Positions 1-64,000 of a stretch of 64,000 nucleotides of DNA are shown in pieces (positions within the stretch are counted from its first letter, which is position 1; every line of letters starts with the position of its first letter). Position numbers and translations under genes: made by a program. Source of the stretch: Podarcis liolepis (taxonomy: Eukaryota); assembly GCA_965112155.1 (NCBI GenBank), contig OZ218100.1; one strand, written 5' to 3'. The notes below the pieces were generated by a model that did no database searches, was not told the origin of the DNA, and worked only from the letters and a program-made list of their open reading frames with translations.

Positions 1-240
1 GTGGTACCTCGGGTTAAGAACTTAATTTGTTCCGGAGATCCGTTCTTAACCTGAAACTGTTCTTAACCTGGGGTACCACTTTAGCTAATGGGGCCTCCCG
101 CTGCCACCACACCACTGATGTACGATTTCTGTTCTCATCCTGAAGCAAAGTTCTTAACCTGAGGTACTATTTCTGGGTTAGTGGAGTCTGTAACCTGAAG
201 TGCCTTTAACATGAAGCGTCTGTGCCCTGAGGTACCTCTG
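1..240. mobile_element. Tc1/mariner (Tigger/pogo-like) MITE, left end clipped by the window
   Basis: Starts GTGGTACCTCGG, ends GAGGTACCTCTG followed by TA; closely similar to the complete copy at 34085-34309. Confidence 0.85.
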
Positions 241-2068
241 TACATATATTTTGTATAATTTATTCTGATTATGTGAATCATAAGAAGGGTTAGTTCCCTC
301 CCGTACATGGGTTACAAGATTTTACCGTGCCAAGTAAACCTGGTGACTGGCCTATGTGCAAGTGAGTGTTTTGGCACAGGAAATGGAAGGAAAGGGACCT
401 GCCTTTTCACATGATAACAGCTGGGAAGACACAGCTAATACAAACACTGTCATAACACTTGTAATAGGAAGAAATGCCAGCCACTGATCTCAAGTCCATA
501 AAGAAGAGGTGTGATTATAACCAATTCGATAACTAAATAAACAGGTGATGCACACTTCCTATTGAAGGCTACATAACTTGGCAATGGGAGGAGAGGTCGA
601 GATGCAACTTGTAAAGTACTGCAGAAGGATCAAATGGTCAAAAGGTTTATTTACTATGAAGAAACTGTTGAGTACAGTAGATGGCTTATTTATAAAATGA
701 AAGCTTTATTGGAAAATAGTCATAATCTTGTCCATTAATTTTCTTCATAATCTGAGGGCTTTATGATTGTCTCATTCAAACCTCCATCCTCACTTTTATG
801 GGACTCAGTGGTCCAAAGGACTGTTGCTTTGTCAGCAGGGGTAGGTTTAAGGCTTTTCAGTCACAACCCATGTATTTTATACATTTTTTTGTTTGTTTGT
901 TCTGCTGACTATTTTTTACAAGCCTGTATTGCACCAAGAAGACGTAAAATTACCTTTGTAAAGCTGTTTAGCAATATTGCAAAGTCTGCATCTTCCCACT
1001 CATTTGAACTCCAGACATACATTAACAAGTTGCTCATAATGACTTTGATTCCCCCACTACATGTTCATTGTCAACCTTTTGACAATACTCTCCGGCTTAA
1101 TCATGAGAGTTTTTGTTGTAAATTATACTCCCCATTTCGGTGATCAGATCTTAAGAAGTTTATTATATCATGAAAATAGCTTATATTATTTTTTCATCCC
1201 TACATTTCCCAAACATTAGCATTCTTTCAAAGCTTAAATTGTTTTTGCAGCTTTCCCAGGTACCTGGTGGCTCACAGTACATAACCTGCCATAGTTTGTG
1301 TGGTTTTGGAATAATATCAGCCATTCCTGTAACAACTTATCTGGGAAAGCATGGATCAGAGGAAGAGGTACATTTTTGATTTTTTTGTGTAAATGGAGAA
1401 ATTCAGCTGTGACTCAGTCATGCAGTTGAGTTGCTGCACTTCAATGTATCAGCTGGTCAATTGTGGCCAGAAAACCATTGGAAGATGTACAGGTTTAGTA
1501 CCCAGGGTACTAAAACAGGGATCTGCTTTGTGTTGACAACCTTACATAGATCTACTTACACATGTGGTAAATCACACATTTTTGATTATGTCTCCTTATT
1601 TGTTTGTATCACTTTGCCAGTGCTTTAGCCAAAATGTGGTGCAGGTCCCATGAACTCAAGAGACACAATATCAGTGGCAACTGAGGTATTGGTTTTCTAG
1701 GAATTCTCCTTGTCTTTACATTTGACTCACTTCAGTCCCAGATTAGGGATTTTCAACTCCTTTGGATCACGATTGGCAACCACCCACCCTTCCACTGGTG
1801 GTGGGCACACTGGCCACAGCCCTTGCCAACAGAGTATTAAGCACATGTGAAAAGTGGCCTACACCTCTCCTGAAGTACATTCCTAGATTTCCTCCATGCA
1901 CGGAAGGGAGGGCAGTTCTAATCATGAAGGGCAATTCTGATTTGAGATTAAGTGGTCATGAAGCTACACTGGCTAAGCCTGCTTCTAACCACCAATGTGT
2001 TGGGCAGACACACACCATGGCCACACACCCTGCCAGCCACACGTCTGACACAAAGGGACATGATATGC

Positions 2069-3015
2069 TAGGGTTGCCATGTTTCATGAAGTGAAAAACT
2101 GAACGATTGGCAGCTCAACAAAAATTGTTGAGCTTTGGGTTTTTTGGGAGATCGCCATAAGTTGTTGACATTTGGGGGGTGAGTGATCACCTGCTCGACC
2201 CCCACTGTCAGCAACTTCCAATCCTTGTTATGTACTGAAGTTCTCACCCTGGGCCAGCAGGGGGATACTGTAGATAGTTATGCAAATAAGGGATCGAAAG
2301 TGAGGTTCAGTGATTGGATAGTTTTAGAAAATTGTTACAGTTACGTTGTACTGGAGCTCTATATAAGCAGGCTGACTGAACCCTCCAGTTCAGTTCTGTT
2401 CTGTCCTGTGAATAAACAAGAGCTGTTTGAAGAATCGCTGTGTCGTCTGATATGTTCACCCACAACTTAACAATGCTGATTCCCCAATCACCACGCCGAT
2501 CGCGTGACAGGGAAAAGGCAGTGGCAGTTCATGAGACACAGAGGGGCAGCTCTGGGCACTCGGCGGGCTCCAACAGCTCCAGTCCCAGTACAGTTCCCAA
2601 ATGCCACCGCCGCTCAGGTCTCTTGTTAGGAGCCCTGTCGCTGCCGCCTCTAGCGCTCACAGCCCCGCTGCTACTCATAGACTTTGGGCTCCAGGTGGGC
2701 AGAATGGAGCAGAAAGGGGAAGCGGCAGTGGTGGCAGTTTCTTTAGTGGCCACTGCCAACCTGAGCTGGTAAATACACACACAGGCCTAGCAGCAATGCT
2801 GGTAGCACATGGGCTTTGCGCACTCTCACCTCCAGCCAAAGCGACAGCTTCCACTTCCGAGGCACAGTTTAAACAAACAAACAACTAACAGCCAACCAAC
2901 CAAATAACCCCACAACCCAGACATTTCCTATAAAATACAAAAATCCCCCTGGATGGAGATGTAGGCCTCCCAAAAGAGGACATGTCTGGGATTTCCTGGA
3001 CATATGGCAACCCTA
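2069..3015. mobile_element. Non-autonomous hAT DNA transposon containing a solo LTR
   Basis: Perfect 12-bp TIRs TAGGGTTGCCAT / ATGGCAACCCTA; 8-bp TSD TGATATGC (2061-2068) / TGATATGT (3016-3023). Confidence 0.9.
2226..2472 (+). mobile_element. Solo LTR, 247 bp, nested in the hAT element
   Basis: TGTTA...TAACA termini, TSD ATCCT/ATGCT, octamer ATGCAAAT 2280-2287, TATATAA 2360-2366, AATAAA 2411-2416. Confidence 0.85.
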
Positions 3016-4491
3016 TGATATGTATATTGTTGTAGATACAAGACAAACTACCTCCATAGAAGGTGGGATTCTCATAGGCTTCTGTCTTTGGGAACACTAC
3101 TGCCTTGAAGAGAGAGAACTCTCCATTGACTTGCATAGTGGGGAGGAGGGTGTAAAAACATTCTAAATCCCCCAGAAAGAGTGGAGTTGTGGAAGTGTCG
3201 CTCACCACCACAGCAAAAACACTACTATCTCAAAACTTGTTGGTTGGATTCTCTCTCTCCCTTCCATTATTCTGCAATTTCCTTCCCCCTCTTTCTCCTC
3301 CCCCATAAATGTTTGGAAAGAAACTGTGCGAAAAATATCAGCATAGCACTAGACTGAATACTCATAAACTTTTATGAATCCATCTGCCCAGTGAAAATTT
3401 TCTGTTTTTTCCCTTCCTTTGGGAATTAGGAAAACCAGAAGAAGATTATTTCTGAACTAGAAGAAAATGACAACTTCTAGTATCCAATTTTCTTCCTCTG
3501 TTGAATGCTTTAGCTCAGGATATTGAGATAGCTGAGCTTTAGGGAGAGATAAGCTCCCTACCTTCTTCCAATCTAAAGCAGTCTTCTTTACATATTCTGT
3601 TAGATCAGTCATTGGCCTTTCATACCAGACGGCACCACTTGTAAGATACGACAGAGATGCAGTAATTTTGTTTTTTCCATGTTAGAGAGATCTGAGCCAC
3701 TTGTGACAGGTGACTCCTTTTCTGACACCAAGAAAGGAGAAAGAAATAATAAAAAAGAACTACTCATTTTAGCAGCTCCTGAAGAGTTAATACTCCAATT
3801 TTCTTTTATTTTTAGCATAACCTCACCTCAGAGCAGAGAGGTGGGAGAGCTAGACATTTGAATTGACTAGACTCTCTTCAAGTGCAAGGTATTATTTTTA
3901 AAGTGAACCTTTTAATAATCCAAGGCATATATCTTGACATATTCAAATGTATATGAAATAGGTTCATGTATATGCTCAAATATATTACCCTTATCCTCTA
4001 ACAAAAACAATAATAAGAATAAGAATAAGAATAAGTTTTTTGTTGGGGTAACAATATTTGGAGAAGGTGAGCTATGAAGGAGTTGGCAATGGATTTGTTA
4101 GGGCAATGTTGGGGAATCTGTGGGTCTTCCAATGTTGATGGACTGTTGAGGTTCCTTTAATTGCTGTCAAGGAAAATCTGGGCATGTGCTTCCCTTATCT
4201 TACACCTGCAGGTCTTGTGATTAGTGTTTGAAGGTCACTGACCTGGCAACCAGCCAAGTAGGTCACTGTGATCTGGGAACTGGCCAAAGGTGTGGTCATT
4301 CTTGGGGATATTAAGAGGGGGCTGTACATTGCCTTTTTGCTTAGCTGTAAGGAAGCTCTCCCAGATTGATACTGAACTCTGTGCTGTTTGTATGTTGTGT
4401 GTTGTACTTACTTTGCATTTGAAGCCTGCCCTTCCTAATAGGGATCTAGTGGAAGTCAGTATATAGTGTACATAGTGAAATTGCCTTAAAG

Positions 4492-4627
4492 CAGGCTTCC
4501 TCAAACTCGGCCCTCCAGATGTTTTGAGACTACGGTTCCCATCATCTCTGACCACTAGTCCTGCTAGCTAGGAATCGTGGGAGTTGTAGGCCAAAAACAT
4601 CTGGAGGGCTGAGTTTGAGGAAGCCTG
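4492..4627. mobile_element. 136-bp palindromic hAT-type MITE
   Basis: Long TIRs CAGGCTTCCTCAAACTC / GAGTTTGAGGAAGCCTG; perfect 8-bp TSD CCTTAAAG. Confidence 0.92.
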
Positions 4628-5100
4628 CCTTAAAGCTTTGGACCTGTTGGTAAAGGATTGAACTGACTGAAGAGTTGGAGTCGGGCTGAATTTCCAGAAC
4701 AAAACTGCACTGCCACAAACCTACATGCTTGGGGAGCTGCACATGTTTGGCACATGCCACACGCCAACATCCCTTCATAAACCAAGTTCCCATCATCCCT
4801 GACCATAGGCCATGCTAGCTGAGGCTCATGGGAGTTGGAGTCCAACAACTTTTGGAGGGAAGCTGGTTTCCCACCCATGAATTAGGGAATTTCTTCCATT
4901 TTGTTTAAACAAGCAGAACAACTTTGTGACATTTACTCCTTTGGCAACCTTAATGGCAGAGGATAAGTGGAGTTAGAGGTCATCCCACAAACAGGTCTGC
5001 TATCCTACATCAGATTCCCAGAGAGAGGCCTTGTAATCCCAATGAGCCCACAGTCAACACACAGTTCTGCCAGTCTGTCTCTTTTAAACTTCAAGGTGTT

Positions 5101-5103
<3 letters not shown>

Positions 5104-5140
<37 letters not shown>
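5104..5140. repeat. (AC)n microsatellite
   Basis: Pure dinucleotide run. Confidence 0.95.
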
Positions 5141-5145
<5 letters not shown>

Positions 5146-6673
5146 CCCCTCACCTTCATTGTGGGGCATGTGCCAGCTTCTCCAAGCTCTTGTGATTAAC
5201 TGAAGCGCAGATTCATAGCTATTTCGCCTAACTGTTCACTCTTATCAGCTAAGCTTTCTGGACAACAATCTATCAGACAAAGGCATTGTTGACCAGTAAC
5301 CATAACAATATGCACAGAGATTTCGTTTTGGTTTTTAGACTTGGGCCTGAGTTCATACCCCCACTGAGCCATAAACTTCATTGCGTGACCTTGGGCACTC
5401 AGTCACTCAGCTCATGTACAAAACCTTAGTGCTTTGGAGTGGGATGATGATGATGATGATAACAATGCCATCTAATATTTTGTTCTGTTTTTCAGGCTTC
5501 CTGCAACAAACCATGCATTGCCCTCAAATTTTATCCTTAACCACTATGTGAGACTGGTTGGATGAGCAACTGGCTCAAGGTCACCCAGTGAAGCTTAAAG
5601 TGCATTTGAAGCCCTGTCTCTCATTCCAGCATCACACTGGATTTTGGCCACATGGACAAGGTACACCACAGTAAGATTTATCTTACAGTCATATTTAGGC
5701 CCTTTCAACACTGGTACACAAAGCAAGCACTCATCTCTTTTATTTGTCTTTTATGGCTGTTTCCTAAATGATAAATCTGTACAAAAAAATGTACTGTCTT
5801 GGTAAATGTACCTTGATTGTCAATAAAAACATGGCCCTACCCAACCTCATCACCTCTAAGTGTTGCTTTTGAGATGCTATCAGTGACAAATGCATCCTTG
5901 AATATGTGCTAACGCTAAACGACAGATGAGCAAACAAATCTTACACAGGACAGCCGTGCTTTGAGATATATATATCCCTCACCTTAACAGACTAGAAGCC
6001 AACTCAGTTCTTTTTTAAAGTGCCCCTGCCCCCACTCTCTGCAGGCAACAGGAAACCAGCCCTGCATTAGGAATAATAGAGCAGACATCCACTCAGTTGA
6101 GGCTGATGGAGCCAACCTGCCAGTGGAGCAATTGTGCAGGGCCTTTTCATTGCACAGGCTTATATTTACCTGCCTTTGTCCTGACTTTTCACGAAGGTGG
6201 CAAGCAGTCAGAGCTGTTTACGATGCAGTTGATTTCTGTACTATCAGTTGACGGCTTCCTGCTTCTAGCTTATTATTTCGAGGATTCAAGGCTACAAAAA
6301 AGGCAGGAACCCTAATGCTAGTCTTTCAACGTCCAATTCTTTCCCAAAACATGTGGTAAAAAGGAGAGAGAAGACCGCTCAGCAACAATTGCTTTGATGA
6401 AGCAGTGGCTATTCACTTCAGCTGCATGTACGTACATCTAATCTTTTGTCTATGCTATGCAAATTTGGAGGTGACAGTGGGGGCGGGGGGAGAACAGAAC
6501 GGAGCCAAATGGATAACTCTTGATTTCTTGGAGCTAGTCAAATAAGGGGGCTAGTGGGAACAAAGGGGTGGATCTAAAAACAAAGCAAAATTGTTAGTGT
6601 TATCCCATCCCGTTCAACCCACCATGTTCAACCAAGCCCTCTGCCATTTTGGTGGTTGTGGAAATAACACGTG

Positions 6674-6681
6674 CACACACA

Positions 6682-6730
<49 letters not shown>
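6674..6730. repeat. Compound (CA)n(GA)n microsatellite
   Basis: Direct inspection. Confidence 0.95.
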
Positions 6731-6732
<2 letters not shown>

Positions 6733-8044
6733 CCCTGGGGTGGGTCAACATGTTAAATGAAGATGTTAAAACCTCGCTGCCCACCTAGTTCACACCTAGT
6801 GTTTGGACAGCACAGCAGTCATAATGTACTTTCCAAATGTTCTGTATTATGAAGATCAATCAATATGTTGAATGGATGAATTAATGAATGGATGGGGTGG
6901 ATAGTTGAGAGATTTATCAGCAAGTAGAAATGGCAAAGCCAGAAAAGCATAGCAATGGACATTTTGCTGGTGAATTGATCTGATTTGCACATCTTGGACT
7001 GAATAGAAGTATCCTTTGAATTTTACACTTCTCTGAGTGCTGCTGTGTAGCTCTCAGCTCAAAAATAAATGGGACTTGCCACCCCGATGTCTTCACTGCC
7101 ATGAATAATATGTGGGGCTCTCCCCAATAGCCACCAATATCAGCAGCAGCAATTGTTTTCTGCTCACTGCACCACCACCAGGTGTTCCCATTGAAGGACT
7201 GTCACCACCTAGCTCTTAAAAACACAACAATGAATGGGCAATAGTTCTGGGGACAGAGAATTAGAAGCAGAATTGCTTGAAGCCTCCCTGAGAAATTTCA
7301 CTAGTCGTTGCAACATGCTTGTCTTCATTTGTTTTGCACGAGGGAAAACACCCAAATTCACTTTGAATTTCGCTTGAGGCAAGATCCATTGACAGCCTTT
7401 GGGATTTGGTAAAACATCACCAGTCACCCCTTCCCTTTGAGAAACGTTTGTGGCCTCCCTTGACATTCCTCAGATATTTCCCTCGGAATTTTGCTTGAGG
7501 TGAAAATATGATGTCAGCTCTAGTTAGAAGAAACAACTGGTATGATCAAGATCTTGCTCTTTCAACATCAATGGCTACAGCAGAAGCAGGTTTTGAGGCT
7601 GGGATATCAGCAATACATTTTTTTTTGGGGGGGGGGGAGAAGAGCCAGAAATTGTGCATGATATGTGGCATCCTGTGTGATTGCCTGGGCATAAACTAGC
7701 CATTGGCTTGACTGACCTGCTGATCATGGTGGCCTGTGTCATAAGAGGCTGCTTGTGCAGAGGAATCATACAAGGTTGTTGTGCTTAATTTACAGTTGAG
7801 TCCACCCTCCCACAGTAGCCCTATACAACACAGCCCACAATGTTCATTAGGTCCCACCAACCTCTTTTGAAGTGGAGGTACAGGGAGGGGCGGTGGCAGC
7901 TGTGAATGGAAGCATCAGAGGGGAAAGATCAACCACATGATCTGCCTTGCACTCAACAATTTCTGGATACAACTCTGTAGTCCAAATCACTCACTTGGTT
8001 CTTCTCCAACTCTAGTAGGCTGCTTCTGGGGTAGCTGAAACTAT

Positions 8045-8190
8045 AGGAACACAGGCAGCTGCCTTACTCTGAATCAGACCATTGTTCCATCTATCTCAGT
8101 GTTGTCCACACTGACTGGCAGTGGGCTTCAGACAGGGAGTCTTTCATGGCTTTACCTGGAGAGGCCTGAGATTGAAGCAGGTCCTCTGCC
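8045..8190 (-). mobile_element. Degenerate tRNA-derived squamate SINE with CR1-like tail (Squam2-like, tentative)
   Basis: Resembles AGGAAGCTGCCTTATACTGAGTCAGACCATTGGTCCATCTAG...GATTGAACC as recalled; related head fragments near 25400-25460 and 36490-36555. Confidence 0.5.
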
Positions 8191-11100
8191 ACAGGGCTAT
8201 TGCAAGCATTGGACTGATTTCTATGGGTCTTTTAAATAGACTTGCTGCCACTTCAGCACTATATCATGCTGGACAGAGCCAGCAGAGCCTGCGATGGAAC
8301 TCTGCCCTCACTGATTCATTTATTAACACCGGTTTTCCTGACACGTATGGACAGGCCATTTGTACTTTCTCACCTGAAAGTTTAAAGCTGAAACCAACTC
8401 CGTTCTCAATGAGAGCTGCTCTCCTGATGAGAAATGCCAGTTAATCTCAAAACTTCATTGTGCTACTGATAGGTGAGAAGAAAGCATTTCACCAAAAGCA
8501 GACTTCTCTCCACCTCTACCACCCCACCAGATCTGAAGAGTATTTCTCATTCTACTCTGTGAGATGAATGAGCCGATATATCCAGCTCCAGTTTCTGTAC
8601 TTCTTTATTATCATGGGCATCAATTCTTCTCCATCTGTGTGGCTCATTCTGATGCTGTTAAGGCACTCTTTCCTGTGCAGGCTTTGGGTTTTACTTTTCT
8701 TTTATTCCCAGCTCTATTATTCCTGCCTGATTCGAGGTAGAACCTATGGGAGCATGGTACCATGGTCCAGAATGCAGGTGCCAATAGCTATATTCCCAGG
8801 CTCATTAGCTAGAAACTAAACTTTCTGAAGGTAGCTTAGGTGAGTCGGAGAACGTTCTTTGAAGGATTTTGCTCTTTCATTTATATCACAAGGTAGCCTC
8901 TTGCCTAAGGGTGGATATCATCAAGAGGGAGCTAAACTAAGAGTCAGATGAAATCTCTTCTCTAACAGGTAAAGCAATTAAGGCAGAGCAATAGAATGGC
9001 ATTTTTAAATTTCTCAGGTACTGTATAAGGATGGTGGGAAAAGCAAGCTTTTTAAAAGATGTTCTTTTTGGCATGTAGAAGGGGCCAGGATCGTGCCACC
9101 TCCTTCCAGAACACCTTTCCCATCCTTCAGCCAGCCAATGTCTACTGACCGGATCATTGCATTCATAGGGGTCTACCAGTGTAGAGACCAAGTCATGTAG
9201 CTCTAAAACCATGCAAAGACCTAGGAGTTCCTATTAAATGATGTACAGTGGTTGCAGGGGTGTGGAACTGGTTGGTGGGTTGGATCAAGACCTGCCCCAC
9301 CCACCTCAGGCCACTTTGGACAGGTGGGTGAAGCCAATTAAAAATAAATAGCAGAGGGAGAAAGGGTACCACCTGTATGGACTTTTTTATGTGCTTCTGG
9401 AACTTTTTGGGAGCAAGGCCAATACATTATTTTGCATCAGGCTTACTGTACTGATGTCATCTTTGTGTGGATTAATGTGCACTCCCTGGCTCAGGTCTCT
9501 GTTATATACGGTATATATATATGTTCTTAAATCTTGCTCCATCAGACTTGCTCCAGTGAGTTAGTGGTGTTAATCAGAAAGAGAACAGAGTCAGACCAAA
9601 GATAAAGTAAATTGGAAAAGTTTATTTAAATCAAAGGATATAAATTGATGAAGGTATACAAACTTAGAAAATGTATCAATAAGAACAATGTATGAGCCAG
9701 TTTTTAAATGAAAAACAGTATTAGATCGGGAAATAAAAATAATTAAACGAACAGCTACAACATTCCATCTTGTTAGAACTTCCACCAATCCAGACTAGTT
9801 GAAAGCTTGCTAAGTTTCCAGCATTATAGGGGATTAACATAAAGATTAGAGGGTGGAATTCTATGCTCACATGAATAGCAGCAACAACTATGAGCTATTT
9901 GATTAAAAATAGCTTTCAAGGCTGGCTGTATCTAAATGACTTCGTGAACTGCAAGGTATGGCTTGAACTTTATTCTAGTTTTGAATGTCAGATATGTTGA
10001 ACAAATTTGTTCACCAAAAGTTGCCAGAACTACTTTTAATTTTGCCACTGGGAGCTATTAGCAAGTTCGTCTCTTCCTTTGTCCATGGTACATGCAATAT
10101 TGTGTTCAGAGCTGCAGGGGCAGTTATATTGCAGAGCTGAACTGTGATTTATGATAAGTTACACACCTTTGTTCTCGATTAGAATTTGTTCAGCAGTGTG
10201 GGATGTATATGGAAGATTGCATTTCAAACGTATTCAGTGGTAGATTCTGCCCATGGTTGAGATTCCTTTATAAATGTGTTTATTAAGCCTGTGATTCTTT
10301 AGTCATACTGCCTCAGTGGGAGTTGTGCATGAATAAGAACAGTAGGATCAAACAATATTATAGAGTGTTTCTGAACAGAATTTATGTAGGTGTGTTAATG
10401 GATGCACTTCATAAACTACATCACAGGCTCCCGAATATTGATGGTTTTGCCAGGATTAAGCAATCTTTTCATCTACAAGTTTCATTACCATGCACATTGT
10501 TACAGATTAACATATTGCTCCCCCTCCCACTTTTACCTGGTTTATGCAGGGCATTAAGCACAGATGGAATCCATAGCATGCAGGGAAAACTTTGATTGAA
10601 AATGTTCCTGAGCTTTGACCAAATTCAACACAGTTGAATAACCCCCCACCATCCTTATCATTCCACAGTGCAAGTGACTGTACAACAGGAGTGAGCAAAA
10701 AGACGAGAGTCCTTTGCTCCCCTCATTCCACTTGGGCATCTCAGCAGGATCCAGTAGCAGCTGGTGCCCATTAGGACTGGTAGAGCAGAAAGCAGAAGAA
10801 CCAACAGTTGGAGCCTGAGTCAATGACAGGCAGAGTCAACTCATTCTAGTTTCCTCCTCCTCCTCCTCACAGTTGAGTTTTTCAAGGGCAAGACTGAGAC
10901 TAAGGAGGAGGAATCTGAGAGACGCCTGGACTGGTTGTAAGAAAGAAAGCAAATGGAGGCTTGCTGGGGGAAGATTGAGATTGGTGGGGCAGCAGCCCAC
11001 TCACCCTATTGGAGCAGCCTCTACCGGTATCCTCGAAGTACTGCTCCTTTAAGTGGAGTGAGTAAAATACATTTGATGCAAATCTAATCACATCACACAT

Positions 11101-12045
11101 GCTTATACAGAGGGGGAAACAGGCACAAATGAACTGTAGGGTTGGAATTTGTGGCAAACGATGCAAGCACTGCTGGATAATTTCCAATGCAATGAAACAA
11201 GACTACTTACACTAGAATTTCAAAACCTGAAGGGGAATATGGATAAGGAGAATTGCAGAAACCCTGAGTTTCCCTTCACGTGAACCCCTGATTTGTTCCA
11301 TTGTGTAGAGCAGGCATCTCCAAACTCAGCCCTCCAGATGTTAAGCATGGCAAACTTTACCTGGACTGGGGTTCTGCAGTTTCATCGCCTCTCCTGCTGC
11401 CAGGATTGATTTCTAGCCAGTACCTTCTCTTTCCCCTGCACTGTATTCCACAACAAAGTGCATTGTTTTTCTTCAGAATGTAGCTTTCCCCCACTCTACA
11501 TTATTCGGTGTTTTATACATACATATCTGCCAACATCCTTCTTAAAAATACAAAGCAAGCATCATAAGGGGAAAAAATAGTTCTGACATACTCTATAGTT
11601 CTCTTTTGAAGAACAAATAACTGAAAGTTCTTTTGGAAGCCTTTCAGCCTTTGGGCAGCTACTGATCTCCTTTTCATTCTTGTGCACTACAATCCTAAAC
11701 CAGTTTACCTAGAAGTCCTATTGTTGAGCTCAGTCAGGCTTACTCTCTAGTAAGTGTGCTTAGGAGTACAACAAGAAAGTAATAAAAATACACATATTAC
11801 TGCTATTTTTAGAATGCCAATATAATGCCAATTGATTTCAAGGGGTCTTATTAGTTACTAGTTGTCCTCCCTCCATTTTTAATAAAAATACGTCCTAGAT
11901 ATATTGGGTGTGTGATACATTCAGCTGAAACCAGCAGCAGAACTCCAGTTGCTGTGAACATGCTTATTTTGTGTGCTTATTTAAGTGCTTATTTTGGGTA
12001 AAATCAACAAAGCTCTATACACATTACATACCTTTCCTCTTCCAT

Positions 12046-12188
12046 AGCATAGCAGAGTTAGGAGGGACCCAAAGGGTCTTCTTGATCATTCACCTGTAAT
12101 GGGAATCCCCAACAGATGACCATTCAACCTCTATTTAAAAACTTCCAATGAAGGAGAGTCCGCCACCTTCTAACGCAGTCTTTTCCAC
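12046..12188 (-). mobile_element. CR1 LINE 3'-end fragment
   Basis: CATAG...GAGTTAGGAGGGACC...AACCTCTATTTAAAAACTTCCAATGAAGGAGAGTCCGCCACC resembles the reverse complement of a CR1 3' end. Confidence 0.6.
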
Positions 12189-12797
12189 TGTTGTTGTTGT
12201 TTAGTCATTTAGTCGTGTCCGACTCTTCGTGACCCCATGGACCAGAGCACGCCAGGCACTCCTGTCTTCCACTGCCTCCTGCAGTTTGGTCAAACTCATG
12301 CTGGTAGCTTCGAGAACACTATCCAACCATCTCATCCTCTGTCATCCCCTTCTTCTTGTGCCCTCAATCTTTCCCAGCATCAGGGTCTTTTCCAGGGAGT
12401 CTTCTCTTCTGATGAGGTGGCCAAAGTATTGGAGCCTCAGCTTCAGGATCTGTCCTTCCAGTGAGCACTCAGGGCTGATTTCCTTAAGAATGGATAGGTT
12501 TGATATTCTTGCAGTTCATGGGACTCTCAAGAGTCTCCTCCAGCACCATAATTCAAAAGCATCAATTCATCAACGATCATCCTTCTTTATGGTCCAGCTC
12601 TCACTTCCATACATCACTACTGGGGAAAACATAGCTTTAACTATATGGACCTTTGTTGGCAAGGTGATGACTCTGTTTTTTAAGATGCTGTCTAGGTCTG
12701 TCATTGCTTTTCTCCAAAGAAGCAGGTGTCTTTTAATTTCGTGACTGCTGTCACCATCTGCAGTGATCATGGAGACCAAGAAAGTAAAATCTCTCAC
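12189..12797 (-). mobile_element. BovB (RTE) LINE, 5'-truncated
   Basis: (CAA)n tail; ORF 12570-12812 gives RDFTFL..ITADGDSSHEIKRHLLL..PVVMYGSESWTIKK, the BovB ORF C-terminal region; near-identical to 22435-22850. Confidence 0.95.
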
Positions 12798-14327
12798 CCT
12801 CAGAAATGTCACTTTACTCAGTAAGCCTTACAGCTCAATCCTATGCAGAGGCAGTGGCTGGACATTGGTGTACCTACCTCTGCATAGAAACATAGCATTG
12901 TGGCCTGCTAGCCAAATGAAGCAGCAATCCTAAGCAAATGTATTTGCAAATATGCCCCACCGAGCTTCCTAAATGCATGTTATTGGGGCCACCCTCTCTT
13001 AAGAATTGCCCCTTTGTGTCAGAACTCAACTTATATACGTGAGTAGACCTGTTTAGGCCCCCTTGATTAGATATTTATTTTTCTAGGGTGCCTCCTACAG
13101 ATTATCTCCTCAACCCCAAACCTTCAGGGCTGAAAATGAATTTTCTTCCCATTATCCTTCATTATGGCCATGAGATAAATGAGAGCAATGATTTATCTTT
13201 ACATTCTTTTTTTTACATTTATATTTACAAGAGGTGAGAGTAAATGGTCAGTCAGTTTGGCATTATAGAGTTATAATGTTTTTCCTAGCACACTATTATG
13301 TTTAAGAATGGAGGCTAAGGCTTTATTTAAACATTAAGACGTTGCTTACATGAATACCAGTCAAATTGTACTATTTAACGTTTATGTACAGCGATTTGAA
13401 AGAATCTATTTTACAGAAATGAGTCACCCAAACTAAAAAAAAAAAAAAAAAGTCAAAAGAAGTGGTCATTATATTGTGATTGAACTATTTCTATTTTTGA
13501 AAGCCAGAGTGGGGGGAGGGAGCAGTATTATATATCCTGGTTTGCCTGTTGAATGAATAAAGAGATCACATAATAGCAGAGGTAAGTAGGACATGATCTG
13601 GTGGTTTAATTTAAAGCGAGGAGAACAAAGCTTAAAGGGGGAAAGAGCGCATGATAAGAAGTTTGTTTGGTGTAATAAACAATAGCCTTTAAAATACGTG
13701 TAACCTAAATCCTTTCTCTCCCAACTCCTGTTTATTTTCACAATGGCTTGATGATATTAATAAGTGTACTGGCAGATATTTTCAAGGTCTTTTAGACAAA
13801 TGTCCTTTCAGCACTAGAACAAAAGATGCTTGGCTTAGAAGAATTGAAGCCTGTTGTGTTTGTGTGTATCTTCATTATCCTGGTGGAGTCAGTTGGTTTA
13901 ATATTAATGTGGCTCTGCTCTCCCATCCAGTTTGGGACAACACATTTGTGGCATTAAAGATCTGCCAGATGTTTGAGTCCTTTCCAGTATTAATGAGACA
14001 TATGCCATTTCAGAGAGGCCACATCGTTATGGAAATTTCTCCCCACTGCAATGATACAGCAACTGAGGTATATTAGTTCCTCGGTGCTTGCTGAAGAAAA
14101 TCACCTGTCTTCTGAGTATTTTTTCTTTCTTTTAAAAAATGCATGGGGAAGGTGAAATTGACAAGAATCACTTCTCTTCTGCCACTGGATGCCTCTTTTG
14201 GATCAAAATCTCTTCCATGAATTGAAGAACTTCTGTTCACACAAGGCCACAACTGAATTCAGTCCGTGGTAGCAAGGCATAGGTTTAATTGGATATAATT
14301 CCCACTGAATTCAATGAGTGGGGTTGT

Positions 14328-15033
14328 TGTTTTTGGCTTCTGTCTGTTTTTGGAGACAATGGAGGAGTGTGCATCTTTGCGAGTGAAGTCAAACTGCTAG
14401 AAGCTTGCAGTGACTGCTGTGGCTGTAGAGACTGATATGGGAGAAACATGTTTTGTTGCATCTGAGGCAGATTAAGTCATATGTTAGTGCTTCTGCAGAT
14501 GCACCATGACATTTCTTCTCTTTGTGCCCCTCCCAGTGGTCATTCCACCTGCAGTCACTGTCTTGGATGCATGACCTGTCTGTCTGTCTCTAGGCACTGT
14601 GATCATCTGCAAGGGTTGATATTGCCAGCCTTCATGTGATGTTCGCAGACATCTTTGGAACGCAGAGCTGGTCTGCCAATGGGCCTGGTGCCTGAAGCCA
14701 CCTCCCCGTAGAGCAAGTTCTTAGGGATCCTGCCATCTTCCATTCTGTGGACATGACCATGCCAGCATAGGTGTCACTGAGACAGGAGAGCAAACTTGCT
14801 GGGAATGTGGGCTTGAGAGAACACATCTTTGTTTGAAACTCTATCCTGCCATGTGATAACCCAAATCCTCCTGATATAGCACATGTGGAAGGAGTTGAGG
14901 CGTCGCTCCTGACAGTTGTAAGTTGCCCACGACTCACTTCCATAAAGCAGCATGCTCAACACACAAGTCTGGTAGAGACCTCCATCTTGGTACTGGATGT
15001 CAGCATCTCATTCTCCCATACCCTTTTACCCTG
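14328..15033 (-). mobile_element. RTE-clade LINE distinct from BovB (AviRTE-like, tentative), 5'-truncated and decayed
   Basis: LLYGSESWATY..QERRLNSFHMCYIRRIWVITWQDRVSNKDV; C-terminal CFSHISLYSHSSHC near 14406-14447; flanked by a ~27-bp direct repeat. Confidence 0.85.
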
Positions 15034-15552
15034 AATACCCACTGAATTGAATGAGTAGGGTTGTATTCAACTAACTTTTACTTAGTGTACATTTACTGAA
15101 ATGATTCAGCATGATTAACTTAGCTCCATTCAAGGCATTGACTGAAAAGGTGTTAGCTGTCTGCAACCCCTTGTAAGTATGCATAGGATTGCAGCTTTCC
15201 CTCCAAGAAGGGTCATTCTGAAGCTCAGAGGCATGTGAGGAAATACACACACACATACATATACAGCAACAACCACATACAAGAGGGGAACCCCAAGGTT
15301 TGCAGAAGTATAAGAAATGTTTGGGAACTCCCAAAATAGGCCAATGAGGACAAAATGTGCTCAATGACTATGACATGCTGATTGACTGTTGGGGAAGGGA
15401 TGAAAAACTGGGTGGAAGAGAGAATAACATGGAGTATCCTTTAGAAGCATATGGCTGATTGGCTGGAATACTGAAGAAGAGCAGTCCATTCGGCAACATG
15501 TTGTTGCAGTTGTCCTGGTCAGGGCATAATTCTGTAGTCCTAAGCACATTTA

Positions 15553-15820
15553 AGGTAAGGGTAAAGGGACCCTGACCATTAAATCCAGTCGCCAACGACT
15601 CTGGAGCTGCGGCGCTCATCTCGCTTCACTGGCTGAGGGAGCCAACGTTTGTCCACAGACAGCTTCCGGGTCATGTGGCCAGCATGACAAAGCCGCTTCT
15701 GGTGAACCAGAGCAGCACACGGAAACACCGTTTACATTCCCGCTGGAGCGGTACCTATTTATCTACTTGCACTTTGACATGCTTTCGAACTGCTAGGTTG
15801 GCAGGAGCAGGGACCAAACA
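15553..15820 (-). mobile_element. Sauria SINE, 5'-truncated
   Basis: AAGGTA-type tail, core GGTACCTATTTATCTACTTGCACT, TSD AAGCA(C/T)ATTTA at 15542-15552 / 15821-15831. Confidence 0.92.
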
Positions 15821-17756
15821 AAGCATATTTACCTCCTGACAAATTATAATGAGCAAAATGGGGCTACTTCTGAGTAAAATACTATAAGGCATACACACCA
15901 AGAAGCAAGTCCTGATGGGGATGCAACAGAAAATGGCGGGAATGAAGTGACAGGATACTGAGGTGGTAGAATGAATTCTGTTATTTCAAACTGCAGCTCC
16001 CCACCCCACCTGTCCTGCTGTCTATTGCAGGGGTCTTTTTCCTGCAATGCCATGATTATAGGCAGGTGGCAACAGCCAATGTGTGTAGATTTTGGTCCTC
16101 ACACACTGTGACACTTCATAAGTGAGAATTACACATCAGGAATATAACAGTGCTTTTCACATCTGCTGACACTACGTTGCCACACGCAGTATGGTACTCA
16201 AGGTAGCTGTGACTTTTATGTAACAGGATTGATTACAATCTATTAAGCCTGTCAGGCAAGCCTACCTCCCTGGCTAATGCTGTGATACCAGCATGTCTCC
16301 TGACCACTGTTTCTGCCAACTTTCCTTTCGAAAGATGACAAGAACCTTCAGCTGGGCATCATGTTCATTTTTAGCAGGGCTGATGCAGTTCCAGATTTGC
16401 TGTTCTGCTAAATGTCAGATCCCGCTTATCAGAGTCCAGCCCAGTGTGTCACTGACAGCACCAGCCACTTATAGGGCAATTTGCAGCATTTGGAATCGCA
16501 CGGCAAATTTGTATTCATTAATGGAAGGGAGGGGGGAAGCTTCATGAAGCAGCCAAAACAAATTCAACTTGTTGGCCAGTCACACAATTGAATCACATGT
16601 GCATGGCAGTCGCTGTCTTTACCCTTCACTTCTGTCCACTACTTGTGTGTAGGCTTACATATTTACTGTTTAATTGATTGGAAGTATCATACTTCTGAGC
16701 AATATCTGAGCATGCCATGTCACTCTGTGTTATAACCCCTGCCAAATTAATGGAAGATAATGTGGTGCAGTAATATATGTCAGGCGCATTACATTAAACA
16801 CAATTTGGATGAATTCTATTACTATGGACAGCCAGCATCTGATCCAGAACTTTTGGCAGGTGAAAGAATGTGAATTATTCATGATGGGGTTTAAATTTAT
16901 GGACCATTTATTATCTCTGTGGCATCACTCTTAAGTATTTAACCAGAGGTTTCTGAACAAGGCATCAAATGGCACCTCAATCATGGAAAACGGGGGGCCT
17001 CTCTATGGCTGGATGAGAAGGCTAAACTTTGCTTTCCTTGTCAGCTCGCTAAACAGAATGTTTTGATACGGAACTTTTCATTCCGTCCTGAGGCTTCTAG
17101 CTCAAGCTTTCTGCTTACCTTGTTAAGGAGGGGGGAAAGTCACAAAACCATAAAGCCATTACTGCACTAATTAAATAAGGGCACAGAGGGGGAGAGATCT
17201 GCAAAAGGAAACTGTTGATGTTCCCTTTATATAGCATGCAAGAAAATTGGAAAGGAATTTTACTGAGAGTCCTAGAGTTGTCTGGGTAGTTGTATTGGTT
17301 CTAATGACTGATCAAGTTGTACAAGCATGCATCTGCCTGTTGAAGGATAGGGAACACACAAAGACATGAATGGTGCTCAGCTGTGTCTGCCATCTGAGGC
17401 AGGCTGGGACAGCTGGTGTGAGTCACCAACCTGGATCATCCACAAGCCATGCCTTGTGGCCTGCCAGGTGCTCGGAGAGCAGGGTGTTGTTTTACTTACA
17501 ACAAGGCAGCAAAAGCAGGTTTATTGATCCACTTTAGGTAGCCAGTAACTTGCATGACTGGTGAGTTGTGTTTGGTTTGATGGACGGCAAATAATGCTGG
17601 TCTTCCTCAAGAAAAGCAGTTGTTAGCATCCATCTGTCTCATAAGACAAGAGAGTGGGCACATACATGGAATATTGTTGAGATTCTGTTTCCTAACCAAC
17701 AAACCTTAATGGGAGGAGAACCAGTCACATATTTCTGCTACCTACAGTATATGTGC

Positions 17757-17892
17757 CAGGCATCCCCAACCTGCAGCCTTCCAGATGTTTTGGCCTACAA
17801 CTCCCATGATCCCTAGCTGACAGGACCAGTGGTCAGGGATGATGGGAATTGTAGTCTAAAACATCTGGAGGGCTGAAGGTTGGGGGTGCCTA
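17757..17892. mobile_element. 136-bp palindromic hAT-type MITE
   Basis: Same family as 4492-4627 (CCAGATGTTTT...AAAACATCTGG arms). Confidence 0.85.
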
Positions 17893-17989
17893 GTCTATGC
17901 CTATGTGTATTTAGGCTAGTGAAAATGACTTCAGTTGTTATTACTATATATGTTATCAAAGAAAGTAAGCATCGCTCATTAGCTGAGAG

Positions 17990-18108
17990 TAGCCTTTGCC
18001 AACTTGGCCCCTTCCAGATGTTTTGGATTACAATCCCCATTGGCCCCAGTCTTGCAAATGGGAGCTGTAGTCCAAAACATCTGGAGGGCACCAGGTTGGT
18101 AAAGGATG
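17990..18108. mobile_element. Related palindromic MITE
   Basis: TCCAGATGTTTTGGA / TCCAAAACATCTGGA inverted arms; more decayed relatives near 4780-4880, 37309-37428, 48938-49070 and 60161-60285. Confidence 0.75.
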
Positions 18109-19711
18109 TTCTAGGCTGAAAATATAATTACCCTGCCCTCTTTGGAAGCAACAAGGTCTTCAAAAATAAACCCTAAGATGGTATTTTTTAAACATCAGTG
18201 TTCTGACTGGCTTTCCATGCTGCTTCATTTTCTATCATTTACTTCTCAAAGGTTTATGATATCCCAAAGTCAGACTTCAGACAAAACAAAAGACCAAGGG
18301 AGAGAGGGTGGCAGGTGTTCAGCAGGCTCCTGATATTGCTGCTCTGGAGGGCTGCTAGACATATGTATTCATCAAACACTCTATTACAAAGCTACAGAGT
18401 GTTGCATGAAGGCAGAAACAAGAACAGAGGGGAAAATAGGTGAGTTGTGATTTTATTGCATCCTATATATCTTGATCAAGATCTATCAGGCTGTAGACCT
18501 AACAGAAATGATGGAATGTAAATTGTATTTTAGTATCAGTACTTCTTCCTGAAATAAGAGCTCAAGCCCACCAATTTATTGCCATATATTACACTGTCTT
18601 GGACTTGTTAATACAACCATTAAAAAAGCCATAGTGTTTCCCAAGGCCCTTTTGTCAGACATCTGCTCCTCTGATTTCAACAATTCGGAAAGGATATTCA
18701 AGAGGTGTAGTCAGCAACTGAAAGTGATTTCCCCCACTCTTTGAATGCATTCATTTGTCTGTTTGAAGCTGGTTTTGGATAGACCCCTCTGATCTTCACG
18801 GGGTGTGCTTTTTTTAGAAAACCGCCTCCACCAAACTCTATAATACCTGCCAATTTGTGTCCCTTTTGAAAAACAGAGACATTTCCCCCAGCTACGGGAG
18901 TCTCCCTTGGAACCAACTCTGTGCCCTTGGAAGAGCAGCCTCCCTTCCTATAATTTCATAGCATGGGGGAAATCTTCCATAGCTTACCTCAAAAGATTAC
19001 CACTTTTTCATCATTTTCTAGGTTTGCTCGCATTGTGCTAACCACTGATTTTTGTAAACAGGCTCTGACATTCTCCCCATCCTATTCAGAGGTTCAACAT
19101 GGGGAGAGTTGAAGTGGTCTTGCAAGCTGGTGATTATCTGAATACATATCTGATCTGCAGGCCTTGCAGGAGGCTCTGTTTCTGATAGAGGTACAAAGCA
19201 GAATGCCACTGAGATAAGTCAGAGGCTGGTCCTCTGCTGTAAACAAAGCCTCTAGATATAACTTCTAAGGGTGCCTGTTTATCCTTAGTAGTACTAACAC
19301 GAACCATACAAGGTAAAAATCTTTGTGGTACACAAGTAGGAGCCTGATGTCCATGTGATTTCCAGGACATTCTGCAACCCACCTACTGTCTTCGAGTAGA
19401 ATTCAACATCGCACTATTACAAATATTTCATCTGCACAAACATTTCAGCTTGCCAAATGAAACAATTGCCTTTCCCCCCATGTTCTCTTCTGTGGGATTT
19501 CCTGACCCTGACCCTAAACTAATTTCAGGGGACACATGGGAGAGCAGAAAGTTTTGTTGCACAAGCAGAAACTCTCACACAAGGTTTGTTTTCTGTTTTT
19601 ATGGATGGCAATAACAGATTGAAAAAGAGAATTTTTTACAGCAAACGGCAATGCATGTGGACTCAGAAGTAAGTCCCACTGAGTTCAATGAACTTACAGT
19701 GAGCAAAGGAT

Positions 19712-19915
19712 TTAATTTGTATTTACTTGTTTATTACATTTATATCCCACCTTTCCTCCAGCTCTCCTGCTTTCCATATTATCCTTACAGCAACCCTGTA
19801 AGATAAGGTAAGATTGAGAGCTGGTGACTGTCACAAGGTCACCCAGTAAGCAACAAGGCCTAATGGGGATTTGAGCGTTGCTCTTCCAGGTCCTAGTATG
19901 ACACTTTGCCACGCT
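19712..19915 (-). mobile_element. MIR/CORE-like SINE, decayed
   Basis: AT-rich tail, ATCCTTACAGCAACCCTGTAAG core, CAAGGTCACCCAG and B-box-like GGGGATTTGAGC. Confidence 0.6.
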
Positions 19916-20614
19916 GGTTCTCCATAGCATTGAAACTCATGGACATAGAGTGAACACAGGATTGTTGCATGTGAAAGGAGGTGAAGCTTAATGGGCTCAA
20001 TCCTAGTTGTGTGTTGGTTTTACATGTAAGTCAAAGTCCCGAAGAGAGCTATTGCCAGTCAGATGCTGCTATTAAAATAGCTGTATTTGGGCATTCAAAT
20101 GCCACATAAGAAGAATGTGCAGGAACATGTGGAGGTGTGCACACTGTCTCAGCTCCAACATCCCCACATGTGATGCCATGGCTGTCCTTCGCCAAGAATT
20201 AGAATATTAAGCAAATTTTGGTGAACATGCTTAGAAGACTCCATGCATTCAGAAACCCTTATACTGCAGTGTTGCTGATCACACAGATGCTTTTAAGTGT
20301 GTCGACCCAAATACACTTAGGGACCCCATTCAGACTTCCTGCTCCTGTGAGGATGGGGCAATACATTCACATGGAACACCTGAATATATATTTTTCTCAT
20401 ACCAGTATCCCTATTTATTTATTTAATTAATGGTTTTCATGTGATAAAGGATCTTCTATATATGCATATTTACAATAATAAATCATTTTATTTCGATCCA
20501 GAATGGGACTTGGTGCTTTTGGCTAAATTCCCCCCTAACCCCCCTCCAAAAAATTAAGTAAGTAAATGTACAGCATGGTATCCCATGTGATGTGCAACAA
20601 TGTCCAGAGTTGTT

Positions 20615-21417
20615 AATAATAATAATTTATTTGTACCCCACCCATCTGGGCGGTGTCCAACAAAATATTAAAATACAATAGTCTGTCAAACATTAAAAGT
20701 TTCCTTAAACAGGGCTGCCTTCAGATGCCTTCTTCTAAAAGTCTGGTATTTGTTTTTCTCTTTGACATCTGGTGGGAGGGCGTTCCACAGGGCGGGTGCC
20801 GCTACCGAGAAGGCCCTCTGCCTGGTTCCCTGTACCTTGGCTTCTTGCAGCGAGGGAACCGCCAGAAGGCCCCTGGCACTGGACCTCAGTGTCCGGGCAG
20901 AATGATGGGGGTGGAGACGCTGCTTCAGGTATACTGGACCGAGGCCTTTTAGGGCTTTAAAGGTCAGCACCAACACCTTGCTCGGAAACATACTGGGAGC
21001 CAATGTAGGTCTTTCAAGACCGGTGTTATGTGGTATTGACAGCCGCTCCAAGTCACCAGTCTAGCTGCCGTGTTCTGGATTAGTTGTAGTTTCCGGGTCA
21101 CCTTCAAAGGTAGCCCCACATAGAGTGCATTGCGGTAGTCCAAGTGGGACATAACCAGAGCATGCACCAATCTGGCGAGGCAGTCCGTAGGCAGGTAGGG
21201 TCTCAGCCTGCGTACCACATGGAGCTGGTAAACAGCTGCCCTGGACACAGATTTGACCTGCACCTCCATGGACAGCTGTGAGTCCAAAATGACTCCCAGG
21301 CTGCGCACCTGGTCCTTCAGGGGCACAGTTACCCCATTCAGGACCAGGGAGTCCTCCACACCTGCCTGCCTCCTGTCCCCCCAAAACATTCCTTCTGTCT
21401 TGTCAGGATTCAACATC
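20615..21417 (-). mobile_element. L2 LINE, 5'-truncated ORF2 C-terminus plus 3' end
   Basis: ORFs 20964-21449 and 20686-21051: VRSLGVILDSQLSM..HALVMSHLDYRNALYVGLP..LQLIQNTAARL..HITPVLKDLHWLP..RAFSVAAPALWNALP; (ATT)n tail. Confidence 0.95.
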
Positions 21418-22434
21418 AAAGATTCCATCACATGTGTAACCCATGACACAATACGTAATTAAAAATGCAGGCAGTCCTGGTTATACTGTGCTGGAAGCCA
21501 ATGGACAACCCTCACCCCCTGCTCCCAATCTGTAGCTTGCAGCCACATCTCAGGTACATTAAGGCCAAGTTCCTTCTTCAGCTCATACAGCTGAATTCCT
21601 TTTCTTTCCTTTTGATCTATCCCTTCATGTGTAAGGGATACAAGTGAATGCTACCAGACCACCTGTTTTGGTTTTACCCTTAACTATGTTTCAGGAAGCT
21701 TTTAAAAGTTCCTTTTCAAAAGAGCTTATAGATGCTCACTGTGACAAAGTTTGAGAAGTCCTAGTTTAATTAAATGAAGCTGTTTCCTGAAATACTTATT
21801 TTTCCGTCATATAACTGAGCTAACACAGCAAGCGCTGGGATTCAGTTGTCTGTTCTGCACTTCAAATATTCAAGGGTTGCAATTGTACTTCCCTTTGATT
21901 TTATTGTAATGGTGAAAAGATTCAACATGTGAACACTCCACATTGAGGGGAGTTGGATTTTTCCATTGCTTGGGTACATAAGCCAAATGTTCTGTTGACT
22001 TACACTCCATGTCACCTCTCTATAGTCAGTGTGAAGCCATTATTAGACAGATTTCAAGCAAGATCTGAATCACATTACCACAGTAATTTCTGTTTGAACA
22101 AAAGGCAGCTATTTTTTCCCCCACAACGTTTTAATGACAGCACCTAGGGTAGTCCAACATTGTGTTAATATCTTTCAAAGGCAAACAGCTGAGACTGCAT
22201 AGACTGACAACCATCTTTAAAAAAAAACAACATGGTTGGAAATTAGACGCTACTTTCAGACTTATGTGCACTAAGAGGGCTGAATAGATTTAAACTTTCT
22301 TCTCCTGCATTGCCATGATACATACTATTACTACTACATGATGACATTTCTGTAGTAGCAGTAGTGTTCTAGGCTTAATCAGTGATGAGGAACCTCGGGT
22401 GTTGGAGCCAATTGTGACTCTCTATACCAGGCAT

Positions 22435-22850
22435 GGAAGTGAGAGCTGGACCATAAAGAAGGCTGATCGCCGAAGAATTGATGCTTTTGAATTATGGTGC
22501 TGGAGGAGACTCTTGAGAGTCCCATGGACTGCAAGAAGATCAAACCTATCCATTCTTAAGGAAATCAGCCCTGAGTGCTCACTGGAAGGACAGATCCTGA
22601 AGCTGAGGCTCCAATACTTTGGCCACCTCATGAGAAGAGAAGATTCCCTGGAAAAGATCCTGATGTTGGGAAAGATGGAGGGCACAAGGAGAAGGGGACG
22701 ACAGAGGACGAGATGGTTGGACAGTGTTCTCAAAGCTACAAACATGAGTCTGACCAAACTGCAGGAGGCGGTGGAAGACAGGAGTGCCTGGCGTGCTCTG
22801 GTCCATGGGGTCACGAAGAGTCAGACATGACTAAACGACTAAACAACAAC
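22435..22850 (+). mobile_element. BovB (RTE) LINE, 5'-truncated
   Basis: GSESWTIKKADRRRIDAFELWCWRRLLRVPWTARRSN..LRLQYFGHLMRR; (CAA)n tail; TSD ATACCAGGCAT at 22424-22434 / 22851-22861. Confidence 0.97.
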
Positions 22851-22854
22851 ATAC

Positions 22855-22988
22855 CAGGCATAGGCAAACTCAGCCCTCCACATGTTTTGGGACTACAATT
22901 CCCATCATCCCTGATCACTGGTCCTGTTAGCTAGGGATCTTGGGAGTTGTAGTCCCAAAACATCTGGAGGGCCATTTGCATATGCCTG
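22855..22988. mobile_element. Palindromic hAT-type MITE whose left terminus was hit by BovB
   Basis: TIR CAGGCATAGGCAAA / TTTGCATATGCCTG; degenerate TSD CTCTATAC (22420-22427) / CTCTGTAT (22989-22996). Confidence 0.85.
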
Positions 22989-23211
22989 CTCTGTATCTTT
23001 CTATCTGGCTCTTGAGACTTTTCCCGCGTCACAGAGCCTCCCAAGCTAAACTCACCAGCCCTGCTCCTTGAGAGCTTTTGTCTGGCTGGACTGTGTCTTT
23101 GAACTCTAATAATGTTTCTTGCTCTCTTGGGTGGAGGATAGAGAGGGTTTTGTGAGTATATTTAGGAACTAGCCTACGTAACAAAGGTAAAATTCACATT
23201 CATTTCCATTG

Positions 23212-23313
23212 TTCTGTCTGGACGCTGAGGTCCAGCGCCGAGGGCCTTCTGGCGGTTCCCTCATTGCGAGAAGCAAAGCTACAGGGAACCAGGCAGAGGG
23301 CCTTCTTGGTAGT
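23212..23313 (+). mobile_element. Isolated internal L2 fragment (~100 bp)
   Basis: Aligns without gaps to the reverse complement of ~20801-20902 (roughly 85-90% by eye); no 3' tail. Confidence 0.85.
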
Positions 23314-24430
23314 TGATGATGACAATTGTGGCCCTGCAATATCTGATACAGGTTCCCAATCTATCTTCTAAGAGGTGTAGGGTGGGGTTTGCCCCAAAGG
23401 CAGGACTGGAAAAAGAAATCCATGAGCTTCATAACACAAAAAGAATACACCTGTTGTTGTTTAAAAAGTACAAGTTTGATTTCTCAAGGTGATTTGTATT
23501 GCACAACTATTTCAGGATTTTGATATCACACATGGCAAACCAGAGTGAAAGAAGATAAGAGTTGCTTATTGGGAATATGACGATTGACAGCAGAGCCATT
23601 TATTTTCAGTAGCATGGGAAATTAAAAAAGCTACATGCAATTGAATGTTGTTGGTGTTATTAAATATTTTTCCTAACTATAAAATAATGACTGCTGGCAT
23701 CACCACTTTTATCTCATTTAATTACTACAGGATGCACTGCATCACCTAACCTGAGATCACTGAAAAATGGAGTGTGTGGAATTCAGAAAGATTATGCTAA
23801 ATACAGTCTTGTCATCATCAATGCTGGGTAGCAGAGAATAACCTTTCACTCTCTGGTGCTATACAAGAACTTAATAAGACCTCAAAATAAACATAGTGGG
23901 TTGTGATCAGTGCTAGCCCTACTCAGAGTAGATCCATCACAATCAGTGGACATGACTAAAGGACTAAGGCAGGTTCATTAATTTCAATGTGTGTACTCTG
24001 AATTGGGCTTAGCCGAATACAATTCAATAGGTTTTTATTTGGTTCTGTAACCATCATTATAGCTGTATATTTATAGTCCTTATCACTGACCCAAACCGTT
24101 GGTGTTCCACAGTTTCATTCTGAGATATCACATAGGGCTATTTTAGTCTTTTCCCAAGGAATCTTATTGACAAGCAGTTTTTGATCTTTGTTACAGTTGT
24201 ATGGACAAAGCTATCTACTGTCGTCCCATGATATAGGTTATTGATGGATCATCTGGGAACAACATTGTTCTAACAGTGCATCTACTTAATCCAAAACTAA
24301 CCAAAAACAGGTGGAAAAGGAGCTGCATGCCATTGTTGTAACTCTGGATATGTAAGCTCCTGAATCCAACCAGCATTATGAGTCTTCTCTTTGATATGTC
24401 TTCCTTCTAATTTTGATTTATTTATATTTG

Positions 24431-25191
24431 TTGCCAAAGCCCTTTCCGCCGCCCTTGCAGCGGAGAGGGTGTTGTGGGCAGGAGATCCTCCCACATTCGC
24501 GGGGGCTTCCCTTGCCCCCGCGAGACTTGGGGGAATCCCCGGGCATGTTGGCAACCCAGCCCGCCAATGGGTGGGCGGGGGAGGCGTGGCCCAGGCTATT
24601 TAGGCCCAGGCACGCCCGGGGACCGCCCTCTTTCCCCCTTCACCAGCTGGAGAGCGGGTTTTTCCCATCCCACCCACCCTTAGATTAGCTAGACTTGGCC
24701 TTGCTATGGACTCCGGTTGGTCGCCGCAAGGGGCCTGGTAGGAATTTTTCCAAGTTGGCGCAATTCCTGCCTTTTGGTTTTTTCGCCTACCTCGTAGCAA
24801 TCGTCACAACTTTCTCGGTATTGGCGGTTAGGCACTGGCATGGGGCTATGTTAGACAAATGGAGGGGGGAAGGAAGCGCCATCACCTTCCCCCAATGTGA
24901 AGGGGTAGTCCGGTAGAGGACTCCGGGGGGCGTGGCCTTGTCTGAAGCCTTGCGAGCACGCCCCCGAGCGGTGACACCCGTGGGATCCTAGTTGGCATAC
25001 TTCAACAGGACTCCCGCGGTTCGTGTTCAACCCTTCCCGGTCACCATGCCGGGTAGTCTATAGGAGCCAATGCCTAAGGCCAATACCTTCAATTTCCGTA
25101 ATCAATAAAGTTGTGGCCTTTTATGCCCAATTAACCTTATATCATTGTGTCCGTGTCTTCATTTCATTGGGGGAGGTAACTTGCCACGCAA
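24431..25191 (+). mobile_element. GC/CpG-rich LTR-like solo repeat with TTGC...GCAA termini (possibly DIRS/Ngaro-type tyrosine-recombinase retroelement repeat)
   Basis: Sharp GC boundary; AATAAAGTTGTGGCC at 25104-25118; ends CACGCAA; TTG on both flanks; shares ordered motifs with 31003-31840. Confidence 0.7.
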
Positions 25192-25642
25192 TTGATAATA
25201 GACAAGGTTGGATATATGTTCTAATTTGTACTGAATTCAATGAAAGTCCAAGGAATTATGGACAAATCTCTCTTTCTTTTGGGATGAAAAACAAAATATC
25301 AACGAGACTCTATCTTGCAAATCAAGCCAATTCCTTCATGATGTTATAATTGAAGTTGGAGATTCACATGTATGAGAGAGAGGAGAATGAGGGAACATAA
25401 GGTTGACTCTGGGACCTTCTGCATGCAAAGTATGTACTCTGTCACTGAGCTGCAGCCCTTCTCCATGTATTCTCCTCAAATGTACCCCCTCTCATGTGGA
25501 TGAACACCATCACCTAAGGTGATAAACAACATGATAGCCAGTGTAGCATAATAGTGTGTTCCACTAGGACCAAGAGATCAGAGTTCAAATTTCCACTTAG
25601 CCATGAACTTAGCCAAGATTAAGGAGTGATCTTGGGCAACTT

Positions 25643-28093
25643 TTTATTATTATTATTCACTTTAACACACCAAAAAAGAAAAAGACATTTATCGGTATAC
25701 ATCAACACAATACAAAAAGAAAAATAATGAACCAAATAATAAGCACATAATGTTAAAATAAAGATGTTCTTTTTCTATAGACCAGACTTCCCGTCCGCTC
25801 CTTACTTCAATTATTCATCATTAATTTGCTGCCAGTACATAACAAGTTATTATTATAATTTAGTAAGTTTTAATCTATCTTAAGTCTTACATTATACTGG
25901 AAACTGCTACTGAAATTATTCAAAAGCTGCAACAGACTTTAAACTACAATAATTATTTTTCAAATAAATTTTGAAGACTTCCCATCTTGATTTTTTCTTG
26001 ATTTTTTCAGACAAGCTGTCTAGTTCCGCGTATTCAGCCAATTTTTGAATCCATTCTAGTCTTGAGGGGACTTTATCACTCTTTCAATTTGACACAATAA
26101 GAACTCTTGCTGCGACTGTGGCCTATAAAAATATATCTCTTACCTTTTTGGGAATGTCTGAATCTGTAATTCCCAAAAGGAAAGCTTCTGCTATTTTTAT
26201 TAAAGGGGATTTTTAATATTTTTTCTAGCTCTAAATGGATATCCTCCCCAAACACCTTAATTTCTTTACACTGCCACCACACATGGTATAGAGTACCTGG
26301 CTTTTCTTTACCTCTCCAGCAATTGCTTGGGATGCTTTTATACATTTTAGAAAGTTTCCAAGGGGTTAAATACCACCAATGTTGCATACCACAGTCTTTA
26401 TTGCATATGTACAAGAAACACCTACAGTTCAGGATTACATGTCCGAACCCGTTGAGTCAGATTCAGGGAGTGGCTTCCTTCAATTCCCGCACCAGCAAAG
26501 TAGATGTGGGAATCATGCAAGACATCTTTGATCCTTACGTTTCACTTCCCTCCTTGTCTGTGCTGAAGCCCCCTGCCTTCCAGAGTCTGAGCTCCCTTCC
26601 CGAGCTTCTGGGCGATTGAAGGGCTCCACAGAATCCCTGAGCCCTTCCTCCTCCTGGCAAATCTCCACCCTCTCTTCTACTTTCTCTACCTCTGGGTGGT
26701 TGAAGGGCTCCACAGCATCCCTGAGCCCCTGCTCCACCTCTTCTGTCACTTGCTCCTCCGAATTCTCCCTGACACCAAGGCACTTTGGGCTCAAACAAAT
26801 TTTTGTTTTTCCCCCAGACCGCAAATAACAATTTCCTGACAATATGGTTTGAGAAATTTCTATGAACTTTAGCTTTCCCATAAACTAAATGCACGTTCCA
26901 TCCCCATCAGTTATCAAAACCCTCCAAGTCTAAGAGGGCCAGGTCTTGCAACGTACACCACTCCTTTAACCAGGTGAAGCAGGCTGCCTCATAATATAAT
27001 TTCAGATCAGGCAGGGAAAAGCCTCCTCTGTCTTTTATATCAATTAAAATTAGATGTTTAATTCTGGGTCTTTTCCCTTGCCATAAAAATTTGGAAATGT
27101 CTTTTTGCCAATTCTTGAGACAGCCCGCTCCACCCAGTATCAGAATCATTTGAAATAAAAATATTTGTTTGGGAAGCACGTTCATATTTATAATGGAAAT
27201 CCTGCCCAGAAACGAAAGCTTCAACCTACTCCAAATCTCAAGATTCCTTTTAATCTCTAACCAAGTTTTCATATAATTGTCCTGGAATAAATTTATATTT
27301 TGGGGGGTAATCCATATGCCTAAATACTTTGCTTTGTGGCATATCTTCAGGCCCAATGTTTTTTCTAAATCTTCCTTCTCCTGTGCTGGTACATTTTTGA
27401 CCAGCAGTTTTGTTTTAGTGATGTTCAGTTTGAAACCTGCCACTTCTCCAAAGTTTTTGATCAATTCTAACACTCTCATCAAACTTTCTTTAGGATTTTC
27501 GGTCATAATAAGTAGGTCATCGGTGAATGCCTTGAGTTTGTATGCTTTATTCCCCAGAGTAATACCTCTGACAAGCTGGTCTTCTCATATCCTGGTATTC
27601 AGGACCTCCATCACTAGAATAAATATCAGTGGTGATTTTCACCAAGTCCAATTTCTTGTATTAATTTTTTCATAAACTTCCAGGAGATGTTATCAAATGC
27701 CTTTTCAGCATCGACCAGCATAATAGCTGCTGGTTTATCAGCTTTATAATTGAAGTATTCTAATGCATTGATCACACATCTGAGATTGGTTTGCATATAA
27801 CGTCCTGGGAGGAACCCGGTTTGATCTTTGTAGATTATTTCTTTCAGAACTGTTTTCAGCTTGTTTGCAATGATGTCAGCAAAAATCTTATAATCGTTAT
27901 TTAACAGGGTGATAGGCCTATAGTTTGCAGTAATTAAGGCTCTGTTCCCTGTTTATGGATGAGGGTGATGAAACTTTCCACAAATTCGGTAGCATTCCAT
28001 TTGTGAGAATATCATTCATTATATCTTTCATATGTAAGAATAGTGATTCTTCTAATTTTTTTTGTAATAAATAGCTGGGAAACCATCAGGACC
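25643..28093 (-). mobile_element. L1 LINE, 5'-truncated and decayed, ORF2 from GPDG through RT to the C-terminus, plus 3' UTR
   Basis: ORF 26907-27506 (FGEVAGFKLNITKT..KYLGIWIT..LSFLGRISIINMNVLPK..FLWQGKRPRI..GGFSLPDLKLYYEA); ORF 26076-26414 (WYLTP..CWR..GTLYHVWWQC); 16-bp TSD TGATCTTG(G/A)GCAACTT at 25627-25642 / 28094-28109. Confidence 0.95.
26430..26774 (-). mobile_element. Partial LTR-like insert inside the L1
   Basis: GC-rich non-L1 block starting TGTCAGG on the minus strand at 26774; internal 29-bp direct repeat TTGAAGGGCTCCACAG(A/C)ATCCCTGAGCCC at 26616 and 26700; left boundary approximate. Confidence 0.6.
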
Positions 28094-28899
28094 TGATCTT
28101 GAGCAACTTAGACTACAATCCTATACAGAACTAGTGAGCTCACAGAACAGGGAATTTCGGACATTGACCCTGTACTTTTGGAACTCTATACAAGATAAGA
28201 TCTGGATGGATCCATTCCTAGTTCCATTCCCTCCTGCATGGCATCTCTGTGAAGTTCATGGAGAAGCACACTTTTGTTTATGCACTAAAGCACAAGTAAC
28301 AGAAATGTGAAAAGCTTCTATATCCAGAGATCATTAGGAGGAGGGGAGGGGGGAAGGATAGCATCTTTGATGGTCCCAAGTAATATAACTCATGCGATCC
28401 ATTTGTCAGTTCTTTACTCCAGAACAGAAGACCTCTGAAGGCACTTATCAGCAAATGATATATTTTTAATTTTTATTATGCCTTATGTTTTACTGCAGGG
28501 AAAGTCAAAAGCACGGGGATTCATTTGCATTACTAAGTGACTTACAGGAAAGCATGTCTGAATATTTCATAAACAAGATATAGGAATTCCAATTCATAAA
28601 AGATGAACTCTTCAAACTGCGACATACTTCTATGAAAAAGACTTTGCAAAATTCTACCCAACAGCATATGCAGCTATCTATGCCCAATAAATAATGAAGT
28701 ACATTCATAATGGCTTAAAATGTAGTAAAGTATAGGATTTATCACTCAATATTTTCATTGCTCTGATCAGTCTGCAACACCTCTAAAATCCTATTTGAGG
28801 AAATAACTTTTCTTAAGTCCCCATGCTGATAATTTTCATACAAGCTAATGAATAAAATAGGAGCCCTGTGATTATATGAGCTGACATAATACAACTGCT

Positions 28900-29055
28900 T
28901 GGCATTTATATAGCATATTTAAAGTGTTCAGAGAACTTTCGAATACATTGTGTCAGTAATCCTTACAATAATCCTGTGAGAAGCCAATATTATTTTCTCC
29001 ATGTCGCTGATAACAGGCCGAGGCTGAATGAACTATAACTTGCCTGAGGTCACTT
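28900..29055 (-). mobile_element. MIR/CORE SINE remnant
   Basis: AATCCTTACAATAATCCTGTGAG...TATTATTTTCTCCAT...GAGGCT...ACTTGCCTGAGGTCAC, typical CORE domain. Confidence 0.65.
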
Positions 29056-30023
29056 GCAGCAAACACTAGAAGTCAGTCCCCTTGACTTCAGTGGGATTTA
29101 CCACTTAGGACTAGAGGGGGAAAGGTACCATAGGCCTCCTGCATAGCTTTCCCAAGAAGACAGTTTCAAGGGTAGGGGCAATTTCAATTAGGAAAATGGT
29201 ATGAATGGAGAAGGTATGAATGGAGAAGGTAAAGTCACCTCTAGAAGCTTCAATCTGCTTAGGTCTCATTCGAGTTCTGCCATTATCGGCTAGTTTTTTT
29301 AAAAAAACATGGGAAATCCTCATGACTAATCTCTCACGGCACATTAGGTTGTATCACTGAACCCATGTGTGGTGGGTGTACATGCAAACATGCACACATT
29401 TGCTTCGGCTACTGTGTTTCTTTGCATGCGAGAGACCTTAACTTGCAGTGAAAGGCCATCTGATTCATTATCTATGAGCTACAATTTTGTATGAAACCAG
29501 TTAACCCTGAGAGAAAGAGAGAGTTTGCGGTCCTGGGCAAAATGAAAGCTACTGCACAAGGCAAATGAGTCATTTCGGAGATCAAGAAAAAGATACAATG
29601 TTGATGTGTGAAAAGAAAGCCGTGGGATTTGATCTGGTAGGCCTGAGTGTCTATAAATTTTGTTACCCTTCTCTTATGAAGTTTTTCAGCTAGGGAGTTT
29701 TGTGGAGTCCGTGCAGTAACTACCCATAGGCATGTAATCTCTCAAATTTGTACAGTATCTCTTCATGTTTCTTCCATGAGTGGAGCAAAATGTTAAGTAT
29801 TGCCATCCTGTGTGCATGATAAATCCCAGTCACTCAGAATCTTATTTGATTAGAAGCTGACTTCACTCCATGACTGCATTCTCAGCAACTCTGTCTCTTT
29901 GTGTGGCTGGGGGAAGTTCTGCCTATTCCTCTCCACAATTCAGCCCATGCCATTGGCAGGCACAGGAATGTTACACTCTCATCTGTATGTTACTGAAGCT
30001 GTTGGTACAATATATGTCCAGTG

Positions 30024-30226
30024 CAGGGCTAGCCCACCCATGAGACAAGGTGAAACGACCACCTCAGGCAGTAGACTCCAGAAGAGCAGCAAGTTCCGAT
30101 GTAGATTTTTCTGTGTGACCCCCCCTCTTGTTCCTGATGTAGATTTTCATTTACTCCTTCCCTGGAGGGAAAGGGGGCACCATTTTGGGGTCTACCTTAG
30201 CTGCCCAAATGCTTGGGCTGGCTCTG
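30024..30226. mobile_element. hAT-type MITE
   Basis: Imperfect TIRs CAGGGCTAGCCCA / TGGGCTGGCTCTG; TSD only 5/8. Confidence 0.6.
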
Positions 30227-30421
30227 ATGCCGTGTATGGGCTAGTTACAAAAATACTGTTTTGTTTTACTTCAATGCAGCTATCATTCATCACGACTGCT
30301 CTACCACCACAAAAGTTTGAATTTCCATGTATTCAGACTAAGGATTTGCGAGGAATTCAATTCAGTTCTCATTTAAAGGCAAACTTACCAAATTCTCCCT
30401 TTTCAAAACAATATGCAAGCC

Positions 30422-30620
30422 CAGAGCCGTCTTTCCTATTGGGCTTACTGGCACGTTGCGCCAGGGCGTTGATCTCTCAGGGGCACCCCGGCTTCCTCCC
30501 CAAGCCTCCGCAGAAGAGCAATCCCCACAGAGGCTTGGGGAAAGGTCGACAACTCTGGGAAAGAGGGGGCGCCGGAGGGATCTTTGAACCATGGCACCAG
30601 ATATGCTTAAGATGGCCCTG
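30422..30620. mobile_element. GC-rich hAT MITE (nested)
   Basis: TIR CAGAGCCGTCTT / AAGATGGCCCTG; TSD TGCAAGCC / TGCAAACT (6/8). Confidence 0.7.
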
Positions 30621-31002
30621 TGCAAACTGAAGCAGACAGCCGTCCTTCAAAATTCACATTTCTCCCAATTTCGCAATGCAGTTCTGCAGCCAAGTAATGT
30701 GCACAAAACTGTGTATACTAGGGCAAAGTTACCGCTCACTCAGTGAAGCAGTGGGCGGGGTTTGCAACCTGATATGTGCTTCCCATGCTAGGGTGACACC
30801 CTCTTTGGTTGCTGGCTGTTGCTCCTCCCCTCTCCCCGGCTACCCAATCAGCTGCCGGCTGGGGGGTGGAGCAAAGACCAGGTAATGCAGGCTCCAGCCG
30901 AAAGTCTGCCTAAAAATGCACACAGTAGTAAAAATAGCATACCAAAAACTCATTATATTAAGGGGAAATGTATGCAAAATGTGTATATTAATCAAAGCTA
31001 CA

Positions 31003-31840
31003 TTACAATGAGCACTCACTCTTTGCTCTGTCGGTGCACTTTGCTGGATTGTGTGTGGTGCTTCAGACCTGGGGAACTTTCCAGTTTGTATGGGCTGGCC
31101 TGCCCCTCAGTGTTATTCTGTGGAGGCTCACACCCAGCCTCAATAGTCAAGTTACACTGCTGGGAGGTGAGGCCAGTCATATAAATAGGGGGTGGAGCCA
31201 GCAGCAACCAGGCAGTCAGCTCAGGAGCTTCACCCACCCAGCCCTCCCTTTGTTTAATGTTTCTTGTTTGCAGGTTAACTTATTCTTCCTATTTAGTGGG
31301 CACTGCTACAGTTTTTGGACTGGTTGCTGTTGAAGAACCAGGAAGAAAATTTCCTAAATTTCCTGCATTGGCAGATTTTGTCTTCCTCATAGCAATTCGT
31401 CACATCTTTGGCGGTTTAAGGCCTTGGGAAGAATCCTTTAGTCTTTTCTTTCTTGAAATTGGGGGGGGGCATGAAGTGATGACTCACCTCCTCCCCCACA
31501 GCAACGATTCCAGGGTCCCCTCTTAAAGGGGTTTGTAAATGGGTGTCTCTGGCCATACACTGAAAGGTTGTCAATGAAATACCCTGCGTGCGGGGAAATG
31601 GGGTGGGCTGCCTGCGTACACATAAGTCTTGCAGAGCACCCCCATTTACCTTGAGGAGCCCCAGTTCCCCCGGCTGGGGGGCTGGGAGGGATACACGCCC
31701 AATGCCTAAGCCAAGGTCTTCTACATTTGAAAGTTTAATAAAGTTGTGGCCAAATTTTAATCCATATCACGTGGTCATGTGTCATTATTACTTGCTGGTG
31801 GTCCATTGGGGGCTGGGGCGGTCGCCGCCTGGTCACGCAA
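31003..31840 (+). mobile_element. Second, more diverged LTR-like repeat ending CACGCAA
   Basis: TATAAATA 31180-31187, CCAATGCCTAAGCCAA 31699-31714, AATAAAGTTGTGGCC 31737-31751, terminal CACGCAA; left boundary approximate. Confidence 0.65.
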
Positions 31841-32955
31841 ATATATTTATCAGGAGAAATTTGCACTAAAATGATGACACATTTTCTTGGTTGTGGAAGT
31901 GTAAAGAACTGAATTTAAGACTGAAAAACAATGAAATTTGGTAAATCATATCTGATAGATTTGTCCATCTCAATTGCAGACCATGGTTTTACAACATGGA
32001 TGGTGGCAGCGTTACTCATACATAAATTGTCCAAGGAGCATCTTTCGGTAGTTCTATGTTGTAAAGTAGGTGTACACTAGAAAGCTTGTTTGTAACAGCA
32101 TCACACTTAACTCAGCCTCAGGTAATTTCATTGTCCTTGGAGCCCTAAGCAGAAAAGAAAAAGAGGAGGTTTATTGAGCCTCATTCATGTGCCTAAGCTT
32201 CATTCATCTTGGGAAGCCTGCCTAAAAAAAACCTGTATTTGTTCAATTGTTTTTAAAAAATATGTGCCCTGTCTCACTTGCAAAATAAATCCAAGGCAAC
32301 AAACAAATCAAGGAAAGCAAAAATAAAAAATATTAACATAACACTAATGAGCAATACCAAGGGACAGCAGTCAAAAATGAAAAAGCTTTCAAATCAAACA
32401 AGGGAAAATATTCAACAGCATACCTTTTTAAATAACCAAGCTTGTAGTAATCTCCTAAAACAGTAAAGAGATCAGGTCTAGTGAAACTCAACTGGCAGAT
32501 CATCCCATAGGGTGGGGAAAAGCTCTGTTTTTAATAGCAACCAGCAGCCAACCGGGCCTCACAGGAGCAATGAATAATACAACGAACAATCTTCTCCCGT
32601 CTCTGAAAATATATGAAATTTTGGTGTTCCCATGCCGAAACACATTGGTTTGAATTCCTGTGAATCAGAGTCTTAGATATACTGGTAGTTAAGGGACTAC
32701 TGGCTTTGGTTGAAGGATAAAATCTAAAATGAAAGCAGTAATTTTGTCTGATTCTGACAGAGCCTACAAAGCTTTTAACAATGAAAGCCTATGCTCGTCT
32801 ACGCAGAAGTAAATCCCACAGGCTTACTCCCAGGTAAGTGGTTACAGGAGTGTAGCCCAAGAATAATAGTTCAAGAGGAAACATATTTAGATTTTTTTAA
32901 AAATGCCTGTTCTTCACTCTTCTGCAGACACTCCCCCCACAGTTCAGCAAACAAG

Positions 32956-33018
<63 letters not shown>

Positions 33019-33020
33019 TC
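32956..33020. repeat. (CTTT)n microsatellite
   Basis: Pure tetranucleotide run. Confidence 0.95.
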
Positions 33021-33359
33021 CATTCCTGTGTCACTGGAACTCATAAGGAACACTCTGGGGAAGTGGCATATGCCTAAGTCAAGTAGCTCTTCTGCATAAA
33101 GGATACTGGCAGTGACCATTTCTGGAAAGGTCTAGGGCAGCTACTCAGCAGTCATTCTTCTTAGACGCCAGGAAGGCTAAGGGCATGACTCCAGCCAAAG
33201 CTAAGTACTTTTCATCTTATTAGCTTCATCGGGAGAAAGTTAAGCACATTCCATTGAAACCAATGGGAGTCAAAAGTACTTAACCTTGTCCAGCTTGTGA
33301 CCTAACTTTCCAGCGAAGGATGTGTATGTATGTGTGTGTGTGTGAATTGTTCATTTTGT

Positions 33360-33731
33360 TTACCCTTCAACATTTCTCTGATGAAAATAGGGACATTCTA
33401 TTCAATAATAAATAAATAAATAAATAAATAAATAAATTATGTCCCACCCATTTGACTGGGTTGCCCCATCCACTCTGGGCGGCTTCCAACATGTATACAA
33501 ACATAACAAAGCATTAAAACATTAAAAAAAAACTTCCTTATACAGGGCTGCCTTCAGATGTTTTCTAAAGGTTGTATAGTTACATATCTCCTTGGCTCTG
33601 GAGTCTCATAACTCCATACTCTCCAACATTTCTCCAGTGAAAATAGGAGCATTCTGGGATCAAATAAAAAGCCAGGAGGGCTTTTGTAAATCCGGCACTG
33701 TCCCTGGAAAATAGGGACACTTGAAGGTCTG
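33360..33731. mobile_element. Composite non-autonomous DNA-transposon-like repeat carrying an L2 3' tail
   Basis: CAACATTTCTC..TGAAAATAGG repeated at ~33368 and ~33624; AAAATAGGGACA near both ends; 33405-33570 resembles the L2 3' end at 20615-20740. Confidence 0.6.
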
Positions 33732-34084
33732 TGTTCATTTGCCTTTCCCAGCAACAAGGAAAGGAACTGATATAAGATCAATAGTTGCTGTAACCAAGCT
33801 CAGATCCACACCAAACATTTAAATCACTCTTATGTCTCTTTCACAGTCATGGCTTCCTCCAAAGTACCCAGAAACTGTGGGTGGAATTCAACATTGCACT
33901 CTTTCCAGTTGTTCTGTCTGCACAAGCATTGCAGCTTCTCAGATGGAACAATTATCCCCCTCTTCCTCCAGCATGCTGCTCTGCAGTTTCTCCTCATGGG
34001 TGTCAGGACACTCTCAAGTGCCAGGTTTGTGACACTCAGTGTATGGTGTGGTTGTGGCCTAAGTTGTATCTGTAGTTGTATCTA

Positions 34085-34309
34085 CAGTGGTACCTCGGGT
34101 TAAGTACTTAATTCATTCCAGAGGTCTGTTCTTAACCTGAAACTGTTCTTAACCTGAAGCACCACTTTAGCTAATGGGGCCTCCTGCTGCTGCCGCACCA
34201 CAAAGCACGATTTCTGTTCTCATCCTGAAGCAAAGTTCTTAACCCAAGTTAATATTTCTGGGTTAGTGGAGACTGTAACCTGAAGCGTATGTAACCCGAG
34301 GTACCACTG
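34085..34309. mobile_element. Tc1/mariner (Tigger/pogo-like) MITE, complete
   Basis: TIR CAGTGGTACCTCGGGTTA / TAACCCGAGGTACCACTG, TA on both sides. Confidence 0.93.
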
Positions 34310-35682
34310 TACTAGTAAAGGAAACACATATTCGTTAGCAATAGATAGCAGTGGCAAGTGTTAACTATTATAGTAATCAATTCACATGTTCACCTTGTTT
34401 CAGTGTTGCAATCTCTGGCTTCAGAATAGCATTTTTTAAAAAGACCTTCCCACCGGCTTACTTCATATTTTTAAAAGTTTGCCTTTTGCTTACTCCTCCA
34501 AAATTTATTTCTCCAATACATACTGATAATGGAAATGCAGCAAAAAGTACTCTGTGAACTCCCAGAAATATGATGGGGCAAGCTGTTTATAAGTATTTCT
34601 TCTGTTGTATTTGTTAGTGGTGCAAAGAAAGGAGGAACTCATGCGGGGTCGGGGGGGACGGAGTGGGATGAGTCGCTTAATGTTTTCTTGGATTTGAAAG
34701 TTTGGCACTTCGAAAGCTATTGCTAATTGAGTTAGGAACACAATCGATGTGTATATTCAAGCACCCAGCAACAGAGACATGTTATGAGCTCTTAAAGAGT
34801 ACTGACGCTATTGTTAGTAGATAAATTATGCATGCTCAATGATAGTCTGCATCTGTTGATTTGCCAAATAGCTAATTAAAATGCTTTAAAGCCATTATGC
34901 TGTTTAAGGCACATTTTGCAATTTCATAAAATGTCATTTATCTGGTGAGAACCAGGGCTTGTTTGGAAAAGCAGTCAATGGAGCATCAGGAATGCTTTCT
35001 CTGCATGCAGATGATTCACGACAGGGGGCTGAGCTCACCTGACCTAACAGCGGACAGCGGGGAGCCGGTGATTTTCCTTGCCTACTACAGAAGCAGTTGG
35101 GGAAAAGGCAAACTCCCATAATGTATTCATCAGGGTTTCTTCTGTTTATATTTACCTAGAAGCTTTTATTTTCCAGCAGATGAAAAATTCAATTATTATG
35201 GGAAGCACTTTATGCACATAAGCAGGTGTGGGGGGGAGCAGACTCTGGTCTTTTAAAAGCCCACAACAAAAGCCCATGTTCACCCAGCACTTTGCATTTT
35301 CAGTCAAAATATCACCAGGCTCATTTGTCCCCCTTTCTAAAGTAGCTGACATCATTTTGCCAGCACCCACGAGCATTTCAGAATGCAAATGCTCCTTCCC
35401 GCTTTGGTCTGTGATGGAAAGCAAGCTTGAGGATTGTGACAAAATTTGTGAACCTCAAAAGAGAGGTCCACCCCATTCCGCAATGAACCGAAAAGAACAA
35501 CCCAATATGAATGAATGTGGAAGGGGTCCGCTACTGGTAGGAAATGAGAACTATGCATAAGTATCAGAGCAAGGGACGGAAGGGGAAGGAAAGGAACCAG
35601 GAAGGCTGGAGCTTGCACACTGTTTGTGAGGAAAGATCATCAATAAGTAAAACCAATAAATAAATAAATAAATGCAGTAACA

Positions 35683-35765
35683 GTGCACTTCTCAGTGCCC
35701 ACTCAGAATTAAGTCCCACTGAGTTCAGTGGGACTTGCACCATAATAAGTGTGTACAGGAGTGGA
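35683..35765. repeat. Short palindromic squamate repeat, one of many decayed copies
   Basis: AAGTCCCACTGA GT TCAGTGGGACTT hairpin core; relatives near 11690, 19665, 23910, 29075, 32790, 39880, 43130, 46240, 49190 and 50335. Confidence 0.7.
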
Positions 35766-36734
35766 GTGTCATTGCTGTTAATATGCAACTTACTTACCAA
35801 ACTGATTTCTAAACAGCTTACAAATACAATTACAAACCTAGAGATCCACACATAATTAAAAATGCTAAAACAATTTCATCAAAACATTAAGATCTATCTC
35901 TCAAATTTGCAACAAACAAGCCCATTAAAACAGCAAAGCAATTAAATCAGTTAAAACATCAATGAAAACAAAAGGTTCAAGTCAGGAGATTGGGGGGAAG
36001 GCACATCTAAACAGGTGCATCTTCAAGAGCCAATAGAATGCCGTATTGGCAGGGTCTCTCATATTTCAGCAAAGGAGAACATTCCTTTCACTGGGTGCAC
36101 CAGTGAAAACATGTGTCCCCCCCATGTTACCACATGCCCTGAGTATCACTTAAATTGTGCTAGTGAAATAGAGAAGGGCTCTTGCTTTAACTTTTTCTCA
36201 GGAAATGTGTCATAAACAGCAGGATGTTTAACATGCCTTTTACTTCTTTAAATTGTCATCATGATCTAGCAAGAGCTACCCACGCTGTGAAAAATGGGTA
36301 TTGACTGTGAGCACCATGCTACTGGATGTGACTTGGGTGCACCAATACAGCTGCACCAAAGTGGAGACAGGGAAATCACTGCACTATGGATACACAGGAA
36401 CCTGCCTTATGCTATTTGTCCATCTAGACAAATGCTACCTAGAGCCAGTGACTCTTGGGGATCTTTCCATCACCTGCTACTTGAGCCTATTAATGCCAGT
36501 GGTTGAAGCTGATGCCTTCTGTGTGCAAAGGACATGCTCCACCACTGAGCTAAGGTTCTTCTCCAGATCCACAGATGGGAGAAAGAAGAGATGGCCACCT
36601 GTGTCAGAACTGATGCTGCTCAGCCCAATTCCCTGCTTTGGAGCATGAGAAAACTGTTCCAAGCAACTCTCTCCTCCATACAAGATCATGGAGAAATTGA
36701 GAGTGCTAACCATCTGTTTGGTTCATAGAGACCA

Positions 36735-36986
36735 TCAGGCAGGGTGGGGCAGTCGGGTACATTTGCCCTGGGCTTCAGAGGACTAAGCCAGCCAGGGGCA
36801 CTGCCAAGGGCCTGATAGACTTACACTGTCCGCCCCAAGCCTCCAGTCTCCCGACTGGAGACTTAATGGGTGAAACAGCCATGGGCAAAACATCCATTTA
36901 CTTCAAGGCTTTGATAGTAAAATTTTGGACCTGTGTTGCTGCATACTAGCCCTGCCATGGGCCTCAAATAAGTTTTGTGCGGGCCC
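36735..36986. mobile_element. Putative decayed hAT-type MITE
   Basis: GC-rich block flanked by the 8-bp direct repeat AGAGACCA (36727-36734 / 36987-36994); TIRs weak. Confidence 0.4.
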
Positions 36987-39900
36987 AGAGACCACTCTTA
37001 GAATATTGAGCTGTGAATGAAACAGTAAGCTTAAATACTGTATTTATTAGCACTATGAAAACATTTGTGGGATCTTTTGTTTAACAAAACCTGCTTTTCA
37101 CTAACAGATAAGAGTCTCAATTATTTCTCCTTTCTGTGTGCTCGATAATGATTCCTATTTCCTTTAATTAACAAATTAATATTTTAGAGTTTCTGTTTCA
37201 AAGGCAAAGAGTGGTGTGTGATGTATTCTTTTTACTTTTTTGCTCAACTCAAATCACATTCTATATTTTTTTTCAAGTAGATATTCAGTTCTTTCCCAAA
37301 GCTGTAGAACAGCCTCTGCAAGCTTAGGTATTTTGGACTACAAGTCCTATCACCCCAGTCAAGCAATGGGATGGGTAGATGTAGTCCAAAGCTTCAGAGG
37401 AGGGGAGCACCAGGTTAGGAAAGGCTGCTGTGCAGGAGCAGAATTACAGTATATGCCTTGTCATGTGAGGGGGAAAACACCTCAAGTATGCTTTCTGGGT
37501 GTTGTGTTGTGTGTGGGATCCTCCACATGATGTGTTTATTTAGCATTCATCCTGGTTTACTTGTACACAGCTTCTGCAGATGTTAGACTATGTCCAACCT
37601 TTATTGAGCATTTATTCTGATTTGTCTGCAGGGAGGTTATACAACAATGAGTATTCATCCTGATTTATTTGTGTGATTTGTTGCAGCAAAGCAAAAGAGC
37701 ACTAGAATCCACTTTAGTTGTGGAAGCCTGTTTTGCTTTATTTTTACTTTTTAAATTTTATTAACATATAAAACACATACATATACATTTACACAGTACG
37801 CATACATAACACACTACCTTATTTTCATAACATAAAACATACCTACATTACTCTATATAATACCTACCTATACTATGCAAGCCTACATTTTCAGGATGTG
37901 ATTGAATCCTTCCCACAAAATAATGACATTCTGGTGCCTGCAGAGAATTAGTAACATCAGAATAACGTAATTGTATCAAACAGACGTGCATTTCCAAAAT
38001 GAGGTTAAAGTATCAGTTGGTATTAATGGCTTTCATAGTGAGTTTTCTGAATACAGGGTTTTTTTAAAAAAAATGCTTTGCTTAATAAAGATTGCTCAAA
38101 AGTAATCATAGAGTATTTTATAGGGGAGGGAATAGCCATGGGAAAGTTAAGTACTGTTAAAAATTCAAAATTGATACCGGAGATCAAGCATGGGTTTCTG
38201 AAAATTGCTACCTAGGTAATTTAATAATCCATCAGAAATACAAATAGCACACTGATGATTTGAGACTGGTCACATTTTGTCACCAAAAGACAGTGTTTAT
38301 TGGGGTTCTAACCCAGAAGCTATAGGCAATATAGTTGAGACCAAATTTTCTCTGGCTGACAGGAAACAAGGAAGGTCAATCACTGCTGGTGGGCAAGTAC
38401 AGAACGCTGTATTCAGAGGTTGAAGGGTATAATATAAATACCTCTTCCTACTTCAAAATAAATGACAGGTGTGTTTTGAGGCTTTCACTCAGCCTCCATT
38501 TTGTGGAGAGAGAACCAGATAAAACTACAGGAGCTTGCAAAACTGATGTGAGCTTTACAAATCCTCGCATTCTTCTTTGGATGAAAATCTGAGCTGAATA
38601 ATAGTTTCCAGATTATTCAACCCATCCAACATCTTCCCCACCAGCACTCCATCCCTAAGCCCTTTGCTTTAATTTGGGTGGTTCAGCAGAAGTAGTAGTG
38701 GTACACCAGAATAGAAATCCAAACCCCCGTGGCTGAATGGAGTGATGGAACCATCCGATAGACCACTGACTGTCTCCACCATTCCTAAATTATTCCTAAA
38801 TTATTATTCCATTTCCCTACATTGTGGTCAGTGACTTGAATATAAAAATACTGCAGCTTTCTGGTTAATGATGAATATCCACACTGAAGCAACAAATATG
38901 TGGCCACTATTTACATACTAATCATTTTCAGATATTGTCTCTTTATCTGGAATATATTGAAAATGTGGGTATTTTTTGGGAGAATACCATTGTCTTGAAC
39001 TTAGAGTGTAAACACTCCAATGTTTAATTAATTAAGAAATAGTCGCTTCAGTTCTGGAGCTGACCAGACAACGTTCACAGAATTCATAAGGACATGACCA
39101 CACAATTTGATGAAAGCACCGTTTTCCTTGAAAGCACGGCAAATGCCGAAAGTCATCAATATTCTCGTGAATACTTCTGGGACACAGATAAATTAAAATA
39201 CAAGCTTGCTCTAAGCTTTCTGTTTCTCTTAATTGCAGCATTTCTTCATAATTTGGAATATTGTACTATCACTTGAAGAATTAAATCTTCTTCCTCTATA
39301 AAGGGAGAAATTGTTGTAATTTTTTTTTAATCTAGTCTGTATGGGCATATAGTGGCATTCCTCTATTAAACGTCAGTAAAGTTGTGCTCACAACATACAT
39401 TTAATGTACATTGTTTCTGCCAAAGAATAATGGGAATAGTGGAACTTTGTTAAGGGAGCTTGAAATTGTAATTGGTAAACTACAGTTCCCAGGATTCTTT
39501 GGGCAAGCCATGTGCTTAACCATGGACTTAACCATGTAGGGGTCCTTTACCTTTATCTTACCTTATTATAAGTGCTCCCTAGCACTCTTCTACCCACCTC
39601 TTCAGTAGTGGCAGGAAGGGAAGGAGGTGTCAGTCTCTCTCCTACCCCACTCACTGTGCCTGGACATGGATACAGCAGTGATCCAGCACCAGGAACCTTG
39701 AGAGAGCTGGAGAACCCTACAGATGGAGTTGTGGTGGCTACAGGGTGAACATTGCTTCCCCCTTTCACCAACAGGAACCTCTCAGCTAGATCAGATGCCT
39801 TGCATTGGATGGATAGAGCCCTTCAATTTGTGGCAGAGCAACCCAGGAGCCAAATTGTTTCATTTAGGCTAGAATCCCATAAACATTTACTTTTAAGTAA

Positions 39901-42724
39901 GACCCACTGAACTCAGTGGGACACCAGAGCAGATATTCATAGTTTATTCTGCTTCTGTCTCACAACTGTCATGCACTTCTTTAATCTACTGGTGAACAAA
40001 ATGCATAGTACAAGATGTGCATTTGGGTTATAGCAAGGTGGGAGGAAAGTTATCTAGAAGAGAAACAGAGGTGCAATGTATAACCTAATCAATGTACAAT
40101 GTTTTGCCATGAATTTAGAACAGAGTTCCTTGTAAGCATTTTCCTGTAATGAGAATTTTGATTGCTTATATATTAATAATCACCTGCTATTCAGTATGAA
40201 GTAGGTGATCTGAGTGCGTGTACACACACACACACACACACTATAAACCAATACTTCACACAAGCTGGCTCAGGATCCCTTTTAGGATTAGGTGAATCAG
40301 TAAAATAATCTCAGTAACCTATTAGAAAATTGGTTAAATGCTATTAAAATATTCTGTCTCTTTATGAAATAACTTGCACATAGCAGAATTGTTTTTTAAA
40401 AAAATCATTAGATTCTGGAAACCATTACACAATTTGAAAGTTACTATAAAAATAAAATTGGCACCTCCTATTCCCTTCTCTGAGTGATCAATGTCTGCTA
40501 GTCATAAGAGAATGTCTGCTTAATGCCTAAAGTGTGGTACAATCCTTGCACATCCCAATCTCTGTTTTGACAGTGAATGCCACAATCGAAAAGAATGTTT
40601 AAAGATCTCCCAGCTGTTGTTGTAATGAAACATTCATTCATAATGTTTCATGTAGCACATATCTCATTTTGTAGCCAGCCACCTTTGCTTCGATTTCAAG
40701 GGGACTGTCACTGCAACAGCACCATTACAATAGCTACTGGTTTTTAGAAGCATTAGTCATAAGACACTTTATAAAACAGAAAAAGAATTAGCATTTGTAA
40801 TGATGCCGGTTGAAGTAGTTTAGGATGTTTGAGAATAAGATGTAGTATGGGTTTATGAGAAAATGTCTGAACTTTTTAATCTTGCTGTCTCTTTTGTTCC
40901 CTGCTTCTGCTTTGCTACACTAGTAGATTTCTATATAACACTCAAGCATTGTTGTAACAGGATATTTATTTGCATTTATATGACATTAATGTCATAAAGA
41001 GATAAGAATCCTGTCCAGAAAAACAGTGGTTTCTTGAGGTAATTAAATATAAGCAGCAGATAAAAAAACACCTTTATATCTTTTAATGTTAAGTGTGTTG
41101 CTTCACTATATTGAAATGTGACTAACATAGTCATTACACATACACAATAGGACAAGGCATATCTGACACAAGGCAAATGACAGAAGGTGTTCCCTCCCAG
41201 TTCCACATATAAAGGTAAGATTCTATAAGTGAGCCAAATTAAGGCAGTGTATACACTCTACCTGTTAAGCACATTCCCCACCCAAAAAATCATGGGTACT
41301 ATGGTTTACCTCTCATAGAACTACAATTTCCAGCACTCTTAATTAACTACACTTCCCAGGGTTCTTTGGGGGATGCCATTTGCAAGGACCATACAAACCC
41401 CTGGAAAAGGCTAGGATGTAGCTCATGCAATCATCATGGTGTGATGAAGAGAATTTGGCCTTAACCCCATCTTGCCACACCTTCCCTGGTCAGGAAAGAT
41501 TGCTCTAGTTTTGTCAGCTCCCTATGAAGTTTAGAAACCTGGATAGAGGGAAATATGGCCAAGCAACGAGGATGTGACTGATGAGGGGACATGCTCTTCC
41601 CCCTTCCCTTAGGAACTGCAAATGCCTGGAGAGAGTTCCTGACCCCAGGAAGTTCTTTTTCATCCTATGTACCCATCATAGTAAAGGCCATCCAAACATT
41701 TGGAGGCTTCAAATACACTGAGCACTCAGTGTTATGACAACACCCCCCCCCCCAATAATAAACCATCAAGATGAATATGGAGGGAAACAAATAGAGAGAG
41801 GCAGCATATGCGGAGATCACAGCCCAGTAATAAATTGTCATGGTGATGAAATAGAAGGCAGAAGAGCAATGCTTACAAATAGGGATCAGCAGCTTATGAA
41901 TACCTAAGACAGATTGTTGGTGGTGGGTAAGAGAAGCAATATTTTCCGTGTCTAAACCATATTCTGCCTACCCATCCATCACCTCTATGATTACTTTAAC
42001 ATTTCCAGTTGATGGTGAGTTTTAAATAGATGCCTTTTAAAACAAAATGCCAGAGTTCGAGTGCCTCTTAATATTAGGATGAGCTACATTTTGAATTTCC
42101 TGCTCTGTGAAATATAGGCATCCATGTAATTCTATGTTAGCAAAAGTTTGACTTCTAAAGTGTATATCTTAAGTGCTTATTATAGGCATACTTGGATATC
42201 AGTTTGTAGAATAACTAGAATTAATTGAAAGCCAGTGTGTCTGTTTGGAACAATATTCTGCATTTCAGATATAAAACACAACTTAATCCCCACCTCACTA
42301 CACATTTTCCATCGAGATATGAAAACAGTAAAACACACCCAAATGGTACAGATCCATGGAACATTGAAAGCTGCATGTTTAAAGCAGATCATCTGCAACA
42401 CCAATTGCAATTCTTGCACCTGTTTTCATGTGGGCAATGAGTAAGTAGGGCATCTCAAATGTTGCATTTCACCATGTGTTGCATTTCACTAGAGAACTGG
42501 TTGCATGGTGAGGAATCCACATGACCTGTTCAGCTTGAGGAAAGCGACTCTGCCTTCCTTCCCCACACCATCCCAACATTGAAATGTTGCCCCACAAGGT
42601 ACAACATACTGACAATAGAAAGTAGTGTTGGCTTTTTTATTTATTAAAAATGTTTGTCTTTCATCCAAAGGTCCCAACGTGGAAACATACAAGCAACATC
42701 ATCATCAGATTAACTATATAATTA

Positions 42725-43082
42725 AAGGTACCCCTGCCCGTACGGTCCAGTTGTGTCCAACTCTAGGGTTGTGCGCTCATCTCACTTAAGAGGCCGGGAG
42801 CCAGCGCTGTCCGAAGACACTTCCGGGTCACATGGCCAGCGTGACGAAGCTGCTCTGGTGAGCCAGCACCACCGCAGCACACAGAAACGCCGTTTACCTT
42901 CCCACTATAAAGCGGTACCTATTTATCTACTTGCACTTAGGGGTGCTTTCGAACTGCTAGGTGGGCAGGAGCTGGGACCAAAAGACGGGAGCTTACCCCG
43001 CCGCAGGGATTCGAACCGCCGACCATACGATCAGCAAGTCCTAGGCACTGAGGTTTTACCCACAGCGCCACCCGCGTCCCTC
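42725..43082 (-). mobile_element. Sauria SINE, full length
   Basis: Head GGGACGCGGGTGGCGCTGTGGG with B box GGTTCGAATCC on the minus strand; perfect 14-bp TSD TAACTATATAATTA (42711-42724 / 43083-43096). Confidence 0.96.
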
Positions 43083-43443
43083 TAACTATATAATTACCTC
43101 AACATAAAACCGAAAAGTATCTCTATCTAGAGTAGACCCATCAAAATGAATAAAAATAATTTAGATCCCTTGATTTCAGTTGGTTTGCTCTGGGTAGGAT
43201 TAGCGCTGGATATAACTGTTGACTGATATTAGTGACCTGTATTCATGCAGAAGTAGTTTCTGCTTGTACACCAGGAGGGGGATGCTGGATCTTAGTCATG
43301 GGCCAGAATAATATTTTTCTTTAAAAGAAACCTGGCTTTATTATAGACACTTGCCTCAGTTTCCAAAGGGTTGTTTGAATCATTTCATCTGGAGGGAAAC
43401 CTAATGTTATATGTGTGTATTCAAGCTAAAGAGGCCTGTTTGA

Positions 43444-43755
43444 GTGACTCTGGGGTTGCGGCGCTCATCTCGCTTTATTGGCCGAGGGAGCCGGCGTACA
43501 GCTTCCGGCTCATGTGGCCAGCATGAGCAAGCCACTTCTGGCAAACCAGAGCAGTGCACGGAAACGCCGTTTACCTTCCTGCCAGAGTGGTACCTATTTA
43601 TCTACTTGCACTTTGGCGTGCTTTCAAACTGCTAGGTGGGCAGGAGCTGGGACCAAGCAATGGGAGCTCACCCCATCGTGGGGATTCGAACCACCGACCT
43701 TATGATCGGCAAGTCCTAGGCTCTGTGATTTAACCCACAGCGCCACCTCCATCCC
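43444..43755 (-). mobile_element. Sauria SINE lacking the 3' tail
   Basis: Same head, B box and GGTACCTATTTATCTACTTGCACT core. Confidence 0.92.
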
Positions 43756-45528
43756 TGCTAATTCCTTACTAGAGGGGAAAACAAGCTTTTCAACCCTATT
43801 CATATTTCTCAGTAAAAACCTTTCCCTTTCCAACATGGCTTCTTCTTGCACTTCTGTGTCGGTCTCCAACTTAAGATCAGCTCCAAATACATTAGCAGCG
43901 CTTTTCTACTAGCCTTGTCACTCAAACAAGCCTCTTTTAGAAAGGTGCCTGGTGGTTTGCTGACCTAATAAAGGGAAAATGTTCTAACTTAATGTATTTG
44001 AAAGGCATGTCTGCTTTCTGACACTGTACAAGGGCCAACATTTAAATGTTCCTCTCCAATGATCCCCCTGGATTATGATGCAAAGCACATTCAGGTACTG
44101 TGCAGTTCCCTCCCACTCTCATGCTACTATCTTTTACAGTTCATCTGTTTACGGAAATAGTTGATTCAGAGCAATAGGCATACAGTTACAAATATCAAAA
44201 TTCTTTTTTTCCCCCCAAAATAAAAAAGCAGGTCTGTTCAAAGCAAATCAGCCTGTTCCAGCTTCAGCCTTGACTGACAGTCGGGGAGGAGCTGGCATCA
44301 GATTCATAATGGAAAGCAACCTTCTTCCTATTTTTAGGTTTATTTTATTACACTGAAGGAAACCTTTATGATTTTTAGATATGATGGAAGTGAGGTCCTA
44401 CTTACAGGTTTCCCACAGGTTTTTGGTTGGTCACCTTGGTGAGACCAGAATGGCAAGCCAGATTGGTCTTGGGCCTGAACCAGAAGGGCTCTTCTTACAT
44501 GCATAAAATTGAGCCTAGATATTGTAAGAGAAAATTGATGCCTGACCTCCCCCACCAGTTATGTGGTAAGTATATCTGAGGTGCTACTACAGATCTTTGC
44601 CCACCCTTTTTTGTTCAAAAACAATTGGGTGACAAAAATATGTTGGGGTCAACCTTTATGTTAGTGCCTTGGATTTGCTTACCTTTAAACACAATTTCCT
44701 TTTAGCAAATTGCTGAATTTATTAGTCACAAGAAGTGAAAAGCACTCCAGACTCTCAAAGATAAACAAATATCATTTGTGTTTCCTTCAACGGCATATAC
44801 AAAATCCATGTTAAACCTTTGTGATAGGAAAGCTGACAATGTTTGCAACAAATTTGAAGGTCAGAGCTTTCCTTTCCCTTCAGTTCTCAGAGGGGATAAT
44901 CAAGCAAACAAACCTCCATTATGTCAGAAAGGTTGTTTTCCAATTGCATTTTTTTAAGGCAAGGAAATGGAAAGTGTCGGGGACATGATCCAGTGTGATT
45001 TCAAATGCACTTTTGGAAGGTTGTGAATGTGGTATTGATTTCAAATGCCTTCTTGATATTGACAGATTGCACACAGTTCATTTGTGTGTGTGCTGAATTA
45101 AACTTGGAGTATAATATCTACTATCTTCTCGGTATTTCAAATTATCATTTAGACATGTTTATTGTATGCAGTCCTCCATTCTGCAAAGTTACTATAGTGC
45201 CTTGTTTTCTTGTTCTTAAGAACAGTATTAAAGTGTGCAATTGTGGGAATCACTGCCAGTTTTGCACTTGCTTTTTATAGGTAAAGGTAGACATTAAATG
45301 CTATTGATCTGGCATGAGCCATCCTTGCCTGTGCATACACTTGCCCATAAGAAATTCTCAGACATATCTCACTGGCCACTGTGGGAAATATGATACTGGA
45401 TTAGAAAAGCCTTTCGGGTGATCCAGCAGGGTCCTTTACTCTCCTTCACTCACCACTCTCCTTGTCAAGTCTGTGTAGTGTTGTACTTACTTTATTCAAT
45501 TTTTCATGACAATGTGAAGCCCACTCTT

Positions 45529-45534
45529 CACACA

Positions 45535-45592
<58 letters not shown>
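45529..45592. repeat. Compound (CA)n(GA)n microsatellite
   Basis: Direct inspection. Confidence 0.95.
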
Positions 45593-45594
<2 letters not shown>

Positions 45595-48500
45595 CTGCAT
45601 ACCAACCAATATTTACCCATTCCTTGCTATGATGTGCAAAGAAAGTCTTATTGGGAGTCCTGGGGCTATTAGGGCAACAGGAGGACATTTTATGTGACAC
45701 CTCCCAAGACCTCATAATAGTCTCCTGAGAGAGGTGTGTGTGCTTGCACATCTGATGATGTTTTGAAAACAATGTAATCCTAATATTTTCCAGTTGACAT
45801 TTGGCAACTATTTGTGGAATTAGCAACTACTTCAAATTGTTCTCATTGGCTTTTTTCCACCATTTCACTGGGAGGATATTTTTATCTAACCTATGTGACA
45901 TGCCTAAGAGTTGTGATTTTTAGATGATTTTTCTAGGACTTAATGCTATGAGTCATTTTATTTTGTTAGCTGTGCTAAACCCTCGAAAAATAATATAGTG
46001 AATGAACTAATTATCCAATTAGTTCCAACAGGCTTACTTGTGTGTTTAAAGTTAAATTTAAGATTGACACTTTAAATCACAGAAAATCTTACTGGAAATG
46101 TTAGATAATGGCTCATCTCAAGTATCTTATGGTAGCAGGGGGTCATTGTCCTTGACATCTTGGAAGTACAGATTACCTGCAAGTAATTTATGGCTTTATT
46201 TGTAACACATTATGCATTTCTGTTTTTGCCTTCTTAGACTACAATCCTGGACACAGCAAGGTATCTTAAATTCTATTGGCCTCAAAGAGATTTGAGACAT
46301 CTGTGTGTAGGGTTGCAGCCTCAGTGTTAATCTAAAGGCTAATTTTTGTTTTACAAAAAAAAATAATAATTTAAAAAATCCTTACAGATTTTTCTCCAAG
46401 TTATTTGGTTAAAGAGATACACCCAGCAGGAAGCACACATTGAAATTTTATTAGCTTCCATTTTGGGAACCTGTGAATAATTTGCCTCATTACTATGTAA
46501 ATGGACGAAAACTTTTCTTGACTAATTTTCAGGTAGCAGAATGCACACTGGAAAACAAACAATGTATCCTCAAGACCTTCAGGATTTATACAAGCAAAAT
46601 TATGTATCTGTCAACTAAAGCCACTGAATGGAACTATGGGGCATGACTTTATATAAACATGTAAGACCCTGTCCATACATTTAACCAGGCAGCAAGAGTC
46701 TTCATGTGGTGGAGAAGTGGACATTTTCCAATGGAGAGAATCATATAACTGGGCATCCACACAGAATGCCCATGTCATATGTAATGTTATCTGCAAGATG
46801 GATGGAAGAAAATGTTTCCATTTTGAACAACGCATGGGACTGTGGAGTGGGCAAGGACTACTACAAGGACCTGAAAATATTTTCTTGAAGTTGCAGTTTA
46901 CAAGAAATGAAGAAAGAGAAAGCATCTTGGGACATCCATGTTATATTAACTTCGTGTTTATCAATCACCTCCCACACCCTCTTACTTCAAACTATACTAA
47001 ATGGGGTCATCACTACAAGAACTTAGACACCCTTTTTATCGCTGGACTCCTCCCTTAGGCATGTCCTTTATCCTGCTTCCTGCACCTACTTTTCTTATAC
47101 TGCATTCTGCCAATCTGCTATTATAGGCTCAGCACTGGGACTTTTTGTCCCAGACCCTGACTCCAATGCCTGTATTTCTTGTTCCCTTTTTAATTTTTTT
47201 TGCTCTCAGTTTGAGGGTGGCCCTCTTCAAATCCCTTTTCTCTCCTCTTTCTTGCTTCAGAGGAGGCAGCTCTTTTGTCTCTGATCCCCTAAACTGCTCA
47301 CCTGCAAGCAAGACAGAAGGCAAGCCATCAGTTCCCACTCTCCTCCTTCTCAAATTTCCTCTTCCTGATTCCTTATCAAGCCCACACCTCCCTCTTGGTG
47401 TTTCCTTTCTCCCCTCCCAGAGGAGAGGCATACCCTCTAGCCTGAACTTGTTCATTGCTGCGGGGGGGGGGGATCCTGGAAGGACTTATGGAGGCATGAC
47501 ATCATCAGTGCCAAAACATGACAATAAGGACCTTTTGAAACAGGTCTAATCATTATTTTTATTTGTTTGTTTTGTAGGACAATGACTATGATCCTGGTCA
47601 TTTTGAACTTATCGTGTGAAAAGTCCCCATGCATGAACCAGGCTTTGAATGTTCAGAATTCTGAAGGCTCTCTTTGAGACAGGAAGAGAAGTCTGCAGGC
47701 AACTGTAGAACTGCTGGCCATCTTTCACCATCTTTTTTTTTTTTAATCTATGCTTATCTCTCCTTAGCAGCTGTTCCAGGTCCAGAGAGGGGAATGGGCA
47801 GCAGTGGACAGCTACTATGTAGATAAGAACAGATTTTAAAAGTGGCCTGTGGCTCTACCATTTTCTTTGGCTTTTGCTCTCTTTCTCTTGGGTCTAAGTG
47901 GATCTAAAAATAAGTAAATACTTCTCGATTACATATTTACAGACTTGGGATTCCTTGCAAATTATTTTAAAATACACAATAAATTAAATCAGGGATGATA
48001 CAGTTTCTCTCGGTCTTGGACCAGTGAATTACCCTTATTTATAGATGTCTATACTAATTTCAAAAATTATCAATTAGCCATGAAGTAGACTGCATAATTT
48101 ACACCTTGCAGCTTCACAAATTCAAGTTAATAGGAATGGGTAGTGTCCACTTCTGTCCCCCAAAGGCATATGTGAGCGGAAGAGGGAGCGAGGGAATATT
48201 CAGTGCTTTCACATGGAACTCCCTAAACCTGTTCCATAGCATTGGAAGATCCTCTGGAGTAGATTTGTGGCTGCAGGCAGATGGAGGAACAAAACAAAAT
48301 TTATTCCCTTCCCTTTCTATTGATAGATGCCTTCCTTCACTAAAGGGTCAGCAATGGACCTCACTGAATAGGGTTGATCAGAAGTGGCTCGAGAGTGGGT
48401 CATAGTCGCCGACTGAGATGGGGAGGTGGCAGGGAGGATGAATGCTTTGCAAACAGAGCTTGGCTCAACCTCCCCAGCACCATGCCCTTCTACTTACTAG

Positions 48501-49241
48501 GAAGTGACAATCACACCACCTCCTGAGCCGCTGCTGGAGTTAATTGTATCGCAGGAGCAAGATATTAATAGGCAGATTATGCATCTTCAAAGCAAGCTGC
48601 ATGTATTCATTCTGACAAACAGTATTGGTTTATTTTATTTGTTATAACATTTTAACCCTGCCTGCCCGACAAAATAGTGCTCATGGTGATGGTAATTGTA
48701 ATAATAAAAATAAGTATCAGAAGGTGAAATATGAAGCATTGCAAGCACAATTGCAATCAGCCAGCAAAAGAGTTAGTAGTACCAGGAATCAAAGGTTTTC
48801 ACACAGAGACAGACAGACAGACAGACAGACAGACCTAGAAGAATGCTATCAAACAGCAAACAAGTTGTGTGTGCACAAGCATGTACATACACAAATTTGA
48901 AATAATAAATAACCAATTGTATATTATCTCTTTAAATCAGGGATAGGAGACTTGTGGCCCTCTTGGTGTTCTTGGCTCTAGCTCCCATCAGTCCCAGCCG
49001 GTATGCCTATGAGCGGGAATATTGAGAGGTAGAGTTCAGCAACCTCTGGAAGACCACAGGTTATTGGCTCCTACTGTCAAGTGTGGCTCACTGAAGGATG
49101 CCTGGAACACAAGCCATTTTGCCCCTATGGAGTTGTAAGGTGAGATTTAAATTTATACCAGGGATTTCCTGGTTTACACCTGGCAATGCACTGCAACCCT
49201 ATATATGTCTGTTAGGAAGTAAGTCCCATGTACATTCATTG

Positions 49242-49552
49242 GAAGAAGAAGAAGAAGAAGAAGAAGAAGAAGAAGAAGAAGAAGAAGAAGACGAAGAAGA
49301 AGAGGAGGAGGAGTAGAAGAGTTTGGATTTGATATCCTGCTTTATCACTACTCAAAGGAGTCTCAAAGCGGCTAACATTTTCCTTCCCTTCCTCCCCCAC
49401 AACAAACACTCTGTGAGGTGAGTGGGGTTGAGAGACTTCAAAGAAGTGTGACTAGCCCAAGGTCACCCAGCAGCTGCATGTGGAGGAGCAGAGATGGTGA
49501 ACCCGGTTCACCAGATTACAAGTCTACTGCTCTTAACACCACACTGGCTCTC
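49242..49552 (-). mobile_element. tRNA-derived SINE (Squam3/MIR-like, tentative) with expanded (TTC)n tail
   Basis: Head GAGAGCCAGTGTGGTG on the minus strand, CAAGGTCACCCAG motif, (GAA)n run 49242-49320 at the 3' end. Confidence 0.8.
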
Positions 49553-50613
49553 TGGTAAGTCCCAGGTAAGTGTGTAGCTTCAGTCACTTAGCTGTGACAC
49601 TATGCTTTCAGGTGGGTTCCCAGACCCCACTTCTAGATAGAAGTATCCTATTAATGCATGACATTATAGACTTGTTCCTATCCCCGTTAAAAGAATGAAA
49701 CATGTGGAAGATATGGAGATATGACAAATATCTGTGAAATCATGTTCACCATCTCACCATAGTATTGAATACTATTCTTTGGTCTCTGGATTTTCAAGCA
49801 AGCACTGAACATTTGTCAGATTACGCTCCTATGAATGGTAGCTAAATACTTTGCTCCACCAAACAATATGTCAGCGTAAATATGTGCAATTTATTACTGA
49901 CATACATGTCAAGCAATTTGTGGTTTTTTTGGGCAATGGGCACAGAAGAGAAAGCTCAGGATGGTCTGCTTTTTTCAAAGCATGCTGGAACTGCAAGAAA
50001 TAGAATGTAATCAAATTCTCATTTCCTAATCAAGTCTGACTGGAAGCCAAGAGAAATCAGCCATAGCTGCAATAGCAATAATCACATTCTAAGTGAGCTG
50101 TTGAATTTAGCAAGATTAGTAATATAGAGTCTGAAGGGATCAAGAGGCCAGTGTTCAGCCTCCTACTGCGAGGCAGGACAATCTATCCCTCAGCCCTGCC
50201 ACAGATCAGTCAAATGACCTGTCAAATGTGATATGGACCAGTCTATTGTACAGAGGGAATAAGTGCAGAGGTGCACTCTCTAAAAGTTGCCAGCGGGACA
50301 ATTAACTCAGCTGAAACATGTGCAGAATAACACTACAGATGTTTACTGAGAAATAAGACCTAGTGAATTCAATAGAGCTTACTTCCAGCAGTAGGTTATG
50401 TATAGGACTGTAGCCTGTACTGTTGTGCTTTCATTATTGAGGCTCTTATGTTCTGAACATCATCATCAAAAATGGTTCTGTGGCATCCACAGCCTTGATC
50501 CAGAGGCAATTATGTACAAAAGGCAGTGGCACATGATATGAAAGGTATTTCTGCTTTTGCTGTAAAGCATTATGTGCACTGGCACTGAAAAAAAATGCCT
50601 TGTTCTTGGCTAC

Positions 50614-51398
50614 TGATACGGAACGGAAGGGGGGGGGGCTCCTTTCCCCCTTCCTTCTAGGAACATCCGAGGCCCCGCTTATTCCTATGGCCCCGCTTTA
50701 GCCAATCACAGACCTCCTGTTACAATGTATCCATTCTGTTTCTGCTTTTGCCCTATAGTACAGAATGGGTTTGAAATCATTGAAATCTTTAAAAATTGAT
50801 ATAAAATCAACCGTAACTCCAATTTCTTCGCTCTCAGTGTCATTCAACTCAGTTCCCCGTGGGCTCCATAATGCTATCCCTACTTCCATAATCCTCGAAG
50901 CGGCAGGTCACGTACGCAGGAACTTCTTAATTTGCCAAACCTTCCCTCTAGGCAATATTAGGTGGCAGACGATGCATATCTCTGACCCATTGTCTTGCCA
51001 CCACCGGTACTCAATAAATGTGTATCTATGTATATTTCCCGCTCCGCATATCCCCCCTCCCTCATCCGAAAATGCTAATTAATGTAATCCCACCTTTTCA
51101 TAATGTATTCATGACGTGTAAAGTATATTCATGATGTAACTTGTGAAACCCAACCTTCCCATAATGTATTCGTGACGTTTCATGCACTGTATTCTGGGAT
51201 ATGGAGGGAAATTTCAAAAGTTCATGTCACCCCTTTCTCTGGGTTCAATCTCGCCTTGAACCTGTTGCGCAATAAACTTGGATCTTCTGCAGTTTGCTCC
51301 TGCGTCCGGCTGAGCTCATTTTCTTCCGCAGGGACCCACGGACTTAGTCCGATGAGCTGGGTGGCAGAGTAACACTGCACCCAGATTTTTCCGTAACA
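50614..51398 (+). repeat. 5' LTR (785 bp)
   Basis: TGATACGGAA...TTCCGTAACA inverted termini (9/10), AATAAA 51271-51276. Confidence 0.97.
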
Positions 51399-51400
51399 GT

Positions 51401-51419
51401 TGGCGCCGCAACGTGGGGC
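51401..51419 (+). promoter_or_regulatory. Primer-binding site for tRNA-Lys(CUU) (Lys1,2)
   Basis: TGGCGCCGCAACGTGGGGC is the canonical TGGCGCCCAACGTGGGGC with one extra G, 2 nt after the LTR. Confidence 0.93.
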
Positions 51420-51611
51420 TTGCGGTTCTCCCGAGCTGCTGACTGGGGGCCCCGAAATCTTCAGCCGGCTCCGGGCCATTTTGCCTGGGAAGATCCTTTT
51501 GGACCCCCAGCCATCTTCTGGGCGGTAATCGAAAGCCCTAGGAGTTCAGCCGGGGAGCAAAAGAGGGATCCAGCCGGCTTATTCATCGATCCCGGGATCA
51601 TCATAGAAGAC

Positions 51612-51620
51612 GCGTGAGTA
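51612..51620 (+). promoter_or_regulatory. Candidate major splice donor in the leader
   Basis: GC|GTGAGTA about 200 nt downstream of the PBS, the usual position in retroviral leaders. Confidence 0.55.
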
Positions 51621-53620
51621 TAAGGAAAAAGGAAAATCCAGTGCACTGGTGGGAAGGGGGTGGAATCTCCTGGCAACTGAATTCTCTGCCCTCCTCTCTA
51701 TCGCTCCTTCTTGCCTTTCTCTTGGTCCGGTTAGTGAGAGAGACCGTGGACCGCTGCTCAACCCGAAAGGGGGGTTCTGAGCTCTATCTCTTTTCCTTAA
51801 AATCTCCAGCCAGCCGCACCAATTGGGAGCCCGAAAGTAAGACGGTGAGACCCGGCTTGGAAAGACAGCCGACTCTCCGCAACGGGCATCTCAGTTGAAA
51901 GCAAGGGGTTGGAGCTCTCTTTCCGAACTTCTCTAGCGCCCGGCAAGGGGGCGGGAAGTGGTCTTGCTTTCTATCCCAATCCCAGCCGCACTGGTCGGTA
52001 ACACGTGTATCGTGCGTGAGCCCGCTTCCAAAAGCAAGGGGGATTTTCAGTTCGAAATTCTATCCAGGGATCACCCGATCTGGCACCGCATGGCGCGGGC
52101 GTCCAGTAGGGCCCCTTTTCCTGAGATGTGACGATAGGTAGGAGGTTGCCAGGAGGGATAGCCCATGAGGAATTGGGCAGGACCGGCAGAGTGGAAAGAG
52201 ACCCCAGGTTATAGGAAATAAGGAAATAGGAAAGGGAACGCAAGGAACCGGATAGCTAGAGCTCTCTAAAACCCACTAAGGAAGTTGCCAGGCAACTAGA
52301 AGCCCCTTCTCCTCTTTACTATACGTCCCTGTACTAAGCATACCAAACCCCTAGACATACCAATCCTAATCAACCCCTCTCTTTCCCCCTTCTCTATCCC
52401 AGACACCCCCCCCCCAAAAAAAAGAAGGAAAAAGCAAAAAAGCAACAACAGCAACGCATGCATCTATAAAGGGGTATCCAGTCGACCAAGCGTTATGAGC
52501 CCTACCAGTTTGATTAACTGGTGGTGTGTTTGAAGAGGCAAGGAGGCTCATAAAACCATGTGGGACCTTCCTACTAATTTCACTTAATGAAGCCAGAGGT
52601 AGTGGCCCAACTCCTTGCAATAACCAACTAAAGGATGAGAATATATCTGTTTATATGTTACATGTTGTCTGTTATGTGTGTTGTCTGTTAATACATATAT
52701 GAGAATATGTATGTTTACATGTTGTCTGTTATGTGTGTTGTCTGTTCCTTCTGTCTCTGGCAGACTGCTTTTCTTAAGTGTGCATAGTTTAAACTGCAAG
52801 CTTGCTTCAAAATTTAAATCTAAGGAAGCCATGCTGGATCTTAGCAGTCCTAAATAAGACAAGATGAGAATGAAGTGTGCAAATGTTTACCCCACCTCTT
52901 GCTTTGCCCCAACTTTTGAGATTGTGAGTCTACAGTCTTATTTTGGAAGGTGATGATAACCTAATGTTTCTGCTGCAAAAGCCTAGTTGAGCACAACTGC
53001 TCGCTCAAGCTAAAATGCAGTGTATGTATTTCATTAAGCGTATGCCCATAAAAGTATGGTGTTCATTCTAAGAAAAAATATTTGAGTCCAGTTTTAACTT
53101 TGATCTGGTTGGACAGAAGAGTTATTGTAAGGCTCCTGATATCAGTCTCTATAAGACGTCCTGGCCTCTTTTCTTAGAAAATGCCCCCCCCCCCCTTGTT
53201 TCATTCTGCCTCTTTCAGGTTTTTTTTTTCCTTCTTATTCTGTGCCAGGTAAATTTACTCCCGAGTAAGCTTCCTTTAAAGGAAACTGCAAAGGTGGGGG
53301 GGGGGCATAGATTAGGCTTACTATTCCTCTGCAAGTTCAGGAAAAATTGTCACTTTTGTATTCCTTTTAAATCAAATCTATGGCTGTTTTAACTATGCTT
53401 TATAAGAGATCCTCTACCTATCTTAGGAAAAATGTTCACTTCAGTCTTTAAAGATAATTTATCTAGGAACTTTCACTCTTTAGTCTAAGGAAGTAAACAC
53501 TCACTCAAACTAGCTTCAAGATCTGCTAAAAGGGTTGGGTACTTTTATTTTCCTCTTCCTTAGTACATGATAGGCGCATGGCTTGTGGTCTCTTCCCCAG
53601 TTGTGTCTGTGTACATAAGT

Positions 53621-53904
53621 ATGTGTGTGTTTCTGGTAGTACAAATCTTGCTATGAACCCTGTATTTTAGGGTTGGACTAGATGACCCCAGGTCCCTTTC
53701 AACTTTCCCAATTTGTGGCTGATGAGTTGAAATCCAGCCCAGATTTGCTCTTTGTTTTTAAAGGTGAGAGGTGAATGTGTGTGTTTCTGGTAGTACAAAT
53801 CTTGCTATGAACCCTGTATTTTAGGGTTGGACTAGATGACCCCAGGTCCCTTTCAACTTTCCCAATTTGTAGCTGATGTGTTGAAATTCAGCCCAGATTT
53901 GCTC
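53621..53904 (+). repeat. Two ~130-bp direct repeats (154-bp period), each with a CR1-type 3' tail motif
   Basis: Copies 53621-53750 and 53775-53904; GGGTTGGACTAGATGACCCCAGGTCCCTTTCAACT at 53670 and 53824. Confidence 0.9.
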
Positions 53905-54113
53905 ATGATGTTTGAAACAGAACTGGTGATATCAGGCATTTGAGTGATTACAGTATTTATCATTTTGTCTACTATTAAAAAAAAAAAATCAAACTTAAAA
54001 GTCTATTAAAAGTTTAAGCACATAAAAATTCATATAGTTAAGTAGAATTAGCCTTGACCATGACTGAGAATGTTAAAAAAAACTAAATAAAAAATCCTAT
54101 GAATTCTAACTCT

Positions 54114-54496
54114 CTGGCCATTTTTACTCATAAATAAGAGAGCGGTTGATTGTTCCGCGAATGGCCAGAGGGATATTAGCCCTTTCCTGTACATAAAGGA
54201 AGCAGACTCCTTTGCTTGGGCTGAATGGTGAATACTTGAATTGCTGAGTTTCTCTTTTTTGTTTTAAAATCTAACCCTATTTTAAAAATCTACTCCTTAC
54301 CTGGCCATTTTTACTCATAAATAAGAGAGCGGTTGATTGTTCCGCGAATGACCAGATAAAATGACCAATAATGATAGCCCTTTCCTGTACATAAAGGAAG
54401 CACTCCTTTGCTTGGGCTGAATGGTGAATACTTGAATTGCTGAGTTTCTCTTTTTTGTTTTAAAATCTAACCCTATTTTTAAAATCTACTCCTTAC
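54114..54496 (+). repeat. ~187-bp tandem duplication
   Basis: CTGGCCATTTTTACTCATAAATAAGAGAGCGG...AATCTACTCCTTAC at 54114-54300 and 54301-54496. Confidence 0.92.
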
Positions 54497-54888
54497 CTTT
54501 CCCTTCCTTATTCTAATTGAGCCAAAAGATGCAACATTTTCAATGGTATAAAAGGTTTGCTGAGGCATGAACTCTGCACATGCACAGAGGCTAGATCAGC
54601 TTACAAAAGAGAGAGAGAGAGAGAGAAAGGAGGGGGGGGGAGAGAGAAGGTTTGGAGAGCCTGAAACCTATACAAATTTCCTTATGTAAAACCTTGAACC
54701 ATTGAGGGAAATCACCCTTAATGTGTTTTGCTCCAGGGCTACTTAAGACAATAAAGTTAAGTACTGGACATGCCAAATTCTTTTCACAGGTAAATATCAA
54801 AGCACTCCCACTGTGAGTTCCTCTCTTGAGTAGTTCCCCCCCCCCATGGGATTTAAATTTTATAAGTTTTTTTTTTTTTTGTGTGTGT

Positions 54889-55043
54889 GTGTGTATATGC
54901 CTATGCATTTAGGAACAGCATTTCCTGACAAACCTCTCACATGAAAATTTTTTCCCTTTCAACAGGTGTGTATATGCCTATACATTTTAGGAACAGCATT
55001 TCCTGACAGACCTCTCACATGAAATAATTTTCCTTTTTAACAG
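54889..55043 (+). repeat. ~77-bp tandem duplication, each unit ending in a pyrimidine tract plus AACAG
   Basis: GTGTGTATATGCCTAT..AGGAACAGCATTTCCTGACA..AACAG twice. Confidence 0.88.
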
Positions 55044-56024
55044 AGTGTCCTTTCTTTTCTCCCACAGCACAAATGATAATGAGGGGATGCAAACAGTGAT
55101 TTAAATACTCTATAAAAAGTAATTGCATTTGTTTTTCTTTTGTCTTTCTTCCCTTAAAGCCAAACAGTCACTTTCTTTCTGTTCAGCAAAACAAGTCTGA
55201 ATCCCTGCTATATTAGTTGATTTCCTTCTATCTCTTTGTGGCTTTGACATTTTTTTTTAGGTTACAAATAATCTGTTTTCGTTTATCAAGTTCGTTTTAT
55301 TAGTTCTTCCATTATATATATGAAATTAATCGAAGCACAACCAAACATTGTTTGTGGAATGGTATTTGTTTACCTTTGGCCTGAGCATTTCTTACTAATT
55401 CTGTCATTTTGGCTAGTGCAAGGTACCTGCACAACTTTAAATTGCCATTCATTTTTATTGGTATTAACTCATTTCCCAGTATTCCGCTATTAACATTACA
55501 GCTGATGTCACATCAAGAAACACTTTTATTTTCATTTGGGATGTTAGAATGCCAAAACAGATTACTTCAGGTTACTTATTAATGGTGTGTCTTAGCATTT
55601 ATTTATTTTTGATTCCTCATAGCTCATTTTGTGTGTGTGTGTTCTACTTTAGGGACATGTTCATCACATGCTGAAAGTCAGTTTCATGAAGTTCTTTTAT
55701 CAGATAGCACATGGTGAATTTTAAGTTTTTCCCCATTGTTTTCCCATTTTTTTCAGTCTAGTAGTAATCTGCGTGGTTTTGATAATATATTTAATAATAA
55801 TTCTTTTCTAAATCTGATGTCCTTGTGTCAAGTTTGTTTTCATCTGACTGGTAATCTAATTTTTTGCTTTCTTTTGTATTTTTTAACCTTTGTATTTTTT
55901 ACAGTTCTCTTTCTATACATGTGGAGTAATTTTATTTTATAATATGAAAAGAACAACAACAAAAACTAAGTGAAGGAAAGCAAACAAACTTAGCAGATAA
56001 TAACAGTAATTATGTGGAAATGTG

Positions 56025-56110
56025 ATAATAAATAATAATAAATAATTTTATTTATATCCTGCCCTCCCCAGCCGAAGCTGGGCTCAGGGCGGCTAACAAC
56101 AATCAAAATA
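56025..56110 (-). mobile_element. L2-type LINE/SINE 3'-tail fragment inside the LTR element
   Basis: (AAT)n then TTTATTTATATCCTGCCCT...CTCAGGGCGGCTAACA, same tail architecture as 20615-20660 and 49330-49376. Confidence 0.7.
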
Positions 56111-57603
56111 GTCCAATAATGATAATGAATAAAATGTTTAATCCACTAAGATTGTTATTATTTGCAGCTTCCCATGGAAACTGGAGGACATCCTTTTTGC
56201 CTTTTGCCCCTTCCTTGTCTGTGTCTTTAAGTCTCCCCAAAAACCCTGCCCCCTTACAGGATATCACTTCTACAGATGTGCAATGATGAAAAGGAGCAAC
56301 AACCCCTCAGTTCTTCGCCATCACAAGACCAGCAACACCAGAGTTTTCAAAGTGCCCACAGCTATCTCTTTCAAAGGATATAGACTGAGGGGGGAGTGGG
56401 GCTGACAAAGGGGGGGAGGAGTTGAACTGACAAAGGGGGGAGGAGTTGAATTGCAAGGACATTTTCTCACTTTTGAAACTCAAGCCTCTGTGCTCCAGGA
56501 TTCAAAAGATACATACGTAAAAGATCACAATTGTGTCAAGATATGCAACAGATATTTAATTATTTTGTTTTGTATTATGTGTTATTATGTAAGAATGTTG
56601 AAATGTGTCTGACAGTGTGATTTCCACAAAGGGGGGCAATTTATTGTGTGTAATTGTTTTTATGTTTTATGTCTTATTGCTTACACACCAATGGAGAATT
56701 CTCATGCATTTTATACTTTCTAATAGCTCACACTATTGTGTAGTCCAATGTTTAGATAACCACAATTCGTTGTCCCACCTGGCACTATGCCAACCTTCCC
56801 TACCCATTTTAAAAAATGTGCTAAAACTTGCTTTACCAAGGAGAAGCTTCTAAGAAACATGAAGGTGGATATGCTTTGGTTTAGCAGGAATGATTTCTTA
56901 TAGACTTAAATTGACTTATTTGGACAACTGCCCTTGTTAAGAATGGTTTTCTTTTAACAGATTGGTTTGAAGAGTTGAGAACCATGGGGCAAGATAAATT
57001 CAAATTGGACTCAGTTTGAATTGGGCAAGTGTATCCAGGCTGCAATTAGCCTTTTGGTCCTTTAAGTGCAAGTGAGCAACCCCCATGCGTGCAAAACCAC
57101 AGCCTATAATAGAATCCCATAGCTAAAGGCCAAGGCGAAGACCTCTCCCTCACGAGATGCCCAAACCTGTGCCAGCTATGGTGAATGCCAGGCGACATGG
57201 TTAAATGAAAGCCCTGAGGGGATTCAACAGACAGGATGTGTTGCTGTAGCACTATGTCAGTGTGAGACCACAGAAGAGCTACCTTGACACCTGAGAACAC
57301 ACAAATGGCGGGGGGGGGGAGCCAACTGCATTTTTCAGTCAATTAGACCTTCCTGCTAGGTGTAAAGCATAAAACACTATTGAGAATGCCACAACTAATT
57401 TAGCAACAAAATACAAGAGGTGTTCTTTATATAATACCCTATATGCAGCTACCTGCACTGCTATACTTGCAAATGACCGTAAGAGGCATGGCTTGCAAGT
57501 CCCTTTCAGGTTTGCATAAAGCCACACATCCCATTCACCGAGATTTAGGGTGCGGAGAAAAGATTTGCAAGTTCTTACAGAACTTTAATGCAAATCTATC
57601 TCC

Positions 57604-57614
57604 GAATGGGGGAC
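57604..57614 (+). promoter_or_regulatory. Short polypurine-tract-like sequence
   Basis: GAATGGGGGAC directly before the TG of the 3' LTR. Confidence 0.6.
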
Positions 57615-58397
57615 TGATACGGAACGGAAGGGGGGGGCTCCTTTCCCCCTTCCTTCTAGGAACATCCGAGGCCCCGCTTATTCCTATGGCCCCGCTTTAG
57701 CCAATCACAGACCTCCTGTTACAATGTATCCATTCTGTTTCTGCTTTTGCCCTATAGTACAGAATGGGTTTGAAATCATTGAAATCTTTAAAAATTGATA
57801 TAAAATCAACCGTAACTCCAATTTCTTCGCTCTCAGTGTCATTCAACTCAGTTCCCCGTGGGCTCCATAATGCTATCCCTACTTCCATAATCCCCGAAGC
57901 GGCAGGTCACGTACGCAGGAACTTCTTAATTTGCCAAACCTTCCCTCTAGGCAATATTAGGTGGCAGACGATGCATATCTCTGACCCATTGTCTTGCCAC
58001 CACCGGTACTCAATAAATGTGTATCTATGTATATTTCCCGCTCCGCATATCCCCCCTCCCTCATCCGAAAATGCTAATTAATGTAATCCCACCTTTTCAT
58101 AATGTATTCATGACGTGTAAAGTATATTCATGATGTAACTTGTGAAACCCAACCTTCCCATAATGTATTCGTGACGTTTCATGCACTGTATTCTGGGATA
58201 TGGAGGGAAATTTCAAAAGTTCATGTCACCCCTTTCTCTGGGTTCAATCTCGCCTTGAACCTGTTGCGCAATAAACTTGGATCTTCTGCAGTTTGCTCCT
58301 GCGTCCGGCTGAGCTCATTTTCTTCCGCAGGGACCCACGGACTTAGTCCGATGAGCTGGGTGGCAGAGTAACACTGCACCCAGATTTTTCCGTAACA
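57615..58397 (+). repeat. 3' LTR (783 bp)
   Basis: Matches the 5' LTR by eye except G8 vs G10 near the start and C57894 vs T50895. Confidence 0.97.
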
Positions 58398-61300
58398 GCT
58401 ACATTAGGAGTAAAGTGTTCAGATAAAGGTTATCGGTGGTGGAGGCAGGAATATATATGTGTGTGTACAATACCCATTAAAGGCCCAGCTCATAGCTGTA
58501 TATCTTGAATAAAGTGGAAAGGCGTGTGGGCCATGCCACAGCACCTCAGACCCTGTGTGAGATGGGGGGAAACTCTACATCTGCTTACAGAACTGTCATC
58601 AATGGGAGCCCATGTGTATGCGGGGCTTTGGAATGCAACCAAGTTTACTTTGAAGTGCCACAAATTAAGTCTAACATAATTTGAGATATCACACAACAAA
58701 ACACACTCTCAGGGGGGAAATTAGTTGGCTCGATAACACCATATAGCTTTCTTCGAGAACCAAATTTGCTGCATAACTAATTGGCAAATTAGCAAGTTAT
58801 CAGCTCTGGGTTTGGGAGGAAAGGGGAAGTAAAAGAACAGACAGAGATTACATGGAAGTCTTTTATTATAGGCTCCTTACAGAAGTTATCAGTAAAAGGT
58901 ATTAAACATTCACCACACTAATTATTGAATGTAATTCAGAGCCAGTTGGGGTTAGAAGAACTGGAAAAGTGATACAGCTGAAAACTCAGTAGACCACCTT
59001 CATATTCTGCTCTAGTTATGATTTCACAAACAAGCCAGCACTTTTAGATTTTAAAAAGAAGAAAAACAATATGCAGTTGATGTTATTTTCATCAGAAAAA
59101 AACAGTAAGTGCAAGGAATATGCAGAATAATCATTATTATTAAATAAAATTTGGCATCATATTTTTGTATTAGAGAAAAGCAGAGATGTAATTTGCAATA
59201 AATAAGGATTCACAAGTTTTACTGCAATCAGCTTCACATTTACTTTTATTTTAATCCAGTCATCTCAGAATTATGTCCACCAATTGGGCAGAAGCTTTGG
59301 AGTGGAGACTTGTCTCTTAGGATCAAACCATTCCACACTGCAGGCTTCGGTGAGATTTTTATTCACTTTCTACATATAGAAACCAAAGCTGATAATTAGG
59401 GACTTTTCCAGGCCATCCAGAAAGGACATTGGCAAGTTAATATTTTACTGATCTCCTAAATCATTCCTTTGAATTGGGTGGGTTATATTTACATTGTTGC
59501 TGTTACATTAAATGTGGGGTGGCATGAGTATTCAAAAATGTAAGGCTAAAAAAAGCAACCCTCTCGCACCAACATGCGTGCTTCATTTGGAATTGGATCC
59601 AGACCTATCTGGATTTGGCTTGAAATGGGGTTCCCTTTCCACCTCACCCATCCTCTGTTCAAAAAATACTACTACTACTACTACTAATAATAATAATAAA
59701 ATGCACCCTTACCTTTCTGGTAGTGGAAGAGCTCAACAGTCTTGACTGAGTGATCAAATCCGCAGCCTGAACATGCTTAGGAACCTTACTGCAAGCTATG
59801 AAGCTGGTCAGTTGGGCAGGCAGACTGGTTACTCAGCCTGAAAAGGGCAAACAAACCATCCATCCCTGGATGGTTTGTTTTCCTGACACACACAAGTATA
59901 TTATTGTGAAGGAGAAAGAAACTGGCAAAGGGGTGTGTGTGCAAAATTCTGATGGATAGCTTTTGAGGTAAGCAAGAAGTTCTTAAATTATAAACTATGG
60001 AGAGCATGTATAATTGAAAAAGCAAGAGAGGGCACATCTTCAAAAAGTGAAGGGGGAGATAAACATGGAGAGAGTATTTTAGAAAATTATACCATCTCAT
60101 GTCTTGAGAGTCCTGGACTCACTCGTATGTGCCCTGAAAGTCTAGGATTTTGTCCTAATGCAGATTTCACCAAGTTGGTGCTCACCAGATGTTTTTGACT
60201 ACAACTTCCATCATCTCTCACCATTGGCTGTGCTGGTTGGGGCTGATGGAAGTTGTAGTCCAAAACATCTGGAGGGCCCCAGTTTTGTAAAAGTATCACA
60301 GGATCCCCTCTAATGTCCATACCTGTTACTGTGAGTTCAAAATTTATGAATTGCTATTTGTCGCAGAACGCCTCTTTAAGACTATTTGGTGTGCATTGGC
60401 AAGCTTCTCTGTTTAAAAGTGAGGTATTTCATTTTACCAGGGTCCCTTCATGGTCTCAAGTTCTTCACTTCTGTTGGGCTTATTTCAGAAAAGTATAGGT
60501 GAAAAATACAGTTTTCACCACTTCGTGAGCAGAAATCCCCAAGAGTCTTATTCATTTGAAATATAATATGCACAGAAAGAGTATGAAATGAAGTCTCAGT
60601 GTGTGAACTCTCAGTGTTACACTCACCTTGCCACCACCACACACACATACACACAAACTCTTCCTCATCTTTTATCTGCATGGTACATTCCTGATCCAAG
60701 AGAGGATTTGTAGTGCAATTAATGAACATTAATAGAAACATTAGCAAATGCCAAAACTGTTTCTCCTTGACTTGGTAACAGCAATTCACATCACACAAAA
60801 CGCAGGAAAACAATAAAAGATTATAAAGATTATATAACAGGATAGAAAGATGGGCCCTGATTGTATTTTTCTAAAACTTTAAGGCTTTTAGAAGGTTTAT
60901 TCTGACCTTTACATGCATATTTAACTATTCTTTATATAATGCTGCAATTATTGTGCAGTCTAAGTAGATTATCATTTGTTTATATTTGAGATTATAGGGG
61001 GTTTTGTCACATTTTAAAAAATGTAATACTGGCGGTTTATGAATCAGCATTTCTGTCACCCTGTTCCAGTTTTTTGAGAAGTAGCTACAAATATTACCTC
61101 AATGCTTGGACAGATATATATGACCTTGGGGAAATTAACTGATCAAAGCCCAGTTTTCACAATATTCATCTCATCCTTATTAGATTTACATGGTGGATCT
61201 CTTCTTTGGCTATTTATGGGAAAACATGAGGCCAAGTCTAAATGGAAGGCCGAATCTAAATAAATCTTGGGGAATAGGAGACAGGAATTCAAGTCCCACC

Positions 61301-61409
61301 TGGGAGAACAGATCATATTTAGGTTGGAATTGGTGGATTTCAATGACACTTCCAATCATCTAAGTCTATAAATAATTTAAGAAACTCTGTGCCACAAGTA
61401 TTTCATATA

Positions 61410-61685
61410 CAGGGCATGATCTGGGAGGGGATGCAAACCCTATGAATGAGAAAGTGCATAGCTTTTGGGTTCTCCTGAATACTTCTTTATCATTACAGGC
61501 CCAAGTGTCCTCAGTGGCTAAGAGTACCTTTCACCAGCTTTGTCTGGTTCACCAGCTAAGGCTGTTCTTGGACAAAGATAGTTTGACTACTTTAGTCCAT
61601 GCACTGGTAAACCCAAGGATGGATTACTGTAATGCTCTGTGTGTGGAATTGCTCTTGGGCCTTGTTTAGAAGCTCCAGCTTATGC
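61410..61685 (+). mobile_element. L2 ORF2 internal fragment, old
   Basis: ORF 61442-61669: VHSFWVLLNTSLSLQAQVSSVAKSTFHQL..LVHALVNPRMDYCNAL, homologous to the L2 at 20964-21449. Confidence 0.85.
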
Positions 61686-61693
61686 CACACAAC

Positions 61694-61907
61694 TGATGCC
61701 CAACATGGGGCTCAAACCCATGACCCCGAGATTAAGAGTCTCATGCTCTACCACAGGCTTCCTCAACCTCGGCCCTCCAGATGTTTCTGGCCTACAACTC
61801 CCATGACCCCTAGCTAGAAGGACCAGTGGTCAGAGATGATGGGAATCAAAACGTCTCAAAACATCTGGAGGGGCAAGGTTGAGGAAGCCTGCTCTACCGA
61901 CTGAGCT
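61694..61907 (-). pseudogene. tRNA-Lys(CUU) pseudogene/retrocopy interrupted by a MITE
   Basis: Removing 61754-61891 and one TSD copy gives, on the minus strand, AGCTCAGTCGGTAGAGCATGAGACTCTTAATCTCGGGGTCATGGGTTTGAGCCCCATGTTGGGCATCA, matching vertebrate tRNA-Lys-CTT with mostly CpG-type changes. Confidence 0.88.
61754..61891. mobile_element. Palindromic hAT-type MITE
   Basis: TIR CAGGCTTCCTCAACCT / AGGTTGAGGAAGCCTG; TSD CTCTACCA / CTCTACCG. Confidence 0.92.
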
Positions 61908-64000
61908 GGGATGTTGGGCATTTGCTTGGAGAGTCTGCATAGCAGTTTTTGACAAACGTGGTGCCTTAAGTTACATAGAACATAGCAAAAACACAAACAA
62001 AAGAAAACAAAACAACACCAGATTTCAAAATAATGGTGGCTGCTTATGTCATTGAACTATTTGGTGCATCTTTGCTTTTGAAAGAAAAAGGATCATGGTA
62101 TCAGGCTATGTTCTAAGCACAGCTGTAACGCAGAATGAAAAATGAATGAATCATAAAGTTTATAGCTGGCTTTTAACAAGTATCTAGAGTCATGATGGAC
62201 CTAAGTTGACCTTTCCAAATAAGACTCACCAGATCCTATACTAACGTGCATGAATTAAAATAGGATACTGCCTGATGAAATAGGATACTAAGCTTAGGAA
62301 AACGAATTGAGTGGAGGAAGAAGGAGACAGTCCCTATGTTCTTGCAAAAAGAGAGCAAAAGGGGAAAAAATCTACTCCAATCATCTCTCAATAAAAAATT
62401 CAAGGCAGGTGTTTTGTGACTTGAACAATTATACTTACACTTCATTACTTCTCCATGATGTTATTATAGTCAAATCTGAATTTCTCCAAAATGTGTAGAA
62501 AAGTCATTTTCATTGCCATCCGTATTGTTTCATGGTATTATAACCGTATATACTTAAAGATGAGGAAGCAGCCAAAAGACAGGGACGTGTAGTAACAGCA
62601 GATACAACTATGTTTAAAGGCCAATACAGCAACATGTAGGTTTTAAAGAAATGTATTACTATTCTGGTGTCCACATTCTATTTCAGAAGGATGAAGGACT
62701 AACTAATAATGGTTAGGGTGACCTCCAGAGAAGGAATAATAAATGACAACCAGCACTCTGCTGAATCATGTGGGGGGAAATCCTGAAACTACTGCTGCAA
62801 GTGGGTTATTTGTTTCCCAATGTATGTACTTTCAGGCTCCAGGCTGATTCCAGAAAGCCCATGGACTTCTCCTGGCCTGATATAATTGTAAAGACTTCCA
62901 GTGAGAAGGTGAGTTGTTGCCTGGGCAATAGACAACATTGGCTATGTCTCTAGGCTCACTGACTGCCATGTGCAAGATTTCCCCTCAGGCCCAGGTCCCA
63001 GTGATTCAGGTTTCTCACTTCATGCTTGGCTTTCTTCTTGAGGCTGTCTACAAAGGTCAGCAGCCCACTCAAGGTAATATGAGTTGTATCCTGCATCGAA
63101 CCTCTGTGGGACAGGCATACGTTTTCCACTTTCAGAGCTGCAAGTCTGGTGCTGGTCACACAAACACTCCATTTGCTAATTAAAATGAAAATTCTGTGCC
63201 TCCACAAACAGAAGGTAAATACCCAGAAAATAGCTTCCCGTTTCTGTGACCCATTTTACAGGAAAACAATGGCTCAATGTGAAGTAGATCTTTAGTATTT
63301 CTGTCATGCTGATTAATGTAATTGGGGGAATATGCCTGAGCCTTGCCTAAGGAAGAAGCAAGTACAACCTTAATGAGTTTCCTTGATACTGCAACTAGCT
63401 TAAATAAAATAAGAATACAATTAAGCTTATTCAAATGTAAGAGTAAATCAGGATGTCATTAACTATTGTTCAGAGCACTGGAGTGTAAAGAATATGCTTT
63501 TATGTTTGCTGCAATAGGGAAAGAAAAAGAAAAAGAAACCCTCATACACTTTTAATATTGAAGGCCTAGGACAGAATGCAGCTGAAGAAAAGGGAGTTAA
63601 ATAGTAGTTTAAAAATAGCCAGGGTTGTATGGTATGACTTTCATGCATAATAAAAGAACCAATGTGAATTTGCATGTAGAACAGCCAGAACACCTGGGAA
63701 GACTGGCTTTCTGCATGAAACAATGAAAAATGAGTTTCTTGCAGACTCATTTGCTGGAGTTGGGAAACTGAGTCCCAGCTTTGTAACTGACAGCATGCAG
63801 GTGGACAGCATTGCTCAGCTGCCCTATTGAATTTATTGCAGCTGCCCAGGCACAAGCTGCCCACCACACTGCAGGACTGATAAGAAAGAACTAACACCTT
63901 GTTTTGCACCCTGGATACAATATGACAAGGGAATCAACACCGCTAAGCACTAATCAGTGTTCCTGTTTAGAAGTCTCAACATGTCAAGTGACCCATTTTC

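Follow-up and report, generated by a model that had tools for sequence, protein, structure and literature searches.

Mouse and koala provide the best-known examples of active non-autonomous endogenous retroviruses (ERVs) with a coding partner. Plant LARDs are also non-autonomous and, like the element described here, have a large non-coding interior between LTRs; they derive from Ty3/gypsy elements, whereas the putative helper in the present case is a retrovirus with env. In the koala, recKoRV1 is described as the 5' LTR and gag leader of a young gammaretrovirus followed by a foreign, mostly non-coding interior (PhER), the env end and the 3' LTR; it depends on helper integrase and has target-site duplications (TSDs) of its own (PMC6112702). 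The mouse ETn/MusD elements, in the accounts cited, are 5.5-6 kb long, non-coding and polymorphic, with a coding partner and a Lys primer-binding site (PBS); the commonest PBS is mismatched, the scattered perfect sites are likely revertants, and switching between Lys3 and Lys1,2 sites is reported (PMC6466679, PMC2265474, PMC7472051). Mouse VL30 elements are described as class I, 4-6 kb long and devoid of coding capacity, with a 4-bp TSD, varied LTR lengths, several PBS types and co-packaging with MLV (PMC4859993).

The element in the window, by which we mean the whole 64,000-nt stretch of Podarcis liolepis DNA analysed, resembles each of these in the features listed. It has the recKoRV-type layout of helper LTR and leader, foreign interior, and helper env end and LTR. 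Our verdict is that it is an ETn/recKoRV-like parasite whose cargo is common to several helpers. The initial annotation had compared it with plant LARDs and with rodent VL30/ETn. Of these, LARDs are a less close parallel than recKoRV and ETn, because the non-coding core of the element is also found in two other LTR shells. The differences are also clear. As described, recKoRV1 arose from one donor and one virus (PMC6112702), whereas here one core is enclosed by three shells with helper-related ends, the cores go on exchanging between shells and no separate donor element was found. MusD is described as betaretroviral and without env, whereas the helpers here are class I with an open env, and in the ETn sources cited no report was found of an ETn interior in unrelated LTR shells. 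VL30 is said to retain decayed gag/pol-related regions (PMC4859993), whereas the core shows none, and here, unlike in the VL30 account, there is a separate coding group in the same genome to which each PBS/LTR type corresponds.

Structure and coding capacity of the element

All features are on the + strand, except for the TSDs and a host-repeat fragment, which are given without strand. Comparison of the flanks gave the same five nucleotides, GCTAC, on the left (50609..50613) and the right (58398..58402), a perfect TSD as was noted earlier, and the paired LTRs, PBS and polypurine tract are likewise intact. Both the 5' LTR (50614..51398, 785 nt) and the 3' LTR (57615..58397, 783 nt) run from TG to CA. 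Their global alignment agrees with the initial annotation in giving one substitution (T50895/C57894) and a 2-nt difference in a G-run, the extra GG being 50629-50630. The 5' LTR has an AATAAA at 51271. After a 2-nt GT spacer comes a PBS of the tRNA-Lys1,2 type (51401..51419) with an extra G at 51408; a PBS sequence of this type has been labelled Lys1,2 (PMC1084362). The retroviral leader (51420..52406) is homologous to that of a coding ERV, group A, and ends just 5' of the group A gag ATG. It contains a donor-like GTGAGT at 51614 and an acceptor-like AG at 52402, and is likely to be the site of the packaging signal, although it folds no better than shuffled sequences (z 0.07). A non-coding linker found in this LTR shell only (52407..52759) leads into the shared non-coding core of ~4.6 kb (52760..57386), which also occurs inside shells B and C. 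Internal duplications of 154 nt (53621..53916), 187 nt (54114-54498) and 78 nt (54889-55048) are present in some copies only. Within the core, a piece of a highly abundant host repeat (56025..56107) has 79-88% matches outside family copies and a spike in depth. The last env codons, a 65-nt 3' signal and the polypurine tract occupy 57535..57614; the 3' signal is 98% identical to that of a helper copy and the G-rich tract terminates at 57614.

The interior has no capacity to encode gag, pol or env. Its longest stop-to-stop frames are 118 and 106 aa, compared with a mean longest frame of 111 aa in 200 shuffles, and the longest ATG-started frame has 105 codons, in keeping with the earlier limit of ~105 aa. 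A Pfam search of all six frames, with X at stops and E up to 1, returned no family, and profile and helper comparisons found no gag, pol or env homology across the interior, even in degenerate form over most of its length, which the initial annotation had listed as evidence against its reading. Profiles that catch an unrelated ERV at 23-38% identity gave no matches in the core, all four Rfam matches were far below the gathering score, and no host genes were recognised among the 20 ORFs of at least 115 aa in the window. The earlier claim that retroviral genes are missing holds for the bulk of the interior but not for its ends, since retroviral leader makes up the first 1.0 kb and the final ~80 nt correspond to the env end and 3' signal of a coding ERV. 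A 52-codon ORF starts at 52699 in the linker, and all but 2 of 49 copies (47) keep it open. It has 15 nonsynonymous variants and 1 synonymous, which indicates no purifying selection, and a small spliced or secreted protein was dropped as a candidate on this count; no splice joints were listed for the raw RNA run. Long ORFs in three family copies were considered as a helper and proved to belong to nested insertions: a copia-type frame, a LINE-type endonuclease-RT frame and a Ty3/gypsy element bounded by LTRs and a TSD of its own.

A coding relative and a young family

Group A has the domains Gag_p30, RVP, RVT_1, RNase_H, rve, MLVIN_C and TLV_coat, with gag and pol in frame and one stop between them, and an env frame of 684 codons. 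The best PDB match, at E 7e-162, is to a full-length MLV-type RT p80, the MLV label being taken in part from the neighbouring matches. On sequence grounds group A is a class I (gamma/epsilon-like) ERV. The three long frames are present in 14 of 17 extended copies, and in all 17 the LTR pairs are 99.5-100% identical. The LTR of the element is 75-84% identical to group A LTRs over ~700 nt and is without ~350 nt of the group A U3, whereas the LTRs of ETnII and MusD are described as extremely similar (PMC2265474). The closest of eight helper LTRs compared reached 84%, and a near-identical LTR was found in none of the coding copies; other coding copies have 79-85% identity over LTR plus leader. The leader is 84-87% identical to the two nearest helper copies over ~1,030 nt. 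A 24-mer from 57535..57614 has exact matches at 119 genomic sites in coding and non-coding elements alike, an env-tail remnant is kept in three older family copies (best iE 7e-10), and the helper-side PBS is of the same type as that of the element. Because the LTR, the 1-kb leader and the 3' signal are held in common, group A is the likely helper. A gag-pol helper with related LTR and PBS had been predicted, and the one found also has env and the same 3' signal. Two other helpers were rejected: a further class I family primed by Lys1,2 (~385-nt LTRs) has no common LTR, leader or interior, and a foamy virus, suggested by the PBS and the 4-bp TSD, was dropped on the domain and RT matches of group A.

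The family has at least 72 copies with the leader and non-coding start. In 49 copies both LTRs were resolved, with interiors of 4,989-6,217 nt. LTR pairs are without substitution in 34 of 47 copies, and the 47 together have 13 substitutions in 32,791 nt. The TSDs of these 47 are 4 bp (27 copies), 5 bp (15) or imperfect (5), and helper copies have a like mix of 4 and 5 bp. Seven other copies, at other sites with other TSDs, have interiors within 0.7%; the initial annotation had anticipated several copies that retain the non-coding interior and differ in TSD, and had named a single-copy interior as the contrary outcome. In two other samples, contigs agree with the flank as far as exactly 50613 and diverge from the element beyond that point. 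The insertion at GCTAC thus appears to be absent from these samples, an apparently empty site of the kind that the initial annotation had proposed to look for. The element sequence was detected in runs under seven organism labels. The possibility of an old single insertion with LTRs homogenised by conversion, or of an assembly collapse, has nothing in its favour beyond the low CpG of the interior; it is refuted by the seven near-identical copies, the empty site and the spread over these runs. The initial annotation had proposed a large non-autonomous, helper-dependent element that was already non-coding at its last transposition, and the copies, the coding relative and the empty site support this. 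The family is a present-day source of insertion polymorphism. RNA reads came under another species label, with 90% likeness, and from about 12% of one run; core reads are not shell-specific, and five reads of this relative start at 51291.

One core in three retroviral shells

New beyond the initial annotation is that the non-coding core is, by sequence comparison, common to the LTR/leader shells of three ERV groups, A, B and C, whose Gag proteins are only distantly related (A-B 50% identity, A-C 40%, B-C 40%). Nine copies of shell B have LTR pairs, identical in eight; the LTR, the leader and the beginning of gag in shell B correspond to those of coding group B, and a B-type 24-mer has 43 exact genomic matches. 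The core in shell C was present at 13 of 20 fetched loci, with long gag/pol/env frames at 2 of the 20. Over 900 nt, shell C is 79% identical to the C leader, its helper match being to the leader only, with no LTR or PBS match found. The shells are intermixed in the core tree, and cores are mosaic within and between shells. Core identity between shells is up to 99-100%, whereas the shell ends are only ~60% alike. In 400-column blocks the minimum cross-shell distance is at most 0.5% in six of seven blocks for A-B and three of seven for A-C, so exchange between these shells has been recent; B-C cores are at least 2% apart in every block. The most diverged cores, at 69-75% in parts, are those of shell C loci L185 and L186. 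No donor element or host source locus was found. In 1.07 Mb of DNA searched, host matches to the core were confined to one repeat fragment of ~80-110 nt, and the best 40 candidates of the genome searches were all family copies, such that a host source elsewhere could escape. The core may be captured host DNA or an older, fully eroded element; an older fourth element as its ancestor is possible.

At a probability of about 0.8, we consider this a young non-coding LTR family that borrows the Gag-Pol of a co-resident class I ERV, and whose core moves between helpers by template switching of co-packaged RNAs. Borrowing of enzymes and swapping of ends are likely because the core also lies between the ends of two distantly related ERV groups, and from the shared signals and the TSD pattern we infer trans-mobilisation. 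The LTR would drive a sense RNA, as the reads in the run of a relative suggest, and the retained leader would permit packaging by helper Gag. Even with the bulged PBS, tRNA-Lys would then act as primer for reverse transcription, and a perfect tRNA copy would pass to about half of the daughters, consistent with the scattered perfect sites. Helper integrase would produce the 4-5 bp duplication observed, and co-packaging would reshuffle core segments within and between shells, giving the observed mosaics. Mosaic patterns alone would also fit ectopic gene conversion among genomic copies, and recombination outside the virion has been named as an option for recKoRV in the account cited (PMC6112702). 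However, the LTR pairs of mosaic copies are identical and their TSDs fresh, therefore each was reverse-transcribed after the exchange or formed during reverse transcription. Conversion also cannot account for a first transfer into shells with ends only ~60% alike, and we consider it improbable. It could also be supposed that every family is a decayed form of its own helper, the interior being that helper's unrecognisable gag-pol-env. The env-tail remnants of the three older shell A copies and gag-start remnants in shell B fit this, and they mean that the ends of the elements derive from coding viruses. However, the remnants end at the core borders, the profiles sensitive to 23-38% identity are silent in the core, and the cores are near-identical where the Gags are 40-50% identical. 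Core composition (GC 0.37-0.38, CpG obs/exp 0.17) is also host-like and not helper-like (GC 0.53, CpG 0.64-0.68). Direct descent from the own helper is already contradicted, and we give it very little credence.

What does the core contribute? Within the mechanism of helper borrowing there is about an even chance that it is a neutral stuffer, any filler of 4-6 kb being packageable, which hitchhiked to abundance and leaked between shells as the commonest co-packaged RNA. No ORF is under purifying selection, the best-kept one included (15 to 1), 76% of indels are non-triplet (823/1,084) compared with 33% in helper coding regions, and interior length is confined to 5.0-6.2 kb. Many segments are missing from some copies, and divergence by block is 1-13% with no sharp conserved island. 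However, the same core was retained in three shells, whereas an unrelated Lys-primed ERV family of this genome spreads plain internal deletions instead. Some blocks, those of 56557-57386, are present in nearly all of 40 copies (occupancy 0.94-1.0), and acceptor-like sites on the sense strand number 7 compared with 1.9 expected from the flank. We tentatively raise a further possibility, in which the core would be an RNA module of a satellite-like kind that parasitises retroviruses and is not itself a broken one. It would have a cis-activity under selection, for export, stability, packaging or escape from silencing, and would persist by moving from one helper lineage to another, even where the Gags are only 40% identical, with one recombining gene pool across them. 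In each shell a bulged PBS would evolve and outlast the continual reversion templated by tRNA.

Primer-binding-site variants

The PBS of the 72 copies has an extra G in 36, an extra T in 8, an extra C in 2 and another change in 3, and is perfect in 23; two copies have a Lys3-like PBS. The perfect copies are scattered, with none of 8 (or 10) clusters made up of perfect copies alone and a Fitch score of 21 compared with 19.8 when shuffled, and they resemble, by analogy, tRNA-templated revertants. The ratio of perfect to +G copies (23:36) is compatible with 50:50 (p 0.12), and the split itself is no sign of selection. It is somewhat probable that copies with a variant PBS found new bursts, most likely through escape from PBS-directed silencing. 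This genome combines three young coding class I groups with three non-coding families sharing one core, and its near-identical natural copy pairs that differ at the PBS allow tests by observation alone. Outside mammals, does PBS-directed silencing, by tRNA fragments or KRAB zinc fingers, decide which copies propagate? And how far does cross-packaging between divergent retroviruses reach in a germ line? A variant tRNA gene was rejected as the template of the extra G, as 0 of 14 tRNA-like genomic matches carry the insertion. The B/C-type PBS sequence has been labelled Arg or Trp (PMC4724089) and is therefore treated as non-Lys. PBS variants are also present in coding group B copies and in a Lys3-type coding subfamily.

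A young family of non-coding elements

The element at 50614-58397 has a copy of GCTAC on either side. Its LTRs, of 785 nt and 783 nt, differ at T50895/C57894 and by two G within a G-run. These differences and the GCTAC duplication had been claimed in the initial annotation and were confirmed, the differences by alignment of both LTRs. The primer-binding site (PBS) follows a GT spacer and is of the tRNA-Lys1,2 type with one extra G; the Lys1,2 label for this sequence was taken from a table in PMC1084362. The interior had been described as non-coding, and this is borne out: its longest stop-free frames do not exceed those of shuffled sequence, and Pfam searches of six frames (X at stops) found zero families in the element. 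Rfam gave no element match close to the gathering score.

The LTR query gave 1,035 first-look candidates in the 1.57 Gb assembly, and 40 of these were scored. At least 72 of the loci fetched contain the leader together with the beginning of the non-coding interior, and both LTRs were resolved in 49 fetched copies. With an older copy and a tandem duplicate set aside, the LTR pairs of 47 copies carry 13 substitutions in 32,791 nt and are substitution-free in 34. Over 4,771 interior columns, seven other copies diverge from the window copy by no more than 0.7%. Family interiors are segmental mosaics; for example, successive segments of the window copy differ from those of locus L011 by 0.8, 2.5, 11, 18, 4, 7, 0.2 and 0%. 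At L025/L026 (G000:C11:3.293-3.307 Mb) the element forms a head-to-tail tandem array with shared LTRs and an inverted LTR adjoining. Nested insertions with long open frames occur in L031/L032, L033/L034 and L037, and these are LINE-type, Ty3/gypsy with its own LTRs and TSD, and copia-type.

The TSDs of 47 non-tandem copies are 4 bp in 27, 5 bp in 15 and imperfect in 5. At the imperfect ones, G or GT starts directly 3' of the 3' LTR in 5/5 (right junctions of L012, L017, L019, L045 and L109; the left junction of L077 was noted), the same letters as in the LTR-PBS spacer. TSDs beginning with G make up 7/15 of the five-bp versus 3/27 of the four-bp class (p 0.02). This suggests that the viral end dinucleotide, unpaired, is sometimes retained in repair. 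Such retention has been proposed at one XMRV site (PMC2857682).

Between 46 and 65% (46-65%) of sampled words are present in sequencing runs under 7 organism labels. In two label A samples a contig tracks the left flank to exactly 50613, then leaves the element and continues for 1,241 or 1,290 nt; if the right flank is assumed, the contigs would end at 59643 and 59692, next to or inside a microsatellite. With the left-flank junction read and the right flank assumed, we strongly infer that both samples carry the empty allele. Label F, a different species label, provided a raw RNA run of which ~12% was examined. First mates of element reads are mainly minus-strand (minus versus other strand, 18.7 versus 1.3 in the LTR and 16.5 versus 0 near 56900), five reads begin at 51291, immediately 3' of AATAAA, and zero reads fall over 49576-50439. 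Given the usual library convention, these reads are sense RNA of the element's relatives.

Coding relatives and an interior foreign to them

Searching for the Lys PBS, either in its plain form or with one base inserted, turned up 108 sites; 100 were listed and 40 of them fetched. These led to a coding class I ERV group, the likely helper, with LTR and leader matching the element. It encodes Gag_p30, protease, RT, RNase H, integrase with MLVIN_C and a TLV_coat env, and gag and pol lie in the same frame with one stop between. Seventeen copies were extended to include both LTRs; the LTRs of each pair are 99.5-100% identical, and 14 of these copies carry three long frames. The element and helper LTRs are 75-84% identical, and among the coding copies compared none had a near-identical LTR. 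Their common leader ends a few bases 5' of the gag ATG and is 84-87% identical to the two nearest helper copies. The 65 nt directly 5' of the 3' LTR are 98% identical, and a 24-mer from this signal has exact matches at 119 sites. Three older family copies retain an env tail of 36-48 codons.

A gag search found an additional coding subfamily with a Lys3-type PBS. Non-coding copies L161 and L162 have a Lys3-like rather than a Lys1,2 PBS, the same primer type as this subfamily. L059:4147-8058 and related copies have a tandem ~13-residue repeat at the end of pol, which varies from 1,265 to 1,322 codons (1,265-1,322). Another young class I ERV family, likewise primed by Lys1,2, has an LTR of ~385 nt, with full-length and many internally deleted copies (L051, L060, L061, L065, L068, L073-L075, L078, L082, L084, L085); two copies have a PBS with an inserted C.

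Narrow and broad profiles found no gag, pol or env between 52406 and 57535; tblastn for these genes gave a best E of 1.0 there and 0.37 over the whole interior. The narrow profiles detected an unrelated ERV at 23-38% identity. The composition of the interior (GC 0.38, CpG obs/exp 0.17) is similar to host flank (0.42, 0.21) and dissimilar to helper genes (0.53, 0.64-0.68). Interior indels are predominantly non-triplet, and no purifying selection was seen in the best-kept small ORF. Judged from its sequence, this interior is foreign to the helper. At 53640-53705 and 53795-53860 there is a short stretch that we take to be like a CR1 LINE 3' end; within the fetched DNA, its matches are limited to family copies.

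One core in three shells

A query with 55336-55914 gave sites missing from the PBS and PPT lists, and 12 were fetched. All 12 contain the interval from 52760 to about 57386, the core. One is an ordinary copy and one has no LTR pair; nine have a second LTR/leader type (shell B) and one a third (shell C). The shell B LTR (704-780 nt, identical pairs in 8/9) is unlike the window's, and the ends of the two have only ~60% identity. The shell B LTR, leader and gag start are 72-85% identical to a second coding group, and a B-type 24-mer has 43 exact matches. Among 20 further shell C loci, 13 have the core, and two carry gag, pol and env in long frames; the shell C leader is 79% identical to coding C copies over 900 nt. 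Between the three coding groups, identity is 40-50% in Gag and 61-68% in Pol.

The core has moved between shells, since the shells are interspersed on a tree of 40 cores and cross-shell blocks are near-identical. The nearest pair between the element's shell (A) and B differs by at most 0.5% in 6/7 blocks of 400 columns and the nearest A-C pair in 3/7; B-C pairs are 2-8% apart. As read from these alignments, the transfer is recent and took place more than once.

Primer-binding sites and a model of mobilisation

The PBS of 72 copies has an inserted G in 36, T in 8 and C in 2, another variant in 3, and is perfect in 23. Clusters of near-identical leaders never consist of perfect sites alone (0/8 and 0/10), a variant copy lies within 1% of 21/23 perfect ones, and PBS state is unclustered on the tree (Fitch 21 versus 19.8 in shuffles). 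Genomic tRNA-like matches include no template for the inserted G, and the 39 listed sites with this G, all fetched, include no coding copy. The pattern recurs in shell C, where the insertion is 4 nt long and the site is perfect in two copies. PMC7472051 describes this pattern in mouse ETn and MusD, and proposes that tRNA copying reverts the PBS 50:50 and that variants gain by evading tRNA-fragment silencing. A rule limited to non-coding elements is disfavoured because a mismatched PBS is also seen in other groups, in some of their coding copies. At L070 (G000:C9:10.277 Mb) an LTR is followed by a PBS that runs into more tRNA-like sequence without a leader, as if reverse transcriptase had passed the 18-nt primer end.

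From the observed anatomy, youth, copy number, common signals, mosaicism, common core and PBS pattern, we put the probability that the element is trans-mobilised and swaps shells at roughly 0.8. Helper Gag would package its RNA, tRNA-Lys would prime reverse transcription and helper machinery would integrate the product; template switching could exchange cores, and selection may act on the PBS. Whether the core has some activity of its own is about an even bet, and the strong form, a satellite-like module under selection, is rather unlikely. In architecture the element resembles koala recKoRV1 (PMC6112702), and in biology ETn (PMC6466679, PMC2265474) and mouse VL30 (PMC4859993), but it belongs to neither ETn/MusD proper nor VL30 proper. 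The literature covered (listings, with few subscription papers) contained no reptile case and no core common to three ERV groups.

Elsewhere in the window, inverted repeats of 419 nt at 12192-12610 and 22433-22851 are 95% complementary with 9.8 kb between them, and an ORF at 26910-27584 (-), which partly matches RVT_1 (E 1.5e-7), is probably a LINE fragment.

Follow-up and report, generated by a model that had tools for sequence, protein, structure and literature searches.

The leaders whose structure is known belong to a small number of retroviruses from mammals and birds. In MPMV, FIV and HIV-1/2 (the U5-gag pairing), and in MMTV (the extended LRI III'-IV), a strand in U5 and a distant partner close a domain that contains the primer binding site (PBS), with a GC-rich palindrome, purine runs and a splice donor nearby (PMC5874298; PMC11449360). 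Packaging depends on these U5 long-range pairings in MPMV, MMTV and FIV (PMC5874298; PMC11449360), and in lentiviruses they expose or hide the dimer palindrome (PMC5874298; PMC11449360; PMC1865047); in MPMV, disruption of the long-range pairings alters dimerisation only modestly (PMC5874298). The switches of HIV-1 (LDI/BMH, U5:DIS/U5:AUG) and FIV are each built on two exclusive folds, one of which hides the dimer palindrome and the other of which exposes it. A helix of this general kind is predicted in the leader of the locus described here; the prediction itself stands, and the helix probably has a function.

The locus is an LTR retroelement provirus (Table 1) within a 64,000-nucleotide stretch of Podarcis liolepis DNA (contig OZ218100.1), the whole of which is referred to as the window. 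The two LTRs differ by one substitution and a 2-nt gap, and are thus 99.6% alike. The 6.2-kb interior has no open reading frame of 130 amino acids or more, and a scan of all six frames of the element for traces of gag, pol and env returned no Pfam family, so that the coding sequence expected of an autonomous ERV was not found; in Rfam there were four matches, every one of them far under the gathering score. Since the interior has no coding capacity, the element is, judged by its sequence, a recently inserted and non-autonomous one in need of a helper. A run search found at least 20 runs, from six organisms, that contain the stretch or part of it, with no RNA run among those listed.

Several features of the element and its surroundings were recorded alongside. 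Between 52400 and 57612 the interior is CpG-poor (observed/expected 0.18, vs. 0.58-0.81 in the LTR and leader) and is possibly captured host DNA; it also contains several tracts that resemble splice acceptors, as well as internal duplications (53621-53916, 54114-54505, and 54889-55048). In the 5' LTR, a GC-box/CCAAT/TATA set occurs within 50672-50830, and 51076-51178 contains two repeats with a 61-bp spacing, each with a CRE-like hexamer, which are likely enhancer repeats, and of which one unit has been gained or lost in relatives. Elsewhere in the window, open frames that appear to be LINE reverse-transcriptase fragments, together with a 138-bp element whose inverted ends measure 33 nt, occupy 20964-21458, 22345-22830, 26907-27584, and 61754-61891. 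The repeat types of the window are suggestive of a squamate. The PBS is presumably of the tRNA-Lys type, as opposed to the Ser PBS of class III; no tRNA gene was found in the window. Despite the young age of this copy, its PBS has an extra base at 51408 that is absent from many relatives, being omitted at 1080 of 1614 depth in run X13 and at 219 of 784 in run X9. A 5-bp target duplication is not exclusive to class III. The class III (ERV-L-like) element XtERV-S resembles the present one in its 5-bp target duplication, its LTR, which measures 700-800 bp and has ACA as its last letters, its CAAT and TATA boxes, and a hexamer near the LTR end (PMC8278194), while the LTR here starts with TGA where the TGT...ACA termini of class III have TGT. 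Because the element is without coding sequence, and so has no RT, these likenesses do not fix its ERV class.

Table 1. Positions of the features of the element and its leader within the window, with the basis on which each was assigned.
Feature	Position	Strand	Basis or remark
LTR retroelement provirus	50614-58397	+	TG...CA LTR ends, target site duplication, PBS, PPT
Target site duplication, 5 bp	5' copy 50609-50613; 3' copy 58398-58402	+ (5' copy)	
5' LTR, 785 bp	50614-51398	+	TG...CA termini
Probable cap site (~51242) and 8-bp hairpin at start of R	51241-51263	+	12 tagged reads, X21; hairpin p 0.9-0.96
Poly(A) hexamer AATAAA	51271-51276	+	Predicted unpaired when long-range helix is formed
Long-range helix, 5' strand	51278-51317	+	51279-51284 in R; 51293-51300 and 51306-51317 in U5
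Cleavage site, R/U5 border	51290-51291	+	X23 read ends at 51291 and depth collapse
Local-helix partner strand	51364-51379	+	Pairs with 51288-51303 in RNA that lacks the leader or ends short of it (LTR-only folds, p 0.9-0.98)
Primer binding site (PBS)	51401-51419	+	Starts 2 nt past 5' LTR
GC-rich 8-nt palindrome, candidate dimerisation initiation site	51463-51470	+	Exact single-stranded bulge in long-range fold; unpaired 0.87-0.93
Long-range helix, 3' (leader) strand	51542-51573	+	
Second palindrome copy	51572-51579	+	Pairs with first copy if U5 arm is unavailable
12-nt palindrome, alternative dimer contact	51588-51599	+	Just 5' of splice donor; about half unpaired
Candidate major splice donor	51614-51621	+	Motif; 338 nt past hexamer
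Purine run	51622-51636	+	Directly 3' of candidate donor
Non-coding interior with internal duplications	51622-57603	+	ORF, Pfam and repeat analysis
Short polypurine tract (PPT)	57604-57612	+	Ends 2 nt ahead of 3' LTR
3' LTR, 783 bp	57615-58397	+	

The helix is formed by three consecutive pairs of segments on the two sides of the PBS, as an earlier, sequence-only reading of this DNA had noticed, and its pairings were confirmed: 51279-51284 with 51567-51572, 51293-51300 with 51554-51561, and 51306-51317 with 51542-51553, the last with a single G-U. The outer segment can be extended to 51278-51288/51564-51573, for a total of 26-30 bp. Folding of 51230-51650 retained the helix with pair probabilities of 0.82-0.99, and the range was 0.83-0.99 over nine folds of varied length at 25-42 C, either unconstrained or with the PBS blocked. 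For 51200-51700 the single MFE structure is a different fold, although its ensemble still has the helices at 0.91-0.96. A 7-mer occurs three times in the leader (51462, 51547, and 51571), and the two copies outside the helix pair with the U5 arm at a probability of at most 0.06. The partner strand is absent downstream of the 3' LTR, and the helix closes the PBS domain in the predicted folds; its specificity for the 5' end and its likeness to known U5 long-range interactions, both part of the earlier reading, thus stand.

The predicted helix shares with MPMV, FIV, HIV-1/2, and MMTV the enclosure of the PBS by a U5 strand and a distant partner, and the neighboring palindrome, purine run, and donor, yet it differs from these systems in several respects. 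It is longer, at 26-30 bp in three segments, than the 7-11 bp of FIV and MMTV (PMC5874298; PMC11449360). Its partner lies in the leader, 5' of the donor, in an element without gag, whereas the partner in MPMV, FIV, and HIV overlaps the start of gag, an arrangement to which MMTV is also a described exception (PMC11449360). Finally, the outer segment of this helix, which is a predicted one, reaches into R, between the hexamer and the cleavage site, unlike the pairings of MPMV, FIV, HIV, and MMTV.

In the long-range fold, a GC-rich single-stranded palindrome is predicted between the PBS and the splice donor, the configuration expected of a dimer site, although it takes the form of a one-sided 8-nt bulge, while most described dimer sites are apical loops (PMC5874298). 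When the U5 arm was blocked, the two palindrome copies paired with each other at a probability of 0.95 (otherwise 0.00-0.06), and the exposure of 51463-51470 fell to 0.03; the two copies likewise paired when the local helix was forced, a conformer 6.9 kcal/mol worse than the long-range fold. With the leader arm blocked instead, 51463-51470 was unpaired at 0.35-0.39. Among 600 shuffles, an exposed GC-rich 8-nt palindrome occurred once, any exposed 8-nt palindrome in 15, and six or more 8-nt palindromes in two, these statistics having been picked after the fold had been seen. The predicted behavior is similar to the HIV-1 and FIV switches in having two exclusive folds, with the palindrome hidden or exposed, but here the hidden state consists of two identical palindromes paired intramolecularly, together with the local U5 helix, and exposure belongs to the long-range state, which is also the predicted ground state and has the palindrome as a bulge.

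Evidence for conservation was sought among relatives of this copy. Among the variants listed (40 of 294), none lies in the helix arms, which proves little, and no two-sided compensatory change was seen; of the indels, 12 of 66 were listed. A pattern scan of metagenomes for homologous leaders gave 19 hits, all of them chance matches of 18-30 nt, and a scan of viral contigs gave none. One diverged copy in RNA run X23 (70 and 88 reads, antisense, probably from one locus) is gapless over 51293-51317 and keeps 16 of 20 arm letters compared with one of five bulge letters (by eye; Fisher p 0.023). Its changes at 51313-51314 each face U in the partner strand of this window, so that 19 of the 20 arm positions could still pair, although the leader of that copy itself was unseen. 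The changes that it carries at 51370 and 51372 preserve the local helix as well, and the conservation of 51293-51300 is therefore not specific to the long-range partner; the diverged copy speaks for a structure here without singling out the long-range helix. In the same run, about 100 reads over 51248-51409 derive from an antisense transcript that starts in the flank of a diverged LTR copy and runs into it. Contig depth in X13 is 17,000-34,000 over 51194-51409 and 1,300-7,900 elsewhere (depth being no measure of copy number), which suggests that the R-U5 block is common to more diverged families.

The RNA ends were examined in reads from relatives. Four runs were aligned to 50600-52200 at 80% likeness, and the two RNA runs among them, picked by species label, both come from one related organism; of the aligned reads, 354 of the 443 from X23 and 125 of the 243 from X21 are less than 90% alike, and the evidence accordingly concerns relatives rather than this copy. 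In X23, with the first mate taken as antisense, sense depth stands at 58.8 and 35.2 as far as 51301, beyond which it drops to 1.04. Five molecules end at 51291, where the depth beside is 25, at a CA that lies 15 nt past the hexamer and is not followed by an A-run. The AATAAA that precedes the helix is thus a poly(A) signal in actual use, as the sequence-only reading had presumed. The other AATAAA, at 51013-51018, was provisionally set aside as a used signal, as no pile-up of ends occurs there among the loose ends listed (24 of 169); were it used at the 3' end it would remove R.

At the other end, 12 reads in X21 carry the Smart-seq3 5' tag before 51241, and their UMI-position letters are unlike the upstream DNA; both the tag and the signature of strand invasion are described in PMC9546772. 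These 12 reads, from one library of another organism, place the probable cap such that R would be about 50 nt long, with some 30 nt between cap and hexamer, and they may derive equally from full-length copies or solo LTRs, which are indistinguishable here. The CCAAT (50702) and TATA (50800) motifs of the LTR predict a start near 50830, contrary to the tagged reads. A further 25 tagged reads near a G-run at 51655 were rejected as a start, because the letters after the tag resemble the local G-rich DNA, which is the strand-invasion signature (PMC9546772). Plus-strand coverage in X21, with 21 reads at 51340-51353 and three at 51370, fits reads that start at the tag and cross 51291 uncut, so the 5' signal is read through in these relatives. 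No joint for splicing from 51613 was found among those listed within 50600-52200, where depth is 2-9. The sequence just 5' of the hexamer (51265-51270) can pair with the donor (51612-51617) at probabilities of 0.0-0.88 depending on fold length, and in these models such pairing could tune U1 access.

One rival reading gives the complementarity no selected function at all. A duplex energy of -46.2 kcal/mol was equalled by five of 500 shuffled leaders, one of 500 shuffled U5 arms, and one of 418 stretches of 201 nt taken elsewhere in the window, and by 10 of 200 double shuffles in which any R-U5 window was allowed; the gapped complementarity score was equalled by seven of 5000 shuffles of R-U5 against the leader and by 94 of 2997 of the whole LTR against 1 kb. 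The helix therefore beats chance modestly, with p about 0.001-0.05, and 0.03-0.05 once the search space is widened. The whole domain has z = -2.1 (1/100 shuffles) and the reverse strand, which folds as well as the sense strand, has z = -2.7, so that z alone is no sign of strand-specific function. The widened shuffles would be consistent with a by-product of a GC-rich leader in which a 7-mer is thrice repeated, as would the fold of the reverse strand, the lack of covariation in hand and the random 3' flank of this copy, where 58405-58414 pairs over 10 bp with the same U5 stretch (58292-58301; p 0.98), so that the 3' LTR has by chance something like the leader helix. The targeted shuffles, the rarity of palindrome exposure, and the arm-over-bulge conservation of the diverged copy point the other way, as does the generality of such pairings in retroviral leaders (PMC11449360), and we regard a by-product without function as doubtful. 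Given a function, the helix could serve mainly as a scaffold for the initiation of reverse transcription, in the manner of a U5-leader stem or an extended PBS stem, and exposure of the palindrome would then be incidental. The U5-leader stem of ASLV is a precedent for such a role. The helix encloses the PBS and is unaltered when the PBS is blocked as if by tRNA, and the corresponding stem of HIV-1 both influences initiation and covers the primer activation signal (PMC1865047). The present helix starts, however, 84 nt 5' of the PBS, the 17 nt directly before the PBS are unpaired in the fold, and the palindrome arrangement would be left unexplained; this is the least probable of the roles considered.

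The role first proposed for the helix was suppression of polyadenylation at the 5' LTR: it was to cover the region just after AATAAA, masking the cleavage site and downstream element, while leaving the 3' LTR site free. The modelled folds mostly do not support this, and for the hexamer and cleavage site the predicted contrast between the two ends is the opposite of the one claimed. With the helix formed, the hexamer is unpaired at 0.98 and the cleavage site at 0.99, as the cleavage dinucleotide falls outside the helix in an internal loop, whereas in LTR-only RNA the values are 0.62 and 0.00. Placing 60 random flanks on the LTR gave means of 0.62 for the hexamer and 0.08 for the cleavage site, with two of the 60 leaving the cleavage site more than half open, and the element's own 3' flank gave 0.26 for the cleavage site. 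This low accessibility without the leader arises because the local helix 51288-51303/51364-51379 forms, which holds in the folds up to the emergence of the leader strand near 51560, and is lost when the fold begins at 50830; the family-majority letter at 51376 would set a mismatch opposite the cleavage A. Within the putative downstream element, the folds favour the claim in one portion, 51293-51317, which goes from 0.14-0.31 to 0.01 unpaired with a rise in opening cost from 12.2 to 19.0 kcal/mol, while the U-rich run 51318-51326 is more open with the helix (0.77 vs. 0.58). An extension of the helix over the hexamer, by pairing with 51579-51583, was also rejected (maximum 0.30; 0.01-0.08 at eight of nine transcript lengths), and the hexamer is unpaired at 0.72-0.99 across nine lengths, unlike the HIV-1 polyA hairpin type.

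In its tenable form, masking would thus mean that the helix hides a CstF-binding downstream element within 51293-51317, possibly succeeding the earlier local helix. The signal is a real one that is read through from the probable cap, and Pol II transcribes at 1-4 kb/min. The partner would be complete about 270 nt past the cleavage site, and assembly of the 3'-end complex takes about 10 s (PMC5546720), which makes the timing borderline; the polyA domain of HIV-1 does have a long-distance pairing (PMC1865047). The suppressors that have been documented are, however, different ones, namely closeness of the signal to the cap, enhancers in U3, binding of U1 to a donor further downstream, and weak sites (PMC12789967; PMC3694450), and the parts for two of them are present here, in the probable cap proximity and the donor-like site at 51614. 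HIV-1, foamy virus, and MLV are similar to this element in having a hexamer in R at both RNA ends, a downstream donor, and a cap-proximal signal; HIV-1 combines a polyA hairpin with U1 at a donor 195 nt downstream, in contrast to the 338 nt and the absence of a hexamer-enclosing hairpin here, foamy virus relies on U1 plus structure, and MLV on a weak site. The sources consulted on these three viruses describe no long-range mask of a downstream element, and the literature searched, which covered few subscription papers, offered no description of this family or of a U5-leader helix that masks a downstream element. Read-through at the 5' end is better explained by cap proximity and the splice donor at 51614 than by the helix, and masking is an unlikely principal role. 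Similarly unlikely, in our estimation, is a co-transcriptional two-state switch, in which the local U5 helix would bury the cleavage site until the leader takes the U5 strand, hides the downstream element, and frees the palindrome, so that 5' poly(A) escape and competence for dimerisation and packaging would be one folding event.

We consider it somewhat probable (roughly 0.55) that the helix is a U5 long-range interaction that serves as a scaffold for dimerisation and packaging. By analogy, the order of PBS, palindrome, purine run, and donor, with the U5 pairing, matches the packaging leaders of MPMV, MMTV, FIV, and HIV, and because the element is a recent non-coding insertion, its packaging signals must have been retained. 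In this reading the helix is the long-range interaction at the base of the 5' leader in a retrovirus-like element that is not autonomous, and it would form after the leader has been transcribed to about 51560, displacing the local U5 helix. It would close the domain that holds the PBS and keep the leader stem in the register that leaves 51463-51470 single-stranded, and the exposed palindrome may then let two RNAs kiss and be packaged by the Gag of the helper; in the absence of the helix, the two palindrome copies would pair together and be hidden. That the 5' poly(A) signal is read through would come mainly from its closeness to the cap (~30 nt), perhaps aided by U1 at 51614, with the helix adding at most a late occlusion of 51293-51317.

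With this finding, the combination of a U5 long-range interaction and a switchable palindrome would be extended to a reptilian element that is young and encodes no protein. If the helix did mask the downstream element, it would be an additional mechanism for suppression of poly(A) at the 5' LTR, although the evidence leans away from this. The leader of an element that encodes nothing is under no coding constraint, and with many natural copies across at least six organisms, covariation in this family could cleanly test the purpose of such helices.
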